Virus record (IMG/VR): IMGVR_UViG_3300023296_001674
Strand: one strand, 5' to 3'
Length of the DNA: 64,000 bases
Source: a virus
Part shown: in pieces, positions 1 through 64,000 of the stretch
Layout: every line of letters starts with the position of its first letter
How positions within the stretch are numbered: the first letter of the stretch is position 1
Notes under the pieces: generated by a model
Databases searched by the model: none
What the model saw: only the letters and a program-made list of their open reading frames with translations
Told to the model about the DNA's origin: nothing
Position numbers and translations under genes: made by a program

Positions 1-2
1 CG

Positions 3-1748
3 ACACACCTTAATAATGCTCCAGTAGGCGCTACAATTGGATTGCCACCAGGATTAACGGTTAGTGCATCTGGTATATTAAGTGGATTTTCAACGGTGAC
101 TATAGATACAATATTCTCATTTGAAGTTACAGTATTTGATGGCAGTGCTAATGTACAACAACAATTTACAATAACAATAACCGATAACGCAGCAACGTCG
201 AGCGAGTTGAGTTCATTGAATGTTAGATTAACAGGCAATATTAATAAAGAATTTAAAAATTGGAATACTTCAGATTTGATTTATGACGTAGAGTTATTTG
301 CCGCTGATATTGAGGGATTTGGCAGAGTTGTTGAACCAGATGTATATGTAATGAATAATATACATTCGTTAAATCCTACAACAATTGCAGAGTCATTCAA
401 TATGCATCACAAAACATTTGATTCGCTGATTGGTATGCCAACATTTGCAGTTGTTCGTGATGTAAATGATAATATTATATATGAAGTAGTATATGTTAAT
501 ATAATAGACCCGCAACTTGGATCGTCATTTGATATAATAGATGATTATTCAATGCGCGATGATTCATTAATATTGTCTCCTAAAACAGTTTCACAGAGTT
601 TCACGCATCTTCGCACAGAGCTTCAGGTATTGCCAAATTCTGATGAATTACCCAGTTGGATGAGCGCCGAACAAATATTGGGTGATTCTTCTTCGATTAT
701 TGGGTATAATCCTTCGCTTGTATTAGCATATGTTAAACCAGGATTTGGCGATATTATAATAGATCGTTTGAATACGATAGAAACAACAACTGTTATTACA
801 CCAGCATCTGAAACCACATTCGACGATACTGCGGTATTCGGTGATGAATTTTCACCCGTAGTTAGTCCGGGCGATACATTAACAATCAAAAATGGCACAG
901 CGGCAATGGAAACCGTAACATTTAATGCACCTGGAACATTGTTACAAATAGTACAAGATATTAATGACGAAACCATAGACGGCGTTCACGCCGCAGTAAG
1001 AATAATAGAGCAATTTATTCCAGACAGTCCACCAGCCACTTGGCCAGGAACATTTCAAATAGGTCAAGTATTAGTATTAACATATGATGAAAAAACTATA
1101 GATTTGGGTGGCACCGCATTAACTATTTTGGGATTACCCGCTGTTGGAAGAGAAACATTATGGGATGATGGCACCTCTTTTGATGCATCCACGGGTACGG
1201 AAATTATAATTACTAAAGGTTTAGGATATCAACTTACTGGTCGAAATTTAATCATAGATCGTTATTTATTTGAAGATAATTCATCAGCAGTAACAGACCT
1301 TACTAGTTTTGATGGTGCTACAACGACATTTGACGGCAATTCTACAGCATTCGATTTAGTATTTGGAGTACAAAAATGGATTAAATTCAATTCAGATATA
1401 GATAATCCAGTATGGATAACAAACAAAGGTGTGATTGGCGGTTTTGATACTGGTGATACAGTGTCTATTCAACTAGAAACTGTTAATGATTCTGGTTTGA
1501 CTATATCTTATTCATTAATTTATGGTGCGCTACCAGATGGTTTAACATTAGATAGCGATGGATTGATAAGTGGAACAATAACAGGTAGTTTATACACTTC
1601 TATCTATTTTGTGGTGCACGCAATTGATTCAGATGGTAATTTTTCTGATAGAGGATTTGAGATCGTTGTTGATGGACCAACCACATTCGACACCAATCTG
1701 ACAACATTTACCGATTTGGGCGTTCCAATGACTTTGGATGTTACATAA
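3..1748 (+). CDS. structural protein with Ig-like repeat modules (putative tail fibre/baseplate component); 5' end runs off the window
   Basis: Reading frame stays open upstream of the listed start to position 3. Motifs LPPGLTVSASGILSG and LPDGLTLDSDGLISGTITG resemble the bacterial putative-Ig/cadherin-like domain. T/S/D/G-rich beta-type composition. Confidence 0.5.
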   Translation, partial: THLNNAPVGATIGLPPGLTVSASGILSGFSTVTIDTIFSFEVTVFDGSANVQQQFTITITDNAATSSELSSLNVRLTGNINKEFKNWNTSDLIYDVELFAADIEGFGRVVEPDVYVMNNIHSLNPTTIAESFNMHHKTFDSLIGMPTFAVVRDVNDNIIYEVVYVNIIDPQLGSSFDIIDDYSMRDDSLILSPKTVSQSFTHLRTELQVLPNSDELPSWMSAEQILGDSSSIIGYNPSLVLAYVKPGFGDIIIDRLNTIETTTVITPASETTFDDTAVFGDEFSPVVSPGDTLTIKNGTAAMETVTFNAPGTLLQIVQDINDETIDGVHAAVRIIEQFIPDSPPATWPGTFQIGQVLVLTYDEKTIDLGGTALTILGLPAVGRETLWDDGTSFDASTGTEIIITKGLGYQLTGRNLIIDRYLFEDNSSAVTDLTSFDGATTTFDGNSTAFDLVFGVQKWIKFNSDIDNPVWITNKGVIGGFDTGDTVSIQLETVNDSGLTISYSLIYGALPDGLTLDSDGLISGTITGSLYTSIYFVVHAIDSDGNFSDRGFEIVVDGPTTFDTNLTTFTDLGVPMTLDVT

Positions 1749-1790
1749 ATATAATAAATAGTTTATAGGTTAAACACGGAGAAAATAACG

Positions 1791-2909
1791 ATGTCCATTA
1801 CTGAAATAAATTTAATTGATGAAGCTTTTCCTATCGCCGGAATAGATCAACCATCTGACGGATATAGAGATAACTTTAACAATATTAAAATATCATTGAC
1901 TGATCTGGATACAGCAGTCATCACCGAAATGGATGATATTAGTGATGTTGATACAACTAGTGTTGCGCCCATATTAAATGATATATTCACATTTGATAGC
2001 ACAAATTGGGTTCCTATAGCATTCGAGATTGTGAATGATATTACCCCACAATTAGGTGGATTATTAGACCTTAATGGATTTGGATTGGGTGATGGAACAA
2101 ATATTATTATTAGTTTAGTTGAAGCTGCTACCCCTGTTAACTATCTTGCTTTTGGTAATGCGGATACGGGCGTTTCGCCTATCATTGCATCGATTGGCAC
2201 AGATACAGATGTTGGATTAGTATTAAAACCAAAAAATGCTGGTAAAGTAACCATAAGTTCAGATGATGCAGAAGCAGATATAACAACCGATGGAGTTTTG
2301 CCGTTGTTAATTAGACCTGCTAATTCATTGACATTGCGTTCTGGTGGTAATACATCGGGTAATGGTTATTCCACTGTACTTCGCGGTGGTGATAGCACAG
2401 GTGGCGATGGTGATGGTGGTGAAGTAATTATTAAACCTGGCGTATTCGATGGTTCTGGTAGTCAAGGCGGCGTGACGGTTAGAGATGAAACAGATGATGA
2501 AATAATTAGATTTAGAGGAACAAGCACAGGTACACCAGTAAATTCAATTTTGATTGTTAACTCTATAACCACAGAAGGACCAGCATTGTTAACAATTGGC
2601 GACGACGCCAATGTAGATTTTCTTATTGTTCCCAAAGGAACTGGAAAATTAGATGTTTCTGGTATTTTATATCCAAACACCGATGGAACAACTGATGGCG
2701 ATGTTATGAAAACTGATGCTGCTGGTGTTCTTTCGTTTGACGCACCAACCGATTTAGGTGAATTTACAGTTGCTGGCTTGCCTGCTGCTGCTACGAATGC
2801 CGATTCATGGGCGCTGGCAACAGATGCTAGTGGCGGAAGAACAATCGTGCGTAGCGATGGCACCGCATGGAAGGTGATAGCGTTAGAGAGTGCAACAGTA
2901 GTAACATAA
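1791..2909 (+). CDS. putative tail fibre/structural protein (Gly-rich beta-structure)
   Basis: 372 aa with GGDGDGGEV and GSGSQGG tracts. N-terminal motif AGIDQPSDGYRDNFNNIKISL is shared with the next ORF. SD-like GGAG lies upstream. Confidence 0.45.
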   Translation: MSITEINLIDEAFPIAGIDQPSDGYRDNFNNIKISLTDLDTAVITEMDDISDVDTTSVAPILNDIFTFDSTNWVPIAFEIVNDITPQLGGLLDLNGFGLGDGTNIIISLVEAATPVNYLAFGNADTGVSPIIASIGTDTDVGLVLKPKNAGKVTISSDDAEADITTDGVLPLLIRPANSLTLRSGGNTSGNGYSTVLRGGDSTGGDGDGGEVIIKPGVFDGSGSQGGVTVRDETDDEIIRFRGTSTGTPVNSILIVNSITTEGPALLTIGDDANVDFLIVPKGTGKLDVSGILYPNTDGTTDGDVMKTDAAGVLSFDAPTDLGEFTVAGLPAAATNADSWALATDASGGRTIVRSDGTAWKVIALESATVVT

Positions 2910-2913
2910 GGCA

Positions 2914-2921
2914 TATAAATA
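2914..2921 (+). promoter_or_regulatory. T4 late-type promoter box TATAAATA
   Basis: Exact TATAAATA ends 3 nt before the ATG of the 2925 structural gene. Confidence 0.45.
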
Positions 2922-2924
2922 TAA

Positions 2925-3227
2925 ATGGCTTCTTCAATAATAGAAACAGACCCACAATCAGGTATAGATCAACCAGCATCAGTTGTTAGAAATAATTTTG
3001 TTCGAGCGAAAATCGAAATAGAAGAGTTGCAGGATGAAAAAATTAATAAATCAGGCGACACTATGTCAGGATTGTTAAAACTTGCTGCCTTAAATATTGC
3101 TGAACTCCCCGATCCAGCAACAAACTTAGCAGGTATTGCAGTAGTAACAGACTCTGGCCCTAACCCTATTCCAGTTTATAGTAATGGTATAGCTTGGCTT
3201 AAATTTTCGGATGATTCTGCTATATAA
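2925..3227 (+). CDS. small structural/adaptor protein sharing the N-terminal GIDQP...NF module with the preceding fibre-like protein
   Basis: N-terminus SGIDQPASVVRNNFVRAKIEIEEL parallels AGIDQPSDGYRDNFNNIKISL of the upstream ORF. Late promoter directly upstream. Confidence 0.4.
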   Translation: MASSIIETDPQSGIDQPASVVRNNFVRAKIEIEELQDEKINKSGDTMSGLLKLAALNIAELPDPATNLAGIAVVTDSGPNPIPVYSNGIAWLKFSDDSAI

Positions 3228-3228
3228 A

Positions 3229-3257
3229 TTGACATTAATACAGTAATCATGTAGTAT
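3229..3257 (+). promoter_or_regulatory. sigma70-type early promoter (TTGACA-N17-TAGTAT) containing the ATGTAGTAT word
   Basis: TTGACA at 3229-3234, 17-nt spacer, TAGTAT at 3252-3257. The MazG-like gene starts at 3290. Confidence 0.5.
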
Positions 3258-3289
3258 TCATCAAATAATTAAACTAAAGGTGAATAATA

Positions 3290-3727
3290 ATGACTGATTT
3301 AAACAATACATTTAAACAATATCAAACATTCGTAGAGGGTGTAACTAGTGAAACAAGTAAAGATACTGAAATGTTTCAAAAACGCATTACAGAATTAGAA
3401 CAAGCTGGTATTAATTTTGCAGAATTTGATACTGCTATTGCTGGCATCGGCGGTGAAGCGGGTGAGATTGGCGATTTATGGAAAAAATTAAAATATCATG
3501 GTAAGCCATGGAATGAAGAAAATAGACAAAATTTTATTGACGAAGCAGGAGATATGTTTTGGTATCTAGCAAAATATATGCAATCATTGAATATCACGAT
3601 AGAAGAAGTATTAGATAGAAATGTTGCAAAATTAGAATCGAGATATCCCGGTGGAACTTTTTCAATAGAACGATCAGAAGTTCGTGATAGAGAAATTGAT
3701 CCGAGTTACGAAGGTAAAAATACATAA
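3290..3727 (+). CDS. mazG: MazG-like nucleoside triphosphate pyrophosphohydrolase
   Basis: Two EExxE-type metal-binding helices (EAGEIGDLWKK and EEAGDMFWYLAKY) typical of the all-alpha NTP-PPase fold. SD AAAGGTGA upstream. Confidence 0.65.
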   Translation: MTDLNNTFKQYQTFVEGVTSETSKDTEMFQKRITELEQAGINFAEFDTAIAGIGGEAGEIGDLWKKLKYHGKPWNEENRQNFIDEAGDMFWYLAKYMQSLNITIEEVLDRNVAKLESRYPGGTFSIERSEVRDREIDPSYEGKNT

Positions 3728-3740
3728 GAGGTATTTAAAA

Positions 3741-4025
3741 ATGCATCCAGGTTTAGAAAAAGAAAAAGCAAGCGAAATGTCTATAGAAGATTGTCACGAA
3801 AAGATAACTGAAATAGATAGACGCATGGGAATAGCATATCAATTAACGCACACTGACGTATTGCCGCAAATGCGATTATTAAAAGAGCATTATCAAATGA
3901 TAATAAAAGATAAAATGGACGCAGAGATGCAAGAAATGATAGATTCTGATCCTAAACTTGGACGCACCGTTATTGATATAGATTGGCCCGATCCTGCTGA
4001 TGAAGAAGATGAAGACACGTTTTAA
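3741..4025 (+). CDS. hypothetical acidic protein
   Basis: Listed ORF 3684-4025 trimmed to the first ATG after the MazG stop. SD GAGGTA precedes it. Confidence 0.4.
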   Translation: MHPGLEKEKASEMSIEDCHEKITEIDRRMGIAYQLTHTDVLPQMRLLKEHYQMIIKDKMDAEMQEMIDSDPKLGRTVIDIDWPDPADEEDEDTF

Positions 4026-4026
4026 C

Positions 4027-4056
4027 TTGACAGGTGTATAACAAATATATTATATT
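4027..4056 (+). promoter_or_regulatory. sigma70-type early promoter (TTGACA-N17/18-TATATT)
   Basis: TTGACA at 4027-4032 and TATATT around 4050-4056. SD AAGAGGAT and GTG/ATG start at 4081/4084. Confidence 0.45.
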
Positions 4057-4080
4057 TGTTAACTCTAAAAGAGGATAAAA

Positions 4081-4296
4081 GTGATGACAAAAGTTTCACA
4101 TGTTGTATTGAGTGCAGAAGACCAAACCAAGAAAGATATCGAATCTTTAAAAACTATATTTACTGAACATGGTATATCGATTGGGTTAAATATTTTACAT
4201 AATGCATGGTCATATAGTTTAATAGAACAATGCCATATCAATCAAAGTGTTGTACACGCAGTAGATGAATATAATACATCAGTAACGGATAAATAG
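4081..4296 (+). CDS. hypothetical protein
   Basis: 71-aa ORF directly downstream of promoter and SD. Stop overlaps the next gene start by a TAGTAGTG junction. Confidence 0.35.
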   Translation: MMTKVSHVVLSAEDQTKKDIESLKTIFTEHGISIGLNILHNAWSYSLIEQCHINQSVVHAVDEYNTSVTDK

Positions 4297-4298
4297 TA

Positions 4299-4835
4299 GT
4301 GATTAAAGAGTTAAAAGATAGATATATTGATGATATAGGCAGGGTGATAATGACCACCGATGGTCTTATTGATATGTTAATGAAGCAACAATCAATCGAA
4401 GGTTTATTGGTTGAAGAATGTGACGACACACTTAAATATAATACAAATATCGATAACAACAAACAGTTAGAAATATACTCAGACGAGAAAGCGAACGAAA
4501 CACCTGATATATATGATTCAATTGCCACAACTAGGTGGAAAACACCAGAGAAATATCAAATTGCAGATGATGCATTAGTAACGTGGTTATTTGAGAAATG
4601 TAAATCTGAAAATGAATACAACAGAGTTTTAATGGAATTAGAAATGTTTGATGATCGTGGGTTATATCCATTACTTAAACATTTAATATTTTTGGTAGAT
4701 CATTTTAGAAAAAACAATATTGTATGGGGTATAGGGCGCGGATCGAGTGTTTCATCATATATTTTATTTCTCATTGGAATACACAGAGTTAATTCGATTG
4801 ATTTTAATTTAAACATCAACGATTTTTTAAAATAA
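4299..4835 (+). CDS. DNA polymerase III alpha (DnaE)-like palm-domain fragment (no PHP, no catalytic Asp pair, no fingers)
   Basis: C-terminal 70 aa (LYPLLKHLIFLVDHFRKNNIVWGIGRGSSVSSYILFLIGIHRVNSIDFNLNINDFLK) aligns with the DnaE segment GYFLIV..F...AK.[39 protein letters not shown]. The ORF stops right before the position of the catalytic PDIDIDF motif. Confidence 0.55.
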   Translation: MIKELKDRYIDDIGRVIMTTDGLIDMLMKQQSIEGLLVEECDDTLKYNTNIDNNKQLEIYSDEKANETPDIYDSIATTRWKTPEKYQIADDALVTWLFEKCKSENEYNRVLMELEMFDDRGLYPLLKHLIFLVDHFRKNNIVWGIGRGSSVSSYILFLIGIHRVNSIDFNLNINDFLK

Positions 4836-4846
4836 GGAAAAATTAA

Positions 4847-5209
4847 ATGGTAAAAAGACATAAAAGTGCTAAAGGTGATCAAATAGATTTTGATCTTTTG
4901 CAACTTAATAATAAAGAAGTGGTAGCCATTGGTAATGCCAGCATGAATGCAAACGGCGATACATTAGGAAGGGGTGGAGTAATTGTTCGAAAAGTAGACG
5001 ATATCCCCAAATCACAATTAGCAGACCCTAATGCAGCATACAATCAACAAAATCCAAAATCGACTAAATTAGTTAGTTTAAAGAGTGCAGTTGTAGTTGA
5101 TGACGTTGTTGTAGAAGCGACACCCGAAGTGGTGGTTGAAGAAACAGTCGTTGATGAAATCGAAAAAAAGCAAAAATCTAAAAGAAAAATAATTGACAGC
5201 GAAGAGTAA
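4847..5209 (+). CDS. hypothetical protein, possibly the degenerate continuation of the DnaE-like fragment
   Basis: Begins KGDQIDFDLLQ, reminiscent of the DnaE catalytic PDIDIDF region that would follow the upstream fragment. Rest is Val/Glu-rich and non-diagnostic. Confidence 0.35.
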   Translation: MVKRHKSAKGDQIDFDLLQLNNKEVVAIGNASMNANGDTLGRGGVIVRKVDDIPKSQLADPNAAYNQQNPKSTKLVSLKSAVVVDDVVVEATPEVVVEETVVDEIEKKQKSKRKIIDSEE

Positions 5210-5222
5210 AATGTAGTATACT
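5193..5222 (+). promoter_or_regulatory. sigma70-type early promoter (TTGACA-N18-TATACT) with AAATGTAGTAT word
   Basis: TTGACA at 5193-5198 and TATACT at 5217-5222. Gene starts at 5255. Confidence 0.45.
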
Positions 5223-5254
5223 TCATTATAATAAAGTATTAATGGAGTATACAA

Positions 5255-5644
5255 ATGGCTACCGATTTTGATTATAGTACAACTGGTGTATTAACACCAA
5301 TTCGCGATCATGTTATAGTTACAGAAATGGACAACGAAGATGAGCGAATAGTTAACGGCATCATTCTGTTAAGTGAAACAGGATCAGACCGTGGCATCCA
5401 CCCAAGACAAGCATATGTAACCGCAGTAGGGCCAGATCAATCAGATGTGGCACCCGGCGATTGGATATTGGTCGAACACGGACGATGGACACGTGGTGTA
5501 AAATTAGACGATGGAAATATATATCGCAAAGTTGACCCATCTTGCATATTGGGAATAACTGGCGATAAGACTGACGATCTTCAGGTAATGGGCGACAAAG
5601 TTGTTAATAATTCTAGACATAATATGGGCGGGTTTGACGAATAA
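5255..5644 (+). CDS. 31: GroES-like co-chaperonin (T4 gp31-like)
   Basis: TPIRDHVIV...GIILLSETG...VTAVGPDQSDVAPGDWIL matches the GroES/gp31 pattern (LPIRAVGEYVILV...GLIIG...VVHSVGPDVPEG..EVGD). Confidence 0.55.
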   Translation: MATDFDYSTTGVLTPIRDHVIVTEMDNEDERIVNGIILLSETGSDRGIHPRQAYVTAVGPDQSDVAPGDWILVEHGRWTRGVKLDDGNIYRKVDPSCILGITGDKTDDLQVMGDKVVNNSRHNMGGFDE

Positions 5645-5695
5645 ATCAAACGATTATACCAGTAAGTTATAACCCCCAATAAAGAGAAATAAAGT

Positions 5696-6619
5696 ATGTC
5701 AATTAAAGAATTATGGACCGAAAAATATCGTCCAAAACGAATCGAAGATTATGTATTTCGTGATGAAAAACAGAAAAAACAAATAGAAGCATGGGTTTCA
5801 GAAAAAGCAATACCACATTTGCTATTATCTGGCACCCAAGGTATCGGCAAAACAACAATCGCGAAGGTTTTATTTCGTGAATTAGAAGTTCCACCAGAAG
5901 ATATATTAGAGTTGAATGCCAGTGATAACACTGGTGTTGACGATATGAGAAATCGCGTTGGTAGTTTTGCAAGCAGAATGCCATTTGGTGAATTTAGATA
6001 TATTTTATTAGATGAAGCAGATTATTTAACACCTAACTCACAAGCAGTATTGCGTGGATATTTAGAGAAATATTCGGCAACCTCGAGATTTGTGTTGACC
6101 TGCAATTACGATTATAAAATCATACCAGCATTGAAAAGTAGAACGCAAGGGTTTCATTTAGAAAAACTTGATCGTGGTGAATTCGATATTCGAATTGCTA
6201 CCATATTGGCGTCAGAAGGCGTTGAATTTGATGCATCACTTATGGATTCATTTATTGAAGCCACATATCCAGATTTGCGCAAGTGTATTAATGATTTACA
6301 ACAAAACGTCGTTGATGGAATATTGACATTACCAGTGGTAAGTTCAGGCAATGATGATTATAAAATATTAATGGTTGAATTGTTTAAAGATAAAAAAATA
6401 AGAGAAGCAAGAAAATTGATTTGCACACAAGCAAGACCAGAAGAATATGATGATATATATAGATTTTTATATCAAAACTTGCAATATTTTGGTAATGAAC
6501 AAAATCAAGAAACTGCCATTATTAAAATAAAAGAAGGTTTGGTTAATCACGCTATTTGTGCCGATCCTGAAATAAATCTTGCCGCTACAATGGTAGAACT
6601 AGGATATTTGATGGAATAA
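5696..6619 (+). CDS. 44: sliding-clamp loader ATPase subunit (T4 gp44 / RFC small-subunit-like AAA+)
   Basis: N-terminal EKYRPKRIEDYV, Walker A LLLSGTQGIGKTTIAKVL, Walker B ILLDEADYL, and RFC-box-like SRFVLTCNY. Confidence 0.8.
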   Translation: MSIKELWTEKYRPKRIEDYVFRDEKQKKQIEAWVSEKAIPHLLLSGTQGIGKTTIAKVLFRELEVPPEDILELNASDNTGVDDMRNRVGSFASRMPFGEFRYILLDEADYLTPNSQAVLRGYLEKYSATSRFVLTCNYDYKIIPALKSRTQGFHLEKLDRGEFDIRIATILASEGVEFDASLMDSFIEATYPDLRKCINDLQQNVVDGILTLPVVSSGNDDYKILMVELFKDKKIREARKLICTQARPEEYDDIYRFLYQNLQYFGNEQNQETAIIKIKEGLVNHAICADPEINLAATMVELGYLME

Positions 6620-6665
6620 TCATGAAAGAAAACGAATAGTTACACAAAAAACACGAGGACATGAT

Positions 6666-6998
6666 ATGAAATTAGTTATTATAGAAAGCCCATTCGCCGC
6701 CCCCACCGATGAAGGTGTTCAAGAAAATATTATATATGCAAGGAGATGCGTTCGTGATAGTCTTGACAAAGGTGAAGCACCAATAGCATCACATTTGCTT
6801 TATACGCAAGATGGTATATTAGACGATACGATACAACATGAACGCGATTGGGGCATAAATGCCGGATTGGCGTGGCGGAAAGTGGCTGAAGGATCGGTTG
6901 TATATACTGATAAAGGTATAACAAAAGGAATGGAATATGGCATTAAAGCCGCAGAAAGTTCTGGTATATCGGTTGAATACCGAAAACTCGATAATTAA
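6666..6998 (+). CDS. DUF4406-like / nucleoside 2-deoxyribosyltransferase-fold protein
   Basis: MKLVIIESPFAAP... start and C-terminal pattern S.GI..E...A...GISV typical of that Rossmann-like family. Weak call. Confidence 0.35.
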   Translation: MKLVIIESPFAAPTDEGVQENIIYARRCVRDSLDKGEAPIASHLLYTQDGILDDTIQHERDWGINAGLAWRKVAEGSVVYTDKGITKGMEYGIKAAESSGISVEYRKLDN

Positions 6999-7012
6999 AA
7001 AGGATAAAATAA

Positions 7013-7441
7013 ATGGTTTTTTCAAAATATGACAAAGGTCGCCCATTTTTGGTGGTAACACAAAATTCAAGACCCGCAGAAGGCGAGAATACTTCAACAA
7101 AAAACTGGGGCAAAACTGGCAAGAAAGTAATACAAGAAATGGTTTCAATTGTTGATACCGTCAAAGATAAGCATCTTTTCGAAGCCGCAGTTATTGTTGA
7201 TGTTTTACAACGACGCATCGTTAAATCAAGATTTTCTGATGATAATAGCGCCACATTAACTCATTATTTGACACAATACAAAAAAGAAATTGCTGAAGGT
7301 ATTCAGGTTTGGATGAGTAGACAATATGAAAATCAAGATGAAGCCCAAGCATTCATGGATAATCTTGATTCAGAAATAGTAAAAATGGATGTACCAACTG
7401 ATATAGTGGATGTAGTACCAGATGAAACAGTTAGCGAATAA
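7013..7441 (+). CDS. hypothetical protein
   Basis: 142-aa ORF preceded by SD AAAGGATAAAATAAATG. No recognisable motifs. Confidence 0.4.
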   Translation: MVFSKYDKGRPFLVVTQNSRPAEGENTSTKNWGKTGKKVIQEMVSIVDTVKDKHLFEAAVIVDVLQRRIVKSRFSDDNSATLTHYLTQYKKEIAEGIQVWMSRQYENQDEAQAFMDNLDSEIVKMDVPTDIVDVVPDETVSE

Positions 7442-8042
7442 TATAATACTTTGCGATATCGATGGATGCTTGCTAAATTGGCTTGATTCATTCATTGATT
7501 ATATGAAAACCCAATGGGGCTATACATGGAACCATGAATTGGGTGAGCCACATCAATATGATATGGCACCACATTTTGGAATAACACATGACGAAGTTGT
7601 TATACATATAACAAACTTCAATGTTGGGTTCTGGCAGTTTGGTGCGTTAAAACCGACTGATGGTGCACAGGATGCTATGATTAAACTTTCTGATATGGGA
7701 TATAGATTTGTTGCTATCAGCAGTTGTTCCACTGATAATAGAACTGTTGCACTTAGAAAAGCAAATTTATATAATCATTTTGGTGATATATTCGATGATG
7801 TGCACTGTATTGACATACATGAAAACAAAAAATCATACTTAACAAAGCATCAACCAACGTTTTGGATTGAAGATAATTTCAACAATTGCGTTGATGGATT
7901 GCAGTATGGTCACAATTGTATACTTGTAAATAGAAATTGGAACGAAAATGATCATCATGATGAAATAACTCGATTTGATGAATGGTCGCAAATAGTTGAT
8001 TTCATTGGAGAAAATAAAAATTTTAATAAAGTCCGCACTTAA
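7422..8042 (+). CDS. HAD-superfamily 5'(3')-deoxyribonucleotidase-like phosphatase
   Basis: N-terminal IILCDIDGCLLNW is the DxDx(T/V) HAD motif I in the form seen in 5'(3')-deoxyribonucleotidases. Confidence 0.55.
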   Translation: MKQLANNIILCDIDGCLLNWLDSFIDYMKTQWGYTWNHELGEPHQYDMAPHFGITHDEVVIHITNFNVGFWQFGALKPTDGAQDAMIKLSDMGYRFVAISSCSTDNRTVALRKANLYNHFGDIFDDVHCIDIHENKKSYLTKHQPTFWIEDNFNNCVDGLQYGHNCILVNRNWNENDHHDEITRFDEWSQIVDFIGENKNFNKVRT

Positions 8043-8121
8043 TAGCACCCAATATTAGACTAAATACTATTAGGTTGAATGGCCGTTCGCCGCTTTCTTT
8101 TAACATAAGCAAAGGAGCATT

Positions 8122-8874
8122 ATGGTGACTAGACATAAAGCGAAACATAAAAAAAACAACCAAGGAAATCAACGATCTAACGATAATATCGTTAATATCA
8201 ATGATTATAAGACCCCAACGAAGAGTAGAAAGACAAAAGTAGATATTATACCACGAAATGAAGCACAGGAAGATTATATTTTCGCAATAGAAGATTGCAG
8301 AGTTGTGTTTGGTGTTGGCCCTGCTGGCACCGGTAAAACATATATTCCGACATTGATGGCAATCAAATCCCTTAAAGCAGGCGAAGTTGAAAAAATTGTA
8401 ATGACTCGACCGATGGTAAGCGTGGATGAAGATATAGGTGCATTGCCAGGTGCATTGCCAGGTGATATTGTGGCAAAAACTGCACCATGGGCTAGACCCA
8501 TTGTTGATATATTAGAAGAATTTTACCACCCAACTCAAATAGCATCAATGATGGAATCGGGAATTATAGAATTTTCACCATTAGGATTTATGAGAGGTAG
8601 AACATTTAAGAACAGCTTTATCATCTTCGACGAAGCACAAAATGCTACCGTATCGCAGATGAAAATGGTATTAACACGGATTGGTCAAGGAAGTCAGATG
8701 GTTATTATTGGCGACTTGAACCAACATGACAGAGGATTTGAGGCGAATGGCCTTAAAGATTTTATTGATCGTTCTATTAATTCAGAAAATATCGACGTAA
8801 TCGAATTTAGCAGGGGTGACATTGAGCGCGACGAGGTTGTTGCAGATGTTCTAGAAATTTACGGCGAAGAATAA
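8122..8874 (+). CDS. phoH: PhoH-like ATPase
   Basis: Walker A VFGVGPAGTGKTYI, Walker B IIFDEAQN, plus the characteristic PhoH core (MTRPMVSVDEDIGALPG, IIGDLNQ). Confidence 0.85.
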   Translation: MVTRHKAKHKKNNQGNQRSNDNIVNINDYKTPTKSRKTKVDIIPRNEAQEDYIFAIEDCRVVFGVGPAGTGKTYIPTLMAIKSLKAGEVEKIVMTRPMVSVDEDIGALPGALPGDIVAKTAPWARPIVDILEEFYHPTQIASMMESGIIEFSPLGFMRGRTFKNSFIIFDEAQNATVSQMKMVLTRIGQGSQMVIIGDLNQHDRGFEANGLKDFIDRSINSENIDVIEFSRGDIERDEVVADVLEIYGEE

Positions 8875-8893
8875 CAAAATCTCCTAATTGGTT

Positions 8894-8920
8894 AGGTGCA
8901 GATATAAAAATTCTGCACCT
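8894..8920 (+). terminator. hairpin (8-bp stem AGGTGCAG/CTGCACCT, 11-nt loop) after phoH; weak U-tract
   Basis: Inverted repeat 8894-8901 / 8913-8920 lies 20 nt after the phoH stop and is followed by AACTATTTG. Confidence 0.35.
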
Positions 8921-8926
8921 AACTAT

Positions 8927-8955
8927 TTGACATATCATCATTTTTAGTGTATTAT
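8927..8955 (+). promoter_or_regulatory. sigma70-type early promoter (TTGACA-N17-TATTAT)
   Basis: TTGACA at 8927-8932 and TATTAT at 8950-8955, upstream of the Vsr-like endonuclease gene. Confidence 0.5.
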
Positions 8956-8989
8956 ATCGAAAATATGAGATAAATCAATAATGTTTTTT

Positions 8990-9026
8990 ATGTATGTATA
9001 AATAGTATTACAGTTATTACATACAT
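8990..9026 (+). promoter_or_regulatory. 5'-UTR stem-loop (ATGTATGTA/TACATACAT, 9 bp) with a late TATAAATA box (8997-9004) in its 5' arm and loop
   Basis: Perfect 9-bp inverted repeat with a 19-nt loop. The TATAAATA box overlaps the last 2 nt of the 5' arm and the first 6 nt of the loop. It ends 9 nt before SD AAAGGA of the endonuclease gene at 9040. Confidence 0.4.
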
Positions 9027-9039
9027 AAAAGGATTTATT

Positions 9040-9933
9040 ATGAAATGCGAAAATGGTTGCGGCAAAGAATCTATATATATAACCAAGCGTGGAAGGCATA
9101 TATGCGCCAAATCTGGAAATTCATGTCCCGCTGTTAAAGAGAGAAAAAAACTATCGTATTTGAAAAAATATGGAGTTGAAAATCCGCAACAATCAAAAGA
9201 AATAAAAGATAAAACAAAAAAAACAAATCTTGACCGATATGGTTCAGAATATATTGTTATTTCTAAAGATTTTAATAAAAAAAGCAAAAAAACATTAATG
9301 GAAAATTATGGTGTCGAATATAATATGCAATCGGATATAATACAAAATAACAGAAGAAAAAAATCATTAGATATATATGGCGTAGATCATCAAAGTAAAC
9401 GTGAAGACATTAAAGATAAAAAAAGGCAGACGTCATTAAAACGATATGGGGTAGAAAGTTATTTTCAAACCGATGAATTTAGAGAAAAATATATAAAAAC
9501 AATGTTGGATAGATATGGCGTCGAGAATCCCATGCATGATAAAAAAATAAGAGAAAAATGTATTAAAGCTGCCATATCTTCATATTATAAAAAGGGCATA
9601 GGTATATCGTCTAACGGTGAACAGCGATGGCTTGATAGCCATAATATAGATATAAAAAATAGACAAAAAGTTATTGAATGTAACAGTGGCAAAATTTATA
9701 GTGTTGATGCATTAGTTGATAATACGGTTTATGAATATTTGGGTGTTTTTTGGCACGGACATCCAAAATATTTTGATCATGAAAAAATTAATACAGTCGT
9801 TGATATATCATTTGGCGAGTTATATATAAAAACAACACAGCGCATTAATGATATTATTGACACTGGATATGAAATTATTGTAGTATGGGAAGATGGAACA
9901 AATTTTACAGGAAATGAAATACATGAGACGTGA
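9040..9933 (+). CDS. freestanding homing-endonuclease-like protein: repeated YGVENP DNA-binding modules + C-terminal Vsr-like PD-(D/E)xK nuclease (mobile element)
   Basis: Five ~30-aa repeats ending in (K/R)YGVE(N/S). The C-terminus YEYLGVFWHGHP...GYEIIVVWEDG matches the Vsr motifs FVHGCFWHRH...GWRVLIVWE. Inserted between phoH and the topoisomerase gene. Confidence 0.6.
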   Translation: MKCENGCGKESIYITKRGRHICAKSGNSCPAVKERKKLSYLKKYGVENPQQSKEIKDKTKKTNLDRYGSEYIVISKDFNKKSKKTLMENYGVEYNMQSDIIQNNRRKKSLDIYGVDHQSKREDIKDKKRQTSLKRYGVESYFQTDEFREKYIKTMLDRYGVENPMHDKKIREKCIKAAISSYYKKGIGISSNGEQRWLDSHNIDIKNRQKVIECNSGKIYSVDALVDNTVYEYLGVFWHGHPKYFDHEKINTVVDISFGELYIKTTQRINDIIDTGYEIIVVWEDGTNFTGNEIHET

Positions 9934-11284
9934 TATGACATCAAGTGAATATATTTTAGATACATCAAAAGAATATTCTATATACACTTGCCACAAGCGC
10001 GGAATCCCAAGAGTCACCGATGGGCTAAAAAATGGTCAACGGCAAGCATTATGGCTTATTAGAAACAAAACAGAAAAAATAAAAGTTATTGCACTAGCGG
10101 GTGCAATGATTGAATCTGAATTATATCTTCACGGTGATAAATCTGCCGCTGATTCGATATCAAAACTTGCTGCACCTTTTTGTAATAACGTTCCTTATCT
10201 TGTTGGAAAAGGAAACTTTGGAACACGTGTATCACCCGTTGGTGGTATTGGTGCGCCAAGATATGTTTCAGTCAAAAAAGGCCAAGCAGTCGAACGGTTG
10301 ATATATCCTGATTTGGACATAGTTCCATTAATGGATAATCACGATGGTTCAACCAAAGAGCCTGAAACGTTCCTTCCTATCATTCCCACCGTTCTATTAA
10401 ATGGGGTAGCAGGAATTGCCGTAGGTTGGTCAACTGATATCCTGCCACATAAGTTAGAAGATTTAATAAAGGCTACCAAAGCAGCACTAGAAGGCAAGAA
10501 AGTGCCTAAATTGATACCATCATATGATTATTTTGATATCACAGTCAAAAAAGTTCCAGGTGTTGAAAATTCTTGGGAGTTTACTGGAAAAGTGGAAATC
10601 ATTAGCACAAGTGTCGCACGAGTTACCGAGTTACCGCCAGATTTGACATTAGAAAATTTTAGAGCACAGTTAGCACAAATGGAAGATAATGGCGCAATTA
10701 TGGATTATACTGACAAATCCACGAAAGCAATCAATATCGAAATTAAATTCAGACGTGGTTCACTTAAAGATATGTCACCTGAACAATTAATTGATACTCT
10801 TAAATTGAAATCTCGAAAAAAAGAACGCATCGTTGTTATTGATTGGGATGGACAAGCAATTCGCACATATGATAATCCCGAACAAGTTGTGGTTGATTTT
10901 GTTGCGTGGAGATTTACAAAATATATTGAACGTTATGAAAAATTGCGAGATGTAACTAATAGTGAAATAAAATTTTGGAAGGGTGTGCAAATGTGCTATC
11001 TTGATGATCTACCAGATAGATTAACAAAAATGGCAAACAAAGCGGAAATGGACAAAGAAATTCAAGATATAACAAAATCAGTCAAATTATCTGACGCACA
11101 GATTGATCGTATTTCGAATTTTGCATCATATAGATGGACTAAAGATGGATATAAACAATGTGTTGAAAAAATACATGAATTAGAACAACAATATAAAGAA
11201 TATATTAGATTGTTAAAAAATCCTGATGATATCAAAGATATTTTCATTGAAGAAATAGATGCATTAAAAAAGGTTAAGTTCTAA
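9893..11284 (+). CDS. 52: DNA topoisomerase II medium subunit (T4 gp52-like, GyrA-N-like, active-site Tyr region)
   Basis: CHKRGIPRVTDGLKNGQRQALW (cf. GyrA RAIPDVRDGLKPVQRR) and an APRYVSVKK Tyr motif. True start may be an internal ATG at 9914, 9923 or 9935; 9935 would just clear the upstream stop. Confidence 0.75.
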   Translation: MEQILQEMKYMRRDMTSSEYILDTSKEYSIYTCHKRGIPRVTDGLKNGQRQALWLIRNKTEKIKVIALAGAMIESELYLHGDKSAADSISKLAAPFCNNVPYLVGKGNFGTRVSPVGGIGAPRYVSVKKGQAVERLIYPDLDIVPLMDNHDGSTKEPETFLPIIPTVLLNGVAGIAVGWSTDILPHKLEDLIKATKAALEGKKVPKLIPSYDYFDITVKKVPGVENSWEFTGKVEIISTSVARVTELPPDLTLENFRAQLAQMEDNGAIMDYTDKSTKAINIEIKFRRGSLKDMSPEQLIDTLKLKSRKKERIVVIDWDGQAIRTYDNPEQVVVDFVAWRFTKYIERYEKLRDVTNSEIKFWKGVQMCYLDDLPDRLTKMANKAEMDKEIQDITKSVKLSDAQIDRISNFASYRWTKDGYKQCVEKIHELEQQYKEYIRLLKNPDDIKDIFIEEIDALKKVKF

Positions 11285-11526
11285 TGAGCGATCCACACAA
11301 ATATATAATAACATATGGGCCATGCACGGGCAATCCATCCAATCATTTAAATTTTCAAAAAAAACATGACGGAAATAAAGTGAAAGAAATAAATGACACA
11401 CATGGATTGAATGTCAAAGTTGAATATGATATGGAATTTCATGGTAATGATCTTCATACACTTACCGTTATATACAGTTCGGATGAAGAATCAGATTTGG
11501 TTGCATTTAAATTGTTAACAATATGA
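11284..11526 (+). CDS. small protein, divergent member of the AFKL(R/K)W C-terminal family (ends ...VAFKLLTI)
   Basis: C-terminal DLVAFKLLTI. ATGA-type overlaps with both neighbours. Confidence 0.4.
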   Translation: MSDPHKYIITYGPCTGNPSNHLNFQKKHDGNKVKEINDTHGLNVKVEYDMEFHGNDLHTLTVIYSSDEESDLVAFKLLTI

Positions 11527-11786
11527 CATTTGAAATAATAGATGCAGATGGTACCAAACCGCAATATATCGACGGCAAAGAAATATATGGATGCACACAT
11601 TATGTTGATTTTGACGGATATGTAAAAGACAAATATGATTGGATGCTTGACAATGTTGCCTTATGGTATTATGATGTTCAGCACGAGCCAATGGATAGAA
11701 ACGGTGATTGTGGCGGTGGTGAATTATTGACAATATATTTTACTACGATTGAAGACGCGATGGCGTTTAAATTAGCATGGACTTAA
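11523..11786 (+). CDS. AFKLRW-family small protein
   Basis: Internal DWMLDNV (W-x-x-x-N motif) and C-terminal EDAMAFKLAWT immediately before the stop. Confidence 0.5.
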   Translation: MTFEIIDADGTKPQYIDGKEIYGCTHYVDFDGYVKDKYDWMLDNVALWYYDVQHEPMDRNGDCGGGELLTIYFTTIEDAMAFKLAWT

Positions 11787-11790
11787 CGAA

Positions 11791-12039
11791 ATGGTGTTAA
11801 AGAATATGAAAAAACAATATGAATATATGTTTTATGGCGACAATTATGATTTCGAAGATGTTCGCGAAATAGAAGAATGGTGTGTGGAAAATATTGTTGA
11901 CATTAATGATTGGTGGTTTGATGAAAAAATAACAAGACATTCTGAAGGTATTAATTATATTGGCACTCAATATGAATATGTATTTGGCTTCAAACACGAT
12001 ACAGATGCAATGGCATTTAAAATATTATGGGTTTTTTAG
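11791..12039 (+). CDS. AFKLRW-family small protein
   Basis: EEWCVENIVD motif and C-terminal TDAMAFKILWVF-stop. Confidence 0.5.
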   Translation: MVLKNMKKQYEYMFYGDNYDFEDVREIEEWCVENIVDINDWWFDEKITRHSEGINYIGTQYEYVFGFKHDTDAMAFKILWVF

Positions 12040-12052
12040 AGAGGAATATATC

Positions 12053-12256
12053 ATGACAACTGCTACGAAAGAAGAACAAATAATGTCTGCTTTTTATCTT
12101 GTTGGTAATAACGATACCGAACATGATATTAGAGCATGGTGGAAACAATATGGTGATTTATACGACGAAGTATTTGCCGATGAAAATAACAGAAAACGAT
12201 CCCAAGAAATAGCCGATGAGTTATGGATTGAAAAATGTCCACTTGACAAATCATAA
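12053..12256 (+). CDS. hypothetical small protein
   Basis: Listed ORF 11960-12256 trimmed to ATG 12053, preceded by SD GAGAGGAA. Trp-rich (AWWKQYGDLYDE). Confidence 0.35.
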   Translation: MTTATKEEQIMSAFYLVGNNDTEHDIRAWWKQYGDLYDEVFADENNRKRSQEIADELWIEKCPLDKS

Positions 12257-12271
12257 ATAATGTAGTATAAT
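12243..12271 (+). promoter_or_regulatory. sigma70-type early promoter (TTGACA-N17-TATAAT) with TAATGTAGTAT word
   Basis: TTGACA at 12243-12248 and TATAAT at 12266-12271. SD AAGGACGG and ATG at 12302. Confidence 0.55.
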
Positions 12272-12301
12272 CAATACATTAACATAATAAAGGACGGCTT
12301 A

Positions 12302-14182
12302 ATGGTCAATAAAGATGAAGAAATTGATGCACTCAATCCATATCAACACTCGCGGTTGCGTACAGAAGTGTATAGTGGTTCAAGACAACCACACACCCAA
12401 GAAGTTATCATATACAATGAAAAACATGAACCAATAATCGAAGAAGTTACGTGGATTCCTGCATTATTAACATATTATAGAGAAATAGTCGATAACGCTT
12501 GTGATGAAGTTATCGGTCTTGGCAATGGCAATCGCGTCGACATAAACTTTGATAAAGACACCTTCGTGTTTAGTTGCACGGATAATGGTAGAGGTATTCC
12601 TATAAAGCCGGTTTCGAAAACTGATGATACACCGATGGCAACCGCCGTATTGACTAGAACTATGATGGGAAGAAATTTTAGAGAGCGCAAACAAGTTGGT
12701 GGACAGAATGGTATGGGTGTAGCCATTTCTGTATATTGCAGCAAGTGGTCTAAGGTAGAAATTCGCCGTGATAAAAAATTGTTTACACAAAGTTTCGCGG
12801 AACACGATATTGAATTAATGATCGAGTTTCCTAAAACAAAAAAAGATAAAAATGTTACCACTGGAACAAAAATAACTGTATCACCAAGTGAAAAGGTGTT
12901 TCATGGTGGATTGATTATGCCTGAACAATTTTTATATTCACGTATATTTGATGTAGCATTGGCTAATCCTACTGTGCAAATATTTTATAACGGTAAGCGC
13001 ATTCGTGTTAGACCGGCAAGTGAAAAAACATTATTTCCTAACGATGATACCGTGTATATCGACATTCGTGAAAATGCATTTCGATCACGATTTATATTGA
13101 AACCAGATTTTCGTGTTGGTGATGTAATGATGCATTCGATTGTAAATAACATACCTGTTTTTGATGGTGGTTCACATATCGATGCTTTCACCACCGCGTT
13201 CTATTCTGGCTTACTTAATGCTATGGCATCGCAAGCAAAGAAACGCAAATTGACGTTGCATAGAAACGACGTCAACAGCGGATTATTAATATACAATATC
13301 ACAACTATGGATGCTCCTGATTTTAACTCACAAGCCAAAACAAAATTGATCAATGAAGATGTTGGTAAGATAATCAAAAATTATTTTACTGATGAAAAAG
13401 TATTCAAAGATATTATTAAAAAGAATCCAACATGGGCCGAATCGATATTAGAACGTTGTGAAGCAAGAACGCAGAAAAAAGAAGAAAAGGATGTTGCAAA
13501 ATTATCCAAGAAAAATCTACGAGGGCGCGTTCCTGAATTGCTAGATGCTGCTGGTAAAGATAGAAGCAAGTGCATACTATTGCTTGGTGAGGGCGATTCT
13601 GCTGTATCAGGCATACCACCAGTGCGCGATCCTGACATTCATGGCGTATTGGGCATTCAAGGTAAGATCATGAACGTTAACGGCGAACGTCCAAAGAAAG
13701 TATTAGATAGTGCAACGCTGTCATCATTGATGACAACCATTGGCTTAGTTATGGGGCAAGTAACTGTTCGCAAAGAAATGAACTACGGTAAAGTTTACTT
13801 TGCTACTGATGCTGACCCTGATGGATTAAATATTGCTGCATTGTTAGCCAATTTCTTTTATACTTATTGGCCTGAATTATTTGACCCTGATAAAGAACCT
13901 GTGTTCTACATCTTCAATACGCCGTTTATTATTGCCCGTAAAGGAAAACAAAATAAATATTGGTATTCACACGACTTTAATGATTTCATACCAACTGAAT
14001 TTAAAGGATGGGAAATAACAAGAGCAAAAGGTTTAGCGGCATTGGAAGAACCTGATTGGATTTATTCATTGGCTAAACCCGATTTATACCCGCTAACTGA
14101 TGATGGCAGAATGGTAGAAGCATTAGATTTGATATTTAATTCGGATTTAGCGGACGCACGCAAATTATGGATCGGACTTTAA
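12302..14182 (+). CDS. 39: DNA topoisomerase II large subunit (T4 gp39 fused with gp60-equivalent; GyrB-like ATPase + Toprim)
   Basis: GHKL ATPase motifs EIVDNACDEV and CTDNGRGIP; Toprim ILLLGEGDSAVSG. 626 aa covers both gp39 and gp60 equivalents without interruption. Confidence 0.85.
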   Translation: MVNKDEEIDALNPYQHSRLRTEVYSGSRQPHTQEVIIYNEKHEPIIEEVTWIPALLTYYREIVDNACDEVIGLGNGNRVDINFDKDTFVFSCTDNGRGIPIKPVSKTDDTPMATAVLTRTMMGRNFRERKQVGGQNGMGVAISVYCSKWSKVEIRRDKKLFTQSFAEHDIELMIEFPKTKKDKNVTTGTKITVSPSEKVFHGGLIMPEQFLYSRIFDVALANPTVQIFYNGKRIRVRPASEKTLFPNDDTVYIDIRENAFRSRFILKPDFRVGDVMMHSIVNNIPVFDGGSHIDAFTTAFYSGLLNAMASQAKKRKLTLHRNDVNSGLLIYNITTMDAPDFNSQAKTKLINEDVGKIIKNYFTDEKVFKDIIKKNPTWAESILERCEARTQKKEEKDVAKLSKKNLRGRVPELLDAAGKDRSKCILLLGEGDSAVSGIPPVRDPDIHGVLGIQGKIMNVNGERPKKVLDSATLSSLMTTIGLVMGQVTVRKEMNYGKVYFATDADPDGLNIAALLANFFYTYWPELFDPDKEPVFYIFNTPFIIARKGKQNKYWYSHDFNDFIPTEFKGWEITRAKGLAALEEPDWIYSLAKPDLYPLTDDGRMVEALDLIFNSDLADARKLWIGL

Positions 14183-15295
14183 TTTTATTTTCTTCCAGTC
14201 TCTTTCCCACATTGTAATGACATTATATCCTGCATTTATTAACATTAATTCTTTTTTAATAGTATTATCATATAATTCACCCATTGTGCATTTTGTTCGT
14301 TTATTATAAACCGATCTATCAAATATTTCTGGATTGCCGTGCCAATAATCGCCATTGAATTCATAAACAGTGTTGGTTATTGGGTTATAACCATCTACAA
14401 ATTTATCATTGATTTTTTGTTCTAATATTATATTTTTATCATTTAAACTATTGAACCATTCGGTTGCTGGTTTTGATATACGATACCTACATGATGGACA
14501 TCCGGTACCCATTTTGTGTGAATTTGCCTCTTGATAAAATTCGCCATGTTTTGGACATATTATAATTATTTTTTCAACGCATCCATTATATTCGGTTTTT
14601 GAATAATTGTATTTGTAATTATGTATAATTTCTACCTGTTTAATGTATTCTTCGGTTGATATTAATTTGTCTTTATAAAAGCATTTGATGCATCCACCGC
14701 CATTATAATGCGTATCGATTCGTTTTTTAAAAATTCCATGTGTTTTACATATTATTTTTATTTCTTGTTTATAGTTAGTATATTGATTGATTAACGAATA
14801 GTCATATTTATTATCGTGTACAATATTAAATAAATTTATCATATCGATGTGTGTTTCAAATTGTTTTAATTTATTTCGTCTTATTATTTCACTACATTGT
14901 TGACAGCCTTGACCTTCTAAATGCCTTGACGCTTGTGTGATGAATTTTCCATGCTTTTTGCATATAATTGTAATTTTATCATGTGAGTGTGTGTAGACAG
15001 TATCCGTGTAATCATATTCATTATCAAATATTTTTTTTGATTTTTTAATAAATTCTTGAATATTGCTTTTGTTTTTGATTTTATTTTTAATTCCTGCGCT
15101 TATTCTACCGCATTTATAACAGCCGACCCCTTTTTTATGTTGCCATGCCATTAATTCAAAAATGCCATGTTCTTGACATATAATTTTAATTTTTGTATCT
15201 GCATTTTTATAATCAACTAATGAATAATCAAATCGATTATTCCATTTTTTAACAAATCGATCAATAACAATAGCAGTGGTTAATTTGCTTGACAT
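14165..15295 (-). CDS. freestanding homing-endonuclease-like protein: four Zn-finger-like IICxxHGxF...GxGCxxC repeats + Vsr-like PD-(D/E)xK nuclease (mobile element)
   Basis: Four tandem IIC(Q/K/P)xHG(I/K/E)F...H..G.GC..C modules. C-terminus VYEFNGDYWHGNP...GYNVITMWERDW is paralogous to the nuclease domain of the 9040 gene. It converges on and overlaps the 3' end of the topoisomerase gene. Confidence 0.6.
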   Translation of the reverse strand: MSSKLTTAIVIDRFVKKWNNRFDYSLVDYKNADTKIKIICQEHGIFELMAWQHKKGVGCYKCGRISAGIKNKIKNKSNIQEFIKKSKKIFDNEYDYTDTVYTHSHDKITIICKKHGKFITQASRHLEGQGCQQCSEIIRRNKLKQFETHIDMINLFNIVHDNKYDYSLINQYTNYKQEIKIICKTHGIFKKRIDTHYNGGGCIKCFYKDKLISTEEYIKQVEIIHNYKYNYSKTEYNGCVEKIIIICPKHGEFYQEANSHKMGTGCPSCRYRISKPATEWFNSLNDKNIILEQKINDKFVDGYNPITNTVYEFNGDYWHGNPEIFDRSVYNKRTKCTMGELYDNTIKKELMLINAGYNVITMWERDWKKIKLKSDP

Positions 15296-15355
15296 GGTTT
15301 ATATACCTTGATATAATGTATTACTATACTTATTTAGTCTTTTTTATAGATAATG

Positions 15356-15363
15356 TATAAATA
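15356..15363 (+). promoter_or_regulatory. T4 late-type promoter box TATAAATA
   Basis: Exact TATAAATA lies ~30 nt upstream of ATG 15393. Confidence 0.4.
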
Positions 15364-15392
15364 AAAGAAATAACTTGATAGGAATGATAAAT

Positions 15393-15791
15393 ATGACATC
15401 TAAAATATTGCGTTTTCAAAAAACATTAACCCCAAAATACGTTAGAGTAATGGCGGATTTTGGTGCCGATGGATTGTGGGACAGCCAAGGTCGCATGAGT
15501 GATTGTGATATCGACCTACCCGATGATATTGGATTTCGTTTAGACGAATGGCAGACATGGTTTAGTAGCAAATATGATTGCGAGTTAGACGATAGGTACT
15601 TAACAGAAGTATTTAAAGTTAGAGATTTTGCCGATGAAGGGTTAGAAATCGCACGCGATCTTAAAATTTATTTGGGTGATGCATGGACTGTAGTTTATTT
15701 TGATGCATTTCGATCTATGGTTCATAGCCGTGACAAACTAACTGTAAATAGAACATTTTTTGAGTATGAAATAATATGCGATACAGAGTAA
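15393..15791 (+). CDS. hypothetical protein
   Basis: ORF listed from TTG 15375. First ATGs are at 15384/15393, downstream of the late box. No motifs. Confidence 0.4.
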   Translation: MTSKILRFQKTLTPKYVRVMADFGADGLWDSQGRMSDCDIDLPDDIGFRLDEWQTWFSSKYDCELDDRYLTEVFKVRDFADEGLEIARDLKIYLGDAWTVVYFDAFRSMVHSRDKLTVNRTFFEYEIICDTE

Positions 15792-15994
15792 CAACATTAT
15801 TGCGCGAAGGAATCAGAGATAATGCCGGTGTGGCATCAACACTTGCTTTACATCGATTAGGGTTTCCTGACGTCACCAGTGTCCTCATTGGTAATACTTA
15901 TGAATTTGATTACGAAGGAGACGTTGACGAAATCGTAAAAGAGTTGTATAATCCAGTAATGGAAGATTATACAGTGGAGGTTATTGAAGAATGA
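15776..15994 (+). CDS. hypothetical small protein
   Basis: 72-aa ORF overlapping its neighbours by 16 and 4 nt (coupled arrangement). Confidence 0.35.
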   Translation: MRYRVTTLLREGIRDNAGVASTLALHRLGFPDVTSVLIGNTYEFDYEGDVDEIVKELYNPVMEDYTVEVIEE

Positions 15995-16338
15995 AAGTAT
16001 ATTTAGATGATTATCGTAAAATACCAGATGACACTTGGACTTTGGCTACGTCATATCAAAACTTTAGACATGTTATTGAAGATGGCGATGAAGAGATAAC
16101 TGAAATATCATTCGACCACGATTTGGGGGTAGATAGTAGCAACCATGTAGCCTTAACAGGCATGGATGCAGTTAAATGGCTAATCAGCCATATAGAATGC
16201 TTTGCACCAGAATTAAATAGATCATTAAAAGCCATATATGTTCATAGTGCAAATCCAGTTGGTGCAGAAAATATACGTTCATACTGCAAAAGCGCACAAA
16301 AGCACGGAATTTTAAATATGGACGTGGTCGTTAAATAG
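15991..16338 (+). CDS. hypothetical protein
   Basis: 115-aa ORF with ATGA overlap to the upstream gene. Confidence 0.4.
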   Translation: MKVYLDDYRKIPDDTWTLATSYQNFRHVIEDGDEEITEISFDHDLGVDSSNHVALTGMDAVKWLISHIECFAPELNRSLKAIYVHSANPVGAENIRSYCKSAQKHGILNMDVVVK

Positions 16339-16382
16339 TATTATAATAAATATATTATACACGATTTAACGAGGATAAGCAA

Positions 16383-16691
16383 ATGAAGCACTTATTACTA
16401 TCATTATCTATACTTATGGGTTTAACGTATACAACAACATCAGCACACGCACAAGCGGTATGTGGACCACGCGATAGCATGGTAAAACAGCTAGGTAAGG
16501 GTTATACAGAAACACAAAAAATGATAGGTTTAGCGGCAAATGGCAGTTTGATGGAAATATTTACATCAGACATTTCTGGATCGTGGACTATTATGTTAAC
16601 TGCGCCAAATGATACCACGTGTTTAATGGCGGCAGGAAAATTTTTTGGTATGGTTAAGGAAACAAAAAAGCCAAATAGTAAAGAAAATTAA
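16383..16691 (+). CDS. small secreted/periplasmic protein with cleavable signal peptide
   Basis: N-terminal MKHLLLSLSILMGLTYTTTSAHA-QA (hydrophobic h-region plus AHA signal-peptidase site). Two Cys in the mature part. SD GAGGATAAG. Confidence 0.5.
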   Translation: MKHLLLSLSILMGLTYTTTSAHAQAVCGPRDSMVKQLGKGYTETQKMIGLAANGSLMEIFTSDISGSWTIMLTAPNDTTCLMAAGKFFGMVKETKKPNSKEN

Positions 16692-16704
16692 CAATTAAAG
16701 GTGA

Positions 16705-17169
16705 TTGATGAAAATTAGATATAAAATAGGAGATTTGTTGGATTGTCCTGAACAAACAATATTGCAGGGAGTTAATATGCAGATCAAAATGCGATCTGGG
16801 ATAGCCAAAGCAATTCGTGAAAAATACCCAGAAGTTTACGAAGAATATAAAAAAGTCGCAGAAACAAAGGGTTTACACCTTGGTGATGTTATATGGGTGG
16901 CAACAGATGATAAATTGATAGCCAATGGTGTCACACAAGAATTTTATGGCAGAGATAATAAGTGCTATATTGATTACGAGGCGATACGAACGGTAATGAA
17001 AACTATTAATTCTTGTGCTATATTGAGTAATATTACGCATGTATCCATGCCATTAATAGGTGCAGGATTGGGCGGCGGCGATTTTAGTATAATTTCAAAA
17101 ATTATTGAAGAAGAGTCCAAGAATTTTCAACCGGTTGTGTATGTATTAACAGAATCTGATCTTCCGTGA
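16705..17169 (+). CDS. macro-domain protein (ADP-ribose binding / ADP-ribosyl hydrolase family)
   Basis: YKIGDLLDCPEQTILQGVNMQ...GIAKAI...GDVIW...SMPLIGAGLGGGDF matches the macro-domain core (GD..., VNAAN-like, G-(A/I)-G-x-G-G phosphate loop). Confidence 0.6.
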   Translation: MMKIRYKIGDLLDCPEQTILQGVNMQIKMRSGIAKAIREKYPEVYEEYKKVAETKGLHLGDVIWVATDDKLIANGVTQEFYGRDNKCYIDYEAIRTVMKTINSCAILSNITHVSMPLIGAGLGGGDFSIISKIIEEESKNFQPVVYVLTESDLP

Positions 17170-18037
17170 GTTTTTTACATTGCCAATTTTTTAATAGTCC
17201 GCGATTGGGTTTATAGTTTTCGTTTTTCCACATTTTGGTTAAAGTCCATATTGGCAAGTTCAAATCTTCCGAAAACGTGATTAAAGTTCCGTATGCTAAA
17301 TATATATTGTTATCGGGTGCAACAATCCTCCAAATATGTTTTTTTGCATTATTATATTTTAATGTATCTGTTCTTTTTTTAATAGACTGTGGTGATAATG
17401 GGTTAGTTTTTATACCTTTATTCCATGGAATATTACCTTTTAGTGTGTTGCTTATTTTCTGTCTCACATCTAATCGTTTTGATGAACTAAGAGCGCCCGT
17501 TCTGCCAGTTGGTCTACCGGTCAAAGTTTTGCTTATTTTTTGTTTTATATTATCTGCATTAGAACCAAATCGTTCCATAAATGATTTTCCTTTATGGCGT
17601 AAACTCATTTCATATTTTATTTGCGTCGCTTTTTCTTTTCCGTATCTTTGTTCTAATGTTATACCTTTTAATTTTTCTCTAAGTAAATTTTTTGTATATT
17701 CTGAAGTTTTGCTACCTTTTCTGTTTGGTGGTCTAAGACCAAGGCATATATTGGTTAATATTCCGTTTTTTTCAAAATCTATTCTGCCATATTGACGAAT
17801 TAATTTATCTTCTAAATCATATGCATCATTTTCAGATAAATGTTTTGATACAATATGTATAATAGGATGTTGACCATTTTTCAATATATTTTGTATTTTT
17901 TTAAACTTTCTTTTATTATCAGCATTGGCTTCAGTTTCCGTCAAATGTATGAGATAGCGATTTTTGCATCCTTTGCCGATATAAAACGGCTCATTGGTAT
18001 ATGGATCATAATAAATATAGACATAATAAGTATTCAT
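17102..18037 (-). CDS. GIY-YIG homing endonuclease with NUMOD3-like repeats (Seg-like; mobile element)
   Basis: Trimmed to ATG 18037, which has SD AGGAG upstream. N-terminus MNTYYVYIYYDPYTNEPFYIGKGCKNRY is the GIY-YIG motif. C-terminal KGK/TGR-rich NUMOD3-type DNA-binding repeats. The 3' end overlaps the macro-domain gene by 67 nt (convergent). Confidence 0.75.
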   Translation of the reverse strand: MNTYYVYIYYDPYTNEPFYIGKGCKNRYLIHLTETEANADNKRKFKKIQNILKNGQHPIIHIVSKHLSENDAYDLEDKLIRQYGRIDFEKNGILTNICLGLRPPNRKGSKTSEYTKNLLREKLKGITLEQRYGKEKATQIKYEMSLRHKGKSFMERFGSNADNIKQKISKTLTGRPTGRTGALSSSKRLDVRQKISNTLKGNIPWNKGIKTNPLSPQSIKKRTDTLKYNNAKKHIWRIVAPDNNIYLAYGTLITFSEDLNLPIWTLTKMWKNENYKPNRGLLKNWQCKKLTEDQILLIHTQPVENSWTLLQ

Positions 18038-18094
18038 GCTGTAAACTCCTGTATAGTTTATAGTGTAATTGGGTGTTCCATCACCGCGAATTAC

Positions 18095-18120
18095 ATTACT
18101 ATTTATTAATAAATAGTAAT
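18095..18120. repeat. perfect 26-bp palindrome ATTACTATTTATT|AATAAATAGTAAT in divergent intergenic region
   Basis: 13+13 perfect inverted repeat between the GIY-YIG gene start (18037, minus) and gene 18170 (plus). Confidence 0.6.
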
Positions 18121-18169
18121 GTATCCAACAATTGAGGATTAATATTATGCAGGTGAATGACACAATATA

Positions 18170-18784
18170 ATGGCAAATAATGATATACATCAACTTTTAG
18201 TTGAATCAAAACAACGAATATCCAAGTATGATGATATGCTAAACGAAGCAGAACGCACTTTTCGTGAATTAAACTCCCGTAATATGCAAGCAACGTTAAT
18301 ACAGATCGAAGATTTCTTTGACTCCAATAATCTATATGCATTTAATAATTGGTTTGAAGGTATCGTTTGGGATGGCCCAAATATTACCAAATATTGGATT
18401 GAATTAACGTTGAAATATACGTATGAATCAATGCCAGAGCCAGTTGCGATGAATCGTTTCAGTGAAATGGGCGTTCAATATGATTTTGTTGATACCATAA
18501 TAATGAAATCCAAAAAAGTTCAAAATCCTGACGACCTTGATCCAGTGACACGTAAGCCAAAAGAAGAAAAAGAACGTATATGGTTGGTTTCACTTAAGAT
18601 TCCTAGACATTTAGTTGAAGACCCAATGCCTGATGATTCAGAAGATGTTGATAATGTTCAAAACTTAGAAGCCACTGCGAACGCTGAAGAAGAAGCTAAA
18701 GGCAATCCAGACATGGAAGAAGCAGATGATATGACTGCGGACGATGGCGCAAGCGATGAAGGCGGCGACGAACTTGATTTATAA
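18170..18784 (+). CDS. acidic protein with poly-acidic C-terminal tail
   Basis: C-terminal 50 aa are ~50% D/E (DDSEDVDNVQN...EEADDMTADDGASDEGGDELDL). Confidence 0.45.
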   Translation: MANNDIHQLLVESKQRISKYDDMLNEAERTFRELNSRNMQATLIQIEDFFDSNNLYAFNNWFEGIVWDGPNITKYWIELTLKYTYESMPEPVAMNRFSEMGVQYDFVDTIIMKSKKVQNPDDLDPVTRKPKEEKERIWLVSLKIPRHLVEDPMPDDSEDVDNVQNLEATANAEEEAKGNPDMEEADDMTADDGASDEGGDELDL

Positions 18785-19526
18785 CATTAACATAAACGAA
18801 GGCTTGAAAGTAGCCGATCTCAATGATTTAGTTGATGAAACTATATCAATAGACAAATTTGCCAGCAAGATTGATACTGACGCAATCGTTGTTGCATTTA
18901 AATCACATAGCACCATAACATTACCAATGGATGACTTATCAGAATTTATAGAAACCGGTAAGAACGAAGTTTTAGATACAGAAGTGAGTGCTGGCCCAGA
19001 TAAAGATGGAAAATACCTATTGTTTGTAGAGTTTTTAAGAAATGAAAATTTTCCTAAAAATTTAATAGAAGTTTTAGATAGTATGAGATCACTAACATTA
19101 ATAAAAAATTGGTCATATACATTTTATGGCGACTCAGATGAAATAAAGGACGTGACGATGGAAAATTTAACCAATGACATTAGATTAGAGAAATTAGACC
19201 GCGATGTTACACCAGATGAAATCAAAGAAACGGTTGAATTCTTCAAAAATAGCGATTTAGATGATATAAATTTCGATGGCGACAATCAAATATGTTTTGA
19301 ACAAACGGGTCAAACCATAGTAAAACAACAAATAGCATTAGGTGACCCAACAATGGTTCTTGATGCATTAAACATGAGAGTTTCTCCTATTCAATTAGAT
19401 AATGACAGTCTTCGCGAATGTAGATACTTGAGGGGTTTTCTTGGGTCGAACTGGGAAGTTACTAAAATAAATGAACATTTCGTTCTAGCCAACGATGCAG
19501 ATGAGAGAGTAATGATTATAAAATAA
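18744..19526 (+). CDS. hypothetical protein
   Basis: 260-aa ORF; its start overlaps the upstream gene by 41 nt, so the start is uncertain. Confidence 0.4.
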   Translation: MAQAMKAATNLIYNININEGLKVADLNDLVDETISIDKFASKIDTDAIVVAFKSHSTITLPMDDLSEFIETGKNEVLDTEVSAGPDKDGKYLLFVEFLRNENFPKNLIEVLDSMRSLTLIKNWSYTFYGDSDEIKDVTMENLTNDIRLEKLDRDVTPDEIKETVEFFKNSDLDDINFDGDNQICFEQTGQTIVKQQIALGDPTMVLDALNMRVSPIQLDNDSLRECRYLRGFLGSNWEVTKINEHFVLANDADERVMIIK

Positions 19527-19532
19527 TAATAC

Positions 19533-19561
19533 TTGACATCACCAAAGCCTTCGTTTAAGAT
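19533..19561 (+). promoter_or_regulatory. sigma70-type early promoter (TTGACA-N17-TAAGAT)
   Basis: TTGACA at 19533-19538 and TAAGAT at 19556-19561. SD GGAGG lies 8 nt before ATG 19597. Confidence 0.4.
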
Positions 19562-19596
19562 ATACATAATGTAATAATCTAAACGGAGGTTTTTTT

Positions 19597-20229
19597 ATGC
19601 CAAATACACTAGATGAATGCGCCACCATTGAACAAGTTGCCGAGTTTTATGAAACAAATACGGGAGATGAAGATTTTGACACTGATGTTGTTTATCGCAT
19701 GGCTGAAATTTCGGCTGAAACAGACGAAAATTTAGATAATTCATTAAGTTACCGAAATATGATGATCGGTGCGGATGAATACTGTGAACAACTTATCGGT
19801 GAGATCAATGAAGCAATTGCCGCGTTAGATGAAGCATATGATGCCGAACAATGGGATCAATTAACCGATGACATATTTACTGATTGGGAAAGCGATGAAG
19901 CAATGTCTGATGCCGCAGCGGAAATCGACGATGTAAACAACCTACTACACGACTTTAAAGGATATCTTAATGATATCGGCGAATCAGTAACTGGTTTGTA
20001 TGGCTCCGATTTTGATTTCGGATTCGGCGACATGATGAATGAATCATTTTTTGGTGACTTTTGGGGAACCGAAATGAACATGAATAAAATCCAACAATCA
20101 CAAGACGAAATGGTATTGCTGTTAAATCGCATCATCAATGCACAAGAGAAATTTGTCGATAATTTAGATGATATTGAAACAGAAATTCAAGATCACGTTA
20201 ATGGTGTTTGGGACGATATCGCTGCGTAA
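19597..20229 (+). CDS. highly acidic protein (DNA-mimic candidate)
   Basis: 210 aa with very high D/E content throughout (EDFDTD, DEAYDAEQWDQLTDD, ESDEAMSD). Strong SD. Confidence 0.45.
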   Translation: MPNTLDECATIEQVAEFYETNTGDEDFDTDVVYRMAEISAETDENLDNSLSYRNMMIGADEYCEQLIGEINEAIAALDEAYDAEQWDQLTDDIFTDWESDEAMSDAAAEIDDVNNLLHDFKGYLNDIGESVTGLYGSDFDFGFGDMMNESFFGDFWGTEMNMNKIQQSQDEMVLLLNRIINAQEKFVDNLDDIETEIQDHVNGVWDDIAA

Positions 20230-20255
20230 TTTAATTTTATATAAGGAGAAATAAT

Positions 20256-20507
20256 ATGACTGAAGAACAGAAAAAAGCAGAACAAAAGAAAAACACTACA
20301 AATGCTGCCGTAGGTGGTAGTGCAGGAATTGCTGGCGAGGACGTTGTTGATACAATTCTTGGTATCGGCGAAACCGCACTGGATGTAACATTGGATGTGT
20401 TATCTGCTGGTACTGAAGTTGCTGGTGATGCATTAGGCGTTGCAGGTGATGTTGCTGAAGGTGCCGCAGAAATCGTTGGTGGCGTGCTTGGCGCAATAGC
20501 AGATTAA
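20256..20507 (+). CDS. small Gly/Ala/Val-rich repetitive protein
   Basis: Strong RBS TAAGGAGAAATAATATG. Repetitive G(D/E)A(L/V)GVAGDVAEGAA composition. The opposite-strand Q/H-rich ORF is not taken. Confidence 0.4.
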   Translation: MTEEQKKAEQKKNTTNAAVGGSAGIAGEDVVDTILGIGETALDVTLDVLSAGTEVAGDALGVAGDVAEGAAEIVGGVLGAIAD

Positions 20508-20509
20508 TC

Positions 20510-20728
20510 ATGGCTGAACAAAAATTGATTAATGCGCTAGAACGTGAAACCGAAGGGCTACGAATTGATTACATGGATCACTTAAAGGTGCTGACGATGG
20601 TTAAAGATAATGACCATGATGGCGTTCGTGACCAACTGTATGATATGGACACATGCCAACGTGATTCAATTTATAGCGAAATAGAACGATATGATACAGT
20701 GTTTTTTGAAGCATTAGGAGATATGTAA
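20510..20728 (+). CDS. hypothetical small protein
   Basis: 72-aa ORF with tight coupling (TAATCATG upstream, ATGTAATG downstream). Confidence 0.35.
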   Translation: MAEQKLINALERETEGLRIDYMDHLKVLTMVKDNDHDGVRDQLYDMDTCQRDSIYSEIERYDTVFFEALGDM

Positions 20729-21267
20729 TGGATGAACGTGAATTTACCAAAACGTGGTGGAAAAATTTGTGTGCAGACGAAGATCGATTGATTAAATGGC
20801 TCCAGAAACTGCAACATACAGAACGACACGGTTTCTACGATAATCACGATGCGATAGAACGATTTACTGATCCAATGAAGGATAAAAATGCAATCAAAGT
20901 TCTTACACAAACCGCTATTGATGAATGGCGTCATGCCGATTTGTTAGTAGGGTTGATTCATAATCGCGGTCTTGCTATTACCGCACCAGTGAAAAGTTTG
21001 TATTGGGACGAAATGGAAAAAGTTATCGTCGACCTTGATACATGCATGGCTGCATTTCACTTGGCAGAGACACTTGCCGCATGGAGATTTGAAATATTCT
21101 ATGAATATGAAAATACACCCAATGATGTGAAACAATGGCTGGAGACAGTTATACCAGATGAACAATATCATGGCAAAATCTTTCGCAAATTAACATCCGA
21201 AGATACTATTGCACGAATTAAAATCGAACAGCAACGTGTCATCGAACTTATGAAATCTAAAAAATAA
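20728..21267 (+). CDS. ferritin-like di-iron carboxylate protein (MiaE/COQ7/rubrerythrin-like four-helix bundle)
   Basis: Two ExxH motifs (DEWRH and DEQYH) ~65 aa apart, plus further conserved Glu (HTERH, HLAETLAAWRFE), the hallmark of the ferritin-like superfamily. Confidence 0.4.
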   Translation: MDEREFTKTWWKNLCADEDRLIKWLQKLQHTERHGFYDNHDAIERFTDPMKDKNAIKVLTQTAIDEWRHADLLVGLIHNRGLAITAPVKSLYWDEMEKVIVDLDTCMAAFHLAETLAAWRFEIFYEYENTPNDVKQWLETVIPDEQYHGKIFRKLTSEDTIARIKIEQQRVIELMKSKK

Positions 21268-21342
21268 TGGAGAGACAAATGGGATTAAATCATAGAAACA
21301 CTTATATCGTGGTGAATATTGATACAGGAATAACATCTATTC

Positions 21343-22260
21343 TTGACAATGATGAACAACTACAACAGTTTTTATAAAGATTCAGTAGAATATTATGAAA
21401 GTGAAGAAAAATTTAATAGAAATAATGTTGTGATTGCAGGTGGTAACATCGTTGAATTGAAAACTAGTGTTATCGTTGTTACTCCTAAAAAAGAACCGGT
21501 AACACGCGATTCTATGATTGAAGATTTATTAGGTGACGCTGGTGTAAAACGCACTCGTATGCGTAATTCTGGTAATGAATTTGTGAAATATACCAAGCTA
21601 CCCAATGACGATGACATCGATGACGATTTGACAGAAGAAGATTATATAAATGAATACGATATTGAAACCGTCGCGTATGATAACAAACAACGAATAAGTG
21701 GCGTTGACGAGGGATTGCTTTACGGTGGTTCAACCGCCAAATTGAATAATGAATTAGCCAAATCTATTGTAGATGATATGGACGACACAGGTAATACAAC
21801 GGATAAACTTGACGAAGTGCTTGATCGCATAGGAAAACGCGTTGAAACACCAACCGAAATCAATAAAATGATTGATCCTATTGTCGAAATAGCCGAAGAT
21901 ACAATCAATAAAGTTACCGATGCAGCACGTGAAGGAATCGTCAGTGCACTTGATCGTATTTCATCACCCGATTATCCTGATTTCATTAATGAAATAGTCA
22001 ATAAAAACATTGATCTTGAAATAGAAAATGATGATACATCATTAGGATCAATGCCACGAGCGTCTGATCCCAAACCACAGGTTGACAAATTGGGTGAAAT
22101 AGACGATACGGAATATTTTAACAGCGATATCATTCGTGGTGGAGTGCCACAAAAAAATGATACACAAGAGAGTGATGCACCTACACCCGAAGCTGAACGT
22201 TTTCATGAAATGCTCCGTAAACGAGATTTCGGAATGGGCGGTGGTGGTAGTGCTGGATGA
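21343..22260 (+). CDS. acidic protein with Gly-rich C-terminus
   Basis: 305 aa, D/E-rich (DDDIDDDLTEEDY), ending RDFGMGGGGSAG. Confidence 0.4.
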   Translation: MTMMNNYNSFYKDSVEYYESEEKFNRNNVVIAGGNIVELKTSVIVVTPKKEPVTRDSMIEDLLGDAGVKRTRMRNSGNEFVKYTKLPNDDDIDDDLTEEDYINEYDIETVAYDNKQRISGVDEGLLYGGSTAKLNNELAKSIVDDMDDTGNTTDKLDEVLDRIGKRVETPTEINKMIDPIVEIAEDTINKVTDAAREGIVSALDRISSPDYPDFINEIVNKNIDLEIENDDTSLGSMPRASDPKPQVDKLGEIDDTEYFNSDIIRGGVPQKNDTQESDAPTPEAERFHEMLRKRDFGMGGGGSAG

Positions 22261-22477
22261 TGATTCGTTAAAGATAGTTAGAACCGCCGCAAGTGAGGCA
22301 GGAGACTATCTGAAGGATGTGTTAGAACCATGTGAAGGGCATCCTGTGCGAAATGCATACGCACACGTATGGGAGCGCCTTAAACACCATCTAGGCGGGT
22401 GTTCATACAAAGACTGTGATAACGACGATGTTCCACTATTGTTGGAACTGATTGAAGAAATAAGAAACAAAAAATAG
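22250..22477 (+). CDS. hypothetical small protein (start uncertain, possible GTG start overlapping the upstream gene)
   Basis: Listed ORF 22136-22477 overlaps the upstream gene by 125 nt and has no in-frame ATG after the upstream stop, so a GTG start near 22241-22250 is inferred. Confidence 0.25.
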   Translation: MLDDDSLKIVRTAASEAGDYLKDVLEPCEGHPVRNAYAHVWERLKHHLGGCSYKDCDNDDVPLLLELIEEIRNKK

Positions 22478-22506
22478 TTGACAGTAAAGGGTTAATGTAG
22501 TAGATT
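22478..22506 (+). promoter_or_regulatory. sigma70-type promoter (TTGACA-N17-TAGATT) with TAATGTAGTAG word, driving the tRNA pair
   Basis: TTGACA at 22478-22483 and -10 at 22501-22506. First tRNA starts at 22518. Confidence 0.45.
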
Positions 22507-22517
22507 ATAGATATTAA

Positions 22518-22594
22518 GGGCGTGTATTCCAACCGGTAGAGAAACGAGACTTAAAATCTCGACAGTGTGGGTTCGAATCCCACCACGCCTACCA
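22518..22594 (+). tRNA. tRNA with anticodon UAA (Leu by anticodon) but short 5-nt variable loop (class I architecture); CCA encoded
   Basis: Hand-folded cloverleaf: acceptor GGGCGTG/CACGCCT (G1-U72 wobble); D-loop with GG; anticodon stem CGAGA/TCTCG; loop CUUAAAA; T-arm GTGGG-TTCGAAT-CCCAC; discriminator A then CCA. Confidence 0.7.
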
Positions 22595-22598
22595 CATA

Positions 22599-22676
22599 GC
22601 TTCCGTCGTCTAACTGGATAAGGCACCCGACTTCTAATCGGGATATTTGTAGGTTCGAGTCCTACCGGGAGCACCA
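22599..22676 (+). tRNA. tRNA-Arg (anticodon UCU); CCA encoded
   Basis: Acceptor GCTTCCG/CGGGAGC; D-stem GTCT/AGGC with AACTGGATA loop; anticodon stem CCCGA/TCGGG; loop CUUCUAA; T-arm GTAGG-TTCGAGT-CCTAC; A73-CCA. Confidence 0.8.
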
Positions 22677-22677
22677 A

Positions 22678-22701
22678 TTAAAAAATATTAATATTTTTTA
22701 A
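22678..22701. repeat. 24-bp perfect A/T palindrome (TTAAAAAATATTAATATTTTTTAA) abutting the tRNA-Arg 3' end
   Basis: Perfect inverted repeat; possible weak bidirectional terminator or processing site. Overlaps the last codons of the convergent HNH gene. Confidence 0.35.
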
Positions 22702-23679
22702 AAACATATGAAATGAACTGTATTCGATATTAAAATATTGTTGAATTTCATTTGGGGTTTTTTTATCTATATGATACATATGGCATAATATATTTATGCT
22801 GTTAAGTATATTGCGTTCAGTGTTATATGGATCACCCAACACAAAATTAAACATTTTGGATAATACTTTTGCTGATATTTTGTTGGGATTATTCCAACCT
22901 AGTGCTGGTTTCAATTTGTTATTATATACACGACCTGTTATAGATGAATATTTAATCGGAGTATATGGATGTTTAATCGCAGAACGTCGATTGATATGTT
23001 TTATATTGGCTGTATCGATTTTTTGTTCAAATAAATAATTGTCAAATGGTTCATTGTGTTTAGTTGCCCATTTTAAAATATTATCAAATAATATTTCTTT
23101 GGATATTGCATTATCTGAACCTTTTAATGAATTAACCGAATTCATTAAAAATTGACAATTAGCAGGATGTGAAATAATATCAGGATGCATTTTTAAATCA
23201 AATCCGCTTTTTACTGAAAACATATGATCATGGCAGACGCCATCTTTTTTTGTTAAGGGATTATAAAATCCATGCTTAACATATAAATCATAACCAAGAA
23301 ATGTATCATAATATTTTTCAATAAATCTAAATGAACATAATTGTTTATATCGTTTATATTGCACGCCGTGCGTTGTAGGCAAACCATTACTTTTTATTAA
23401 TGACGCACGTTGCCGCTGTCTTGATTCGGTTGTGCGTATATTATTAGAATGTATACCACCACATTTGGACGAACAAAAAATATTACCATTTTGATGCTTT
23501 TCGTATGATATAATAGATTTACATATGGAACATAATTTTGGATTTTCTTCATATACATTTTTAACTTTAGCACGACTGTATTTTTGTGAACAGGTTTGTG
23601 TACAAAATTTGCTATGACGCTTATCTTTTGGTGTAAACTCTATTTTACACTGATGGCATATATATTTGTTTGTTGACAT
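22678..23679 (-). CDS. HNH homing endonuclease with N-terminal CxxC zinc-finger repeats (mobile element)
   Basis: HNH core GVCHDHMFSVKSGF...HPANCQFLMNSVNSLKG. N-terminal CHQCKIEF...CTQTC and CSICKSII...CSSKCG fingers. Sits directly beside the tRNA genes, a typical HNH insertion site in T4-like phages. Confidence 0.7.
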   Translation of the reverse strand: MSTNKYICHQCKIEFTPKDKRHSKFCTQTCSQKYSRAKVKNVYEENPKLCSICKSIISYEKHQNGNIFCSSKCGGIHSNNIRTTESRQRQRASLIKSNGLPTTHGVQYKRYKQLCSFRFIEKYYDTFLGYDLYVKHGFYNPLTKKDGVCHDHMFSVKSGFDLKMHPDIISHPANCQFLMNSVNSLKGSDNAISKEILFDNILKWATKHNEPFDNYLFEQKIDTANIKHINRRSAIKHPYTPIKYSSITGRVYNNKLKPALGWNNPNKISAKVLSKMFNFVLGDPYNTERNILNSINILCHMYHIDKKTPNEIQQYFNIEYSSFHMFLKNINIF

Positions 23680-23783
23680 ATTGGTATCCTTTCGATTATA
23701 AATACGATGGCGGTTGGATTTTCCTTTCGGTGTCCTTGTGATATATATTTCCAGTATGTATCACGCCGCTATTACTATTTATC

Positions 23784-23812
23784 TTGACAAACCTTATTTT
23801 CTCCTATAATAT
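23784..23812 (+). promoter_or_regulatory. sigma70-type early promoter (TTGACA-N15-TATAAT / N17-TAATAT)
   Basis: TTGACA at 23784-23789 and TATAAT at 23805-23810. Heads the operon containing the FliG/FliM-like genes. Confidence 0.45.
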
Positions 23813-23841
23813 GAACACATCATTATAAAGGGAGAAATAAT

Positions 23842-24021
23842 ATGTTTGATATTTTAGAAGATGCATTTGATATTTTAACTGCGCCAATTCGCAACACGGT
23901 TGATGTACTTGAAGGATTGTCGGAAGGCGAACTTCGAACGCATGCTATTGCGCAACTTGGTTCGAGTGCGGTTGCGGGTTTGGAAGCATATGAAATCATT
24001 GAGCTATTGTTGGAAGATTAA
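23842..24021 (+). CDS. small acidic helical protein (59 aa; possible FliG N-terminal-like fragment); missed by the 60-aa ORF cutoff
   Basis: Strong RBS AAGGGAGAAATAATATG. LEGLSEGELRTHAIAQL loosely resembles the FliG_N segment FKYLSQEEVESLTFEIAKL. TAATG overlap with the next gene. Confidence 0.35.
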   Translation: MFDILEDAFDILTAPIRNTVDVLEGLSEGELRTHAIAQLGSSAVAGLEAYEIIELLLED

Positions 24022-24257
24022 TGGCAAAAGTTATTTTACGCGAACCAGTAGATGTAATACGTTGGTGGCCGGGGGGCGACGAAATTGAAAATGTTACCGA
24101 GGTTCGTCATACTCAACTAGGATTTATTGGTCATTTGCAACAAGATGGAAATACGCTCATGGTAAAACCTGGTGATTATGTATTGTCATTTCTTGGAAAG
24201 CAAATAATAATGAATGAAGAAATTTTCAAAATCAACTTTAAAGGTCACAAAGAATGA
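24021..24257 (+). CDS. small beta-rich protein, possible FliN/SpoA-like domain
   Basis: LMVKPGDYVLSFLGKQIIMNEEIFKIN weakly resembles the FliN core L.L.VGDVI.LD.....V.L.VNG..IA.GE.V. Weak call; context-driven. Confidence 0.3.
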   Translation: MAKVILREPVDVIRWWPGGDEIENVTEVRHTQLGFIGHLQQDGNTLMVKPGDYVLSFLGKQIIMNEEIFKINFKGHKE

Positions 24258-24646
24258 ATCAAGATATATGGGATCGATTAGATAAAGTTAGCACATTCAG
24301 GCTTACTTCATATTTGAAAAATGAATATCCACAAGTGGTTGGTGTCATTCTTTTCAATTTGTCTAGGAAAACGGTTGCTGGTGTAATGGATGAATTACCA
24401 GAAAATTTTGCTATGGAAGTTGTAATGCGTATGTTGCGCACGGATGATGTTCGCAAGGAAGTTATTGATATCATTGAAGACACATTACAGGATGAATTTT
24501 TTAATAATGTAGTCACTTATGACAATAAAGAAAAATTTATAGGTGATATGTTCGATGTTATGGTTCATTCTGATCACATGGTAGAACAGCTTGAAGAACG
24601 CAATCGTGAAATGGCTGAAAAAGTTAAGGGGTATATGGACACATGA
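24254..24646 (+). CDS. FliG middle-domain (FliG_M) homologue
   Basis: YLKNEYPQVVGVILFNLSRKTVAGVMDELPENFAMEVVMRMLRTDDV aligns residue-by-residue with E. coli FliG [47 protein letters not shown] (EHPQ box, AA.IL, DVMLRIA). Only ~130 aa, i.e. the middle domain alone. Confidence 0.6.
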   Translation: MNQDIWDRLDKVSTFRLTSYLKNEYPQVVGVILFNLSRKTVAGVMDELPENFAMEVVMRMLRTDDVRKEVIDIIEDTLQDEFFNNVVTYDNKEKFIGDMFDVMVHSDHMVEQLEERNREMAEKVKGYMDT

Positions 24647-25161
24647 TTAATCAATCTATGATAGAAGCATTAATACCGACAATGAAGAACACTGCATTTA
24701 AAGGTATTTGCACTAATCCAGATATTCAACTTGATAATTTGGCACTTATGACATTTGGTGAATATGTTGATACAATACCGCTTCCTGCAATGTGTTGTAA
24801 GTTTGATTTTGCTGGATATGCTGCATTTATCATATTTGATAGTTCATTGATATATTCTATGGTTGATGTTTTATCTGGTGGTCGTCGTGGCACCGCTGCA
24901 ATGCGAATTGAAGGCAGGGGATATACAACAATTGAAAAGCGCATTATTAAAGAATTAGTAATGGAATCAATTGTGAATGAGTTATTGTATGAACTCAATA
25001 TATTATCAAAAGATATATATATGGAAATAGAACATATAAGTCTCAGTCCAGATAATATGAGAAAGCAATTATCTGAAAATGAAATGGTTCAAATTGCACG
25101 AATGAGAGTAGACTTGGATGACCGTGGTGGTCGTTTCGAATTATGCGTTGAAGAACATTAA
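24643..25161 (+). CDS. FliM middle-domain (CheC-like) homologue
   Basis: AFIIFDSSLIYSMVDVLSGGRRG...EGRGYTTIEKRIIKEL...GGRFELCVE parallels FliM LVVFSPSLVFIAVDNLFGGDGR...EGREFTHTEQRVINRM...GEFNICLP. N-terminal SMIEALI resembles the FliM LSQAEIDALL peptide. No FliN-like C-terminal domain. Confidence 0.6.
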   Translation: MINQSMIEALIPTMKNTAFKGICTNPDIQLDNLALMTFGEYVDTIPLPAMCCKFDFAGYAAFIIFDSSLIYSMVDVLSGGRRGTAAMRIEGRGYTTIEKRIIKELVMESIVNELLYELNILSKDIYMEIEHISLSPDNMRKQLSENEMVQIARMRVDLDDRGGRFELCVEEH

Positions 25162-25173
25162 AGGAGAAATAAT

Positions 25174-25950
25174 ATGGGTTGTGACATTCACATATATCCT
25201 GAAATATTTAAAGACGGAGTTTGGCAATTATCTGAACCGTTAAATCTTGCTGCATGGTGGGATGAACGTATTTTAGATGAAGCAGATGATTATGATGCTC
25301 TTGATGAAGAACATAAATCTATGTCGAAAGAGCAAATATTAGAACAATATAAAAACGACACGCGTGTTCAATGGGAAGGGCCGTGGGATTCTAATTATTC
25401 ACTTAGGGGTAGAAATTATAATTGGTTTTCGATACTTGCCAATGTTCGCAATGGATATGGATTTGCTGGTGTAGACACTGGTGATAGTTTTGTTCCTATT
25501 CATGCACCTAATGAAGAACCACGCGGTCTTCCTGATGATGTGTCATCGGATGTTAAAAAACTTTCTGATAGTTGGGATTCCGACGGTCATTCACATTCAT
25601 ATAACACACTGCAAGAATTATTAGATTATGATTGGGATGGTCAAACACGGATAACACGTGGTATTGTTAACGTTGAGAATTTCAAAGAATTTAAAGAAAA
25701 AGGTGAACCATCAGCATGGGCGGGTGGTGTTTCTAATGTAGAAATAGTTTCTAACGAAGTCATGGCACAAATCGCATTAGGAATTTATGGCACACTTGAT
25801 AGAAATGAAACTAGATATTATACTCATGTAGAATGGAAAAATACTTATCGTGAAAATGTTGGTGCAAGTTATTTGCAAGGCATTCTTGATGAACTAACAA
25901 AATATGGTAAACCAGAAAATGTAAGAATAGTATTTTGGTTTGACAATTAA
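25174..25950 (+). CDS. hypothetical protein in the FliG/FliM-like operon
   Basis: 258 aa; strong RBS TTAAAGGAGAAATAATATG; Trp/Asp-rich. No motif recognised. Confidence 0.45.
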   Translation: MGCDIHIYPEIFKDGVWQLSEPLNLAAWWDERILDEADDYDALDEEHKSMSKEQILEQYKNDTRVQWEGPWDSNYSLRGRNYNWFSILANVRNGYGFAGVDTGDSFVPIHAPNEEPRGLPDDVSSDVKKLSDSWDSDGHSHSYNTLQELLDYDWDGQTRITRGIVNVENFKEFKEKGEPSAWAGGVSNVEIVSNEVMAQIALGIYGTLDRNETRYYTHVEWKNTYRENVGASYLQGILDELTKYGKPENVRIVFWFDN

Positions 25951-25958
25951 GGAGATCA

Positions 25959-35698: not shown

Positions 35699-36574
35699 TT
35701 GTTTACAGGATATGAAAGTTGGGTGGAGCAATATTTCAAAGATATTGAATCATCAGAAAAAGTCGTTATTTGTTGTAACGATACATCTGCGTGGAAAATG
35801 TATCCAGACTATAATTGGGTGTACAATAAACTTGAGTTATGCAAATCACAAAATATAGAATCTGGCCCACATGGCGTAAAGCCATCATTTGAACCTGTTT
35901 TTAGTAAACCAGTTATTAATTTATATGGTCAAAATCGTCGTGCGTTGAAAATATTCAGTTGGGAAGATGCGGAGTATTATCCTGGACATTTTTGGATGCC
36001 GGTATTTAATGGAACACATCTATCGTCTGATATGGCTTTGGTTGATGGCGTAAGTCAATGGTGTTATACAATGCAAGCATTTGAAAACGATGACGGGCAA
36101 TTAACAAGGTATGAATCTGCAAATGGCGAATTTGAAGAATTGGTTGACAAAGCAAAACTTTGGGCACTGACTAATTTAAAAGGTTATACAGGTATCGTTA
36201 ATATAGAAACCATAAATGGTAAAATTATTGATTGTCATTTGCGTATGATGCCACGATTGGTTGATTTATATAGCGAGGGTTGGTTGGAAGCAGTTTCTAT
36301 ATTATATGACAAACAAACATGGACTTTTAATCGTGGCACTGAAAGTGGATACAGTTATACGTTACGTGCATCAGAAAATGGAACATGTTTGATATCTGAT
36401 AAGGATCGATTTGATGAAATAAAAAACACAGTGAGTTCTATTCAAAAAATATTTAAAAACGATTGTAATATAGTAAAAAATGGGAGACTTGTAATAGTTA
36501 ATGGATGCGATGCAACAATAGTAAATGATGCAATAAATGAACTTAATGAAATTATTATTTTGACTGATGAATAG
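35699..36574 (+). CDS. hypothetical protein, possible ATP-grasp-like C-terminal half
   Basis: TTG start with GAGG 8 nt upstream. GIVNIETINGKIIDCHLRMMPR resembles the ATP-grasp E(V/I)N.R segment. Weak. Confidence 0.35.
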   Translation: MFTGYESWVEQYFKDIESSEKVVICCNDTSAWKMYPDYNWVYNKLELCKSQNIESGPHGVKPSFEPVFSKPVINLYGQNRRALKIFSWEDAEYYPGHFWMPVFNGTHLSSDMALVDGVSQWCYTMQAFENDDGQLTRYESANGEFEELVDKAKLWALTNLKGYTGIVNIETINGKIIDCHLRMMPRLVDLYSEGWLEAVSILYDKQTWTFNRGTESGYSYTLRASENGTCLISDKDRFDEIKNTVSSIQKIFKNDCNIVKNGRLVIVNGCDATIVNDAINELNEIIILTDE

Positions 36575-36618
36575 ACAGTGTGTTATTATATATAAAATAA
36601 CATAATGGAATATTATAA

Positions 36619-37419
36619 ATGACAAAAATTCAAGAATTTCTACAAGAAGCTACCGTAATAGATACCGAAACTACCGGCGTAAATTTTAAAGAAGATGAAG
36701 TAGTCGAAGTTGCAGGTGGACGTTTAATAAATGATGAATGGAAAGTTGAATCGCTTCTCATGGGTTCAAATAATCCAGTTCCACCCGGTGCAAGTGCCGT
36801 TAATAACATCAGTAATAAAATGATTGCAGGGCTACCAAAATTTGATCAATGCATAGAAACTATAAATGATATTGTACATGTAGATTCAACAAAATATATG
36901 GTTGCACATAACTCCAATTTTGATAGACGAATGATGCTTGTTTCTTATGAACGAGCAAATGATACAGTATTCAATAAATTCGAAATTCAAGAAGATTGGA
37001 TTTGCACATGGAAACTGGCACAACAATTATATCCAAAAGATGGTGTGATGAAATACAGTTTGGCGTATTTGCGATACTATCTTGAGTTAGACATCAGTGA
37101 TGATATGCTTGCTCACCGCGCTGGCGCAGATGTTACAATGTGTGGCATATTGCTTCAACGATTGATAGAAGAAGCCATCAAGCAAGATAAAATCGATGAT
37201 ACACAAGACATTGGTACACAATTACAAAAACTTTGTTGGCAACGAATGAATATAGATTTATGGCCTTTAGGAAAGCACAAAGGAACTAAGATATCAGAAG
37301 TTCCAACAAAATATCTCATGTGGTGCACCGATAAAATTGATTTATTGGATGAAACTCACACTAAATTCGATAAAGATTTATTCACTTCAGTAGTAAAAGT
37401 ATTAGAATCGAGGCTGTAA
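36619..37419 (+). CDS. DEDDh 3'-5' exonuclease (DnaQ/RNase T-like; T4 DexA-like)
   Basis: Exo I VIDTETTG, Exo II VAHNSNFD and Exo III HRAGADV motifs in canonical order and spacing. Confidence 0.7.
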   Translation: MTKIQEFLQEATVIDTETTGVNFKEDEVVEVAGGRLINDEWKVESLLMGSNNPVPPGASAVNNISNKMIAGLPKFDQCIETINDIVHVDSTKYMVAHNSNFDRRMMLVSYERANDTVFNKFEIQEDWICTWKLAQQLYPKDGVMKYSLAYLRYYLELDISDDMLAHRAGADVTMCGILLQRLIEEAIKQDKIDDTQDIGTQLQKLCWQRMNIDLWPLGKHKGTKISEVPTKYLMWCTDKIDLLDETHTKFDKDLFTSVVKVLESRL

Positions 37420-37431
37420 TAGCCGGTTTTT
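37412..37431 (+). terminator. weak intrinsic-terminator-like hairpin (GGCT-GTAAT-AGCC) followed by T5
   Basis: 4-bp GC stem then GGTTTTT, overlapping the exonuclease stop codon. Confidence 0.25.
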
Positions 37432-37462
37432 AATAAATATCATTAGATCAAAGGGAGATTTA

Positions 37463-37981
37463 ATGATGTTTGGATTGGGTACACTTGGAACTAAATTAAT
37501 TATTGCTGGTATTGTAGTTGCCGTTATTAGTACTGCTGTTGGTGGGTTTTTTCTTTATCAAAAAAGCATTGTTTCGGATTTGCAAGATAAAATAGACTTT
37601 CAGGCTGAAGAAATAACGACGCTGACTGGCAATGTTATAAAGTTGAAGGCAAGCAATGAAAGCTTGGAGTTACAGGCAACAAAAAAAGCAGCAGAAACAA
37701 AAGCAGCGTATGCTGAAATAACACGCTTGCGTGTGGTAGACAGCGAATCTACGGCTCGGGTTAATGAAGTGGAAAGTATACTTCGTGATAGTAATAGAAA
37801 TAAACAATTAGATTCTGTCAGAAAATCTAAAAGAGCTAGTTTTCTACTTAGATTGATGGATTTGGATGCTACATGTCAAGTTGTTAATTTCGATAATGTT
37901 AATGGAAAATGCGTAAGAGGAAAATGGGTTCCAAAAGGAGAAAGAGTTATTGAGTTGGAGGTAAAATCCGATGAAAAATAA
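37463..37981 (+). CDS. i-spanin-like protein (N-terminal TM anchor + periplasmic coiled coil)
   Basis: TM segment LIIAGIVVAVISTAVGGFFLY followed by a long heptad-repeat region. The next gene starts inside its 3' end. Confidence 0.4.
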   Translation: MMFGLGTLGTKLIIAGIVVAVISTAVGGFFLYQKSIVSDLQDKIDFQAEEITTLTGNVIKLKASNESLELQATKKAAETKAAYAEITRLRVVDSESTARVNEVESILRDSNRNKQLDSVRKSKRASFLLRLMDLDATCQVVNFDNVNGKCVRGKWVPKGERVIELEVKSDEK

Positions 37982-38531
37982 CATTTTATATGCCGTAGTA
38001 TTATTGATGGTGTTAACTGGATGTGAACAAGTGCAAAAAACTGAATCTATTAAATTGGTAACTGCTACCACTTATCCTGAATTACCAGACATCGAACCAT
38101 TATCTGATCCGGGGTTACTACCATGGAAACATAATATGCCACGCGATATGGAAGTTATGTCAGTTATAAACAACACTGCATGTCGTAAAGTTAAAACCAA
38201 AATAAATGAACGCATACCTTATGTGGTTGAACCTGTTGAAGAACAAACTAAAACATGGTGGAAAAAATGTGGTGAGCATCCAATATTTCCAGAAACTAAT
38301 ATTCATGTTGGTTTCGATTTAGAAAATTGGAATATAGTACTTTCTAATTTATTCAAATTAAAAGAACGCAATTGGCAGTATAAACAACGTGTATTGGAAA
38401 TAAATAATCAACGCGAAACATGGCGCAATCAAGCAGAGCGCGAACGTATAAAAATACCCATAGAACCACCAAAAAAAGAAGAACCAAAAGAAGAAAAATC
38501 GTTTTTTAAATCATTGTTCAGTGACGATTAA
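37971..38531 (+). CDS. o-spanin-like outer-membrane lipoprotein
   Basis: Lipoprotein signal MKNNILYAVVLLMVLTGC with lipobox LTGC. 11-nt embedded overlap with the i-spanin-like gene. 186 aa is long for an o-spanin. Confidence 0.4.
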   Translation: MKNNILYAVVLLMVLTGCEQVQKTESIKLVTATTYPELPDIEPLSDPGLLPWKHNMPRDMEVMSVINNTACRKVKTKINERIPYVVEPVEEQTKTWWKKCGEHPIFPETNIHVGFDLENWNIVLSNLFKLKERNWQYKQRVLEINNQRETWRNQAERERIKIPIEPPKKEEPKEEKSFFKSLFSDD

Positions 38532-38535
38532 GTTA

Positions 38536-38564
38536 TTGACAAATATGCATTATTGACGTATATT
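38536..38564 (+). promoter_or_regulatory. sigma70-type promoter (TTGACA-N17-TATATT)
   Basis: TTGACA at 38536-38541 and TATATT at 38559-38564. A TTG (38553) or ATG (38571) start follows. Confidence 0.5.
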
Positions 38565-38570
38565 ATATCT

Positions 38571-39416
38571 ATGAAAAAATATTATGAAACATTAGAAGTC
38601 GAAAAAACAGCAACCGATGCCGAAATTAAAAAATCGTATCGCAAGTTGGCTATGAAATATCATCCTGATACAAATCCCGATGATGTAACAGCCGAAAATA
38701 ATTTCAAAGAAATAAATGAAGCATATGAGGTTTTATCCGACGAAACGAAAAAATCTAACTATGATACATTTGGCGATCCTGATGGTAGACCTACACCACA
38801 CACTAGCCAGCACGGTTTTGGTGGTGGTTTTCAATCAGCAACAGATTTTAATGATATTTTCAATGATATTATGAATGCACGAAGTGCACCAAAAAATGCT
38901 CATGCACAATCACAAATGACTATTACATTGGAAGAGGCGTATGTAGGATCATCAGTTGAGATAGAAATAACTAATCATAAAAATATATCATCAAAGCAAA
39001 ATATAAGAATTCCCGCTGGTATTAAACATGGTATGACGTTACGCCTTGCGGGTGCCGGTCATCATCACATTGAGGAGTTGCCACCCGGTGATTTATTGGT
39101 TAATATACAAATCACACCACATTCCATATTTACTGTGGTAGATTACAATTTAATCATGGAAGAAAAAATTAGCATGATCGAAGCCGTGTTTGGCAAGGAA
39201 ATAGAAGTTACTACATTGGCTGGAAAAACTTTGAAATTAGAAATTCCAAAAGGAACGCAACCAAATCATAAAATTCGATTAAAAGGTAAAGGAATGCCCG
39301 TATTAAACAGAAAAGATGTATTTGGTGATTTATATATAATTGTCAATGTTGAAATACCTACGAATATAACACAAAAACAACGAGATTTATTAAGTGAATT
39401 TAATGAAGTTTCTTGA
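38571..39416 (+). CDS. dnaJ: DnaJ/CbpA-like J-domain co-chaperone (no Cys-rich zinc-finger region)
   Basis: J domain YYETLEVEKTATDAEIKKSYRKLAMKYHPDTNPDD with HPD tripeptide. Gly-rich linker GFGGGFQ. DnaJ C-terminal beta-domains. Listed ORF begins at TTG 38553. Confidence 0.75.
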   Translation: MKKYYETLEVEKTATDAEIKKSYRKLAMKYHPDTNPDDVTAENNFKEINEAYEVLSDETKKSNYDTFGDPDGRPTPHTSQHGFGGGFQSATDFNDIFNDIMNARSAPKNAHAQSQMTITLEEAYVGSSVEIEITNHKNISSKQNIRIPAGIKHGMTLRLAGAGHHHIEELPPGDLLVNIQITPHSIFTVVDYNLIMEEKISMIEAVFGKEIEVTTLAGKTLKLEIPKGTQPNHKIRLKGKGMPVLNRKDVFGDLYIIVNVEIPTNITQKQRDLLSEFNEVS

Positions 39417-39441
39417 CAAAATATAAGTGTTAAGTTATAGT
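39413..39441 (+). promoter_or_regulatory. sigma70-type promoter (TTGACA-N17-TATAGT) overlapping the dnaJ stop
   Basis: TTGACA at 39413-39418 and TATAGT at 39436-39441. The def gene starts at 39474. Confidence 0.4.
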
Positions 39442-39473
39442 TAGTTAATAGTTAATAGCACATAGGATGAAAT

Positions 39474-40004
39474 ATGATAGAAATTGTTTTAGAAGATGAT
39501 CCAGCATTAAAAATTGTTGTGCCACTATATGATTTTGACGAGCCGTTGAATATTGTAACTACACAAGATGAATTCGGTTTAACTGAATTCATTGATGCTA
39601 TGTTTGTGACCATGAAATTGAATAAAGGTCTCGGTTTGGCGGCTAATCAAATAGGACAAAACGTTCGCGTATTTGTTATGGATTTTTACGGCGAAGAATT
39701 TATTTGTATCAATCCAATAATTGAACAGTCATCAACAGAATTTACAATAGATCAAGAAGGCTGTTTAAGTTTTCCAGATTTATCATTAAATGTAAAACGA
39801 TCATCTGAAATATTTGTATCGTATTCAAATATCGATGGCGTTGAAATTCAAAGATGGTTATCTGGTATTACAGCTAGGTGTTTTCAACATGAACTAGATC
39901 ATTTGAATGGGATAACATTCGATTCACAAGTTGCAAAGCTAAGTTTAAAAATGGCTAAAGACAAAAGAAGAAAAAAAATAAAACAAAAACAAAGGAATAC
40001 CTAA
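39474..40004 (+). CDS. def: peptide deformylase
   Basis: Three PDF motifs: GLGLAANQIG (GxGxAAxQ), EGCLSFPD (EGCLS) and QHELDHLNG (HExxH). Confidence 0.8.
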   Translation: MIEIVLEDDPALKIVVPLYDFDEPLNIVTTQDEFGLTEFIDAMFVTMKLNKGLGLAANQIGQNVRVFVMDFYGEEFICINPIIEQSSTEFTIDQEGCLSFPDLSLNVKRSSEIFVSYSNIDGVEIQRWLSGITARCFQHELDHLNGITFDSQVAKLSLKMAKDKRRKKIKQKQRNT

Positions 40005-42263
40005 ATGCCTAACGGATTTGACCAACGACACATTTCTATAATGCTTCAAAAAGCAGTAACATTAGCAGAAAAATACGATCACATATATATAACATTAGAA
40101 CATATCAGTTTAGTATTACTGGATGATAAGTCCGTTGATCACGGTATTAAAGAATGCGGCGGCGACATAAAACTTATTAAAGAAATGGTTTTGACTGCAT
40201 TGTTAGATGAAGCAGATATAACTGAAGCAGGAACTGAGCCACAACCAACAAGAGCAGTCATCAATGTTATTCAACGGGCAATCCAGCATTCTGTTGGATC
40301 AGGCCGCAATACAGTTGAACCATTTTATCTTATGGCAAGTTTGTTAATGGAAAAAGATTCCGTTGCTGTATGGGCATTAGCACAACAAAATGTTGATCGT
40401 GTAAGTTTTATTAGAACTATAAATGTTCCACCATCAGGACAAAATAAAGGTGGCCCGATGAATGAACTCGATCCTATAACGGGTCAACCTATGCCACAAC
40501 CTGAAAATGCATTAAGAGATTATTGTGTTAATTTGAATGAAAAGGTAATTGCTGGTGATATTGATCCATTGATAGGTCGCGAAAAAGAAATTGAACGGTC
40601 ACTACAAGTTTTATCTAGACGACGCAAAAACAATCCATTGCTTGTTGGTGAGCCAGGAGTTGGTAAAACCGCTATTGCAGAAGGATTGGCATGGAAAATT
40701 GTTAATGAAACCGTGCCAAATTATATCAAAGATTCTATTGTATATTCGTTGGATATTGGTGCACTTATGGCTGGTGCCAAATTTCGCGGTGATGTCGAAG
40801 AACGATTAAAAGCGGTTCTTGCCGGATTGGAAGAAGTTGGCAAAACCAACAAAACCATATTATTCATTGATGAAATTCATACCATTATTGGTGCGGGTGC
40901 TACATCAGGTGGAAGTATGGATGTTAGTAACCTATTGAAACCCGCACTTGCTGCTGGTTCATTACGTTGCATGGGTTCCACCACATATGCTGAATATAAT
41001 AAGTATTTCGAAAAAGATGCGGCACTTAAGCGTCGTTTCAAAAAAATTGATATTATTGAACCTACTGTTGATGAAACAAAAACTATTATCAAAGGTTTGG
41101 CAAAATATTTTGCTGAGTATCATGAAGTTAAATTCACAAAAGAAGCATTAATGAGTGCAGTTGATTTATCCGTTAAGCATATACACGATAACAAACTTCC
41201 AGATAAAGCGATTGATGTTATTGATGAGGCGGCGGCAGCACAAAGATTATTCGATGGCGAAGATCGCCTTGAAATCATTGATGTTAAACAAATTGAAGAA
41301 ACCGTTGCAAAGATTGCAAGGATTTCTATTGATGCAACATCAAAAACCGACAAAGATAGATTGCGTAACCTTGCAGAAAATCTAACAACACATGTGTTTG
41401 GTCAAGAAGAAGCGATTGATGTTCTAACCAAGGCAGTTAAATTAAGCAAATCTGGATTGCGTGAAGAAAATAAACCGATTGGTAATTTCTTATTCAGTGG
41501 ACCTACAGGCGTAGGTAAAACCGAAGTTGCAAAACGTCTTGCCGATGAACTAGACGTTCCGTTGGTGCGATTTGATATGTCTGAATATATGCAAAAGCAC
41601 GAAGTGTCTAAACTTATTGGATCGCCACCTGGTTATGTTGGTCATGATGATAGTGATGGATTTTTAATTGAAGAAATTGATAAGCATAATTATTGTGTTT
41701 TATTGTTAGATGAAATCGAAAAAGCACACCAAGATATATTCAACGTTCTGTTACAAGTTATGGATAATGCAACACTAACCGGTGGTCGCAATAAAACAGT
41801 GCGCTTTGACAATGTTATAATCATCATGACATCAAATGCTGGTGCATCAGACCTTGCAAAAGAAGTTATGGGATTTGGCAACGAAGAGCGAGTTGGCGAT
41901 GATCTTATAGCCATCGAAAAATTATTTACACCTGAATTTAGAAATCGTTTGGATAAAATCGTTGGATTTAAACCATTACAACAAGAAATAATGAATAAAG
42001 TTGTTGTTAAATTTATAAAACAATTGAAAGTTCAACTTAAAACACAGGATGTTAAACTTACGTTGATGAAGAAAGCCATTGAGTGGCTTGCCGTTAAAGG
42101 ATACAGTTCCAAATATGGAGCACGACCACTTTCGCGTGTAATAGACAATCATATCAAGCAGCCAATATCTGAAGAGTTATTATTTGGTCAACTTGAAAAT
42201 GGTGGTTCAGTTAAAATTGACATCGTTGAAGACGAACTTGAATTCACTTACAAACCAAAATAA
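40005..42263 (+). CDS. clpA: ClpA-like double-ring AAA+ unfoldase (Clp N-domain, D1, D2; no ClpB middle domain)
   Basis: Collinear with E. coli ClpA: [44 protein letters not shown] (D1), [14 protein letters not shown]2 Walker [33 protein letters not shown] tripeptide sits at the IGL-loop position. Confidence 0.85.
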
Positions 42264-42277
42264 CGGAATAATACGCG

Positions 42278-42463
42278 ATGACAGAAGTATTAAAATCATT
42301 ATATATACAAAGTGAAATATCGCGCATAACTAAACGCATTAAACAATATAATCAAATTTACCATTCGTTAGAAATAAAAGATTTGAATTTAAAACGATTG
42401 ATAACTAATAAACAACGAGAAATAGATATCTTAGATATGATATCAAGAGGAAACAATCAATGA
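42278..42463 (+). CDS. hypothetical small protein
   Basis: 61-aa ORF with ATGA overlap into the next gene. Confidence 0.3.
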   Translation: MTEVLKSLYIQSEISRITKRIKQYNQIYHSLEIKDLNLKRLITNKQREIDILDMISRGNNQ

Positions 42464-42783
42464 CTGAAATAGAAACAAGAGCTACATTATTCGCCGTAAA
42501 ATCTATGTTCCCAGCAGAACACATTGAAACAGCCAATCGATTAGAATGGTGTCAAGAAAACAACATGGAATTTTTTAATGTTAGCATTCGTGGCACCAAA
42601 GTGGGTGATGTATTTTATGACGAACAAGAAATGCAAGAAATTGGCGTTCTTGAATTGCTTGATGCAGATGGTGTCAAAAAAGGCGAGATAAACCTTGAAA
42701 CATTACCACCAATCAACATCGGTATGGGATTTGTGTTTCATGATGAAACAGATGCCGCAGCATTTAAGCTGCAATGGAACTAA
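42460..42783 (+). CDS. AFKLRW-family small protein
   Basis: LEWCQENNMEF motif and C-terminal DAAAFKLQWN-stop. Confidence 0.5.
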   Translation: MTEIETRATLFAVKSMFPAEHIETANRLEWCQENNMEFFNVSIRGTKVGDVFYDEQEMQEIGVLELLDADGVKKGEINLETLPPINIGMGFVFHDETDAAAFKLQWN

Positions 42784-42977
42784 TAAAAGTATCAGTTGGC
42801 AGTGATACAAATTTAGTTGATAATTCTATAATATGGTGCAAAGAAAATAATATAAACTTTGAAAAATATGAACCAATTCATAAATCTAATAAATTTGATC
42901 GTGATATAATCGTTGGTTTTATTTTTTATTTTTTAGCAGAAGAGGACGCGTTTGCATTTAAACTGCGATGGGTTTAA
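42774..42977 (+). CDS. AFKLRW-family small protein
   Basis: IIWCKENNINF motif and C-terminal EDAFAFKLRWV-stop. 10-nt overlap with the upstream paralogue. Confidence 0.5.
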   Translation: MELIKVSVGSDTNLVDNSIIWCKENNINFEKYEPIHKSNKFDRDIIVGFIFYFLAEEDAFAFKLRWV

Positions 42978-42980
42978 GTG

Positions 42981-43009
42981 TTGACATTACCATATTATTA
43001 ATATATTAT
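42981..43009 (+). promoter_or_regulatory. sigma70-type promoter (TTGACA-N17-TATTAT)
   Basis: TTGACA at 42981-42986 and TATTAT at 43004-43009. SD AGAAGGA; ATG at 43044. Confidence 0.5.
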
Positions 43010-43043
43010 ATAGTATAGTGAAAATAGAGAAGGATTATAAAAT

Positions 43044-43823
43044 ATGAAATTTACATTTCTAGGTGCAGGTAGCGCATTTACGATGGAAAACTATCAATCT
43101 AATATGATAGTGACATCAGATTCTGGAAAAAATTTATTAATTGATTGCGGTGGCGATGTGCGCCATAGTATGAAAGCGGCAGGATTTGGCGTAGCCGATA
43201 TTGATGCGATATATGTCAGTCATCTACATTCAGATCACACTTCTGGAATCGAATGGTTGGCGTTTAATACATATTTTAATGATGCCTTAAAACAACCAAA
43301 AATGTTTATCAATGAAAAACTTTCACGTGAACTTTGGGAAAATACACTACAAGGTGGACTTGGAAGCATACAAGGAAAAATAACCACCCTTGATTCATAT
43401 TTTGAAGTTACTCGTGTTATAAAAAACAAATGTTTCATTTGGGAGGATATTGAATTTAGACTCGTTCAAGTGATTCATTATATGGATGGATTTGACATTG
43501 TTCCATCATATGGTTTGTTGTTTACAGTGAATGGATTGAGATATTTCTTAACTACTGATGCTCAACATGCTCCTTCGCAAATTCAAGATTTTTACAACAT
43601 GAGTGATGTTATCTTTCAAGATTGTGAAACTACCCCGTTTGCATCCGGTGTTCATGCGCACTATGAAGAACTTATAACACTTAATGAAGAAACAAAAGCC
43701 AAAATGATACTATATCATTATTCAGATGGCGACAAGAAAGATTGCACCAACGATGGATTTAGATGTTGGGCAACAAATCAAATGGAAATTGATTTAAATA
43801 CAGGAACGGTAATTAACGCATGA
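43044..43823 (+). CDS. metallo-beta-lactamase-fold hydrolase (RNase Z/ElaC-like candidate)
   Basis: HxHxDH motif in VSHLHSDHTSG plus downstream His/Asp ligands (HYMDG, DCETT, HYSDGD). Confidence 0.6.
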   Translation: MKFTFLGAGSAFTMENYQSNMIVTSDSGKNLLIDCGGDVRHSMKAAGFGVADIDAIYVSHLHSDHTSGIEWLAFNTYFNDALKQPKMFINEKLSRELWENTLQGGLGSIQGKITTLDSYFEVTRVIKNKCFIWEDIEFRLVQVIHYMDGFDIVPSYGLLFTVNGLRYFLTTDAQHAPSQIQDFYNMSDVIFQDCETTPFASGVHAHYEELITLNEETKAKMILYHYSDGDKKDCTNDGFRCWATNQMEIDLNTGTVINA

Positions 43824-44023
43824 CAAAAACGTGGTGGTTTTGGATAATGTTAGCATTGGGTATTATAATACAATATCCATTTGAATTATTCACTTATGGA
43901 ATGTTGCTAGAGTCAGGCGTGGCTGCATTTTTAGGACTCACATCTGGACTAAATATTTTAGAATATTATATGTGGGTTTTGGTGCTATATGCATATCATA
44001 TGGACAAATTATATATTAAATAA
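43820..44023 (+). CDS. small membrane protein
   Basis: 67 aa, two hydrophobic helices (WWFWIMLALGIIIQ and GVAAFLGLTSGLNIL). ATGA overlap. Confidence 0.35.
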   Translation: MTKTWWFWIMLALGIIIQYPFELFTYGMLLESGVAAFLGLTSGLNILEYYMWVLVLYAYHMDKLYIK

Positions 44024-44055
44024 TATAGACAATCTAACACAAAAATGGTATTATA

Positions 44056-44364
44056 ATGGCAGAACTAAGTGAAGATGAAGAATTAAAACAACTATTAGAC
44101 GACGATGATTTAAGAGATTATTTCAACGGACGCGACCCTAATAGAAAAAAATCAGACCCTTTTATATCTGAAGAGACCGCGAACCGTCATAGAGGAAAAT
44201 CCACTGTTTTAACGACAAAGGATGTTCCAGAAGAAAAACAAGAAACACACGGAATATCTTTTACACAACACGTTAAAAGCATTAAAGAAACAGCTAGGCA
44301 ATACATGTGGATAGGCATATCTGTTGGATTATTCTTAGCAATTATCATAACCTTAATATTATAG
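44056..44364 (+). CDS. tail-anchored small protein (C-terminal TM helix)
   Basis: C-terminal WIGISVGLFLAIIITLIL. Acidic N-terminus. Confidence 0.4.
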   Translation: MAELSEDEELKQLLDDDDLRDYFNGRDPNRKKSDPFISEETANRHRGKSTVLTTKDVPEEKQETHGISFTQHVKSIKETARQYMWIGISVGLFLAIIITLIL

Positions 44365-44373
44365 AGGAAAAAT

Positions 44374-44745
44374 ATGCAATCTATCGATACATTTATGGCC
44401 GATTGGTCATCTAGACAAGATGCACCGGCACATACTTCCCGTGCTAAAATTTATGAACATTTATTAGTTGAGCTAACAAAGAGCGCACGCGACAATAAAA
44501 CGGTTCGTATTAACCACATTAAATCAACATATAACAGAAGTGGCGATTTAAGAACTTTCTTGAAATGGATTACTGGCGAAGCTGATCAAAAATCATTTTC
44601 GTTAACTATGGCAGTTCAACCATCTGGTCGTCATTTTGAAGATGCCCCCAACAAAGATAAGTTGAAAACTGTCGCAGAAAAGTATGGATTTAGGGTCAAA
44701 TTTGAATATCCTGATAATCAAGGGTATGAGATGGAACGAAACTAG
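44374..44745 (+). CDS. hypothetical protein
   Basis: 123 aa, SD GAGGAAAAATATG. Confidence 0.4.
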   Translation: MQSIDTFMADWSSRQDAPAHTSRAKIYEHLLVELTKSARDNKTVRINHIKSTYNRSGDLRTFLKWITGEADQKSFSLTMAVQPSGRHFEDAPNKDKLKTVAEKYGFRVKFEYPDNQGYEMERN

Positions 44746-44769
44746 GATTCCGAACGTATGTTAACAAAA

Positions 44770-44806
44770 AAGGCTACAACGATAAATATTGGTGTAGCCT
44801 TTTTTA
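44770..44806 (+). terminator. rho-independent terminator (9-bp stem AAGGCTACA/TGTAGCCTT, 14-nt loop, T6 tail)
   Basis: Inverted repeat 44770-44778 / 44793-44801 followed by TTTTTT. Begins 25 nt after the stop of gene 44374-44745. Confidence 0.65.
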
Positions 44807-44972
44807 TGGGAAATTATTGATACATGGAAGACAAAAAAGATTTATGGTGGGTGCTTTACGAATATGGATTATATGATGCTATTAAAATTATATATCCCCC
44901 ACCTTGGAATTTTACATATATATCAAAAAACTAGCATATAAGGTTATTAAACTGATAATATAACTAATACGG

Positions 44973-45221
44973 GTGGAAAAAACTATGAAAAACATTAGAC
45001 CTGCTACCGATTATAAAATATCTTGTCAAATTACTGAATACTTTGCGGAATATAACGAAATAAGCAAATGTGTTGAAATGCTATCAGAAAAAATAGATAA
45101 TACATCATTATCACCAAAAGAAATGGATATGATTCATCAAGAATTGGATGAAAACATGGGAAAACTGGAGGAAGTATCTGGCATCCTTGCAGATTTGGGT
45201 TATATACGATTATATGATTAA
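44973..45221 (+). CDS. hypothetical small protein
   Basis: 82 aa with SD GGTGGAAAAAACTATG. Preceded by a 227-nt non-coding stretch. Confidence 0.35.
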   Translation: MEKTMKNIRPATDYKISCQITEYFAEYNEISKCVEMLSEKIDNTSLSPKEMDMIHQELDENMGKLEEVSGILADLGYIRLYD

Positions 45222-45275
45222 ATAATGACTATTTACTAAATTTATGCTACAATAATAAAAAATAAGGAAGCATTA

Positions 45276-46064
45276 ATGAAGCAATTTACGAATAATATAT
45301 ACTTAGGCGATACTCTCGATATGATGAAACAGATTGATGACGAATCTATTGATCTGATTATCACCGATCCACCATACGGAATGGCTTATCACGGCAATAG
45401 ACGCAATGAAAAGGCTGATGCATGGGGAAATGTCGATAAAAAATTTGATCATATCGAAAATGATAGCGGCGAAGAGTTTGAAGCGTTATTGTTGAGTTAT
45501 ATCACGGAATGCCTACGTATAATGAAACCAGATACTGCAATGTATATGTTTTGTAGTTGGCACAAAGTTGGTTTCTTTCAAGCAGAACTTGAAAAGCATT
45601 TCACATTAAAGAATTTATTGGTGTGGAACAAAAATAATCATACAGTTGGTGATTTGTACGGCAGTTATGCACCAAAGCACGAACTTGTGTGGTTCTGCCA
45701 TAAAGGTCGCGTGACTATGCAAGATACCAAAAGACACACCGATGTATTAGATCACGATGATGAAACTATATTGAATGATATGGTTATAATGGATCATAAA
45801 AAAATACATGATCCAGTTCATCCAACAATGAAACCGATTGATATGTTACGAAAGTTTGTTAGAACATCAAGCAAAGAGAATGATTTGATATTTGATGGAT
45901 TTATGGGTAGCGGCTCAACTGCGGTTGCAGCAGCAAAAGAAGGTAGACAGTTTATGGGTGCAGAACTATCACCTGAATATCATAAAATAGCATCAGATAA
46001 AGCAAATGCAGCCATACAGGATAAGGAAGCAGAAGATGCTAGTAAAAGTTACCTTGAATGGTAA
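45276..46064 (+). CDS. beta-class DNA methyltransferase (N6-adenine or N4-cytosine), intact
   Basis: Motif IV DLIITDPPYG near the N-terminus. C-terminal HPTMKP...IFDGFMGSGSTAVAA (motif I FxGxG): circularly permuted beta-class order. Confidence 0.75.
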   Translation: MKQFTNNIYLGDTLDMMKQIDDESIDLIITDPPYGMAYHGNRRNEKADAWGNVDKKFDHIENDSGEEFEALLLSYITECLRIMKPDTAMYMFCSWHKVGFFQAELEKHFTLKNLLVWNKNNHTVGDLYGSYAPKHELVWFCHKGRVTMQDTKRHTDVLDHDDETILNDMVIMDHKKIHDPVHPTMKPIDMLRKFVRTSSKENDLIFDGFMGSGSTAVAAAKEGRQFMGAELSPEYHKIASDKANAAIQDKEAEDASKSYLEW

Positions 46065-46066
46065 AT

Positions 46067-46291
46067 TTAGCCCCAGCGTAGCTTAAAAGCCATCGCTGAT
46101 TCAAGATTAAAAAATAAAACACCAGTGGAACACATGCATGCACCACTGGTGTATCCATCTAAAATAAAATCTTCTTTTACTTTTAGATTTTCAAATAACC
46201 AATTATCTATAAATTTTTCAGATATCACTGTATCATATTCAAAATATAAATCACTTGTTCTTCTTATTTTATAAAATTCTTCTACAGCCAT
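46067..46291 (-). CDS. AFKLRW-family small protein
   Basis: DNWLFENLKV motif and C-terminal ESAMAFKLRWG-stop. First of five tandem minus-strand paralogues. Confidence 0.5.
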   Translation of the reverse strand: MAVEEFYKIRRTSDLYFEYDTVISEKFIDNWLFENLKVKEDFILDGYTSGACMCSTGVLFFNLESAMAFKLRWG

Positions 46292-46488
46292 CTCATTTTG
46301 AATCCCATTGAATCTTCTTCATCTAACAACCAGACCACCGATGATGGTGGTTTTCGGACATCGGCAGAATCACATATGGCATAACTGTCTTCATCGATAT
46401 TGTCGATCAGCCATAGTTTAACTTCATCCATTTCGTTGTTGGAAATATAGAATTTTGTGTTGTTTATTTGACGTATTTTCATATCCAT
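46282..46488 (-). CDS. AFKLRW-family small protein
   Basis: [10 protein letters not shown] motif and C-terminal [11 protein letters not shown]-stop. 10-nt overlap with neighbours. Confidence 0.5.
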
Positions 46489-46847
46489 CGTAATTTAAAT
46501 GCAACCACGTCGCTTTCATTATTGAATACAAATTTATACGTTAAATTATTTCGTTTGTCTTCAGTATAAGACCGGACGTAATATTCTTCAACGTTTTCTT
46601 TGAGCCACTCATTCATGTTATTTACCGTGACTTCATCATAGTTTTGCAACAACGCATAATATGATTGCTGTTCAACAATTTCAAATGATGGCTCCAATGA
46701 TTTAGACTGAACTGTGTGTATCGTTTCACTGCATATATCAACGCATTCATTGCAAATATATACATCTACACTAGCAATTAAATGTTTTACTTGCGATTGA
46801 TCTTTTTTACAAAATGAACATGTAGGTACTTTATTTTTTATAGCCAT
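46479..46847 (-). CDS. AFKLRW-family small protein with N-terminal CxxC zinc-ribbon extension
   Basis: [10 protein letters not shown] motif and C-terminal [11 protein letters not shown]-stop. N-terminal CSFCKK...CNECVDIC. Confidence 0.5.
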
Positions 46848-47188
46848 TTTAATTTAAACGCTGTAACGTCTTCCTTGCATGTAAAGGTGAATTCAACGGT
46901 ATTAGTGCCGTTGATCGAATAATTGGTTTTGTTTTCAAATATGTATACTATATCATTATCCACGCACCAATCATCTATTAAATCAACGCCGTCTGCAATC
47001 ATGGCTGAATATACGTCATACGTTACAATAAATTTATACTTAAAAAATTTTTCTACTTGAGAATGAAAGCCAACTATATCATTTAATAACGTAATATTTG
47101 TTGGATTGTTTATTTTTTTAGTATCGACATCAAAATCTTGTAATATTTCAAATAATACTGCTTTGCGTAATGTATCTATATCATTCAT
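46838..47188 (-). CDS. AFKLRW-family small protein
   Basis: [10 protein letters not shown] motif and C-terminal [11 protein letters not shown]-stop. Confidence 0.5.
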
Positions 47189-47207
47189 AATACTCGCCCA
47201 TTATTTA

Positions 47208-47555
47208 TTATATCCATCTTAATTTAAACGCCATCGCAGATTCTTTGTCATCATAAAACAACACTTCTATTTCTACCATTCCATTATCATCTTCGTCCCA
47301 ACCAGACCAATCCCAACGCCAATCACTAGTGCAATTTTCAAGCAACCAATCATGTTCTTCGTGATTGTTAAAATCCCATTCTTCACTAACTTTCGTTCCG
47401 TTTTTTTCACGACGTGGTGGATTTATTTTTGTCCCTGATATTTTAATATTAACTGTATTTTCGGATATGATCGATTTGTTATATGATGGCGTCGGTATAG
47501 ACGCTGTCGATACTTCTAATGTATATTTTCTACCACAATGAATATCGCCTTCCAT
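47208..47555 (-). CDS. AFKLRW-family small protein
   Basis: Listed ORF (to 47711) trimmed to internal ATG 47555 (MEGDIHCGRKY), which has SD AAGAGA and leaves room for the divergent promoter. HDWLLENCTSDW motif and C-terminal ESAMAFKLRWI-stop. Confidence 0.45.
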   Translation of the reverse strand: MEGDIHCGRKYTLEVSTASIPTPSYNKSIISENTVNIKISGTKINPPRREKNGTKVSEEWDFNNHEEHDWLLENCTSDWRWDWSGWDEDDNGMVEIEVLFYDDKESAMAFKLRWI

Positions 47556-47627
47556 GATTAATCTCTTTTTAATTGTTAATACTTTTTCAGTATAATACCA
47601 AATATATACTGATAATGTCAATATCTC

Positions 47628-47655
47628 TTGACATACATTAATGATGTGATATAGT
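47628..47655 (+). promoter_or_regulatory. sigma70-type promoter (TTGACA-N16-TATAGT)
   Basis: TTGACA at 47628-47633 and TATAGT at 47650-47655. SD AAAGGA; ATG at 47688. Confidence 0.45.
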
Positions 47656-47687
47656 GTTCTTATAACTGATCTTGAAAGGATTTTATA

Positions 47688-48431
47688 ATGGCTTATGTTC
47701 GCGCAGTTCAAAACATTTTAGATATGGAAATTGAAGATTTATATTTTGAAAGTGATGGAAAATATCACAAAAAAGGCGAGTTGAGGCGATTGGGTGCACG
47801 CACAAAATACGTCAAATTAAAGATTTTATTTTATAGTGCACAAGACAACATGGATGACGAATTGGCATCACAAGCAGAAAAAGCAGCAGATGAAATTAAA
47901 AATCCTTGTTACGTCGGCGATGAACGTCGCGAGGAAATTTTAGCAAAAATATCACACATCACAGAAGAAGAACGTGCTCAAGGTAAAACGAAACATGCCA
48001 CATTTTCAGTGGAGGATCGCAACTGGCGCACAAAAGGTGTTCATGGTATATTTCATAATGAATCTAATTCTATTGTTATTTTCAAAGAGAAACATGGTGA
48101 TTCATTGTATGATATGAGTTCTGCATTTAATGCTGCTAGCGCGTTTCTTACTGTGCTACGCGAACGATTGAATGATGGTTGGTATAACGATCAACTCGAG
48201 GATGAAGATCATGAATCCAACCAATTGGATTTATTGAAATCCAATGAAATTATATTAACCGAAGAACAGGAAGCTAGAAAAATTGTCGACATGGCTACCA
48301 ACCGTAAAATAACAGGAGATTTTATTCGTGCTGGAAAAGATGCGTATGAATTCTTGCAAGATCGTAGCGAATATGAATATGGTTGTTTTTCTATTGAGAC
48401 GCCATCGGTTGCTGATTTTACATTGACATAA
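47688..48431 (+). CDS. hypothetical protein
   Basis: 247 aa, no motifs recognised. Confidence 0.45.
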   Translation: MAYVRAVQNILDMEIEDLYFESDGKYHKKGELRRLGARTKYVKLKILFYSAQDNMDDELASQAEKAADEIKNPCYVGDERREEILAKISHITEEERAQGKTKHATFSVEDRNWRTKGVHGIFHNESNSIVIFKEKHGDSLYDMSSAFNAASAFLTVLRERLNDGWYNDQLEDEDHESNQLDLLKSNEIILTEEQEARKIVDMATNRKITGDFIRAGKDAYEFLQDRSEYEYGCFSIETPSVADFTLT

Positions 48432-48483
48432 TTGATTAATGTGTTATTATTCTATATGAAACATATAGAAAAGGATTATCGCT

Positions 48484-48879
48484 ATGGTACAAAAAATGAC
48501 ACGTGACGAATTTCAAAAAATGGTTGATGACGCGGCTGGTTATCAGTGCAAGAAAACTGATGGAGTGGTGACTGCACTTAAAATCGAATGGTCTGTTGGC
48601 GGTCAATCTGGTGGTAGTTGTTGGGATGAAGGAGACTCGACATATCATGGAACAAGCGGTGAAGCAGAGCCAGAGTTCGAAGACCTTGATAGTATCTTGC
48701 TGGCGGTTGCCCCACAACTCAGTTTTTTACATTATAAAAAATTAATGCAAAAAATTGAAACCGACGATTACCGTCAAAACGATTACTATGGAAACTACAC
48801 CGATTACGCAACAAAAACAATCACAGTCGATGATATTTGGGTGTTTTTGATTGAGTATGACATGATTGAACAAGCATGA
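48484..48879 (+). CDS. hypothetical protein
   Basis: 131 aa, SD AAAAGGA. Preceded by 7-bp hairpin CTATATG-AAA-CATATAG (48452-48468) in the 5' UTR. Confidence 0.4.
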   Translation: MVQKMTRDEFQKMVDDAAGYQCKKTDGVVTALKIEWSVGGQSGGSCWDEGDSTYHGTSGEAEPEFEDLDSILLAVAPQLSFLHYKKLMQKIETDDYRQNDYYGNYTDYATKTITVDDIWVFLIEYDMIEQA

Positions 48880-49256
48880 CGCATATATTTTTAATAATCG
48901 GTTTGCCCGGTAGTGGTAAAACACACTTAGCAAACCGATTAAAAAATACTTGTGGTTTAATCATAGATGATATTGTATCATTAGATCAGTTGCCTGATGA
49001 CGGTAATATCATCATCACTGATGTAAATTTATGCGATAATGGCATCTACCATAAAGCATGTGATAAGTTAAAAGAAAAATATGACAATGATGTTAACATA
49101 CATTCAATATTTTTTCAAAACAATTCTTATGCTGCACGATGCAATGTTGAATATAGAAACGACGGACGCGATGTTGAAGGAACTATTCGGAGGTTTGAGA
49201 AGATTTATAAACCGCCTATTAATGCAAGGAAAATATGGAATGGTGTTAACGGTTAA
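48876..49256 (+). CDS. small P-loop kinase (polynucleotide/nucleoside kinase-like)
   Basis: Walker A IFLIIGLPGSGKTHLANRL resembles the T4 Pnk kinase N-terminus IILTIGCPGSGKSTWAREF. A downstream DD could serve as Walker B. Only 126 aa. Confidence 0.45.
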   Translation: MTHIFLIIGLPGSGKTHLANRLKNTCGLIIDDIVSLDQLPDDGNIIITDVNLCDNGIYHKACDKLKEKYDNDVNIHSIFFQNNSYAARCNVEYRNDGRDVEGTIRRFEKIYKPPINARKIWNGVNG

Positions 49257-49371
49257 TCAGTTCTATGATTATTTGATAATTGTAATATATTTTCCGCTAA
49301 TTTTTGCATTGACATTATCTATTTTTACTGTTAAAGTGTATTATTATTTATCATAAAAAGGATTAATTATA

Positions 49372-50673
49372 ATGACACATATATCGTTATATAATAGCAT
49401 GTCGAGAGAAAAAGAAAAATTCAAACCAATAGACGATTCTCGCGTAACTATGTATTATTGCGGTATCACCCCTTATGATAAACCACATCTTGGTAACGTA
49501 AGAGCGAGTATCACTGGTGATATGATATATAGACTGTTGCGGGTTTTTTATAAATCAGAAAATGTCATATATGCTAGAAATATTACTGACATAGATGATA
49601 AAATCGAAGCAAAAAGCCAAGAAACAGGAAGGTCTGCGATTGATATAACGAATGAAACTATTCAATGGTTTCATGAAACTATGAAAGTATTACATGTATT
49701 GCCACCGGATTTGGAGCCAAGGGTTTCTGATAATGAAGAATCTATGATGGATATGATTAACATATTACTTGATAAAAATATCGCATATAAATCAAATAAT
49801 GGTGACATTTATTTTGAATTAGATAAATTTCCAGAACACGGAAAATTATGCCGCCACAGTCGCGAAGATTTAAATATAAATGAAGAACATTCTTCAGAAA
49901 AAAAACATCCACAAGATTTTGTTTTATGGAAAGAAAATCATCAACGATTTGGTTGGCATATTGAATGTTCCGCGATGATTAAAAAGCATTTGGGTGACAC
50001 TATCGATATTCATGGTGGTGGTGGTGATTTACGTTTCCCACATCATGAGAATGAAATAGCTCAAAGTGAAACTGCTAATGGTGTCCCATTGGCTAATTAC
50101 TGGATGCATAACGGTATGATTACAGTGAACGGAAAGAAAATGGCTAAATCTACTGGAAGCTTTATTACAGTCGATGAAGCACTAGATCGTGTTCCCGGCG
50201 AAGCGATACGATTTTACATGCTTAAGACGCATTACCGTAAACCGTTTGATTGGTCGTGGGATGGTTTGATGGAAGCCAAGTCTGAACTTGATGGGTTATA
50301 TAGAAAGATGCAGAAACGCACTTATGTTAAAATGGGTGGCGTGTCAGTACAAGTATTATATGCGTTGGCTGATGATTTGAATACACCATTGGTGATATCA
50401 GAATTATACAAAGAAGCGGATAAGGAAATATCTTCTTTATTGGATTCGGCGCAGCTATTGGGTATACTGAATCATACACCAGAAGAATGGTTTCATGGCA
50501 CAACGAAAGATTCATTACTTGATGCATCGTCAATCGAGGCACTTATTGAAGTACGGAAACTATTGAAAGAAAATGGCGACTATGAATCTGCGGATATAAC
50601 AAGAGATATATTATTAGGACAAGGCATTATACTTGAAGATAAACCAGATGGGACAACTTGGCGAAAAATATGA
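49372..50673 (+). CDS. cysS: cysteinyl-tRNA synthetase
   Basis: Collinear with E. coli CysRS: YYCGITPYDKPHLGNVR (HIGH-type motif reads HLGN), NITDIDDKI, WHIECSAM, IHGGGGDLRFPHHENEIAQS, KMAKSTG (KMSKS), C-terminal ILEDKPDGTTWRK. Zn-ligand Cys/His positions are conserved. Confidence 0.85.
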   Translation: MTHISLYNSMSREKEKFKPIDDSRVTMYYCGITPYDKPHLGNVRASITGDMIYRLLRVFYKSENVIYARNITDIDDKIEAKSQETGRSAIDITNETIQWFHETMKVLHVLPPDLEPRVSDNEESMMDMINILLDKNIAYKSNNGDIYFELDKFPEHGKLCRHSREDLNINEEHSSEKKHPQDFVLWKENHQRFGWHIECSAMIKKHLGDTIDIHGGGGDLRFPHHENEIAQSETANGVPLANYWMHNGMITVNGKKMAKSTGSFITVDEALDRVPGEAIRFYMLKTHYRKPFDWSWDGLMEAKSELDGLYRKMQKRTYVKMGGVSVQVLYALADDLNTPLVISELYKEADKEISSLLDSAQLLGILNHTPEEWFHGTTKDSLLDASSIEALIEVRKLLKENGDYESADITRDILLGQGIILEDKPDGTTWRKI

Positions 50674-50921
50674 TTATAACACAACAAACTAATAGTCTAG
50701 ATGAGTGTAGATATGTATGTTTGGACGACAATCAAAATCTTACAGAATTAATGGATTTACTATATTGGCTGTCTGAAAATTGTTATAGAGTGCCAGGATT
50801 GGAATGGGTGTTTAGACGATTGGATCGATATAATCAAATAATTATCACATTTGGTTTTAATTCATTAAGTGATTGTTATAATGATGAATATCATATGGCA
50901 TTCAAGTTAAAATGGTTGTAG
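50658..50921 (+). CDS. AFKLRW-family small protein
   Basis: LYWLSENCYR motif and C-terminal YHMAFKLKWL-stop. Overlaps the cysS 3' end by 16 nt. Confidence 0.5.
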   Translation: MAKNMIITQQTNSLDECRYVCLDDNQNLTELMDLLYWLSENCYRVPGLEWVFRRLDRYNQIIITFGFNSLSDCYNDEYHMAFKLKWL

Positions 50922-51005
50922 TATAATGTAAATAATAGATAGACAATTACTTAATAAAGTGTTATATTTAAAGAACATAATATTTTAAAATAGGAAGAGT
51001 TATAT

Positions 51006-52060
51006 ATGTTATATAATGACGATTGTTTAGTCGCAATGAAAAAATTAATTGAAGAAAATACACAAGTGGATTCTATTGTAACCGATCCGCCATATCATCT
51101 AACCAACACAAATGATGAAAATAAAGGTTTCATGGGTAAACAATGGGATGGTGGCGATATTGCGTTTAATGTTGAAACATGGAAACTCGCATACGATCTT
51201 TTAAAACATGGTGGTCATTTAATAGCGTTTAGTGCATCAAGAACATATCATCATATGGTGGTAGCCATTGAAAATGCGGGATTTGAAATACGTGATCAAC
51301 TTATGTGGCTTTATAGTTCAGGTTTTCCTAAAGGACATAATATATCTAAAGGATTAGAAAAAACCGGTGCAACACCTGTTGACATTGAAACATGGGAGGG
51401 ATGGAATACGGTGTTAAAGCCAGCACATGAACCAATAGTTTTAGCCAGAAAGCCATTAGAACCTGACTCGACTATTGCGCAAAACGTGTTGAAACATGAC
51501 ACAGGTGGTTTGAATATAGCCGACTGTAGCGTGGGCGATGAAAAAAGATTCAATCCAAGTGCAAGTAGCAATAAAATTTATGGTCAATTTGAAGGATCAG
51601 AAAAAGATGGTAGAGATTCTACAGGTAGATATCCAACAAACGTAATTCATGATGGATCAGATGATGTCAATGACGCTTTTCAAAAATATGCCCAATCGGG
51701 TGAAAATCCTATTCGTTTTTTTATGGGTCTAAAACATCTGAAACTGAACGCAATCATGGATCAGCAAATATTAAAAATACACACCCAACTGTTAAACCAC
51801 AAGATTTGATGCGTTATTTATGTCGTCTTATTACGCCTAAAAATGGAATAGTGTTTGATCCATTTATGGGTTCTGGATCAACCGGAATAGCTGCTAAAAC
51901 TGAGGGTTTTGATTTTATTGGCATTGAACGCGAATTAGAATATTTTGAAATATCTAAAAAACGAATAGAAACTGCATATCATGTTCCTAACAAAAAAGTA
52001 GTGTTGTCTACAGACAACAATGATTCTGTGCCAGACCTTGATGATATATTCAAAGAATAA
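51006..52060 (+). CDS. beta-class DNA methyltransferase interrupted by a frameshift at a T7 run (51716-51722); two ORFs 51006-51809 and 51806-52060
   Basis: ORF1 carries IVTDPPYHL (motif IV). Frame +2 downstream encodes THPTVKPQDLMRYLCRLITP...VFDPFMGSGSTG (HPTxKP + FxGxG). A -1 slip on U_UUU_UUU, or one extra T, fuses them into a ~351-aa MTase. Confidence 0.65.
51716..51722 (+). promoter_or_regulatory. slippery homopolymer U7 (X_XXY_YYZ-type heptamer) at the methyltransferase frameshift point
   Basis: TTTTTTT in the zero frame as cgT TTT TTT atg. A -1 shift here enters the frame encoding the MTase C-terminal motifs. Confidence 0.4.
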
Positions 52061-52080
52061 ATGTAATAGATTTAAATAAA

Positions 52081-52329
52081 ATGTGTAATCCATATATAAA
52101 AATATTTGAATATATCATGGATACACAATATTCAGAGATATATAAATGGTTGCGCAATCACGGCGAAGATGGTATAGATTGGTGCATAGAAGACTACAAT
52201 CAACAATATGTAATCAATGGTATGGATAATAACGTGAGTGTGGAATGTGATATGGTTGTAAAAATATATAATATTGATGTAGCGGCAGTTTTTGAAATGG
52301 AGCAAGTTGGTGGGCATAATGGAAAATAA
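52081..52329 (+). CDS. hypothetical small protein, possible degenerate AFKLRW-family member
   Basis: YKWLRNHGEDGIDWCIEDY (W..N/WC.E-like) and C-terminal DVAAVFEMEQVGGHNGK, which lacks the K-L-R-W end. Confidence 0.3.
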   Translation: MCNPYIKIFEYIMDTQYSEIYKWLRNHGEDGIDWCIEDYNQQYVINGMDNNVSVECDMVVKIYNIDVAAVFEMEQVGGHNGK

Positions 52330-52540
52330 AAATAGACATATATCAGAAACAGGGCGTCATATTCTTGAAACACATCCATATGTAGTTGAGAATATTGATG
52401 ACAGCGATTGTTTTGTTGATATCATATATTGGACACGGGCGGTGTTTGGTGGTAAGGAAGAACGGGTAATAACATGTTGGAATAATTATTATTTTAGACA
52501 TGAAGTCGATTGTTTTAATTTTAAAATGAGGTGGTTGTAA
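52292..52540 (+). CDS. AFKLRW-family small protein
   Basis: C-terminal VDCFNFKMRWL-stop. Overlaps the dephospho-CoA-kinase-like gene start. Confidence 0.45.
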   Translation: MKWSKLVGIMENKNRHISETGRHILETHPYVVENIDDSDCFVDIIYWTRAVFGGKEERVITCWNNYYFRHEVDCFNFKMRWL

Positions 52541-53133
52541 TGATTATAGGATTGACTGGTGGAATGGCATGTGGTAAATCGACATGTTCTAATATGATTA
52601 AGAAAATGGGAATTCAAGTGTTTGATGCTGATGCAGAAGCACACAAGTTGCTTGAGAGAGATGTGCGTGTTATTCGTGATATACAAGATCAACTACCACA
52701 GGCGGTGGACACAATTGATAGTAAAGAATTTATTAGTCGTGATAAATTATCGAAATTAATGCTAAATGATGATTCAGTTATTGAAATAGTCACTGAAGCA
52801 ATAACTATTCCATTAAAATATGCTTTACTCCGATTTATTGAACGCAATCGAGATAATAGATTCGCCGTTGTGGATGCGCCGATGTTATTTGAGTATAAGT
52901 GGGATACATATTGTGAAAAAATAATCACAGTTGATGCACCGAGAGATCGACAAGAATTGCGAATAATGAAAAGACATGGTATGACTGAATTAAAAATGAT
53001 GATATTACTTGATTTGCAGATGACATCAGAAGAACGAAATTTAAAATCAGATTATGTCATAGATAATGGATCGAGTTTATATAATACCAATGAACAAATA
53101 GTAAATATATTCTTGACATTGCAGCAAATATAA
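52531..53133 (+). CDS. coaE: dephospho-CoA kinase (CoaE)-like P-loop kinase
   Basis: N-terminal MIIGLTGGMACGKST matches the CoaE signature IGLTGGIGSGKST. Length (200 aa) and downstream DAD/DAP segments fit. Confidence 0.65.
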   Translation: MVVMIIGLTGGMACGKSTCSNMIKKMGIQVFDADAEAHKLLERDVRVIRDIQDQLPQAVDTIDSKEFISRDKLSKLMLNDDSVIEIVTEAITIPLKYALLRFIERNRDNRFAVVDAPMLFEYKWDTYCEKIITVDAPRDRQELRIMKRHGMTELKMMILLDLQMTSEERNLKSDYVIDNGSSLYNTNEQIVNIFLTLQQI

Positions 53134-53141
53134 AGTAAAAT
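53113..53141 (+). promoter_or_regulatory. sigma70-type promoter (TTGACA-N17-TAAAAT) inside the coaE 3' end
   Basis: TTGACA at 53113-53118 and TAAAAT at 53136-53141. SD GGAG; ATG at 53168. Confidence 0.4.
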
Positions 53142-53167
53142 ATATTTTTAATCAATGGAGTATAAGA

Positions 53168-53329
53168 ATGGCAAAAAGTTCAAGAGGGCGCGGAAAAGGA
53201 TCAACTGGAACCCGTAGCAAATCAAAACATAATAGCAAACGCGGTAAAGGCGTATTGAAAAAGGCAGCACGTCGTGTGACACGAACTAATTGTGTCCGCC
53301 GACCATGTCGTCAAGCAAGAAAGACATAA
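53168..53329 (+). CDS. very basic 53-aa protein (K/R/G/S-rich); missed by the 60-aa cutoff
   Basis: MAKSSRGRGKGSTGTRSKSKHNSKRGKGVLKKAARRVTRTNCVRRPCRQARKT. SD GGAG 7 nt upstream. Nucleic-acid-binding or ribosomal-protein-like composition. Confidence 0.45.
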   Translation: MAKSSRGRGKGSTGTRSKSKHNSKRGKGVLKKAARRVTRTNCVRRPCRQARKT

Positions 53330-53333
53330 TACA

Positions 53334-53936
53334 ATGCAGTTTCCATTCATCAAATCAAATGTAACATTGGGGCTATTCATGAAAAATGAATATGTCAAAG
53401 TGAAATCACGATATACCAAATTATATGAACTTGCGAGACATTATTGGTTTGAATTGGTTTGTTTATCTATTTTAATGATGGTTATTATATCAAGTATGGA
53501 TAAAACATATACGCCAGTGGTTATAACACCAGTAGGTGTGGAAACAACATCAAACACTATCGCCGTTCAACCATCAAATACATACATTGATTTAAATTCA
53601 ATTGTGCGATATAAATCGACGATGATGGACAATGAAACTGTTGGTGATATAGAACGGCACGATCTTATTAATGCGCATGAAAACAAGTTTGTTGGTCAAC
53701 GTATAATTCACACTGGCAAACTTGATATAATAGATACAAAATATGATCATTATGCATTATATATATCAACCGCCAGTATATATGATGACGCGAAGTGTAA
53801 AATTGATATAGATGATAAAAAAATAATATATACACTACGCGAGGACGCAATTGTAACTATAAAAGGGTCAATTGAAGAAATCACGTTCAATTATAATATT
53901 GCAGATTGCGTTGTTGTGATGCCTGATGAAAAATAA
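53334..53936 (+). CDS. membrane protein (single TM)
   Basis: Listed ORF 53292-53936 trimmed to ATG 53334, after the basic ORF stop. TM segment HYWFELVCLSILMMVIISS. Confidence 0.4.
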   Translation: MQFPFIKSNVTLGLFMKNEYVKVKSRYTKLYELARHYWFELVCLSILMMVIISSMDKTYTPVVITPVGVETTSNTIAVQPSNTYIDLNSIVRYKSTMMDNETVGDIERHDLINAHENKFVGQRIIHTGKLDIIDTKYDHYALYISTASIYDDAKCKIDIDDKKIIYTLREDAIVTIKGSIEEITFNYNIADCVVVMPDEK

Positions 53937-54190
53937 TGAGTGATGAAAAATCTATATTTCATGACGTTGAAGAATCCAACACCGACGTGGGAATTGAGTA
54001 TACACTTTGGGGAAGTTATGATATAATCATCGAAGTTATGAATTGGCTACATGAACATTATCCATCGACGTGGGGAATTGAATGGACTGTCGATCATCAT
54101 AATAGACACGACGCGATAAACGTTGTATTCAATTTAAAAGAATGCAATACTGATGCAGCACTTATGGGGTTTAAATTGAGATGGTTGTAA
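53936..54190 (+). CDS. AFKLRW-family small protein
   Basis: MNWLHEHYPSTWGIEW motif and C-terminal AALMGFKLRWL-stop. ATGA overlap upstream. Confidence 0.5.
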   Translation: MSDEKSIFHDVEESNTDVGIEYTLWGSYDIIIEVMNWLHEHYPSTWGIEWTVDHHNRHDAINVVFNLKECNTDAALMGFKLRWL

Positions 54191-54570
54191 AAAATTTTAT
54201 AGCATTGCCACACGATCCGTATTTTTCTAATGTAGTAATAACTAATAGAGAGCCGGATAAAATGAGAGTGTATATACAACATAAAGGAGCAACGCCGTAT
54301 AATAATCAATCACATACAACATTATCTATATTGGCTACATCTGTTTATGTAATAGAATTAAACACCATGCCAATAGCAAAATATGTTTTTATAATGTTGT
54401 ATCATTCAGATGTCATATTGATAAAAAATTTTGTTAAACAAAACAACCTTGCTTGTTCGTTTTCAACGGGAAAAATTATAAAGGATCGAAATAATAATAA
54501 AAAGACTGGTTATCTATGTTCTACTAATGATGAAACCGCCGCAATGGCTATTAAAATGATGTGGAGTTGA
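54181..54570 (+). CDS. AFKLRW-family small protein (divergent end ...AMAIKMMWS)
   Basis: C-terminal ETAAMAIKMMWS-stop. 10-nt overlap with the upstream paralogue. Confidence 0.45.
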   Translation: MVVKNFIALPHDPYFSNVVITNREPDKMRVYIQHKGATPYNNQSHTTLSILATSVYVIELNTMPIAKYVFIMLYHSDVILIKNFVKQNNLACSFSTGKIIKDRNNNKKTGYLCSTNDETAAMAIKMMWS

Positions 54571-54573
54571 ATA

Positions 54574-54849
54574 ATGAAAATTAACTGCGTGGAAAAAATG
54601 GATCATAAACCGGCATATGAAACTGTTGATGTTTGTAATGACGGAATACAGGTACATATAATAAAACAGTGCCCGGCAAAATATACATGTTTGTTTCCTA
54701 CTAGAAATGAGGCAATTATTTTTATTCGTGAATTGAAAAAAATACCAAGTATTGATTATCAACAGTATCATTTGGGTGATAGAAATCTATTGGAAGTTAA
54801 TATTCATTCGAAAGACGCATTATTTTTGTTTTCATTGAGATGGTTATAA
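54574..54849 (+). CDS. AFKLRW-related small protein, SLRW subfamily
   Basis: C-terminal KDALFLFSLRWL-stop. First of three tandem SLRW-type paralogues. Confidence 0.45.
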   Translation: MKINCVEKMDHKPAYETVDVCNDGIQVHIIKQCPAKYTCLFPTRNEAIIFIRELKKIPSIDYQQYHLGDRNLLEVNIHSKDALFLFSLRWL

Positions 54850-54850
54850 T

Positions 54851-55129
54851 ATGTCAATACATATAGAATGCGTAAATCGAATGATTGAACGACCTGTATT
54901 CGTAGACATCGAAACTGTTGGTGGTAGAGGTGTTATAATACAAGACCAGCATGATTCGATACCAGCAGAATTTAATATATTTTCAGATACGAATAAAGAG
55001 TTGCATAAAATAATGAATGAAATATCACGTATGCATGGTGTAACAATTACAGATACTCGTGATCTCTGGGCAACTATTAATGTTAATACAAAAGAATCAT
55101 TGCTTTTGTTTTCATTGAGGTGGCGGTAA
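54851..55129 (+). CDS. AFKLRW-related small protein, SLRW subfamily
   Basis: C-terminal KESLLLFSLRWR-stop. Shares VPAEF(N/I) and HxxxxxxVxT with its neighbours. Confidence 0.45.
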   Translation: MSIHIECVNRMIERPVFVDIETVGGRGVIIQDQHDSIPAEFNIFSDTNKELHKIMNEISRMHGVTITDTRDLWATINVNTKESLLLFSLRWR

Positions 55130-55130
55130 T

Positions 55131-55412
55131 ATGACGGAATTGTATATACATCAAACTGTGCGGATGCACCATAAGCCATCATTTGAACAATACAACACCT
55201 TGGGTGGTGGTGGTTACATCAATTATACGAATGAGTTTGTACCAGCAGAATTTATTTGCAACGCAGATGATTCTGCAACATTACTTGCGTTTATAGACGA
55301 GTTGAGAATATTACCCGGTCTTCAAGTTGACAGAGAGCATCATCAATCTGAGATTACCGTTAAAATTCATTCAAAAGAAACATTATTAATATTTTGGTTG
55401 AGGTGGATGTGA
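55131..55412 (+). CDS. AFKLRW-related small protein, SLRW subfamily
   Basis: C-terminal KETLLIFWLRWM-stop. FVPAEFICN matches the previous paralogue. Confidence 0.45.
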   Translation: MTELYIHQTVRMHHKPSFEQYNTLGGGGYINYTNEFVPAEFICNADDSATLLAFIDELRILPGLQVDREHHQSEITVKIHSKETLLIFWLRWM

Positions 55413-55570
55413 TGTTATATAGATTTAAAGATATGGACGTTAAGCCGGATGAAAACATAAAAGAATGGTGCAATGAAAATTTAACAGACGGTGAAGTAGA
55501 ATTTGGTGCTACTACCATTTACATACAATCGGAGATAGATGCAATGGCGTTTGAATTAAGATGGATTTAA
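55412..55570 (+). CDS. AFKLRW-family mini-protein (52 aa); missed by the 60-aa cutoff
   Basis: MLYRFKDMDVKPDENIKEWCNENLTDGEVEFGATTIYIQSEIDAMAFELRWI-stop contains both the WCNEN and AMAFxLRWI signatures. TGATG overlap with the upstream gene. Confidence 0.45.
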   Translation: MLYRFKDMDVKPDENIKEWCNENLTDGEVEFGATTIYIQSEIDAMAFELRWI

Positions 55571-55572
55571 CA

Positions 55573-56295
55573 TTATTTATGTTTACAATTGTCATTATGC
55601 CACCTATTTAATGCTCCATAATTTCGAGTTGATAAATTGCAATGAGGGCATGTTTTATATGGCTGTGATAATTTTGCTTTAGACATTTTATTTTTAGCCG
55701 ATATTGTTTTAGGTTTTCCTTTTGCCGCATTGCTCATTTTTTGTTTAGTTGTTTCGGAGTGTGTTCTTCCGTATTTACCTGTTAATGCCGCGCTAATACA
55801 TTTTTTAGTTTCTTTGCTGAGTTTTTTACCTATATTCGCCAAAAATAATTTTTGTTTGGTTTCTGCTGTATGTTTTTTGCCTACCCCCGCTAAAGATAAT
55901 TTTTGTTTGGTTTCTTCTGATAATTTCTTACCTTTATGAGCATTGCTTATTTTTAATTTAGTTTTTTCAGTATGTTTGTATCCACTTTTACAATAAAATT
56001 TATTGTCGCCGTTGTGTTGATTTAGATAATTTGTATTATTGGCTGCGTCAATTTTTGATAAAACTTTGCTTTCCCATAATCTGGCTTTTTTTGGATTATT
56101 TGGAAATTCTTTACGTATTTCATATATAAAATTTTCTAATCCATATTTTTGTATAAGGCTTTCGATAATTGCCGATGAAGTAAAATATGTAGACCACAAA
56201 TCAGATGGGTGGCAGTTTTTAGCATATCTTACCCCATAATAATGTTGGCCCGTTTCTAAAAAAGTTATGCGATATGTATAAGGTATATGATTCAT
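55573..56295 (-). CDS. GIY-YIG homing endonuclease with NUMOD3 repeats (Seg-like; mobile element)
   Basis: N-terminal YTYRITFLETGQHYYGVR (GIY-YIG). C-terminal repeated KGKKLSEETKQKLS / IGKKLSKETKK / GKYGRTHSETTKQKMS NUMOD3-type units. Confidence 0.75.
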   Translation of the reverse strand: MNHIPYTYRITFLETGQHYYGVRYAKNCHPSDLWSTYFTSSAIIESLIQKYGLENFIYEIRKEFPNNPKKARLWESKVLSKIDAANNTNYLNQHNGDNKFYCKSGYKHTEKTKLKISNAHKGKKLSEETKQKLSLAGVGKKHTAETKQKLFLANIGKKLSKETKKCISAALTGKYGRTHSETTKQKMSNAAKGKPKTISAKNKMSKAKLSQPYKTCPHCNLSTRNYGALNRWHNDNCKHK

Positions 56296-56322
56296 CTTGA
56301 TTTTCCTTGGCTTTTATGATAG

Positions 56323-56330
56323 TATAAATA
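56323..56330. promoter_or_regulatory. TATAAATA late-type box in the divergent region between the GIY-YIG gene and thrS
   Basis: Exact TATAAATA ~95 nt upstream of the thrS ATG. Strand assignment ambiguous. Confidence 0.3.
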
Positions 56331-56425
56331 ATAAAGTAGTGGGACAGCCCAACTTCCTTGGCGGGTTTTAGTTGTTGAAACCAACTAATTACCACTATAT
56401 CTATTTATTTTTTGGAGTTAAAATC

Positions 56426-57643
56426 ATGAATGACCATCGCGAGATTGCTACAGCTTTAGACTTATTTCATTTTGAGGAGCATTCACCAGGAATGGTATAT
56501 TGGCATCCTGAAGGGTTTAAATTATATCGAACCATAGAAGAATATATGCGAAGCATGCATGAAAAATATGGATATAAAGAAATTAGAACACCAATAATGG
56601 TCAATAAATCTTTATGGAAATTGTCTGGTCATTGGGATAAATTTCAAGACAATATTTTTATTGCTGGTGAAATAGGTGAAGTAATAAGCGATGAGTTAAT
56701 TTATACTGACGGGCAATATGTAATGTCTCCGATGAATTGTCCAAATCATATACAAGTGTACCAAAAGGGAACAAAGTCTTACAAGATGCTACCTGATCGT
56801 TTATTTGAATTTGGTGTGGTGCATCGCAATGAACCATCTGGATCATTGGCTGGCATTATGAGATTGCGAAGTTTTACACAAGATGACTCGCATATACACT
56901 GTACTGAAGATCAAATTTTGAGTGAAACAACCAATTTTATCAATATGCTTCAAGAAGTTTATTCTAAGTTTGGGTTCAATGACGTCGCTGTAAAACTTGC
57001 CACTCGATGTGAAGAACGCATTGGCGACGATGCCAGTTGGGATAAAGCCGAGAAAGCATTAGAAGATGCTTGTATACATCTTGGATTGGAATACACAATT
57101 AATCCCGGTGAATCAGCATTCTATGGCCCAAAACTTGAGTTCACGCTACAAGATAGCCTTGGTCGTGATTGGCAATGTGGAACCATCCAGATTGATTTTA
57201 ACATGTGCGAACGATTGGGTGCTACATACATTGACGAAAATGGTGATAAGAAACATCCGGTATTGATTCACCATGCTGTATTGGGAAGTTTGGAACGCTG
57301 GGTTGGTGTATTGCTTGAGAACAGCAATGGTGAACTACCGTTGTGGCTTGCCCCTACACAAGTGGTTGTTGCCAGTATTACCAGTGATGTTAATGACTAT
57401 GCTGAAGAGAAAATGGTTACACTTAGTGGTATCGGATATCGAGTTGAGTTGGATGACCGAAATGAAAAAATCGGTAAGAAAATCAAAGACGCACAGAAAC
57501 GACGTATTCCATATATGCTTATTGTGGGTAAAAAGGAAAAAGAGAATCAAATGGTCAACGTTCGCAAATTGAACGGCGACCAAGATGATATGGAGTTGAT
57601 AGATTTTATAGGATCATTCGTCAAATCTACAAATGAAAGGTGA
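56426..57643 (+). CDS. thrS: threonyl-tRNA synthetase catalytic core + anticodon-binding domain, lacking the N-terminal TGS and editing domains
   Basis: Trimmed to ATG 56426 with SD GGAG. Starts at the class-II core (DHREIATALDLFHF.EHSPGMVYWHPEGFKLY, cf. E. coli ThrRS ~res 242 RDHRKLG..L.LF...). Class II motifs 2/3 and the C-terminal anticodon-binding fold are present. ~405 aa vs ~640 for full-length ThrRS. Confidence 0.8.
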   Translation: MNDHREIATALDLFHFEEHSPGMVYWHPEGFKLYRTIEEYMRSMHEKYGYKEIRTPIMVNKSLWKLSGHWDKFQDNIFIAGEIGEVISDELIYTDGQYVMSPMNCPNHIQVYQKGTKSYKMLPDRLFEFGVVHRNEPSGSLAGIMRLRSFTQDDSHIHCTEDQILSETTNFINMLQEVYSKFGFNDVAVKLATRCEERIGDDASWDKAEKALEDACIHLGLEYTINPGESAFYGPKLEFTLQDSLGRDWQCGTIQIDFNMCERLGATYIDENGDKKHPVLIHHAVLGSLERWVGVLLENSNGELPLWLAPTQVVVASITSDVNDYAEEKMVTLSGIGYRVELDDRNEKIGKKIKDAQKRRIPYMLIVGKKEKENQMVNVRKLNGDQDDMELIDFIGSFVKSTNER

Positions 57644-57836
57644 ACGTGTTTTTGATAAAATGAAACTCCCATATCCATGTTACGTTAATTATGGCGTTGA
57701 CCCAGATATGGTAATCGAATGGTGTGATGAGAATATCGAGTGTAAATGGGGGTATTTTCATCAAAATAACGGAACTCTTTATATATACATTACAGATGAT
57801 GTATATGGAATTGCATATAAGTTAAAATGGTCTTGA
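57633..57836 (+). CDS. AFKLRW-family small protein
   Basis: IEWCDENIECKW motif and C-terminal YGIAYKLKWS-stop. Overlaps the thrS 3' end. Confidence 0.45.
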   Translation: MKGERVFDKMKLPYPCYVNYGVDPDMVIEWCDENIECKWGYFHQNNGTLYIYITDDVYGIAYKLKWS

Positions 57837-57887
57837 CTGTTTTTATTTCTGTGTTAATATACGTATGAATATTAATGGAGAAGTAAA

Positions 57888-58193
57888 ATGGGCATGTTTG
57901 ATTGGGTTAAAAGTGAATATTCGCTGCCACAAATGCAACCACCAACCGATGAGTTTCAAACCAAAGACGCTTTCTGCAATCTTGATGTATACACATTAGA
58001 TAAAGATGGCATACTGTGGGTTGAATATCAAGATTGGAGCATGAATGATCTTGGTGATAAAAAACTATCACATTTTGATGGCGAAATGTATTTCTATGGG
58101 TCTACCAAAGCTACAGGGCGCATGCAAGAATACTTAGCAGTATTCATTGATGGGACACTTGAAACAGTAGAGAAAGTTAATTATGGGCCGTAA
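57888..58193 (+). CDS. hypothetical protein
   Basis: 101 aa, SD GGAGAAG. Confidence 0.4.
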   Translation: MGMFDWVKSEYSLPQMQPPTDEFQTKDAFCNLDVYTLDKDGILWVEYQDWSMNDLGDKKLSHFDGEMYFYGSTKATGRMQEYLAVFIDGTLETVEKVNYGP

Positions 58194-59337
58194 ATCAAGA
58201 CAGCGCGAAGAAGAAATGTTGGCTGGTGAACAAAAAATCACCAACCGCTTGAGTTCGCATACGTCACAAACAAAGAAAAAATTTGGCGCACTTGGATGGC
58301 AGGAAGTTATATTCAAAGCGATTGCTGAAAATCATAAACATTGGATCAATGCACCATCAACGTGGGTGAACACCAAAAAAACTAAAAATATAGACGCGTT
58401 GCGCCACGACATGGTTCGTTATGTATTCGGTGTATACAAGTGTCCCAAATTTCTTGAAGACGTTTGGCTCCCAACCCATCGCGAAACATATAATTATGCT
58501 AATCATAGACGGCATGAATCAGATGAAATTGAGAATAAAGATGTTCATTATGTTGCATGGTATCTAACTGTCGCACAGGGCGGATCGTTATATAAGTCCA
58601 ACACCAAAGGTATACTGACCAAAAAAGAAACACATGCATTTTTACATGCACCCAAGAATAACACAGTCAAACAAAATATTTGGTGGGCACGTGCTTATTG
58701 CGAGAGTGATAACATTGGAACAGCAACAAGAATTGCTCAATCCAGACTTGTAAATCGCTCGATGTCTAATGAATTTTGGATTTCGGTGATGAGATTCTTT
58801 TCAAAATATCCAACCAGCGTCAATGAAATAAATGATTTGTTGGATTATTTTATATACGCATTACAAGAAAACGAGGATTACACACTTAAAGGTCGTTCAT
58901 TGGAAGCGGTAAAAATTAGTTGCGTGGAATGGCATAGATTTCTTAACAAACAAAAATCTATTGGTGGTGGAACGTGGGCTGGAAGTGCCGTTGATAACGG
59001 AAGTTATACCACAGGAAAAGATGAACATAAAGTCAAGTGGTTGATAACACAAATCAGAACAGGCAATGAATTACTCAAAGAAGGGCAGAAAATGCGCCAT
59101 TGTGTTGTTTCATACAAACGACGATGCTCAGAAGGGCATTGTTCTATTTGGTCACTAACTTCACATGATATGATTGGTAATAACAAACGCTGTTTAACAG
59201 TCGAGTTATCTAGTAACAATCAAATCATTCAGTGTCGTGGATTGGCGAATCGTATGCCGAGACCAATTGAAAATAATATCCTTGGACGATGGTGTGTTGA
59301 TAATAGTCTTCAGGCCAATCGTAATTCAAGATGGTAA
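58183..59337 (+). CDS. hypothetical protein with Cys/His-rich C-terminal domain
   Basis: 384 aa. C-terminal MRHCVVSYKRRCSEGHCSIWSL...CLTVE...QCRGLANRMP (PcfJ-like?). Very tentative. Confidence 0.4.
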   Translation: MGRKSRQREEEMLAGEQKITNRLSSHTSQTKKKFGALGWQEVIFKAIAENHKHWINAPSTWVNTKKTKNIDALRHDMVRYVFGVYKCPKFLEDVWLPTHRETYNYANHRRHESDEIENKDVHYVAWYLTVAQGGSLYKSNTKGILTKKETHAFLHAPKNNTVKQNIWWARAYCESDNIGTATRIAQSRLVNRSMSNEFWISVMRFFSKYPTSVNEINDLLDYFIYALQENEDYTLKGRSLEAVKISCVEWHRFLNKQKSIGGGTWAGSAVDNGSYTTGKDEHKVKWLITQIRTGNELLKEGQKMRHCVVSYKRRCSEGHCSIWSLTSHDMIGNNKRCLTVELSSNNQIIQCRGLANRMPRPIENNILGRWCVDNSLQANRNSRW

Positions 59338-59344
59338 TGAATGG

Positions 59345-59373
59345 TTGACATTATGTTGATTATGATTTATACT
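59345..59373 (+). promoter_or_regulatory. sigma70-type promoter (TTGACA-N17-TATACT)
   Basis: TTGACA at 59345-59350 and TATACT at 59368-59373. ATG at 59402. Confidence 0.5.
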
Positions 59374-59401
59374 CCATATTGTAATAATATAGGATACAAA
59401 A

Positions 59402-59752
59402 ATGCATAAACGAAATATACTCGACGAGCCATATTTTGCCAGAGAGCCTGATTGCAGAGGCGAAGGCGATGATGGCTATATCGGATTTGGCGCAGGTAGT
59501 GATTTTAATCGTGAAATAATCGAACCTGGAATTAACGATAATTATCCTGATGGTGTTGTTGGTGTTCGCATTGATGGTGATTATTGGGTGGTTGCTATTT
59601 TGCCGTATGAAACATATAAAGACGTCTCGATGCAGGACATTATTTCAGAATATTGGCCCGAGTTTACCGACGTCGTATGTAGGCCAGATAGTGGCGATCC
59701 ATGGTGGGACGATGTATATTGGAAGAGAGATTATAAAGATGGAGAAAAATGA
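59402..59752 (+). CDS. hypothetical protein
   Basis: 116 aa, acidic. Confidence 0.4.
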   Translation: MHKRNILDEPYFAREPDCRGEGDDGYIGFGAGSDFNREIIEPGINDNYPDGVVGVRIDGDYWVVAILPYETYKDVSMQDIISEYWPEFTDVVCRPDSGDPWWDDVYWKRDYKDGEK

Positions 59753-59753
59753 T

Positions 59754-60173
59754 ATGAGCGACACAGATGAAATAAGAACACCAGTAGAAAATATTGATGC
59801 AATTCTTGATGTCGACAATTATTTTAATTTGCAAGAAAAAATTCACAATTATTTTGGATATGTTGAAGATTGGAAAGTGATGGCATTGGTCGATCATCGA
59901 TCTGATTATTGGATATTACACGAAATTAAAAATGATGACGGTGAAACATATGGCGGCGAAGTTTTTTATCACGATGATCCATTTATAGATGGATATAAAA
60001 CCGAAGGAAATTACTACAGCGCAGTTCTTTATATGCAACGATTTCTTCCACAGTGGATATATCGTACAAAAGATTTTACCATGATTTGTATGGACACGCA
60101 ATGCGACGATAACAAATATATTGGTATATTTTCTAATATGAATGAACAACCAAATATAGTTCCATACGTATGA
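59754..60173 (+). CDS. hypothetical protein
   Basis: Listed ORF 59550-60173 trimmed to ATG 59754 (TGATATG junction with the upstream stop). Confidence 0.4.
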   Translation: MSDTDEIRTPVENIDAILDVDNYFNLQEKIHNYFGYVEDWKVMALVDHRSDYWILHEIKNDDGETYGGEVFYHDDPFIDGYKTEGNYYSAVLYMQRFLPQWIYRTKDFTMICMDTQCDDNKYIGIFSNMNEQPNIVPYV

Positions 60174-60445
60174 TAATACGTTATTCAGACTCTTCAAAAT
60201 TTTGGAGATATTTAACATTATTTATATTGCCAAAACATAAAGCACGTGTATATAATGCAACAGATGAGGAAATAAACGAGTTAAAAAAATGGCTGAGTGA
60301 TCAAAAAATATGGTTTTTTAGTAATAAAATAGATTACTACTCTGCTAAAAATGCGGATCATGCAAAATCATCCAAACCATTGATAACAATACATATTAGA
60401 GATGAAGAAGTATTGATGGGTATGAAATTGGCATGGGAAAATTAA
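60170..60445 (+). CDS. small protein, divergent AFKLRW-like end (...LMGMKLAWEN)
   Basis: C-terminal EEVLMGMKLAWEN-stop. ATGA overlap upstream. Confidence 0.35.
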   Translation: MIIRYSDSSKFWRYLTLFILPKHKARVYNATDEEINELKKWLSDQKIWFFSNKIDYYSAKNADHAKSSKPLITIHIRDEEVLMGMKLAWEN

Positions 60446-60468
60446 TAAGATAATAAAAAGGAAAAACA

Positions 60469-60762
60469 ATGAGTAATATGTATACCATACAGTGGATGGG
60501 GTTTAACGAACAACCCAATTACAATCGCGTCTGGGGTCATATAAAAATGAAAGACGGCAGAGATTATGTTTTTTGGGGAGTCAAAGATAAAAAAATAGAA
60601 TTCAAACTTCATGATCACGATAATAAAATATCTTATATTATTAACCAAAATGAAAAAAAAGGTTATAAAAAAATACATCCCGCACACTATGAAATAATAT
60701 GTCCAGATTTTATTGAGAATATGGAAATATGGTTTACCACACACGTGTTAATGGGAGATTAA
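60469..60762 (+). CDS. WGR-domain protein (paralogue 1)
   Basis: YTIQWMGFN...NRVWGHIKM.DG.DYVFWGVKDKKIEFKLH...NEKKGYKKI follows the WGR consensus (W..G...KfW.i...G....WGRiG..g....f......EKxKKGY). Confidence 0.5.
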   Translation: MSNMYTIQWMGFNEQPNYNRVWGHIKMKDGRDYVFWGVKDKKIEFKLHDHDNKISYIINQNEKKGYKKIHPAHYEIICPDFIENMEIWFTTHVLMGD

Positions 60763-60763
60763 A

Positions 60764-61063
60764 TTGAACGGTTCATATGAAATGCAGTGGGTGGGATGGG
60801 ATAACTCAAAAAACCATGATAAAGTATGGGGTTGGTTTATCATGAAAAACGGCAAAGCTTGGTGTTTTTGGGGTGCAAGAGGTAAAAAATTAAAATTTAA
60901 AATACATCCATCACATGATTCTGCTGAAAAGGTTATGGAACAAAAAGAAAAAGCAAAATATAAGTTTGTTCCACCGTCGAAGTATGATACACTGGTTAAA
61001 GATTTCCTCGACGACGTTGAAGTATGGTGTATGACCGCAATAATAGAAGAAAAGGTAATGTAA
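60764..61063 (+). CDS. WGR-domain protein (paralogue 2)
   Basis: YEMQWVGWD...DKVWGWFIMKNGKAWCFWGARGKKLKFKIH...QKEKAKYKFV. Tandem paralogue of the preceding gene. Confidence 0.5.
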   Translation: MNGSYEMQWVGWDNSKNHDKVWGWFIMKNGKAWCFWGARGKKLKFKIHPSHDSAEKVMEQKEKAKYKFVPPSKYDTLVKDFLDDVEVWCMTAIIEEKVM

Positions 61064-61761
61064 TGAAAATATTATTAGTAAGGCACGGACAATCCGAAGC
61101 TAATGCAAATAAAGATTTGCATTATACAATGGCGGATCATGCCATACCATTATCAGAGTTGGGTGTAAAGCAAGCACGCGAAGCCGGTAAATTTTTAGGA
61201 ACTTATTTAGATAACATTGTTGGTATTCCTGCGGTCAAACCACTTATAAGATTATGGTTAAGCCCATATGAAAGAACTCGCAGAACCGCAAGTAATATAA
61301 TGATGGGCATCAATGACACCGCCAAGAGCGGCAAACATTCAACTTTTAAAATGGATAAACGCGAAAGCATCCGATTGTGTGAACAGCAGTTTGGATTGTT
61401 TGATGGTATACCCGACGATGAACGCCACATTAAATATCCTGATGAGGCAGATCATTATCAAAAATGCGAAGATCAAAATGGTCATTTTTGGGCACGGATG
61501 CCTCTTGGTGAAAGTCGATTCGATGTAGCAAATCGTGTTCACGAAACATTTGGAACATTTCATCGAGATAATGAAAAACACGGCATTAATACTATTGTTG
61601 TGGTATGTCACGGTGTTACGTTGCGTGCATTTGTGATGGAATGGTTACATCTTACACCCGAATGGTTTAATGATGAACCCAATCCTGGTAATTGTGATAT
61701 TCGATTGATTGAAAACAACAAGGATGAAGGTTATATTCACAGAGGTAAAATAGATGAGTGA
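61063..61761 (+). CDS. histidine phosphatase (phosphoglycerate-mutase-like superfamily)
   Basis: Trimmed to ATG 61063 (TAATG junction). LLVRHGQSEANA is the RHG catalytic motif. A second His lies in VVCHGVTLRAF. Confidence 0.65.
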   Translation: MKILLVRHGQSEANANKDLHYTMADHAIPLSELGVKQAREAGKFLGTYLDNIVGIPAVKPLIRLWLSPYERTRRTASNIMMGINDTAKSGKHSTFKMDKRESIRLCEQQFGLFDGIPDDERHIKYPDEADHYQKCEDQNGHFWARMPLGESRFDVANRVHETFGTFHRDNEKHGINTIVVVCHGVTLRAFVMEWLHLTPEWFNDEPNPGNCDIRLIENNKDEGYIHRGKIDE

Positions 61762-62056
61762 TATTACTATAACCATAACTGAACGCGAACGTGAAATATT
61801 AAACACAATCGTCAATGTTTGGGGCAGCGAGGATGATGATTTACTTATGCATGGTCATGCATCATATTCAGAAGTTAACGATTTATTAGAAAAAATGAAT
61901 ATTGATATTCCAGAAGGATTGGCTAACATGATGTCTGGAAAAACATTTAAAAGATATGAAGATATCAAAAAACGTCAAGAAACAAAACATCATTTTGATA
62001 AAATAATTACCGACAATCTTAATTCAAAATTTATGGAGACTAAAAATGACAAATAG
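61754..62056 (+). CDS. hypothetical small protein
   Basis: 100 aa, coupled (ATGAGTGA). Confidence 0.4.
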   Translation: MSDITITITEREREILNTIVNVWGSEDDDLLMHGHASYSEVNDLLEKMNIDIPEGLANMMSGKTFKRYEDIKKRQETKHHFDKIITDNLNSKFMETKNDK

Positions 62057-62306
62057 TATAGATTTTAATATTAATGAAATGGTTCGTGTTAAACTTACTG
62101 ATCATGGTCGGATGATGCACAAAAAATTTCATGATGATTTATTTATGGATTTCTTATTGACACAAAAATATACGCCACCCGAAGAAGATTCCGAGGGATG
62201 GAGTAGATGGCAACTTTGGATGTTGATGGAAGTGTTTGGTTCGCATTTTTCACATGGCTGTGATCTTCCATTTGATATGGGCATACAAATAATACAGGAG
62301 AAATAA
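62046..62306 (+). CDS. hypothetical small protein
   Basis: 86 aa, Trp-rich. Confidence 0.4.
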   Translation: MTNSIDFNINEMVRVKLTDHGRMMHKKFHDDLFMDFLLTQKYTPPEEDSEGWSRWQLWMLMEVFGSHFSHGCDLPFDMGIQIIQEK

Positions 62307-62307
62307 T

Positions 62308-62745
62308 ATGGGAATTTATATGACACATTACGCATTCATTGGGGTTAAATTTTCACCTAGTACACAACTTGTTGATCGCATACAACGTGGATGTAGTCAC
62401 GATGGTGCAAAAGCCAAATTTTGTTCCGAGTGTGGTGCTCCGATGTGGAAAGACAAACAAGATCGCGTGAATCAATTTGACGATATACATGAGGAATTAA
62501 TAGAACCACTATATGAAGAACTAGAAGAGCATTTTAATGAACATGTAGTTGTTGGAACAGATCACGATGGTGATGCGATTTATATTGGATACGGAACATC
62601 TGTTGAAAATTTTGAAGAATCTAATATTCCATTAATTGACCAAGAAATTGTAAAAAGTGTGTTACAGCCCATTCTTGAGAAATATAAAATATGGAATCAA
62701 TGTTCTGATACATTAGGATTTTGGCTTGTGAGTACAGGGCATTAA
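62308..62745 (+). CDS. zinc-ribbon-containing protein
   Basis: CSHDGAKAKFCSECGAP (C-x9-C-x2-C type ribbon). Strong RBS CAGGAGAAATAATATG. Confidence 0.45.
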   Translation: MGIYMTHYAFIGVKFSPSTQLVDRIQRGCSHDGAKAKFCSECGAPMWKDKQDRVNQFDDIHEELIEPLYEELEEHFNEHVVVGTDHDGDAIYIGYGTSVENFEESNIPLIDQEIVKSVLQPILEKYKIWNQCSDTLGFWLVSTGH

Positions 62746-62751
62746 TAATAT

Positions 62752-62904
62752 ATGAAAATATTCAGTCCATGCATTGGTCGATGTAATCTTAAAGAAAATG
62801 TATGCACAGGATGTTTACGCACTAAAAATGAAATAATTAAATGGCGAAATATGATATTCACTGAACGCATTAATGTAATTAAACGAATTTCTTCTATAAA
62901 ATAA
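62752..62904 (+). CDS. DUF1289-like small Cys-cluster protein (50 aa); missed by the 60-aa cutoff
   Basis: SPCIGRCNLKENVCTGCLRTKNEIIKW fits the DUF1289 signature SPC.G.C.......C.GC.RT..EI..W. Confidence 0.45.
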   Translation: MKIFSPCIGRCNLKENVCTGCLRTKNEIIKWRNMIFTERINVIKRISSIK

Positions 62905-62912
62905 ATCAACAC

Positions 62913-62941
62913 TTGACATAGATGTTAATTCGTTATATATT
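62913..62941 (+). promoter_or_regulatory. sigma70-type promoter (TTGACA-N17-TATATT)
   Basis: TTGACA at 62913-62918 and TATATT at 62936-62941. SD GAAGGATAA; ATG at 62971. Confidence 0.5.
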
Positions 62942-62970
62942 ATTCATACACAGAATGAAGGATAATTGCT

Positions 62971-63228
62971 ATGAAAACCAATCATCGACGCAGTTTCAGT
63001 GATAAACGACATTCACGTGCTGTATTCAATGAATACATTGTCGGCAATTTTTCCAAAATTGCCGATGATGGAAAATATATATCTGCGGGATCGACGTCGG
63101 GTGATCATTGTTGTGGTAAACGCGGTATTCGACGCGATAAAGCGGGTGCAAAGAAATATGTAAATTCGCGCACAAGATTTCATAACAAAATGGCATTAGA
63201 TAGACAGATAAACGAAGTGGAGATTTAA
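62971..63228 (+). CDS. basic hypothetical protein
   Basis: 85 aa, K/R-rich (RRSFSDKRHSRAV, KRGIRRDKAGAKKY). Confidence 0.4.
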   Translation: MKTNHRRSFSDKRHSRAVFNEYIVGNFSKIADDGKYISAGSTSGDHCCGKRGIRRDKAGAKKYVNSRTRFHNKMALDRQINEVEI

Positions 63229-63229
63229 A

Positions 63230-64000
63230 ATGAAAACCGATGAATACGGAAATCGCATGAAAGATTACGAAAGAATGGAAACCGGAAGACGGTTTATGCC
63301 ACTTCTACCCGTATATGCGCGGATTGATGGTCGTAGTTTTAGTAAGTTCACCAAAGGAATGCGCCGCCCTTATGATAAACGCATGTCACGATGTATGATT
63401 GAAACAGCAAAATATCTTGTCGATCAAACCGACGCTATGATAGGATATGTCCAAAGTGATGAGATTTCTCTTGCATGGTATAGCGATTCAGTTGATAGCC
63501 AAATTTTCTTTGATGGCAAGATTCAAAAGATGGTTTCAGTTCTTGCTGGTATGGCATCAGTTAAGTTTCTCCACGAATATCGAAATACATTTGGTGCACA
63601 GGCAGATATGGATGCGCTACCGTTGTTCGACGCACGTGTATTTCAACTACCTACTAAGGTAGAACTTGCAAACACATTTCTTTGGCGAGAACGTGATGCT
63701 ACCAAAAATGCTATCAGTATGGCTGCACGATCATTTTATAGCCATGCTGAATTACATAAAAAATCTGGTTCTGAAATGCAAGAAATGATGTTCCTAGCAG
63801 GACAGAACTTCAACGACTATCCAGCATTTTTTAAACGTGGAACATTTGTTCGCCGTGAATTAGTAGACATTGAACTGTCTGCTGGTGAATATGCCAACAT
63901 TCCAGATCGTCATAAACCACATAGCATGTGGGTTAAACGCCATCGCATGGTTGAAATGGATATGCCATCATTTGGAACAGTAATGAATCGCGACGATGTA
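63230..64000 (+). CDS. tRNA-His guanylyltransferase (Thg1)-like protein, 3' end beyond the window
   Basis: PVYARIDGRSFSKFT and IGYVQSDEISLAWY match the Thg1/TLP motifs (VVRLDGRNFHRF; AYGQSDEYSF). ATGA-coupled to the upstream gene. Frame open to the window end. Confidence 0.7.
   Translation, partial: MKTDEYGNRMKDYERMETGRRFMPLLPVYARIDGRSFSKFTKGMRRPYDKRMSRCMIETAKYLVDQTDAMIGYVQSDEISLAWYSDSVDSQIFFDGKIQKMVSVLAGMASVKFLHEYRNTFGAQADMDALPLFDARVFQLPTKVELANTFLWRERDATKNAISMAARSFYSHAELHKKSGSEMQEMMFLAGQNFNDYPAFFKRGTFVRRELVDIELSAGEYANIPDRHKPHSMWVKRHRMVEMDMPSFGTVMNRDDV

Follow-up and report, generated by a model that had tools for sequence, protein, structure and literature searches.

A huge phage encodes translationally coupled homologues of the flagellar switch proteins FliG and FliM reduced to their contact domains

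The window analyzed here is a 64,000-nucleotide stretch of the virus record IMGVR_UViG_3300023296_001674. On its plus strand, two short open reading frames (ORFs) encode homologues of the flagellar rotor proteins FliG and FliM, termed here FliG' (ORF1, 24254-24646, 130 aa) and FliM' (ORF2, 24643-25161, 172 aa). Both ORFs and their coupling had been noted in the preliminary description of this DNA, and the stop/start overlap ATGA (24643-24646, plus strand) was confirmed in the sequence. FliG' is itself ATGA-coupled (overlap 24254-24257) to a preceding 78-aa ORF (24021-24257, plus strand), which has no Pfam match and a weak match to phrog_14585. This ORF in turn shares one base with a 59-aa ORF (23842-24021, plus strand) that matches phrog_13459 at an E value of 3.2e-11 and is the first gene of the resulting translationally coupled string of four. 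The gene downstream of FliM' is a phrog_10141 member and not FliN. In the gap between a minus-strand endonuclease-like gene and the four-gene string lies a weakly evidenced candidate sigma70-like promoter (TTGACA-17-TAATAT, 23784-23812, plus strand, 10 of 12 matches), which came from a consensus scan that is uninformative in such AT-rich DNA (44 sites versus 27 expected).

FliG' matched the Pfam family FliG_M (PF14841) at an E value of 5.4e-17 and 62.2 bits (gathering score, 25). It aligned to positions 113-238 of the 338-position TIGR00207 fliG profile, where its score of 36.7 bits was below the equivalog cut-off of 226.7. The protein begins at the position of the bacterial MWDKL (about position 113 of TIGR00207, residue ~108 of the full-length protein) and extends as far as the MFxF hinge, with the hinge Met as its C-terminal end. 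ORF1 had at first been read as FliG_M alone. However, this C-terminal end and a PDB phmmer alignment to residues 14-129 of T. maritima FliG (1LKV), with a further alignment to residues 6-121 of 4FHR_B, showed that it contains ARM_M, helix_MC, and ARM_C. The AF2 model (pLDDT, 75.8) superposed at 1.1-1.3 Å on 4QRM_D, 3SOH_B, and 4FQ0_C in Foldseek. Within it, ARM_C was predicted as three helices at residues 92-128, with a pLDDT of only 59-74 and 8 of 22 conserved positions kept. The FliF-binding domain FliG_N is absent from ORF1; there is no in-frame upstream extension, and the preceding ORF is unrelated and in another frame. The Calpha1-6 torque (MotA-binding) subdomain with its charged helix is absent as well, the FliG_C Pfam match being sub-threshold (E = 0.031).

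FliM' comprises only the middle (CheC-fold) domain of FliM, from helix alpha1 to the last beta-strand. It matched PF02154 (FliM) at an E value of 2.8e-22 and 80 bits (gathering score, 27) over profile positions 19-180 of 192. On TIGR01397 it covered positions 55-214 of 320 with 70.4 bits and likewise did not reach the equivalog cut-off (219.6). The protein aligned to residues 70-218 of Salmonella FliM (8UMD_C), and its AF2 model (pLDDT, 80.9) resembled the C-ring FliM structures 8UMD_C, 8UMX_C, and 9N49_M (TM, 0.83-0.84; 2.1-2.2 Å). In the fold ranking, the E values of FliM structures were some five orders of magnitude better than those of CheC, CheX, and FliY. A CheC-type phosphatase identity was rejected, since the active-site motif D/S-x3-E-x2-N-x22-P is absent and not even E-x2-N is present.

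The ends of FliM' are equally well defined. The segment SMIEALI, previously likened to the CheY-P-binding peptide, aligned instead with helix alpha1 of the middle domain (MLEVVFDRLVR in bacteria), at which ORF2 starts. In full-length FliMs, the true peptide, LNQDEIDSLLGF, is located about 35 residues upstream of this helix. No such peptide (LSQxEIDxLL) was found in ORF2 by alignment or by regular expression, and the suggestion that ORF2 soaks up CheY-P through it is not supported. At the other end, ORF2 stops before the LPYATLEP linker and gave no match to the FliN-like (SpoA) domain PF01052, which bears out its description as lacking a FliN-like C-terminal domain. Both Pfam E values are below 1e-3, so that the proposed homology holds, and the profiles, PDB phmmer, and AF2 with Foldseek agree on phage-encoded, translationally coupled homologues of FliG and FliM. 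Almost certainly, the two ORFs are phage-borne, host-derived alphaproteobacterial fliG and fliM genes of which only the part for the C-ring's "central processing unit" is left.

Roles for the EHPQR/GGXG contact, ARM_M-ARM_C stacking, the MFXF hinge, and FliG_N-FliF co-folding have been reported (PMC7355467). In FliG', E24-Y25-P26-Q27 (codons at 24323-24334, plus strand) is the alphaproteobacterial EYPQ form of the EHPQ part of the FliM-binding motif EHPQR. The Arg of this motif is R59 (24428-24430, plus strand), within the FAMEVVMRM helix. Both are invariant in alignments A1 and A3. In FliM', G79-G80-R81-R82-G83 (24877-24891, plus strand), invariant in alignments A2 and A4, forms the GGXG-type loop that meets EHPQR. 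Alphaproteobacterial FliM has the same loop and the same block around it, GGRRGTAAMRIEGR.YT.IE. The motifs on both sides of the FliG_M-FliM_M contact are retained, which supports the earlier identification of the pair as the two contacting domains.

The remainder of the two proteins has diverged. Identity to the alphaproteobacterial proteins is 40 to 45% for FliG' over the shared region and 36 to 43% for FliM'; the bacterial FliMs in the comparison set are about 85% identical among themselves. FliG' kept 21 of 25 bacterially invariant positions in its EHPQ and FAMEVVMRM helices, compared with 21 of 53 in the rest of the protein; in residues 48-62, all 10 bacterially conserved positions were kept. 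FliM' kept 44 of 54 invariant positions in segments 38-50, 66-99, and 157-167 and 11 of 68 elsewhere (28 of 32 bacterially conserved positions in block 66-99, with the GGXG loop, alone); these segments were defined post hoc from the alignment, and the Fisher P values for the regional contrast are descriptive only. Conservation is lowest in ARM_C and in FliM helix alpha1, through which the pair would have to insert itself into a host ring. Judged from these alignments, the interface appears to have been selectively retained despite an overall identity of only 36 to 45% to alphaproteobacterial FliG and FliM.

The source genome is that of a huge phage of ~570 kb, represented in ENA by contig k141_202852 of ERZ27315719. 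It carries T4-type replication genes but, contrary to its earlier labeling as T4-like, does not belong to the conventional T4-like phages. Its closest relatives in culture are Atu_ph07 and Phosso, jumbo phages of Alphaproteobacteria. No close relatives were found by megablast or tblastn among deposited phages, or in IMG/VR scans queried with ORF2 or with the FliM alignment, and the window phage itself is absent from these collections. Both flanks of the fli pair hold phage-family genes, including a T4-type clamp loader, a split topoisomerase II, a virion protein, homing endonucleases, phrog_10141, and phrog_13459. The GC content (33 to 34%), GC3 (22 to 29%), and codon adaptation (0.70 to 0.74) of the two genes equal those of core phage genes, and the junctions of the pair are the same across independent ENA, JGI, and Logan assemblies, including four contigs of >200 kb. 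Because of this agreement in composition, codon usage, and junctions, the fli genes are considered native to the phage: they reside in a bona fide phage genome with ameliorated composition, and their closest homologues are bacterial FliG and FliM.

Misassembly of bacterial fli DNA into a phage, or its misbinning as one, has precedents. The "jumbo phage" PhiMa05/MaAM05 has been argued to be bacterial DNA of this kind (PMC13623518), and Microcystis phage MaAM05 was not accepted here as a credible phage case. The same applies to Listeria "phage" fragments with FliG. MT835480 ("Bacteriophage sp.") was rejected as a phage, as it is bacterial DNA carrying a whole FliF-FliG-FliH-FliI operon. For the window, such an artifact is extremely improbable. 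The genes are indistinguishable in composition and codon usage from core phage genes and are embedded in a codirectional, overlapping string between phage-family genes; the junctions recur across assembly pipelines; the architecture is truncated and 55 to 64% diverged from any bacterial gene; and no further flagellar genes occur within the 64-kb window.

Similar modules were found in other uncultivated phages. The phage-type contigs share a common theme, in which FliG without its N domain is coupled to FliM, with or without FliN, or FliG_M is fused to FliM. In lineage L012, a 133-aa FliG' has N- and C-terminal boundaries identical to those of ORF1 at only 37% identity, and is ATGA-coupled to FliM, followed by FliN. 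FliG' proteins lacking the N domain are also coupled to FliM in L005/L006, L011, and L013; the overlap is again ATGA in L005 and is TAATG in L011, and the FliG' boundaries in L013 are nearly those of ORF1. Fusions are represented by a single-chain FliG_M-FliM-FliN protein adjoining terminase in L010 and a FliG_M-FliM_M protein in L009. L005, L008, L011, and L012 encode FliN and a complete FliM that includes the CheY-binding peptide. One 543-kb phage (IMG/VR UViG_3300024239_000011) encodes a full-length FliG that is 69 to 82% identical to bacterial FliG. In general, the FliF-binding N domain is missing from FliG (six of seven lineages), which argues against normal incorporation into the rotor.

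Like the window, these sister modules (L012, L005/L006, L011, L013, L010, L009, and the 543-kb phage) are of alphaproteobacterial type and lie in phage contexts. In sister lineages, FliM still has its N-terminal peptide and its FliN-like domain and is accompanied by a separate FliN, whereas the window has none of these, and no other phage FliG'-FliM module is as reduced or as diverged as the window pair. ORF2 is the most diverged FliM member, with 27 to 36% identity to all others. In a neighbor-joining tree of FliM middle domains, it sits on a very long branch, owing to which the tree does not distinguish one clade of phage copies from several, or a single capture from multiple ones. The genes directly beside the module differ from locus to locus, and the window and L005 share only scattered genes, such as a methyltransferase (48%) and a co-chaperonin (42%). 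In addition, the N terminus of FliM in sister lineages is extended by a long acidic segment that includes a PopZ-like helix. The link to PopZ was confirmed against PDB 6XRY, and a literature search for the motif ILASIRR found no papers.

The ORFs of the window are truncated relative to the versions in other phages, and could in principle be functionless remnants of once full-length phage fliG and fliM genes. With closest relatives only 36 to 45% identical, purifying selection is beyond measurement by dN/dS. Still, decay is an improbable explanation. The ORFs are intact and cut cleanly at structural domain boundaries rather than at random, and the boundaries of FliG' are repeated in L012 and nearly so in L013. 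Conservation is strongly regional, the coupling and ribosome-binding context are preserved, and confident folded models were obtained for both proteins.

Our tentative proposal, the likeliest of the mechanisms weighed here but a little short of an even chance, is that FliG' and FliM' are soluble decoy or poison subunits that uncouple or block the host C-ring, in keeping with the jamming or capping of the switch suggested in the preliminary description; we infer both host binding and an effect on motility. All links between this core and the remainder of the motor have been removed, namely FliG_N (the FliF anchor), FliG Calpha1-6 (MotA facing), FliM_N (CheY-P docking), and FliM_C (the FliN-like base). 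From the coupled genes, the two proteins would be produced in roughly equal amounts, early or mid infection. FliM' would occupy the EHPQR site of host FliG_M, and FliG' would occupy the GGXG site of host FliM and/or stack onto host FliG through ARM_M and ARM_C. Alternatively, the FliG'-FliM' heterodimer would act as a unit. Host subunits engaged in this way would be cut off from the MS ring, stator, CheY, and FliN/export platform, with the predicted outcome that switching, rotation, and/or new flagellar assembly is lost in the infected cell. Plausible gains would be the exclusion of flagellum-dependent phages, progeny spared adsorption to doomed cells, and savings of proton-motive force and export capacity. 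We infer that the host is flagellated only from the alphaproteobacterial gene type and the nearest cultured phages. A decoy directed against the MotAB-like defense Zorya was set aside by reasoning only, since the MotA-facing subdomain of FliG is precisely the part that is missing.

Several observations speak against the decoy proposal. Because FliG' and FliM' are produced side by side with the interface between them intact, each may bind chiefly to the other, a possibility that the preliminary description did not raise. The co-produced proteins may saturate one another and leave the host proteins untouched, and the FliG_M-FliM_M fusions fit such an arrangement at least as well. Moreover, conservation is weakest on ARM_C and FliM helix alpha1, the surfaces required for intercalation into the ring. 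FliG' and FliM' might be an exapted heterodimer whose subunits bind only each other, as a scaffold or adaptor for a nonflagellar phage process. Instead, the two proteins might sequester a nonmotor ligand of the core, for example a metabolic enzyme, a CheY-like regulator, or a c-di-GMP brake protein. The coupled genes, the preserved mutual interface, and the single-chain FliG_M-FliM_M and FliG_M-FliM-FliN fusions all accord with this explanation, as does the divergence of ORF2, which is strong on the surfaces facing host neighbors. However, the ancestral, host-type interface residues are kept (EYPQ, FAMEVVMRM, and GGRRGTAAMRIEGR). Such identity to the host is expected if host partners are still recognized, whereas compensatory changes would allow a heterodimer without outside partners to drift. 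The gene neighborhood offered no candidate for a different partner, and we consider exaptation unlikely.

Alternatively, a phage could maintain or retune the motor, supplying switch parts after host shut-off or altering the behavior of the motor, for example by locking the sense of rotation or removing CheY control, by analogy with psbA of cyanophages. Exchange of FliM and FliN subunits is an established property of motors in operation. The complete FliM and FliN of L005, L008, L011, and L012 and the full-length FliG of the 543-kb phage fit motor supply or remodeling at least as well as they fit a decoy, and the sole literature mention of a viral FliG lists it as a motility auxiliary metabolic gene (AMG). 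Nevertheless, maintenance seems a rather unlikely function for the window pair. From its domain content, FliG' is predicted to be unable to bind FliF or MotA, and FliM' to be unable to bind FliN or dock CheY-P; with these contacts missing, neither should be able to replace a working subunit. The absence of the rotor-fixing N domain from FliG in most of the lineages points in the same direction.

Comparison with known systems helps to place the pair. Bacterial FliG of alphaproteobacterial type (e.g., from Rhodopila, Elioraea, and Acetobacteraceae) shares with FliG' the ARM_M fold, EYPQ...R, the FAMEVVMRM helix, helix_MC, and ARM_C. It is a protein of ~338 aa with FliG_N and Calpha1-6, whereas the 130-aa FliG' lacks both, is encoded without a surrounding flagellar operon, and has diverged far beyond the spread among bacterial FliG orthologues. 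Similarly, bacterial FliM shares the CheC-like fold of the middle domain and the GGXG-type loop with FliM', but has ~330 to 400 aa and includes the CheY-P-binding peptide and the FliN-like domain, both absent from the 172-aa FliM'. The window encodes, as two natural proteins, nearly the engineered fragments crystallized as FliM_M-FliG_M(C) complexes (3SOH, 4FHR, 4QRM, and 4FQ0). Those are laboratory truncations, while the truncations in the window are natural, phage encoded, and evolutionarily conserved.

Among host proteins, the YcgR/PilZ brake and the EpsE clutch act on FliG. Their effect would parallel the outcome proposed for FliG' and FliM', in which a soluble FliG/FliM binder alters motor output, but they have unrelated folds that evolved to bind the rotor, while FliG' and FliM' are phage-encoded fragments of the rotor itself. 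The Pseudomonas phage proteins Tip and Aqs1 act on type IV pili, which they disable for superinfection exclusion, and may be placed in the same conceptual category, that of phage inhibitors of a motility organelle that doubles as a phage receptor. They concern another organelle and are unrelated to FliG' and FliM', whose inhibitory action is only predicted.

Flagellar switch homologues had been thought to be undescribed in phages. In agreement with this, no bona fide phage FliG/FliM case was found among 50,697 deposited phages, PHROGs, or BFVD; the exception is the passing AMG listing of FliG, which comes from a river virome. A 127-aa "FliG_M-only" protein (P0126) was rejected as the product of a frameshifted gene that lies in an ordinary flagellar operon of bacteria with 70% GC. 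The literature searches found no description of phage FliG'-FliM(-FliN) modules and no phage inhibitor of the flagellar motility organelle that serves superinfection exclusion.

Taken across the lineages, FliG lacking its N domain together with FliM (with or without FliN and with or without the PopZ helix) may, with a probability somewhat below one-half, be an undescribed, recurrent phage takeover module that seizes, dismantles, or retargets the C-ring, possibly along with the cell-pole organizer, in large and huge phages of flagellated Alphaproteobacteria. The window pair would then be the irreducible core of this module, a dominant-negative rotor fragment. The truncation shared by phages that are only 35 to 40% identical, the fusions, and the graft of a PopZ helix make this idea directly testable in Agrobacterium, Sinorhizobium, and Caulobacter.

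Few molecular machines have been studied as closely as the flagellar motor, and flagella rank among the major receptors of phages. So far, no phage-encoded motor component or inhibitor derived from the switch proteins themselves has been characterized. The recurring cut-down modules suggest that phages tamper with the host swimming motor by an undescribed route. The locus also provides a positive control for telling flagellar genes truly carried by phages from bacterial contaminants of "phage" records. If FliG' and FliM' act on the host C-ring, they would offer natural, minimal FliG_M/FliM_M binders in soluble form for studies of how subunits exchange, rings assemble, and motors switch, and they would represent a new form of phage control over swimming, chemotaxis, flagellar assembly, and superinfection.

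ORF1 (24254-24646, plus strand, 130 aa) and ORF2 (24643-25161, plus strand, 172 aa), named FliG' and FliM' here, are joined by an ATGA overlap. A 78-aa ORF upstream is joined to ORF1 in the same way and shares one base with a 59-aa ORF (phrog_13459); the four genes thus form a coupled string, preceded by two tRNA genes and an endonuclease-like gene on the minus strand. ORF1 matched Pfam FliG_M with an E value of 5.4e-17 (62 bits; gathering score, 25), and ORF2 matched Pfam FliM with an E value of 2.8e-22 (80 bits; gathering score, 27). Since these matches are far better than 1e-3, the preliminary description's observation of phage-encoded FliG and FliM homologues stands. ORF1 covers positions 113 to 238 of the fliG NCBIfam model (338 positions), and ORF2 covers positions 55 to 214 of the fliM model (320 positions); both score far below the equivalog cutoffs, as expected for fragments. 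Sequence searches of the PDB returned FliG structures for ORF1 (3HJL, 4FHR_B, 1LKV, 3SOH_B, and 4FQ0_C) and FliM structures for ORF2 (7DM9, 8UMD_C, and 4FQ0_B). The AlphaFold2 model of ORF1 (pLDDT 75.8) superimposed on crystallographic FliG_M at 1.1 to 1.3 Å (TM up to 0.87), and about 125 residues aligned with FliG of C-ring cryo-EM structures. The ORF2 model (pLDDT 80.9) aligned with C-ring FliM over 170 to 172 residues at 2.1 to 2.2 Å (TM 0.83 to 0.84), and FliM ranked well above CheC, CheX, and FliY. At the domain level, the two proteins were assigned to FliG_M and FliM_M, and every full-length test failed. They are fragments derived from FliG and FliM, not orthologues of either.

ORF1 aligned with residues 14 to 129 of T. 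maritima FliG (1LKV). Against alphaproteobacterial FliGs, it spans the conserved MWDKL through the Met of the MFxF hinge, and its C-terminal end (AEKVKGYM-DT, then stop) aligned to AEKVKSQMFTFADL. It therefore consists of ARM_M, helix_MC, and ARM_C, so that the earlier reading of ORF1 as FliG_M alone was too narrow. ORF2 opens with the middle domain's helix alpha1 (MINQSMIEALIPTMKN aligned to MLEVVFDRLVRMMST), and the protein stops just short of the LPYATLEP linker. Full-length FliMs carry the CheY-P-binding peptide LNQDEIDSLLGF some 35 residues farther upstream; alignment with these proteins and a motif check showed that it is missing from ORF2. Because ORF2 starts at helix alpha1 and the peptide is absent, the proposed resemblance of its SMIEALI segment, which aligns with that helix, to the CheY-P-binding peptide is unsupported, as is the idea of a CheY-P sponge for the window pair. 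A CheC-type phosphatase motif was also sought in ORF2 and not found. All parts linking to the MS ring, the stator, CheY, and the FliN/export platform are gone from the window pair; what is left is two halves of the switch core with their mutual-binding motifs.

The closest relatives of ORF1 were alphaproteobacterial FliGs (40-45% identity), which likewise have EYPQ in place of EHPQ as well as the FAMEVVMRMLRM helix, and those of ORF2 were alphaproteobacterial FliMs (36-43% identity). No closer homologue of either came out of an exhaustive HMMER search of 1.84 billion representative proteins. The bacterial FliMs of the hit set have a mean identity of about 85%, which places the phage FliM' on a very long branch. 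Divergence was strongly uneven along both proteins. ORF2 retained 44 of 54 bacterially invariant positions in segments 38-50, 66-99 (with the GGRRG loop), and 157-167, and 11 of 68 elsewhere; ORF1 retained 21 of 25 in its EYPQ and FAMEVVMRM helices (R59 lies in the latter), and 21 of 53 elsewhere. These regions were picked after the alignment had been viewed, and the counts are descriptive only. The FliM GGXG and FliG EHPQR motifs form the conserved FliM_M-FliG_M contact (PMC7355467).

A published comment (PMC13623518) argues for the bacterial origin of a "jumbo phage" with a flagellar motor cluster, and composition and assembly of the window genes therefore mattered. Six contigs from assemblies in ENA, JGI, and Logan carry the exact ORF1 and ORF2 proteins; four are longer than 200 kb, and the longest is about 570.5 kb. 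Two of the contigs, from different assemblers, were 100% identical to the window over 12.6 and 20.5 kb, both junctions included. An assembly artefact is extremely improbable. GC content (ORF1, 34%; ORF2, 33%), GC3 (29% and 22%), and codon-adaptation values (0.70 and 0.74) cannot be told from those of core phage genes. Phage-only families directly flank the fli genes (phrog_13459 upstream and phrog_10141 downstream). Within the 64 kb inspected of the ~570-kb genome, phage hallmarks included a T4-type clamp loader, split topoisomerase II subunits, PhoH, homing endonucleases, a virion structural protein, and DNA methyltransferases. The nearest cultured relatives, from both topoisomerase II and ClpA at 42-48% identity, were Agrobacterium phage Atu_ph07 (490 kb) and Sinorhizobium phage Phosso (469 kb). 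The window shows none of the warning signs of the PMC13623518 case or of MT835480.1. The latter, filed as "Bacteriophage sp.," carries a complete FliF-FliG-FliH-FliI operon (38488-48838), and Listeria phage LM 4-14-1 / 4-11-1 records hold FliG on 3.6- to 15-kb fragments; the flagellar genes in these records are probably bacterial contamination of a phage collection.

As is typical of huge phages, the window also carries genes for translation and proteostasis: SmpB, the tmRNA partner (26640-27083; Pfam SmpB, E = 7e-54), class I (tRNA-synt_1e, 49372-50673) and class II (tRNA-synt_2b plus HGTP_anticodon, 56372-57643) aaRS-like proteins, peptide deformylase (39474-40004), DnaJ (38553-39416), a ClpA-like ATPase (40005-42263), and tRNA-Leu(taa) and tRNA-Arg(tct) (22518-22676). 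ARAGORN found no tmRNA gene within the window. A metallo-beta-lactamase-fold protein (43044-43823), with a precomputed match to Anti-Pycsar_Apyc1 (PF23023), is a candidate anti-defence cyclic-nucleotide phosphodiesterase. A small protein gene (15991-16338), some 8 kb upstream of the fli pair, has a precomputed match to the receiver-like domain cREC_REC (PF20274) and adjoins a PurS-like gene. Shortly downstream of the pair lie genes for a DUF2201_N putative metallopeptidase (26174-26611) and a DUF2333 protein (27472-28503; E = 8e-91), the latter belonging to a family said to be conserved among bacteria.

Related modules were found at other phage-type loci. A 17.8-kb contig (L012) encodes a 133-aa FliG' that starts and ends as ORF1 does at only 37% identity, ATGA-coupled to a 468-aa FliM and followed by FliN. 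Its context includes a T4 30.3-family protein, an eIF-1a-like gene, and, at 2882-8279 on the minus strand, a PrkA-DUF444-ClpP-SpoVR cluster (YeaG/YeaH/YcgB-like stress module). L005 and L006 (27 and 14 kb; GC, 30%) carry a FliG' of 197 aa that lacks the N domain, a 413-aa FliM, and FliN, near a gp31-like co-chaperonin, ribosomal protein S21, and an HNH endonuclease. L010 (65.8 kb), which also carries a large terminase, encodes a single 644-aa FliG_M-FliM-FliN protein (10001-11935; P0255). Three contigs are too short to show viral origin independently: L011 (3.2 kb; FliG' of 206 aa, FliM of 464 aa, and FliN), L013 (2 kb; FliG' to just past ARM_C and a FliM-FliN fusion), and the GC-rich L009 (2.2 kb), where a 454-aa FliG_M-FliM_M protein (655-2019; P0288), encoded after a PTH2 peptidyl-tRNA hydrolase gene, holds exactly the window pair's two domains on one chain. 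A second huge phage, the 543-kb IMGVR_UViG_3300024239_000011, carries full-length FliG (N+M+C; L007, 7683-8699) adjoining a tail-fibre homologue, at 69-82% identity to bacterial FliG, and a FliM and FliN pair about 240 kb away (L008, 5100-6768); these apparently were captured more recently or have been modified less than the window pair.

The FliMs of the sister lineages have a long acidic N-terminal extension (L012, 10001-11407, P0252; L013, P0261; L011, P0250; L005, 9611-10852, P0249; L008, 5100-6470), which is missing from ORF2. Its first helix is nearly identical to the N-terminal helix of PopZ, the Caulobacter pole-organising protein (QEPSMEQILASIRRIISED versus QEPTMEEILASIRRIISED of PDB 6XRY; E = 0.003). 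Additional copies of the alphaproteobacterial motif "E(E)RLAAEWAA(L/M)" come next, ahead of the normal CheY-binding peptide. By sequence, the extension looks like a PopZ-helix graft onto phage FliM.

Across loci, FliG'-to-FliM coupling is conserved, the common denominator is FliG_M plus FliM_M, and the FliF-binding N domain of FliG has been lost in six of seven lineages; among these, the window pair has been reduced furthest and has diverged the most. Such reduction might suggest decaying remnants. However, the cuts are clean at domain edges, the L012 homologue is cut at the same places, and conservation is regional, which makes decay improbable. Maintenance or retuning of the motor by phage switch parts is more attractive for sister lineages with complete FliM and FliN, because neither window protein could replace a working subunit; for the window pair, we consider it unlikely.

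No PHROG family exists for ORF1 or ORF2, and no credible counterpart was found among 50,697 deposited phage records, nor a structural one in BFVD. An overview of 224 jumbo-phage genomes does not mention flagellar genes. Literature searches on phage flagellar switch genes turned up only the disputed PhiMa05 case and a river virome for which an automatically derived list names "FliG" in passing among putative AMGs (PMC12993620); they gave nothing on phage proteins targeting FliG or FliM. We therefore rate the domains as known but the architecture and setting as new, conserved, and phage specific.

With calculated pI values of 4.6 (ORF1) and 4.7 (ORF2) and no membrane or secretion features noticed, FliG' and FliM' would be soluble. 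The main objection to their acting as C-ring decoys is that co-produced proteins whose mutual interface is intact may bind mainly to each other, a reading that the natural FliG_M-FliM fusions also fit. That the pair was exapted as a private heterodimer, or serves as a sink for some other ligand of the switch, is nevertheless rather doubtful, slightly more so than motor maintenance. We tentatively favor competition for the host motor's FliG_M-FliM_M contact, in which FliG' and FliM' would act separately or, alternatively, as a heterodimer engaging host FliG via ARM stacking, so that the C-ring would be uncoupled or its assembly blocked.

Follow-up and report, generated by a model that had tools for sequence, protein, structure and literature searches.

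A five-gene array of candidate ancient paralogues from a large phage protein family with an AFKLRW-type C-terminal tail

The window analysed here, a 64-kb stretch of viral DNA that forms part of a 570,750-bp contig, carries at 46067-47555 on its minus strand five ORFs whose C-termini all read (A/G)FK(L/M)(R/K)W-x-stop. Our best explanation is that these ORFs form an operon of ancient paralogues that would act as diversified protein-binding modules, and we put the probability of this explanation as a whole at about one half. Its descriptive components, namely the reality of the genes, the family and its size, the predicted fold, the anatomy of the operon, the orthology and an inversion, are jointly held with high confidence. 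The role that we consider likely for the proteins, that of early-expressed protein-binding modules on one constant scaffold, is put forward as a tentative proposal.

The first-pass annotation had described five AFKLRW-type minus-strand ORFs at this locus, and all five were found at the coordinates that it gave, with tails of that type. Gene 1 (47208-47555; 115 aa from ATG 47555, tail AMAFKLRWI, pI 4.65) consists of about 55 unique N-terminal residues followed by the family domain, and gene 2 (46838-47188; 116 aa, tail VTAFKLKWL) is built likewise with a unique N-terminal part of about 60 residues. Gene 3 (46479-46847; 122 aa, tail VVAFKLRWI) is a fusion in which a C4 zinc finger of the ClpX type (aa 9-44) precedes the family domain (aa 68-122), gene 4 (46282-46488; 68 aa, tail SMGFKMRWL) is a minimal family member, and gene 5 (46067-46291; 74 aa, tail AMAFKLRWG) is the last of the array. 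Translation in all six frames gave 10 instances of the pattern [FY]K[LM][RK]W-x-stop, where 200 shuffles lead one to expect 0.01. Three junctions are overlaps of exactly 10 nt, as had been reported, while the fourth is a gap of 19 nt and not of 20. At the three overlaps the downstream ATG is taken from the 'A TGG' of the upstream R/K-W codons (the ATG of gene 4 sits within the R-W codons of gene 3) and none of these starts is preceded by its own Shine-Dalgarno sequence, so that translational coupling fits the array.

A sigma70-like promoter is predicted at 47592-47621 on the minus strand (TTGACA, 18-nt spacer, TG-extended TATTAT; 11/12 match), 36 nt upstream of ATG 47555. The window contains 21 strong sigma70-like sites, compared with 3.7 +/- 1.8 in shuffles, and this is the only intergenic one on the minus strand. 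A divergent partner at 47628-47655 on the plus strand (TTGACA, 16-nt spacer, TATAGT; 11/12 match) would serve the plus-strand gene 47688-48431; the divergent promoter proposed earlier was thus recovered as a pair. The internal start of gene 1 at ATG 47555, also proposed earlier, is supported, because both 11/12 promoter-like sites would otherwise fall inside the ORF; in addition, an independent gene call gave the same 115-aa product and the conserved domain begins well downstream of this codon. The T4 late-promoter motif TATAAATA was depleted across the window, with none near the array, and Rfam returned two tRNAs and nothing else. The junction sequences, the promoter scans and the independent gene call support a tightly packed unit of five ORFs behind a single strong sigma70-like promoter.

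The AFKLRW-tail family was defined by an HMM built from alignments A1 and A2. It has 17 members in the window, with E values from 1e-9 to 1e-20, and the five array genes match over the whole domain at E values of 7e-14 to 2e-17 (against 380 window ORFs). The other members all lie on the plus strand. Three stand in tandem between two topoisomerase II subunit genes (11284-12039), two stand beside a ClpA/B-like gene (42460-42977; 107 and 67 aa, 10-nt overlap), one lies over the stop of a CysRS-like gene (50670-50921) and a 73-aa member (P0004) is at 52319-52540. These are followed by a pair that overlap by 10 nt (53936-54570; 84 and 129 aa), a 58-aa member (55394-55570) whose counterpart in the related phage contig L003 is 69% identical, a 67-aa member (57633-57836) that overlaps the end of a class II aaRS gene and has a 55% identical L003 counterpart, and a basic member of 91 aa and pI 9.2 (60170-60445). 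The five-gene array is therefore a subset of at least 17 window members and one of several arrays of a larger family. Several family members are directly followed by strong sigma70-like promoters. Three further ORFs at 54574-55412 that end in LRW were considered as members and left out of the count owing to their weak relation to the family (hhalign probability 30%).

In an exhaustive search with a cutoff of E<=1e-3, the family matched 2,494 cluster representatives (50% identity), and a word-limited search gave at least 1,563 family clusters at 90% identity. The loci bearing them range from 34% to 58% GC. A tblastn search with family members matched the cultured Sinorhizobium phage Phosso only, which carries arrays at genes 499-503 and 514-516; as in the window, members lie between its topoisomerase II subunit genes. 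Searches of the first 50 kb of T4 and of the topoisomerase region of Atu_ph07, where the subunit genes are adjacent, returned no member. When bacterial and archaeal genomes were searched with a DNA pattern for MAFKLRW, the first 120 matches listed were all chance matches, none with the domain, and of 36 ORFs among them that carry the heptapeptide one ends with it. So far, members are known from phage contigs only. Scans of Pfam, PHROGs and NCBIfam with the five array genes and 41 family members gave no domain family over the AFKLRW domain, a sequence-profile search of the PDB gave no match to the family, a full-text literature search on the tail motif returned chance matches only and a literature search on jumbo-phage multigene families found nothing relevant. 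The AFKLRW-tail family is uncatalogued in the family libraries, PDB sequences and literature that were searched.

The family domain has about 55 residues, and AlphaFold2 (AF2) predicts the order beta-alpha-beta-beta-alpha for it. The model of array gene 4 reached a pLDDT of 85.2. In P0003, a natural fusion of two domains, both halves were modelled with the same fold (pLDDT 77); taken as a proxy for the interaction between products of neighbouring genes, this model gave an interdomain packing that is not confident (pTM 0.50). The signature comprises 'W-x-x-E-N' in helix 1, an aromatic strand 'F-x-F' and the last helix 'EEDAMAFKLRW', with the stop one residue past the Trp. All five array proteins carry helix-1 'W-x-x-[ED]-N' and the tail [AG]-F-K-[LM]-[RK]-W with its penultimate Trp, and across the family the Trp takes the penultimate place in 162 of 179 proteins. 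Conservation falls mainly on alternating strand residues, on W26, E29 and N30 of helix 1, on F54 and on helix 2, while the N-terminus and the beta2-beta3 loop, which has from a few to about 40 residues, are variable with low column occupancy. The last helix is conserved on all faces, and six residues in a row within it reach at least 93% conservation among the top matches, a figure that, like that for the Trp, is partly an ascertainment effect because the sequences were selected by this same motif. Eight family proteins contain a second copy of the domain, and P0061 and P0147 have two N-terminal hydrophobic segments that, judged by eye, are apparently transmembrane.

Adjoining the array is an intact beta-class N6/N4 DNA methyltransferase (MTase) gene (45276-46064, plus strand; PF01555, E=5.3e-38), in which 'IITDPPYG' (motif IV) near the N-terminus and 'FDGFMGSGST' (motif I) near the C-terminus give the beta-class order. 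The first-pass annotation had identified this enzyme correctly and had placed the array downstream of it. The two converge, their stop codons 2 nt apart, and the array is consequently not transcriptionally downstream of the MTase. The same convergent junction is present in the related phage contig L032, where the MTase is 75% identical. There the array is co-directional with a ClpA-like gene and runs towards the same MTase, hence a block of about 4.6 kb in the window (43044-47621), comprising an Apyc1-like MBL gene, three small ORFs, the MTase and the five-gene array, is read from the orthology map as inverted relative to L032. In L003 the array is likewise co-directional with the ClpA-like gene. 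The pair left at 42460-42977 is 56% and 53% identical to two L032 genes that immediately precede those corresponding to the inverted genes; by this comparison, the ancestral array was longer and was cut in two, the five-gene array being the part that was inverted and the pair the part left in place. No inverted repeats were found at the breakpoints; the longest ones come from the family tails, which on opposite strands form 27-nt repeats that are 85% complementary.

The surroundings are those of an accessory region, with the Apyc1-like gene, DNA methyltransferases, homing endonucleases and, in L032, QueF among the neighbours. Between the window and L032 the family members are 34-56% identical and the flanking enzymes 63-75%, which indicates that the family members diverge faster. 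Among the contigs compared, L001 is identical to the window and L002 differs from L003 by 1 SNP in 20 kb. A search of 50,697 phage records found no close relative of the array locus; the MTase alone was matched. The window encodes DnaJ and ClpA, and its topoisomerase subunit is 54% identical to that of Phosso and 49% to that of Atu_ph07; by these relations the phage belongs to the T4-related 'group 2.2' sphere with Atu_ph07.

The zinc finger of gene 3 would tie that member to the Clp proteostasis network. It matches PF06689 with 56.9 bits (cutoff 27; E=1.9e-15), and its CSFC...CNEC aligns to the zinc-binding domain of E. coli ClpX (1OVX/2DS5, E=1.3e-9). No AAA+ ATPase module follows, the C-terminal part of the 122 aa being the AFKLRW-family domain. 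Fusions to the ClpX zinc finger were found in P0002, P0010, P0011, P0179 and the L032 copy, and the fusion is retained at 50-64% identity in at least five sequences. These observations raise the alternative that the proteins are Clp adaptors or decoys, in which the tail KLRW(I/L/V)-COOH docks on a ClpX-type zinc-binding domain and the body either brings cargo to ClpXP or blocks it; gene 3 would then act as hub or anti-adaptor to the siblings expressed with it. In its widest form this would be an adaptor battery, the invariant last helix and AFKLRW-x docking all members into one machine, for which a ClpX-type zinc-binding domain or another Clp unfoldase is the best candidate, while the variable parts select host proteins that could be degraded, protected or relocalised. 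In all three of the window, L003 and L032, the ancestral array comes straight after a ClpA/B-like unfoldase gene and has DnaJ and deformylase close by, and both Phosso and Atu_ph07 encode a ClpX of their own, the zinc finger having been read in the Phosso copy only. The strict register of the tail to the C-terminus and the conservation of its helix on all faces would also suit docking, and the L-R-hydrophobic-hydrophobic order of the tail presumably resembles the XB motif (LRVVK in the tail of SspB). However, AF2 places the tail in a folded amphipathic helix packed on the sheet, without a flexible linker, and arrays of other phages have no Clp neighbours, as in L006, where the array comes after the Gp23 capsid gene and a homing endonuclease. 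XB peptides, moreover, function whatever their position in the polypeptide (PMC12373786), so a strict C-terminal register is not what docking of this kind predicts. We regard the adaptor or decoy function, the hub role of gene 3 and the battery each as unlikely.

The positions of members elsewhere in the window bear on a second alternative, that each protein serves one particular partner, as an accessory subunit or assembly factor of the larger gene before it (topoisomerase subunits, ClpA-like, aaRS genes, methyltransferase), and is not a host-directed binder. Many copies begin in or just past the stop of a larger gene (50670 at the CysRS-like gene, 57633 at the aaRS gene and 11284 at topoisomerase A), three copies separate the topoisomerase II subunit genes in the window as well as in Phosso, a distant phage, and several have retained syntenic counterparts. 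Yet the genes so accompanied are functionally unrelated, arrays of 8-10 copies occur without a matching number of large partner genes and the Atu_ph07 subunits stand together with no member between them. The inversion, too, parted the array from the ClpA-like gene with its five ORFs still intact. We therefore consider such dedicated partnerships quite improbable. That some copies hold their places between core genes of distant phages, as at the topoisomerase genes of the window and Phosso, counts against the preferred reading, since housekeeping partners fit this better than arms-race binders.

By its topology the predicted fold seems to resemble only generic KH, PII and ACT sandwiches. A third alternative is a KH-like nucleic-acid-binding module, by which the proteins would bind RNA or DNA and so regulate, as small factors, the expression of phage genes. 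The beta-alpha-(short alpha)-beta-beta-alpha order and the variable loop between the last two strands seem to mirror the KH fold, and the last helix has conserved Lys and Arg. The proteins, however, lack the GXXG loop and have at that position the acidic/amide pair 'E-N' of W-x-x-E-N-(I/L), and neither the five genes nor the 41 members gave a Pfam KH match at E<=1. Strong acidity prevails in the family: the pI is 4.0-6.4 for 15 of the 17 copies in the window, with the array genes at 4.3-5.0, and two are basic (54181-54570 and 60170-60445). We judge nucleic-acid binding very unlikely, and the acidic pI of these 15 copies together with the missing GXXG loop argues for protein binding instead.

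The first-pass annotation had read the array as a signature of serial tandem duplication and co-translation in which neofunctionalisation would be visible. Coupling fits the overlaps, as set out above, and the head-to-tail order, the common tail and the shared junction architecture would suit recent duplicates now neofunctionalising in this genome. The comparison of related phages that it had proposed did reveal variation in copy number, L003 and L032 both differing from the window. The array paralogues, however, are only 26-37% identical to their best matches within the window and are not nearer to each other than to copies elsewhere. In L032, four of the five genes have syntenic best-match counterparts at 34-50% identity (34% for gene 2, whose counterpart is a 118-aa gene, 50% for gene 3 and 48% for gene 5), and two of the five have counterparts in L003 (61% for gene 3). 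The same type of junction also recurs in unrelated phages, 14 of 63 family junctions being 10-nt overlaps. Since four copies have syntenic L032 counterparts while the paralogues share at most about 37%, the duplications are old; recent duplication is highly improbable and the neofunctionalisation expected of the array falls away with it. On these alignments the copies appear to be ancient paralogues, each maintained as a separate gene in related huge phages of the T4 type.

That the tail is itself a DNA or RNA signal (a start cassette with ribosome-binding site, or a recombination site) with the ORFs incidental, as the R-W codons giving the next ATG at those 14 junctions, the Shine-Dalgarno-like AGG TGG at many others and the 27-nt inverted repeats might suggest, is refuted as a full explanation and keeps next to no probability, for every degenerate codon position of the tail varies synonymously, conservation spans the whole 55-residue domain with its confident predicted fold and 16 of 63 members keep the tail with no ORF within 40 nt downstream. 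A secondary role of the tail in translational coupling is plausible. The synonymous tail codons, the HMM match, the predicted fold and the orthologues in other phages support the reading of the array ORFs as coding, against the possibility that they might not be.

Under the preferred reading of diversified protein-binding modules, transcription from the promoter at 47621-47592 would yield a 36-nt leader followed by five packed genes, probably expressed early in infection. As three downstream start codons lie inside the R/K-W codons of the preceding gene, ribosomes terminating on one gene could re-initiate on the next. Which host or phage protein a given copy binds would then be set by the parts that vary, namely the N-terminal extension, the beta2-beta3 loop or a fused module. 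The conserved strands and helices combined with a variable N-terminus and loop suggest a scaffold with variable parts, and the fusions to the ClpX zinc finger, to hydrophobic segments and to a second domain copy suggest modular use. Against this, the near-invariant last helix and penultimate Trp hint that the members have a common partner or signal rather than serving as scaffolds alone.

Several known systems can be compared. Bacillus phage G has a zinc-ribbon family of about 35 copies, described in a jumbo-phage survey as a lineage-specific expansion (Iyer et al. 2021, PMC7824862); a targeted search of the survey by terms did not find the AFKLRW family. In both cases one small domain is multiplied in one giant genome, often in tandem, with a function at most guessed. 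Unlike the zinc ribbon, the AFKLRW domain is predicted to be an alpha/beta sandwich, and unlike the single genome of the phage G family, its members are spread over many phage lineages across the GC range given above; they are old syntenic counterparts and do not reflect a recent burst. With type I KH, ACT and PII-like sandwiches there is an apparent likeness of topology only, as the AFKLRW proteins are acidic and have no sequence similarity to them. SspB-type adaptors are also small proteins with a basic/hydrophobic C-terminal end, but the AFKLRW tail lies in a predicted folded helix with no flexible linker, and homology to SspB was not detected. Short, packed and often overlapping early ORFs also occur in the hyperplastic regions of T4-type phages, between core genes, behind sigma70-like promoters and beside homing endonucleases. 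The AFKLRW genes resemble these early ORFs in all these respects and differ from them in that all have one common domain.

Huge phages carry hundreds of genes without an assigned function. Here, a single 64-kb window contributes at least 17 genes to one recognisable domain family, which unites at least 2,494 sequence clusters and offers a clear signature, a confident predicted fold, conserved positions and a fusion to the biochemically known ClpX zinc finger. Its occurrence in the cultured phage Phosso opens its role to experiment. If the domain is a scaffold for diversified host binders or Clp adaptors, a sizeable slice of jumbo-phage 'dark matter' would be explained and the family may be a source of new small protein inhibitors; if the adaptor battery were true, huge phages would bear a programmable system for retargeting proteolysis.

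The five genes noted in the first-pass annotation are one operon of an ancient, large and uncatalogued phage protein family, whose members end in an AFKLRW-type tail. All five minus-strand ORFs were recovered where that annotation had placed them: from first to fifth, 47208-47555 (115 aa, counted from an internal ATG), 46838-47188 (116 aa), 46479-46847 (122 aa), 46282-46488 (68 aa) and 46067-46291 (74 aa). Each terminates in (A/G)FK(L/M)(R/K)W followed by one residue and the stop codon. Six-frame translation of the window yields 10 occurrences of [FY]K[LM][RK]W-x-stop, where shuffled sequences give 0.01. Three of the four junctions are 10-nt overlaps and the remaining one is a 19-nt gap. The proposed start of the first gene at ATG 47555 agrees with an independent gene call (115 aa) and with the conserved domain, which lies well downstream of that ATG, and is further supported by two back-to-back sigma70-like sites that fill the 132-nt spacer. 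At the other end, the plus-strand methyltransferase at 45276-46064, a genuine beta-class enzyme as had been claimed (PF01555, E=5e-38), converges on the array with the two stop codons 2 nt apart.

The divergent promoter pair suggested earlier was also borne out: the two sites, at 47621-47592 (minus strand, fronting the array) and 47628-47655 (plus strand), are TG-extended and match at 11 of 12 positions. The window contains 21 such strong matches (≥11 of 12), compared with 3.7 +/- 1.8 expected in shuffles; with few exceptions they are intergenic plus-strand sites, several directly 3' of family members, and the site fronting the array is the sole intergenic strong match on the minus strand. Occurrences of the T4 late motif TATAAATA fall short of expectation across the window (6 vs 15.9), and none is near the array. 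This promoter pattern, together with the depletion, fits early transcription of the array by the host polymerase as a single unit.

A relaxed motif scan and an iterated HMM identified 17 family members in the 64-kb window, the others being a trio separating the two topoisomerase II subunit genes (11284-12039), a pair immediately 3' of a ClpA/B-like gene (42460-42977), and seven at 50.6-60.5 kb. Several of these seven overlap the 3' ends of larger genes, namely a CysRS-like gene (49372-50673) and a class II aaRS gene (tRNA-synt_2b and HGTP anticodon domain; 56372-57643), while a second N6/N4 methyltransferase (partial match; 51006-51809), a dephospho-CoA kinase (52531-53133) and a PcfJ-like protein (58183-59337) are encoded among family members. 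Three tandem ORFs of 91-93 aa at 54574-55412 (mutual identity 25-29%), which end in LRW[LRM], show only a weak relationship to the family (hhalign: 30% probability over 21 columns) and may be a divergent sub-family, or else unrelated. The trio splits a GyrA-like (9893-11284) and GyrB-like (12302-14182) pair, as do three family genes in Sinorhizobium phage Phosso (27672-28527 of locus L030); in Agrobacterium phage Atu_ph07 the two subunit genes are adjacent, with no family member between them.

The window derives from a 570,750-bp contig, and by topoisomerase subunit it is closest, among cultured phages, to the jumbo phages Phosso (54% identity) and Atu_ph07 (49%), both of them T4-related and of 'group 2.2' in the terms of PMC7824862. 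Phosso carries the family unannotated, as 'hypothetical proteins', including five consecutive genes and the three between its topoisomerase subunit genes, and about half of its family ORFs score weakly (E 0.02-0.7). Searched exhaustively with the family profile, 1.84 billion representatives gave 2,494 proteins at E<=1e-3, almost all 55-100 aa long. Among 5.8 billion clusters, a word-limited search matched 1,563; of the 120 listed, none has a Pfam domain, and the sole name from any source is 'hypothetical protein'. The first 120 cellular-genome matches listed for the MAFKLRW DNA pattern lack the family domain and are all chance matches. Carrier contigs in IMG/VR range from 34% to 58% GC, and one 194-kb contig combines a 10-gene array with a T4-type Gp23 capsid gene. 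No counterpart was found in Pfam, PHROGs, NCBIfam, PDB sequences or the full-text literature searched; the family appears new to these sources, and is of a kind already known, the expanded small-protein families of jumbo phages.

AlphaFold2 produced a confident model of the 68-aa member from 41 aligned sequences (pLDDT 85.2, pTM 0.67), with predicted strand 11-16, helix 20-30, a short turn, strands 36-40 and 49-54 and helix 57-67; the same fold is predicted in both halves of a natural two-domain fusion. Conserved columns comprise alternating strand residues, W26 (100%), E29, N30 (94%), F54 and the entire last helix, in which D59, A60, M61, A62, F63, K64, L65, R66 and W67 are 72-99% conserved and the final six at least 93%. 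Of 179 family proteins, 162 have tryptophan as the penultimate residue. Sequence and length vary at the N-terminus and in the loop that joins the last two strands, a loop that in 42460-42783 has ~40 extra residues. The family is mostly acidic (pI 4.0-6.4 in 15 of 17 window copies and 4.3-5.0 in the array). The constant core, variable N-terminal extensions and loop, acidity and probable early expression suggest a scaffold for diversified protein binding, each paralogue being kept for its own target, a reading to which we give a probability of roughly one in three.

The middle gene of the array (46479-46847) matches PF06689 (E=1.9e-15) and aligns to 1OVX (E=1.3e-9), and by these matches its zinc finger is a genuine ClpX N-domain. 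The fusion of this finger with the family domain is conserved in at least five sequences, thus linking this member, at least, to the Clp network. Both observations favour a rival explanation in which the invariant tail would be a docking peptide for a ClpX-type zinc finger, analogous to the XB tail of SspB, which we consider unlikely. Against it, the family tail is predicted to be helical and buried, arrays occur elsewhere without Clp neighbours, and XB function is independent of position (PMC12373786). Other fusions among the metagenomic relatives join the family domain to a second copy of itself (P0003, P0049, P0051, P0054, P0090, P0105, P0116 and P0122) or, in P0061 and P0147, to two N-terminal hydrophobic, apparently transmembrane segments. 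The window has a proteostasis cluster at 38553-42263, consisting of DnaJ (38553-39416), peptide deformylase (39474-40004) and a 752-aa ClpA/ClpB-like double-AAA+ unfoldase (40005-42263), with the same order in the related phage contig L003 and the latter two genes also present in another, L032.

Ranked lower is the proposal that members are accessory subunits for neighbouring enzymes. Lower-ranked too are KH-like nucleic-acid binders, against which stand the column statistics, with no GXXG loop in the family, and the mostly acidic proteins. Two homing-endonuclease-like genes (55573-56295 and 14165-15295), minus-strand in a genome that is otherwise plus-strand, both adjoin family members, one having GIY-YIG and NUMOD3 and the other weak DUF723 and zinc-ribbon-like matches. 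Further accessory genes encode a histidine phosphatase (61024-61761) and PhoH (8122-8874), and tRNA-Leu(taa) and tRNA-Arg(tct) lie at 22518-22676.

A recent origin of the serial duplication originally proposed for the array is contradicted by pairwise identities of only 26-37%, the five copies being as close to copies elsewhere in the window as to one another, and by counterparts in the ordered arrays of L003 and L032. In L003 (256,814 bp), a contiguous same-strand array directly follows the DnaJ, deformylase and ClpA-like genes, with counterparts of 42460 (63%), 42774 (60%), the zinc-finger gene (61%) and 46282 (40%). In L032, deformylase, ClpA-like and QueF genes precede ten small genes. Those with window counterparts run, in sequence, as 42460 (56%), 42774 (53%), 46838 (34%) and perhaps 47208 (42% over 48 aa), then, after one copy that the window lacks, as the zinc-finger gene (50%), 46282 (39%) and 46067 (48%). 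Copy number varies between related phages, as had been anticipated. The L032 array converges on a methyltransferase 75% identical to that of the window, so this junction is ancestral, and counterparts of 44973, 44374 and 44056 follow on the opposite strand. Judged from gene order, the window block at ~43.0-47.65 kb (the Apyc1-like gene, three small ORFs, the methyltransferase and five family genes) is inverted as a unit, which split it from the copies at 42460-42977. No repeat was found at the inversion breakpoints. Family tails on opposite strands make the region's longest inverted repeats (42945-42971 vs 46485-46511, 27 nt, 85% complementary; 42729-42778 vs 46484-46533, 50 nt, 70%), which lie away from the breakpoints and are possible recombination substrates between copies. 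Between the window and L032, family members (34-56% identity) diverge faster than the flanking enzymes (63-75%). The metallo-beta-lactamase-fold gene at 43044-43823, of the Apyc1 (anti-Pycsar) family (PF23023, 93 bits vs cutoff 50), is likely anti-defence cargo on this match; it adjoins the methyltransferase inside the inverted block, and has no counterpart in L003, while L032 stops short of the corresponding position.

Ribosomes that terminate at one gene can re-initiate at the next. At the overlapped array starts the ATG combines the final base of the Arg/Lys codon with TG from the Trp codon ('A TGG nnn TRR'), and since these three starts are without their own Shine-Dalgarno sequence, such re-initiation is plausible and the coupling originally proposed is accepted on that footing. 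Among 63 non-redundant family members in the loci compared, no single type of junction is commoner than the 10-nt overlap (14); 4-nt overlaps (8) and 1-nt overlaps (4) come next. In other phages (junctions in the contigs L003, L006 and L011), the tail R-W codons are often AGG TGG, which is Shine-Dalgarno-like (AGGTG), followed by ATA TGA or ATA TAA TG, placing an ATG at the stop; there the tail seems to serve also as a ribosome-binding cassette. In this manner, or by supplying the ATG itself, the tail often provides the start signal of the next gene. Coupling alone cannot explain the strict C-terminal register, as 16 of the 63 members keep the tail with no downstream ORF within 40 nt. A purely nucleic-acid signal is ranked lower still, because every degenerate codon position of the hexapeptide varies synonymously (four Ala, both Phe, both Lys, five Leu and five Arg codons are used), which indicates that selection acts on the protein; the array ORFs encode real proteins.

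Diversified protein binding, our preferred reading, is further suggested by the accessory-region context (Apyc1-like, methyltransferase, QueF and homing endonuclease genes), the faster-than-neighbour divergence and the modular fusions. Large and sharply bounded, with a strict C-terminal signature that calls for explanation, the family can be studied experimentally in the cultured phage Phosso.

Follow-up and report, generated by a model that had tools for sequence, protein, structure and literature searches.

Among the described systems closest to the locus considered here is mboIIM2 deltaA356, an engineered frameshift in a methyltransferase gene; in E. coli, slippage during transcription of a T7 tract has been shown to rescue it (Koscielniak et al. 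2018, PMC6260861). Slippage by the E. coli RNA polymerase is detectable from runs of at least 7 Ts, and at a T7 tract a U was inserted in 0.75% of transcripts, with a GFP reporter rescued to about 5% (PMC6260861). On the side of the ribosome, -1 frameshifting at U_UU.U_UU.U exceeds 0.10% in E. coli even when no stimulator is present, and genes contain fewer UUUUUUU runs than expected, whichever the frame (PMC4066793). This heptamer and U_UU.U_UU.C are both classed as shift-prone, the latter being found in IS elements (PMC4066793).

Another example of a viral or bacterial gene governed by a homopolymer is the thymidine kinase of HSV, where an indel in the G7 run, offset by compensatory frameshifting, has been described as a 'savior indel' (Atkins et al. 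2016, PMC5009743). In H. pylori, methyltransferases are switched by changes in homopolymer length, and repair of the tract restores their activity (Krebes et al. 2014, PMC3936762); such switching is regarded as likely for tracts of more than 8 bp (PMC3936762).

The DNA analysed here (the window) is a stretch of 64,000 nucleotides that is coding-dense, mainly on the + strand, with about 35% G+C. Proteins identical to its own are found in JGI, Logan and ENA data, on contigs as long as 570,750 bp, and its T4-type topoisomerase II subunits are closest to those of Agrobacterium phage Atu_ph07 and Sinorhizobium phage Phosso; it belongs to a T4-like huge phage known from metagenomes only. At 51006-52060 the window carries a DNA methyltransferase gene that is divided between two reading frames at a run of seven Ts. 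This division probably, though by no means surely, reflects a real and recent T8-to-T7 contraction that inactivated an accessory DNA methyltransferase of the huge phage, with a possible leak of product through unprogrammed slippage. The parts of the locus are as follows.

50992..50999, + strand: Shine-Dalgarno-like AGGAAGAG, found by direct sequence reading, 6 nt 5' of the methyltransferase ATG
51006..51722, + strand: N-terminal part of the methyltransferase, read in the zero frame, residues 1-239, with DPPY, later conserved motifs and the variable target-recognition region
51716..51722, + strand: T7 run, forming a U_UUU_UUU heptamer in the zero frame, at which the reading frame changes
51723..51809, + strand: out-of-frame tail in the zero frame, 28 codons (MGLKHLKLNAIMDQQILKIHTQLLNHKI) and TGA, without family homology
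51722..52060, + strand: -1-frame C-terminal part, residues 240-351, with Y240, K243, S245, E248, R249, HPTVKP and FMGSGSTG
51809..52060, + strand: 83-aa ORF reported by gene callers for the C-terminal fragment, its ATG overlapping the zero-frame TGA

The zero-frame ORF extends from 51006 to 51809 and encodes 267 aa, ending with the TGA at 51807-51809. At its start, nucleotide homology begins about 35 nt 5' of the ATG when the locus is compared with that of its closest orthologue, a protein of 346 aa (P0005) encoded on the Logan contig L084, which shows 78% amino acid and about 85% nucleotide identity and has a syntenic downstream gene. An earlier note on this DNA had placed the DPPY catalytic motif in the N-terminal ORF, where it is indeed present (motif IV, residues 27-30, 51084-51095) and invariant in an alignment of 16 sequences. 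The same note had assigned HPTxKP and FxGSGST to a -1 frame that starts inside TTTTTTT at 51716-51722, and both reading and alignment bear this out, with HPTVKP at 51782-51799 and FMGSGSTG (AdoMet-binding motif I) at 51863-51886, in the -1 frame only. The sequence at the run is ...aat cct att cgT TTT TTT atg ggt cta aaa..., in which the zero-frame cgT TTT TTT atg forms an X_XXY_YYZ heptamer in the correct frame, again as the note had read it. From 51716 the -1 frame reads FFYGSKTSETERNHGSANIKNTHPTVKPQDLMRYLCRLITPKNGIVFDPFMGSGSTG... and ends at the TAA at 52058-52060. A single frameshift in the T run strips the AdoMet-binding motifs from the zero-frame product, and joining the zero and -1 frames yields a product of 351 aa.

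The fused 351-aa product matches the Pfam profile PF01555 (N6_N4_Mtase) with 119.6 bits over positions 1-221 of 221 (cut-off 26.7), in line with the claim that one -1 slip restores an enzyme of about 351 aa, whereas the N-terminal ORF alone matches with 39.4 bits over profile positions 1-111. Relatives with solved structures, namely DpnA (PDB 5hek, E = 5e-24), CcrM (6pbd) and M.MboIIA (1g60), give two-piece matches around a variable middle; in the case of DpnA, residues 2-110 of the fused product align to residues 4-117, and residues 257-322, the HPTVKP/FMGSGSTG region, align to residues 165-230. The DPPY motif comes first, followed by the variable middle and then by HPTxKP and FxGSG in the C-terminal part, and the motif order is therefore that of the beta class. 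Judged by its sequence, the fused product is a beta-class N6_N4 DNA methyltransferase, sharing both the full profile match and the motif order with PF01555 enzymes such as DpnA, CcrM and M.MboIIA, and it differs from the other PF01555 homologues in that its coding sequence spans two frames at T7, whereas 161 of 161 others are unbroken. The DPPY motif is linked to adenine specificity. Because of this motif and of the names that sources give to the homologues, the methyltransferase is probably N6-adenine-specific.

The window holds one further gene of this family:

45276..46064, + strand: second N6_N4 DNA methyltransferase, intact, 262 aa, PF01555 131.6 bits

This gene had been described in the earlier note as an intact paralogue of the split one. 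The first part of that description stands, in that the gene is intact and on the + strand and its 262-aa product matches PF01555, but as a paralogue it is only distant: across 66 aa of the AdoMet-binding part the two proteins are 44% identical. Since the relationship is only distant, its specificity is presumably different, and on this comparison it is a different enzyme and not a back-up copy of the split gene.

The 83-aa ORF at 51809-52060 is probably not an independent gene, because HPTVKP and a Shine-Dalgarno sequence are both missing: by sequence reading, the ORF has no HPTVKP and there is no purine-rich ribosome-binding site in the upstream gttaaaccacaagatttg. A two-subunit methyltransferase made of the 267-aa and 83-aa proteins was considered and rejected, given that such an enzyme would be without the 29 residues that lie between the shift site and the internal ATG and that this ATG has no ribosome-binding site; the missing residues include the invariant Y240, K243, S245, E248, R249, N258 and HPTVKP. 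An alternative genetic code was also rejected, as the window has dense long ORFs under table 11 and no hint of stop-codon reassignment. For annotation, the 267-aa and 83-aa ORFs are best treated as one frameshifted methyltransferase gene, and neither as two genes nor as a programmed frameshift.

The position of the frame change can be narrowed to the T run itself. The -1 frame is blocked 5' of the run by a TGA at 51701-51703, and when 15 homologues are aligned with the fused product, RFFYGSKTSETER at the junction matches the family consensus RFFYCPKTSxxER without gaps, with F239, Y240, K243, S245, E248, R249, N258, HPTVKP and FMGSGSTG all invariant. P-I-R comes from frame 0 and F239-Y240 from frame -1, so that the switch between the two can lie only within the T run. 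By simple arithmetic from the 12 T runs of at least 7 in the window, the chance that such a run falls within the interval of about 19 nt permitted by homology is about 0.004.

The comparison with homologous loci bears directly on whether the split is a regulated feature of this family. A tblastn search with the fused protein gave hits in 164 of the fetched loci; in 161 of these the N- and C-terminal parts lay in one frame, and the other three, which are split, are copies of the window. At the corresponding site the closest orthologue reads ATT AAG TTT TTT TAT GGA (I-K-F-F-Y-G), with seven Ts and a single frame. The FFY motif was located automatically in 84 homologous loci and its codons compared; in four of these loci (L046, L084, L090 and L095) it is encoded as NNN TTT TTT TAT, an in-frame T7 after a non-T base, while a distant homologue on the metagenome contig UEXM01052987.1 (L158) has an in-frame T8, GGT TTT TTT TAT, at the FFY motif. 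Since the closest orthologue has the same T7 in frame, the T run is attributable to the FFY motif and not to a switch. Where a genome is AT-rich, conservation of FFY in itself creates a homopolymer hazard, as seen from the in-frame T7 or T8 of several relatives. Unrelated inactivating lesions in the orthologues, which the earlier note had named as a possible sign of decay, were not found; the orthologues are intact, and this is therefore evidence against conserved recoding.

One of the three readings put forward in the earlier note was a regulated -1 frameshift, that is, classical programmed ribosomal frameshifting that would keep truncated and full-length methyltransferase in a fixed proportion, and the locus has the features that first suggest it: a perfect X_XXY_YYZ heptamer, U_UU.U_UU.U, which is listed as shift-prone (PMC4066793) and lies in the right frame, and a slip there that yields exactly the family-consensus junction, RFFYGSK. 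The heptamer is what the locus has in common with dnaX and with the IS911/IS3-type sites. In those systems, however, the heptamer is accompanied by hairpins or pseudoknots and/or an upstream Shine-Dalgarno sequence, conserved among relatives, and none of these was found here. RNA secondary structures predicted for stretches that follow or surround the run (48, 78 and 125 nt) gave z = -0.06, -0.40 and +0.84 against dinucleotide shuffles, so that in these folds the downstream stimulatory structure that had been suggested as a check does not appear beyond shuffled controls at any of the three lengths. Rfam gave no match at the shift site, and no convincing upstream Shine-Dalgarno-like stimulator was seen, the only candidate being a weak GGGTGA 12 nt upstream that is missing in the closest orthologue. 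The shift itself is absent from that orthologue and from all 161 other loci, and a methyltransferase fragment without the AdoMet-binding site has no known function. As far as these sequences can tell, the split is not a conserved programmed frameshift, and programmed frameshifting as such is very improbable.

Of the three readings in the earlier note, recent inactivation fits the present results best, with a single lesion at a mutable run, the invariant residues kept and similar dN/dS on both sides of the shift. The dN/dS values were estimated by the Nei-Gojobori method for the window against the locus of the closest orthologue.

237 codons upstream of the shift: dN/dS 0.179, dS 0.55
83-codon conserved core downstream of the shift: dN/dS 0.211, dS 0.48

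The 112 codons downstream of the shift contain zero stops and keep 36 of 36 family-invariant residues, and by these three measures (dN/dS, stops and invariant residues) neither relaxed constraint nor extra lesions were found downstream. The low dN/dS means that purifying selection acted on the downstream part during essentially the whole divergence between the window and its closest orthologue. The lesion is taken to be recent because nothing downstream has decayed; at the level of sequence, this lack of decay fits equally well a frameshift that is very recent and a downstream frame that is still expressed.

The same undecayed downstream part, together with the fact that a one-base difference in homopolymer length is a classic type of error, would also suit a true genome with T8 and an intact gene, misread in sequencing or assembly. 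However, T7 occurs in assembled contigs from three pipelines (Logan, ENA and JGI), which are possibly not independent samples, so that the identical copies may come from one data set. The Logan contig from SRR7528804 is 100% identical to the window over 10.8 kb, and the ENA contig from ERZ27315896, which has a MEGAHIT-style k141 name, is 100% identical over 1,051 bp; both have T7. No publication was found for SRR7528804. Six contigs carry the 267-aa truncated ORF and seven the 83-aa C-terminal ORF. Identity of 100% over up to 10.8 kb points to an accurate short-read consensus, and the three assemblies agree on T7.

The T8 allele was sought in several collections. Its exact product is missing from a collection of 15 billion proteins, where there was also no full-length protein cluster above 78% identity to the fused methyltransferase, and neither GTDB genomes nor IMG/VR matched an exact pattern that permitted T7 or T8. 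With an 88-aa peptide across the junction as query, the only matches were short distant fragments, none above 57% identity when the whole query was covered; a T8 allele was not among them, which is a weak negative in that the candidates were apparently short proteins only. Scans of IMG/VR and JGI metagenomes with the fused protein gave only relatives of at most 56% identity, the window's own contig not being recovered either. A megablast of the locus against GenBank phages gave no match, and there are thus no close cultured relatives for comparison.

The other homopolymers of the window offer a further view of assembly quality. There are 42 runs of at least 7 bases, seven of which are 8-mers; on the + strand these are strongly skewed, with 30 A runs against 12 T runs and none of G or C. 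Of the 12 T runs, ten belong to minus-strand genes and another (19590-19596) is intergenic, which leaves the run in the methyltransferase as the sole sense-strand U run of at least 7 within a coding ORF in 64 kb. A scan for homopolymer runs separating two long ORFs in different frames flagged the methyltransferase run, an A7 at 22151 and three ordinary gene junctions. The A7 (22151-22157) sits between the ORFs 21343-22260 and 22136-22477, neither of which has a Pfam or PHROG match, so there is no homology support either way. A second frameshift at this A7 was considered but is improbable, as a GTG start follows GGTGGTGG and the upstream frame has a plausible C-terminal tail, which suggests an ordinary overlapping junction. 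At the other 41 homopolymers of at least 7 bases, the seven 8-mers included, no second broken gene was demonstrated, and an artefact is less likely because an error-prone assembly would be expected to break further genes. The homopolymer sequencing error that the earlier note had listed among its readings is accordingly unlikely, in view of T7 in three identical assemblies, the missing T8 product and the lack of another demonstrably split gene; it is given a low probability here.

If the T8-to-T7 contraction is taken as the explanation, the R/K-F-F-Y motif would formerly have been encoded as CGT TTT TTT TAT, with a run of eight Ts, and replication slippage would have dropped one T to leave T7. 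We infer the T8 ancestor from the fact that CGT followed by T7 and AT is the exact remainder of a one-T contraction of CGT TTT TTT TAT; the same window sequence would also result if a CGN or AAG-type codon just before the run had lost its third base. The in-frame T8 of the distant homologue matches the putative ancestral state, and the hazard therefore recurs in the family. Normal translation of the T7 allele would give the 267-aa truncated protein, with DPPY and the target-recognition region, which should be catalytically inactive because HPTxKP and the FxGSG AdoMet-binding motif are missing. Full-length enzyme would be made only via unprogrammed slippage, where either the RNA polymerase adds a U or the ribosome slips by -1 on U_UUU_UUU, and the two events would yield an identical RFFYGSK junction. 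The lesion looks like a recent, ordinary inactivating mutation.

A leak of full-length methyltransferase at a sub-percent to few-percent level is plausible, this estimate being drawn from E. coli rates that may not hold for this phage and its host. The locus is like mboIIM2 deltaA356 in being a methyltransferase gene that lacks one base, and in that system the T7 tract allows insertion of a U and low-level active enzyme. While mboIIM2 deltaA356 was engineered in E. coli, the lesion here is natural and lies inside the tract itself, and the slippage is only predicted.

Whether such a leak could be of use to the phage leads to an adaptive reading, in which the lesion is either a 'savior indel' that provides a small useful dose of methyltransferase or one state of a reversible T7/T8 contingency switch, as in a phase-variable methyltransferase, by which methylated and unmethylated genomes would coexist in the phage population. 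U7 is a proven slippery heptamer and is at the threshold for slippage by bacterial RNA polymerase, the downstream part is perfectly kept, and the run is the only sense-strand T run of this length inside a coding ORF in the window. Precedents are also available in the HSV thymidine kinase G7 run (PMC5009743) and in the homopolymer-switched methyltransferases of H. pylori (PMC3936762). With the former the locus shares a viral accessory enzyme knocked out by a one-base homopolymer indel and a possible low level of slippage product, but for the phage methyltransferase there is no known selective agent. With the latter it shares a methyltransferase ORF turned off by a change in homopolymer length; the H. 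pylori tracts, however, are usually longer than 8 bp, often of G or C, and polymorphic among cells, as opposed to a T7 that is dictated by FFY and for which no length variant was found. Viewed as a contingency locus, the tract does lie within the ORF but is short, against the more than 8 bp of the H. pylori paper, no T8 allele turned up in any protein collection or contig scan, and the copies, all of them from assemblies, are identical. The failure to find a stimulator and the in-frame T7 of the closest orthologue, where the run is explained by the FFY motif, also count against an adaptive use, which is on balance unlikely, if still worth weighing. The narrower proposal that the huge phage keeps the lesion as an 'off' state and uses U7 slippage or T7/T8 reversion to obtain a small or stochastic dose of adenine methyltransferase is more doubtful again. 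Were it true, the locus would be a phage-borne counterpart of phase-variable or 'savior-indel' methyltransferases, varying the methylation of progeny genomes against host restriction systems. Likewise, if the tract proved polymorphic or measurably leaky, it would represent natural slippage-tuned or phase-variable methylation in a huge phage, with a bearing on restriction arms races. No result obtained here demands a slippage-tuned or phase-variable reading.

The remainder of the window places the methyltransferase among a varied set of genes, which also includes a clamp loader, homing endonucleases, a ClpA-like ATPase, cysteinyl- and threonyl-tRNA synthetases, a dephospho-CoA kinase and two tRNAs. 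Several neighbours of the methyltransferase are host-like and unusual in phages:

40005-42263, + strand: ClpA-like double-AAA ATPase, 937 bits, just under the ClpA cut-off
49372-50673, + strand: cysteinyl-tRNA synthetase, full-length, TIGR00435, 385.8 bits
52531-53133, + strand: dephospho-CoA kinase CoaE, 120.3 bits

Two of the homing endonucleases are found next to other genes. One, at 55573-56295 on the - strand, is of the group I intron type with a NUMOD3 motif and lies immediately 5' of the ORF 56372-57643 on the opposite (+) strand. The other, at 9040-9933 (+, phrog_3339), overlaps the start of the gene for the GyrA-like topoisomerase II subunit (9893-11284), and the GyrB-like large subunit (12302-14182) follows 1 kb beyond the GyrA-like gene, after four small ORFs. 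Elsewhere, an AAA ATPase of 640 aa (31740-33662, +) is directly followed by a full-length DUF6638 protein (33679-34956, +, 335.6 bits), and the two look like a gene pair (31740-34956). Adjacent tRNA genes for Leu(TAA) and Arg(TCT) are present at 22518-22676 (+), and since both decode A/T-rich codons, they fit the phage's 35% G+C.

Follow-up and report, generated by a model that had tools for sequence, protein, structure and literature searches.

A short thrS gene in the genome of a huge phage

The DNA studied here is a stretch of 64,000 nucleotides, referred to below as the 64-kb window. Its thrS gene lies on the plus strand at positions 56426-57643, starts with ATG and encodes a protein of 405 aa (P0001), the stop codon being included in these coordinates. 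The public gene call for thrS yields the identical protein, and for a longer reading frame starting at a TTG codon at position 56372 no counterpart was found in the related contig L004. The features of the locus are as follows.

49372..50673, plus strand: CysRS, 433 aa (tRNA-synt_1e, E 3.7e-94), syntenic with L004/L005
55573..56295, minus strand: free-standing Seg-like homing endonuclease with NUMOD3 repeats and a putative GIY-YIG domain, 240 aa; lineage-specific insertion separate from thrS (Pfam, PHROG and Seg similarity)
56305..56422, plus strand: divergent intergenic region and thrS leader, conserved (87-92% identical to L004)
56414..56417, plus strand: Shine-Dalgarno sequence GGAG, 8 nt 5' of the thrS ATG (read from the sequence)
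56426..57643, plus strand: thrS, 405-aa ΔN threonyl-tRNA synthetase (Pfam, NCBIfam and PDB matches; AlphaFold model)
56426..57325, plus strand: class II catalytic core including motifs 1-3 and zinc site, approximately aa 1-300 (tRNA-synt_2b)
56702..56734, plus strand: insertion of ∼11 aa in P0001 (GEVISDELIYT region; a gap in the other rows of the alignment)
57359..57613, plus strand: HGTP anticodon-binding domain, aa 312-396 (PF03129, E 4e-19)
58183..59337, plus strand: PcfJ-like protein, 3' neighbour of thrS (PF14284, E 1e-15)

P0001 is encoded on metagenomic contigs of about 570 kb, and the window matches roughly 105,021-169,020, in reverse orientation, of the 570,549-bp contig ena:ERZ27315719:k141_202852. 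The topoisomerase II medium subunit in the window has its nearest counterparts in Sinorhizobium phage Phosso (469 kb, 54%) and in Agrobacterium phage Atu_ph07 (490 kb, 49%), and the source is, on these similarities, a roughly 570-kb phage related to both. This huge phage has an extensive set of genes for translation and proteostasis: besides CysRS, the window encodes SmpB, peptide deformylase, DnaJ, a ClpB-like ATPase, PhoH and two tRNAs, and a Thg1 gene lies just past its end. Neither the window nor the 10 kb to either side of the P0001 gene contains a tRNA-Thr gene, and a megablast search with positions 55000-59000 gave no match among GenBank phages.

Only two Pfam domains were matched in the thrS protein, namely tRNA-synt_2b (residues 96-299, E 5e-44) and HGTP_anticodon (residues 312-396, E 4e-19). 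The TGS family (N1, PF02824) had no match in P0001, and the tRNA_SAD family (N2 editing, PF07973) was unmatched both in P0001 and in every window ORF with 90 aa or more. With 489.8 bits the protein scored above the curated equivalog cutoff (383.65) of the NCBIfam thrS model TIGR00418, of which positions 171-559 of 565 were covered, and the thrS product is therefore a threonyl-tRNA synthetase (ThrRS) of class IIa. In PDB alignments, residues 2-391 paired with residues 242-621 of E. coli ThrRS (1qf6), and the same residues matched residues 1-381 of engineered 242-642 constructs with an E-value of about 1e-124. According to these alignments, P0001 has one more residue at its N-terminus than the laboratory ΔN-ThrRS, which begins at E. 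coli residue 242, and since the alignment begins at that residue, both TGS and the N2 editing domain are absent from thrS. Given these E-values, chance is not an issue for the ORF and domain assignments. A preliminary description of this DNA had called the product a ThrRS missing its entire TGS and editing region, with domain annotation as the proposed check; Pfam, TIGR00418 and the PDB alignment bear this out and leave a class II core and an anticodon-binding domain only.

The catalytic site is complete and the gene is under purifying selection

Key residues of E. coli ThrRS, numbered as in the known ThrRS structures, were mapped onto P0001 using the PDB sequence alignment.

Zinc ligands: E. 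coli C334, H385, H511; P0001 C105, H156, H282
Motif 2: E. coli R363, E365; P0001 R134, E136
Active site: E. coli R375, F379, Q381, D383; P0001 R146, F150, Q152, D154
Active site: E. coli Y462, K465; P0001 Y233, K236
Active site: E. coli Q479, T482, Q484; P0001 Q250, T253, Q255
Motif 3 region: E. coli S517, R520; P0001 S288, R291

Across 18 short ThrRS (alignment A1), C105 is the only one of these residues that varies; it is retained in at least 90% of the rows, and the relative P0008 has a Tyr at the zinc-ligand Cys position. A mutation of motif 2 or motif 3 residues, raised beforehand as a possible sign of a pseudogene, was thus not seen in this alignment. The ∼11-aa insertion is unique to P0001 within its clade, being a gap in 17 of the 17 other A1 rows as well as in the PDB alignments.

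The AlphaFold model of P0001 has a pLDDT of 85.4 and a pTM of 0.85, with low confidence in the motif 2 loop and in the 11-aa insertion (pLDDT low at residues 84-93). It superimposes on the truncated E. coli ThrRS 242-642 construct 8wih_A with TM-scores of 0.94/0.94 and an rmsd of 1.6 Å, on 1EVK with 0.91/0.92, and on yeast MST1 (4yye_A), which also has no editing domain, with 0.90/0.88.

Nine homologous thrS genes with DNA sequence were all intact, with zero stops. Among them pN was 0.16-0.38 against a pS of 0.68-0.86, the latter being saturated, and dN/dS was about 0.08-0.27 where computable. The thrS gene is under purifying selection. The intact ORFs, the retained catalytic residues and a pN far below the saturated pS indicate that it is not a pseudogene.

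The N-terminal truncation is shared by a clade of phage enzymes

The 15 closest database relatives of P0001 (53-74% identity, 391-407 aa) have the same two domains, and the matches ranking next after these short relatives are full-length proteobacterial ThrRS with 52-56% identity. The architecture of core plus anticodon-binding domain only is conserved among relatives and is not an isolated truncation. In trees of the shared core, which were built by neighbour-joining only, the 16 short sequences (P0001-P0014, P0042 and P0102) formed one clade with a bootstrap of 100%. Signatures of this clade in alignment A1 are HHAVLGS in place of HRAILGS and ERW in place of ERF.

Clade members are spread over at least six distinct phage contexts. 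Contigs L004/L005 (135-257 kb), the enzyme of which is 72% identical to P0001, share synteny with the window in the order CysRS ... thrS - PcfJ ... His_Phos_1 - Thg1 - DUF3307. PcfJ is a conserved downstream neighbour of truncated thrS in four lineages, the pair also being present in L004-L006, L016 and L017. As the short enzymes are monophyletic and occur in differing contexts, the truncation predates the divergence of these phages. Their common ancestor almost certainly lacked N1 (TGS) and N2 (editing) already, the loss having occurred at the boundary of linker and core.

Several other sequences were considered in this comparison. An exact-peptide scan of IMG/VR with P0001 found no relative, the clade itself being absent from that collection. 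P0091 (412 aa) was rejected as a bacterial truncated ThrRS: its N-terminal 129 aa are held in a separate upstream ORF, from which we conclude that a full-length gene has been broken here; it falls in a SAR116-like clade. The top INPHARED matches, 'Acinetobacter phage MD-2021a' and 'Vibrio phage Va_..._p16', are not phage genes but belong to thrS-infC-rpmI-rplT operons of hosts.

The upstream homing endonuclease is not the cause of the truncation

The ORF at 55573-56295 contains four NUMOD3 repeats (Pfam, E 1.5e-18), matches phrog_314, a homing endonuclease family, with an E-value of 2.4e-34, and is 31-33% identical over 98-100% coverage to Seg proteins of T4-like phages, including KVP40 SegD. 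These matches confirm the homing endonuclease gene that had been described upstream of thrS on the other strand, the GIY-YIG match itself being sub-threshold: SegE GIY-YIG (PF19835) scored 20.6 bits with a cutoff of 25, and by eye the segment YTYRITF...HYYGVRY fits the GIY-YIG motif.

It had also been suggested that this endonuclease replaced the 5' part of thrS. The comparison with relatives speaks against this, the same boundary being found in the 15 clade relatives and in about 19 other phage ThrRS. A homing endonuclease was not detected in the contexts of relatives other than L004/L005, where a 40-codon ORF with a GIY-YIG-like start sits at the position of the 240-aa endonuclease; the similarity of the L004 stub to the window endonuclease was not significant (E 0.45). 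Upstream of thrS, unrelated neighbours were found in L016, L018, L014, L012 and L009. An unrelated plus-strand gene ends 35 nt (L016) or 4 nt (L018) before thrS, the T4-like contig L012 (Portal_T4, Gp23) has NifU 5' of thrS, and L009, L014 and L017 represent yet other genomic settings of truncated thrS. An upstream exon was looked for as well, but a six-frame profile search of the window revealed no exon, and Rfam no group I intron in positions 55500-57700. Since relatives without an upstream homing endonuclease carry the same truncation, the endonuclease is a later, local insertion in the intergenic region, and it is close to certain from these comparisons that it did not cause the truncation of thrS. 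The presence of a homing endonuclease beside a short gene is in itself no evidence of truncation by it, a question that is settled by comparing relatives.

The leader (56305-56422) separating the two divergent genes is 87-92% identical to that of L004, while the thrS coding sequence is about 75% identical. Its predicted fold was not better than that of shuffled sequences (z = -0.54), and an Rfam scan of 55500-57700 for intron, T-box and leader families gave no match, with two sub-threshold chance hits only. An E. coli-like operator in this conserved leader was considered and dropped, given the fold and a loop that is not a Thr-anticodon mimic.

Search for a separate editing module

To detect N-terminal domains encoded apart from the core, a profile was made of the first 250 residues of 101 full-length bacterial ThrRS relatives. 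On control loci this profile gave E-values of about 1e-81 to 1e-115. In all six frames of the 64-kb window it found nothing (best E 0.64), and the same was true for neighbourhoods of about 20 kb in L004-L009 and L012-L019 and for 204 kb of sequence flanking 18 other phage loci. Likewise, no TGS, tRNA_SAD, YbaK or DTD family was matched when the window ORFs with 90 aa or more were scanned with Pfam, the matches being fully listed up to E 0.01 between 27 and 63 kb and up to E 1.5e-4 between 3 and 27 kb. The stand-alone editing-domain ORF that had been proposed as a test of the preliminary description was therefore not found in the window. For the phage genome itself, the search for an editing module spanned 64 kb plus about 3.6 kb, which is about 11% of ∼570 kb.

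Truncated thrS genes are found in other phages

We scanned IMG/VR with core motifs that also match full-length enzymes, and 65 loci were returned. About 46 of these are at contig ends and represent host thrS at prophage borders; all have the N-terminal domains, and these full-length genes serve as an internal positive control for N-terminal detection. The internal loci on IMG/VR phage contigs (30-608 kb) were truncated at the same point in 18 of 18 cases. Their proteins (377-490 aa) have 2-25 residues ahead of the conserved DHR motif, and the N-terminal HMM had no match on either strand within ±5 kb of these loci. The sole internal full-length locus, L076, was not counted as phage because it is surrounded by methyltransferase, decarboxylase-like and transporter genes, which resemble a biosynthetic cluster of bacteria. 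Truncation at the same point was also observed for the 386-aa ThrRS of the 636-kb phage LR756504, and nine or more additional clusters, of about 400 aa and with a start at the same motif, were present in a representative library at 50% identity. The more distant truncated forms in IMG/VR were detected only by an alignment-based scan.

In the neighbour-joining tree, the short forms made up two or more groups besides singletons, the deeper nodes being weakly supported (47-65%). As the short groups are not united, the loss of the N-terminus would be either very old or recurrent in phages.

Genes for tRNA-Thr adjoin truncated thrS in five loci, representing four distinct sets. In L008/L051 one such gene ends 1 nt before the ATG, in L082 three tRNA-Thr isoacceptors are located immediately upstream, and further cases are L065 and L018/L019. 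This adjacency argues that these enzymes work on tRNA-Thr.

Discussion

ThrRS is a textbook case of an enzyme that needs post-transfer editing, since its zinc site cannot reject serine. The zinc excludes valine but not serine, and Ser-tRNA-Thr is cleared by the N2 domain (PMC7373986; PMC4787780), such that a ΔN ThrRS has null editing (PMC4787780). Editing in trans by a second ThrRS is possible (PMC4787780). The N-terminus is also needed for the autoregulation of E. coli thrS, in which it blocks the ribosome (PMC7373986). In the literature searched we found no phage ThrRS without an editing domain; the architecture is already known, whereas a clade of bacterial-type editing-less ThrRS fixed in phages is a setting that we did not encounter there.

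The engineered E. coli ΔN-ThrRS (residues 242-642; PDB 1EVK, 1EVL, 8WIH) has the same two domains as P0001, with a boundary within one residue, a structure-based identity of 45-46% (about 50% by sequence) and TM-scores of 0.91-0.94, and it shares all active-site residues with P0001. While this E. coli protein is a laboratory construct, the phage protein is the product of a natural gene fixed in a viral clade. Specific to the phage side are the changes of R512 to H (HHAVLGS) and of ERF to ERW, and the 11-aa insertion is P0001's own. A natural counterpart is the yeast mitochondrial MST1 (3UGQ, 4EO4, 4YYE), a bacterial-type ThrRS that is likewise devoid of the N-terminal editing domain (TM 0.90/0.88, sequence E 2.6e-75) but only 32-33% identical to P0001 and, unlike the phage protein, an organellar enzyme. 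MST1 also charges an unusual tRNA-Thr1 and carries out pre-transfer editing.

In Crenarchaeota, shortened thrS genes without an editing domain are known as well (PMC7373986). Aeropyrum pernix ThrRS-1 (3A31; TM 0.81), of a ThrRS-cat/ThrRS-ed pair, differs from the phage enzyme by its archaeal lineage, an identity of 25% and a dedicated freestanding editing partner, a counterpart of which was not found in the phage window or in the flanks of the relatives. For the coexistence of a phage and a host enzyme, the T2 and T1 ThrRS of Anabaena may be a model, as two ThrRS share one cytoplasm and T1 edits in trans for T2, which edits poorly (PMC4787780); T2, however, keeps an impaired N2 domain, and T1 and T2 are chromosomal paralogues regulated by zinc. 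Huge phages have been described that likewise encode tRNAs, aminoacyl-tRNA synthetases and other translation genes (Al-Shayeb et al. 2020, PMC7162821). The main text of that study does not mention ThrRS domain content, and neither 'threonyl' nor synthetase 'editing' appears in it; LR756504, with its truncated ThrRS, is from the same kind of data set. Phosso, the closest cultured relative by topoisomerase II (54%), also encodes a ThrRS (XYS97722.1), but its 640 aa make up a full-length enzyme that includes TGS and N2, and as it does not group with the truncated clade in the neighbour-joining tree, it represents a separate acquisition.

We consider it likely that P0001 is a working minimal ThrRS that charges tRNA-Thr during infection without editing, the host proofreading in trans or the errors being tolerated. 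That the gene is intact, that its truncation is ancient and that it arose independently of the endonuclease is close to certain, while the part concerning fidelity is our interpretation. Like the engineered E. coli ΔN-ThrRS, to which it is homologous, P0001 probably dimerises, would activate threonine at its zinc site and would charge tRNA-Thr by recognition of anticodon and acceptor. It would not hydrolyse Ser-tRNA-Thr in cis. In the infected cell the enzyme may add to the ThrRS capacity without being subject to the autoregulation that in E. coli depends on the N-terminus, with proofreading performed in trans by the full-length host ThrRS, or with an error rate that can be tolerated as long as the infection is short. 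Among the three readings in the preliminary description, the editing-free phage ThrRS is the one that fits the data, with the catalytic core conserved and TGS and editing absent.

The reading of the gene as a truncated remnant, in which a full-length phage thrS lost its 5' half to the endonuclease or in some other way and now decays as a pseudogene, draws on the homing endonuclease directly upstream and on the full-length ThrRS of the related jumbo phage Phosso. Yet the Phosso enzyme is not sister to the clade, more than 30 phage genes share the identical boundary and have no homing endonuclease, and intact genes, conserved residues, a pN far below pS and a ribosome-binding site at the proper distance contradict decay, so that we regard this reading as hardly credible. 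Another option is an enzyme split in the style of crenarchaeal ThrRS-cat/ThrRS-ed, with a separate trans-editing protein encoded elsewhere in the ∼570-kb genome. Besides the archaeal precedent (PMC7373986), the richness of this genome in translation genes (SmpB, peptide deformylase, CysRS, Thg1 and tRNAs) is in line with such an arrangement, and because about 11% of the genome was searched, some probability has to be left to it. Against it stand the 101-sequence N-terminal profile, which finds nothing in the window, the relatives or the 204 kb of flanks, and the window ORFs (at least 90 aa) without TGS, tRNA_SAD, YbaK or DTD; on balance we judge a split enzyme unlikely. It is quite improbable, in our view, that P0001 is mainly a regulatory RNA binder or decoy that would occupy tRNA-Thr-like operators, in the host thrS leader or in its own, without repressing, and so derepress host thrS or act otherwise in regulation and not mainly charge tRNA. 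Deletion of the N-terminus does abolish autoregulation by E. coli ThrRS, the anticodon-binding parts of which read the operator (PMC7373986 citing Caillet 2003), and between two phages the leader is more conserved than the coding sequence. A pure RNA binder, however, would not need the whole catalytic site that is kept under selection, and homologues adjoin tRNA-Thr genes. Moreover, the hairpin loop of the leader (UUGAAAC) contains no NGU mimic of the Thr anticodon, its fold is no better than shuffles and Rfam has no match. To our knowledge, no E. coli-type thrS operator is known in the likely alphaproteobacterial hosts, which also counts against a decoy.

Two further possibilities concern the use of the missing fidelity. 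The phage might benefit from programmed Thr/Ser ambiguity, or from an orthogonal charging channel with unusual phage tRNAs. A class II tRNA-Thr with a long variable arm is indeed present beside ΔN thrS in two other lineages, at 6140-6227 of L018 and 7261-7348 of L008, and editing-defective ThrRS of Mycoplasma mistranslate (PMC7373986). As the window lacks a class II-shaped tRNA-Thr, the other adjacent tRNA-Thr genes are of the usual size (72-77 nt) and nothing in the analysis supports a benefit of mistranslation, we hold such ambiguity to be very improbable. Unlikely, too, is the broader proposal that loss of TGS and editing is a general, selected phage design which, together with phage tRNA-Thr (some with a Ser/Leu-like long variable arm), forms a separate proofreading-free channel that escapes the N-terminal-dependent control of the host. 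If true, this channel would rely on trans-editing by host ThrRS or would deliberately loosen Thr/Ser fidelity in infection.

With P0001 seen as a probable editing-free charging enzyme, the phage set without an editing module, often located beside its own tRNA-Thr, constitutes a natural experiment, from which one might learn how accurate translation has to be for a virus and whether proofreading by host enzymes extends to viral ones. The set also suggests that minimal synthetases may evade host feedback control.

Sequence surroundings of the truncated thrS gene

The region separating the homing endonuclease gene from thrS was compared between the window and L004, a syntenic locus of a relative phage.

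window 56305-56422: intergenic region and leader, homing endonuclease to thrS
L004 about 9880-10000: the corresponding region
L004 9746-9925, minus strand: ORF of 40-59 codons with the GIY-YIG-like start MNNQNKKHHYVYKITNLSPMGDQIYYIGVRS

This intergenic region and leader was ∼90% identical between the two phages, while the thrS coding sequences were only ∼75% identical. Within this region we observed a hairpin (AGUUG-UUGAAAC-CAACU) that is enclosed by a closing stem (GUAGUGG/CCACUAU). Window 56305-56422 had no match in Rfam, and its fold z-score was -0.54. The conserved leader could be a shared promoter/leader or an endonuclease gene-conversion tract. The short L004 ORF matches the 240-aa endonuclease of the window in position and orientation, and its sequence similarity to that protein was not significant (E 0.45). 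The L004 stub is probably a Seg-like gene that is either decayed or different.

Dispersed around thrS in both phages are members of a paralogous family of small ORFs (55-93 aa) sharing the C-terminal motif ...(F/A)(E/K/S)LRW(I/L/M/S), for which no match was found in Pfam or PHROG.

window 53936-54190, 54574-54849, 54851-55129, 55131-55412, 55394-55570, 57633-57836, 60170-60445: small paralogous ORFs
L004 9487-9654, 11199-11405: small paralogous ORFs

tRNA genes of phages with truncated thrS

In several lineages the truncated phage thrS is flanked by tRNA-Thr genes, which lie at the following coordinates.

L008 5929-6000, 7168-7255, 7261-7348: tRNA genes
L018 6140-6227: tRNA gene
L065 4460-4535: tRNA gene
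L082 4642-4951: tRNA genes

The tRNA-Thr(CGU) of L018, as well as the tRNA-Thr(UGU) and tRNA-Asn(GUU) of the 636-kb phage LR756504, are 88 nt long and carry a long variable arm of 4 bp. This class II shape is normally limited in bacteria to Leu, Ser, Tyr and Sec tRNAs. The long-arm tRNAs of both phages retain G1-C72 and C2-G71. One tRNA-Leu of the window has the class I shape, which is unusual in bacterial-type tRNA-Leu, and the tRNA-Ser(UGA) of loci L073 and L074 is likewise short (76 nt).

window 22518-22594: phage tRNA-Leu(UAA), 77 nt, short variable arm

Bacterial and apparently bacterial ThrRS loci

L010 2205-3971 and L011 1655-3421: split SAR116-like bacterial thrS
L076 4272-6197: ThrRS of full length, on a contig listed as 'viral' in IMG/VR

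The split SAR116-like gene sits in a normal thrS-infC-rpmI-rplT-pheST operon; a separate ORF encodes residues 1-129 and ∼100 editing-domain residues are absent, a condition that is identical in the two assemblies. The L076 gene, which neighbours cupin, methyltransferase, PLP-decarboxylase-like and MFS transporter genes, resembles a self-resistance copy within a bacterial biosynthetic cluster.

Other window genes and the aaRS cluster

Among the ORFs of alignment A5 (window 2925-27454), Pfam gave matches in this phage genome to two flagellar switch proteins, FliM at E 2.8e-22 and FliG, through its middle domain, at E 5.4e-17. Further matches were to cREC_REC, Macro, MazG and SmpB. Those of alignment A6 (window 27472-62745) matched Anti-Pycsar Apyc1 (E 2.7e-26), peptide deformylase, DnaJ, DUF2333 and two N6_N4 methylase fragments.

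window 40005-42263: ClpB-like ATPase
L004/L005 7974-9482: 502-aa MetRS-like gene between CysRS and thrS

At the corresponding CysRS-thrS position the window has no MetRS-like gene. The aaRS cluster thus varies among close relatives.
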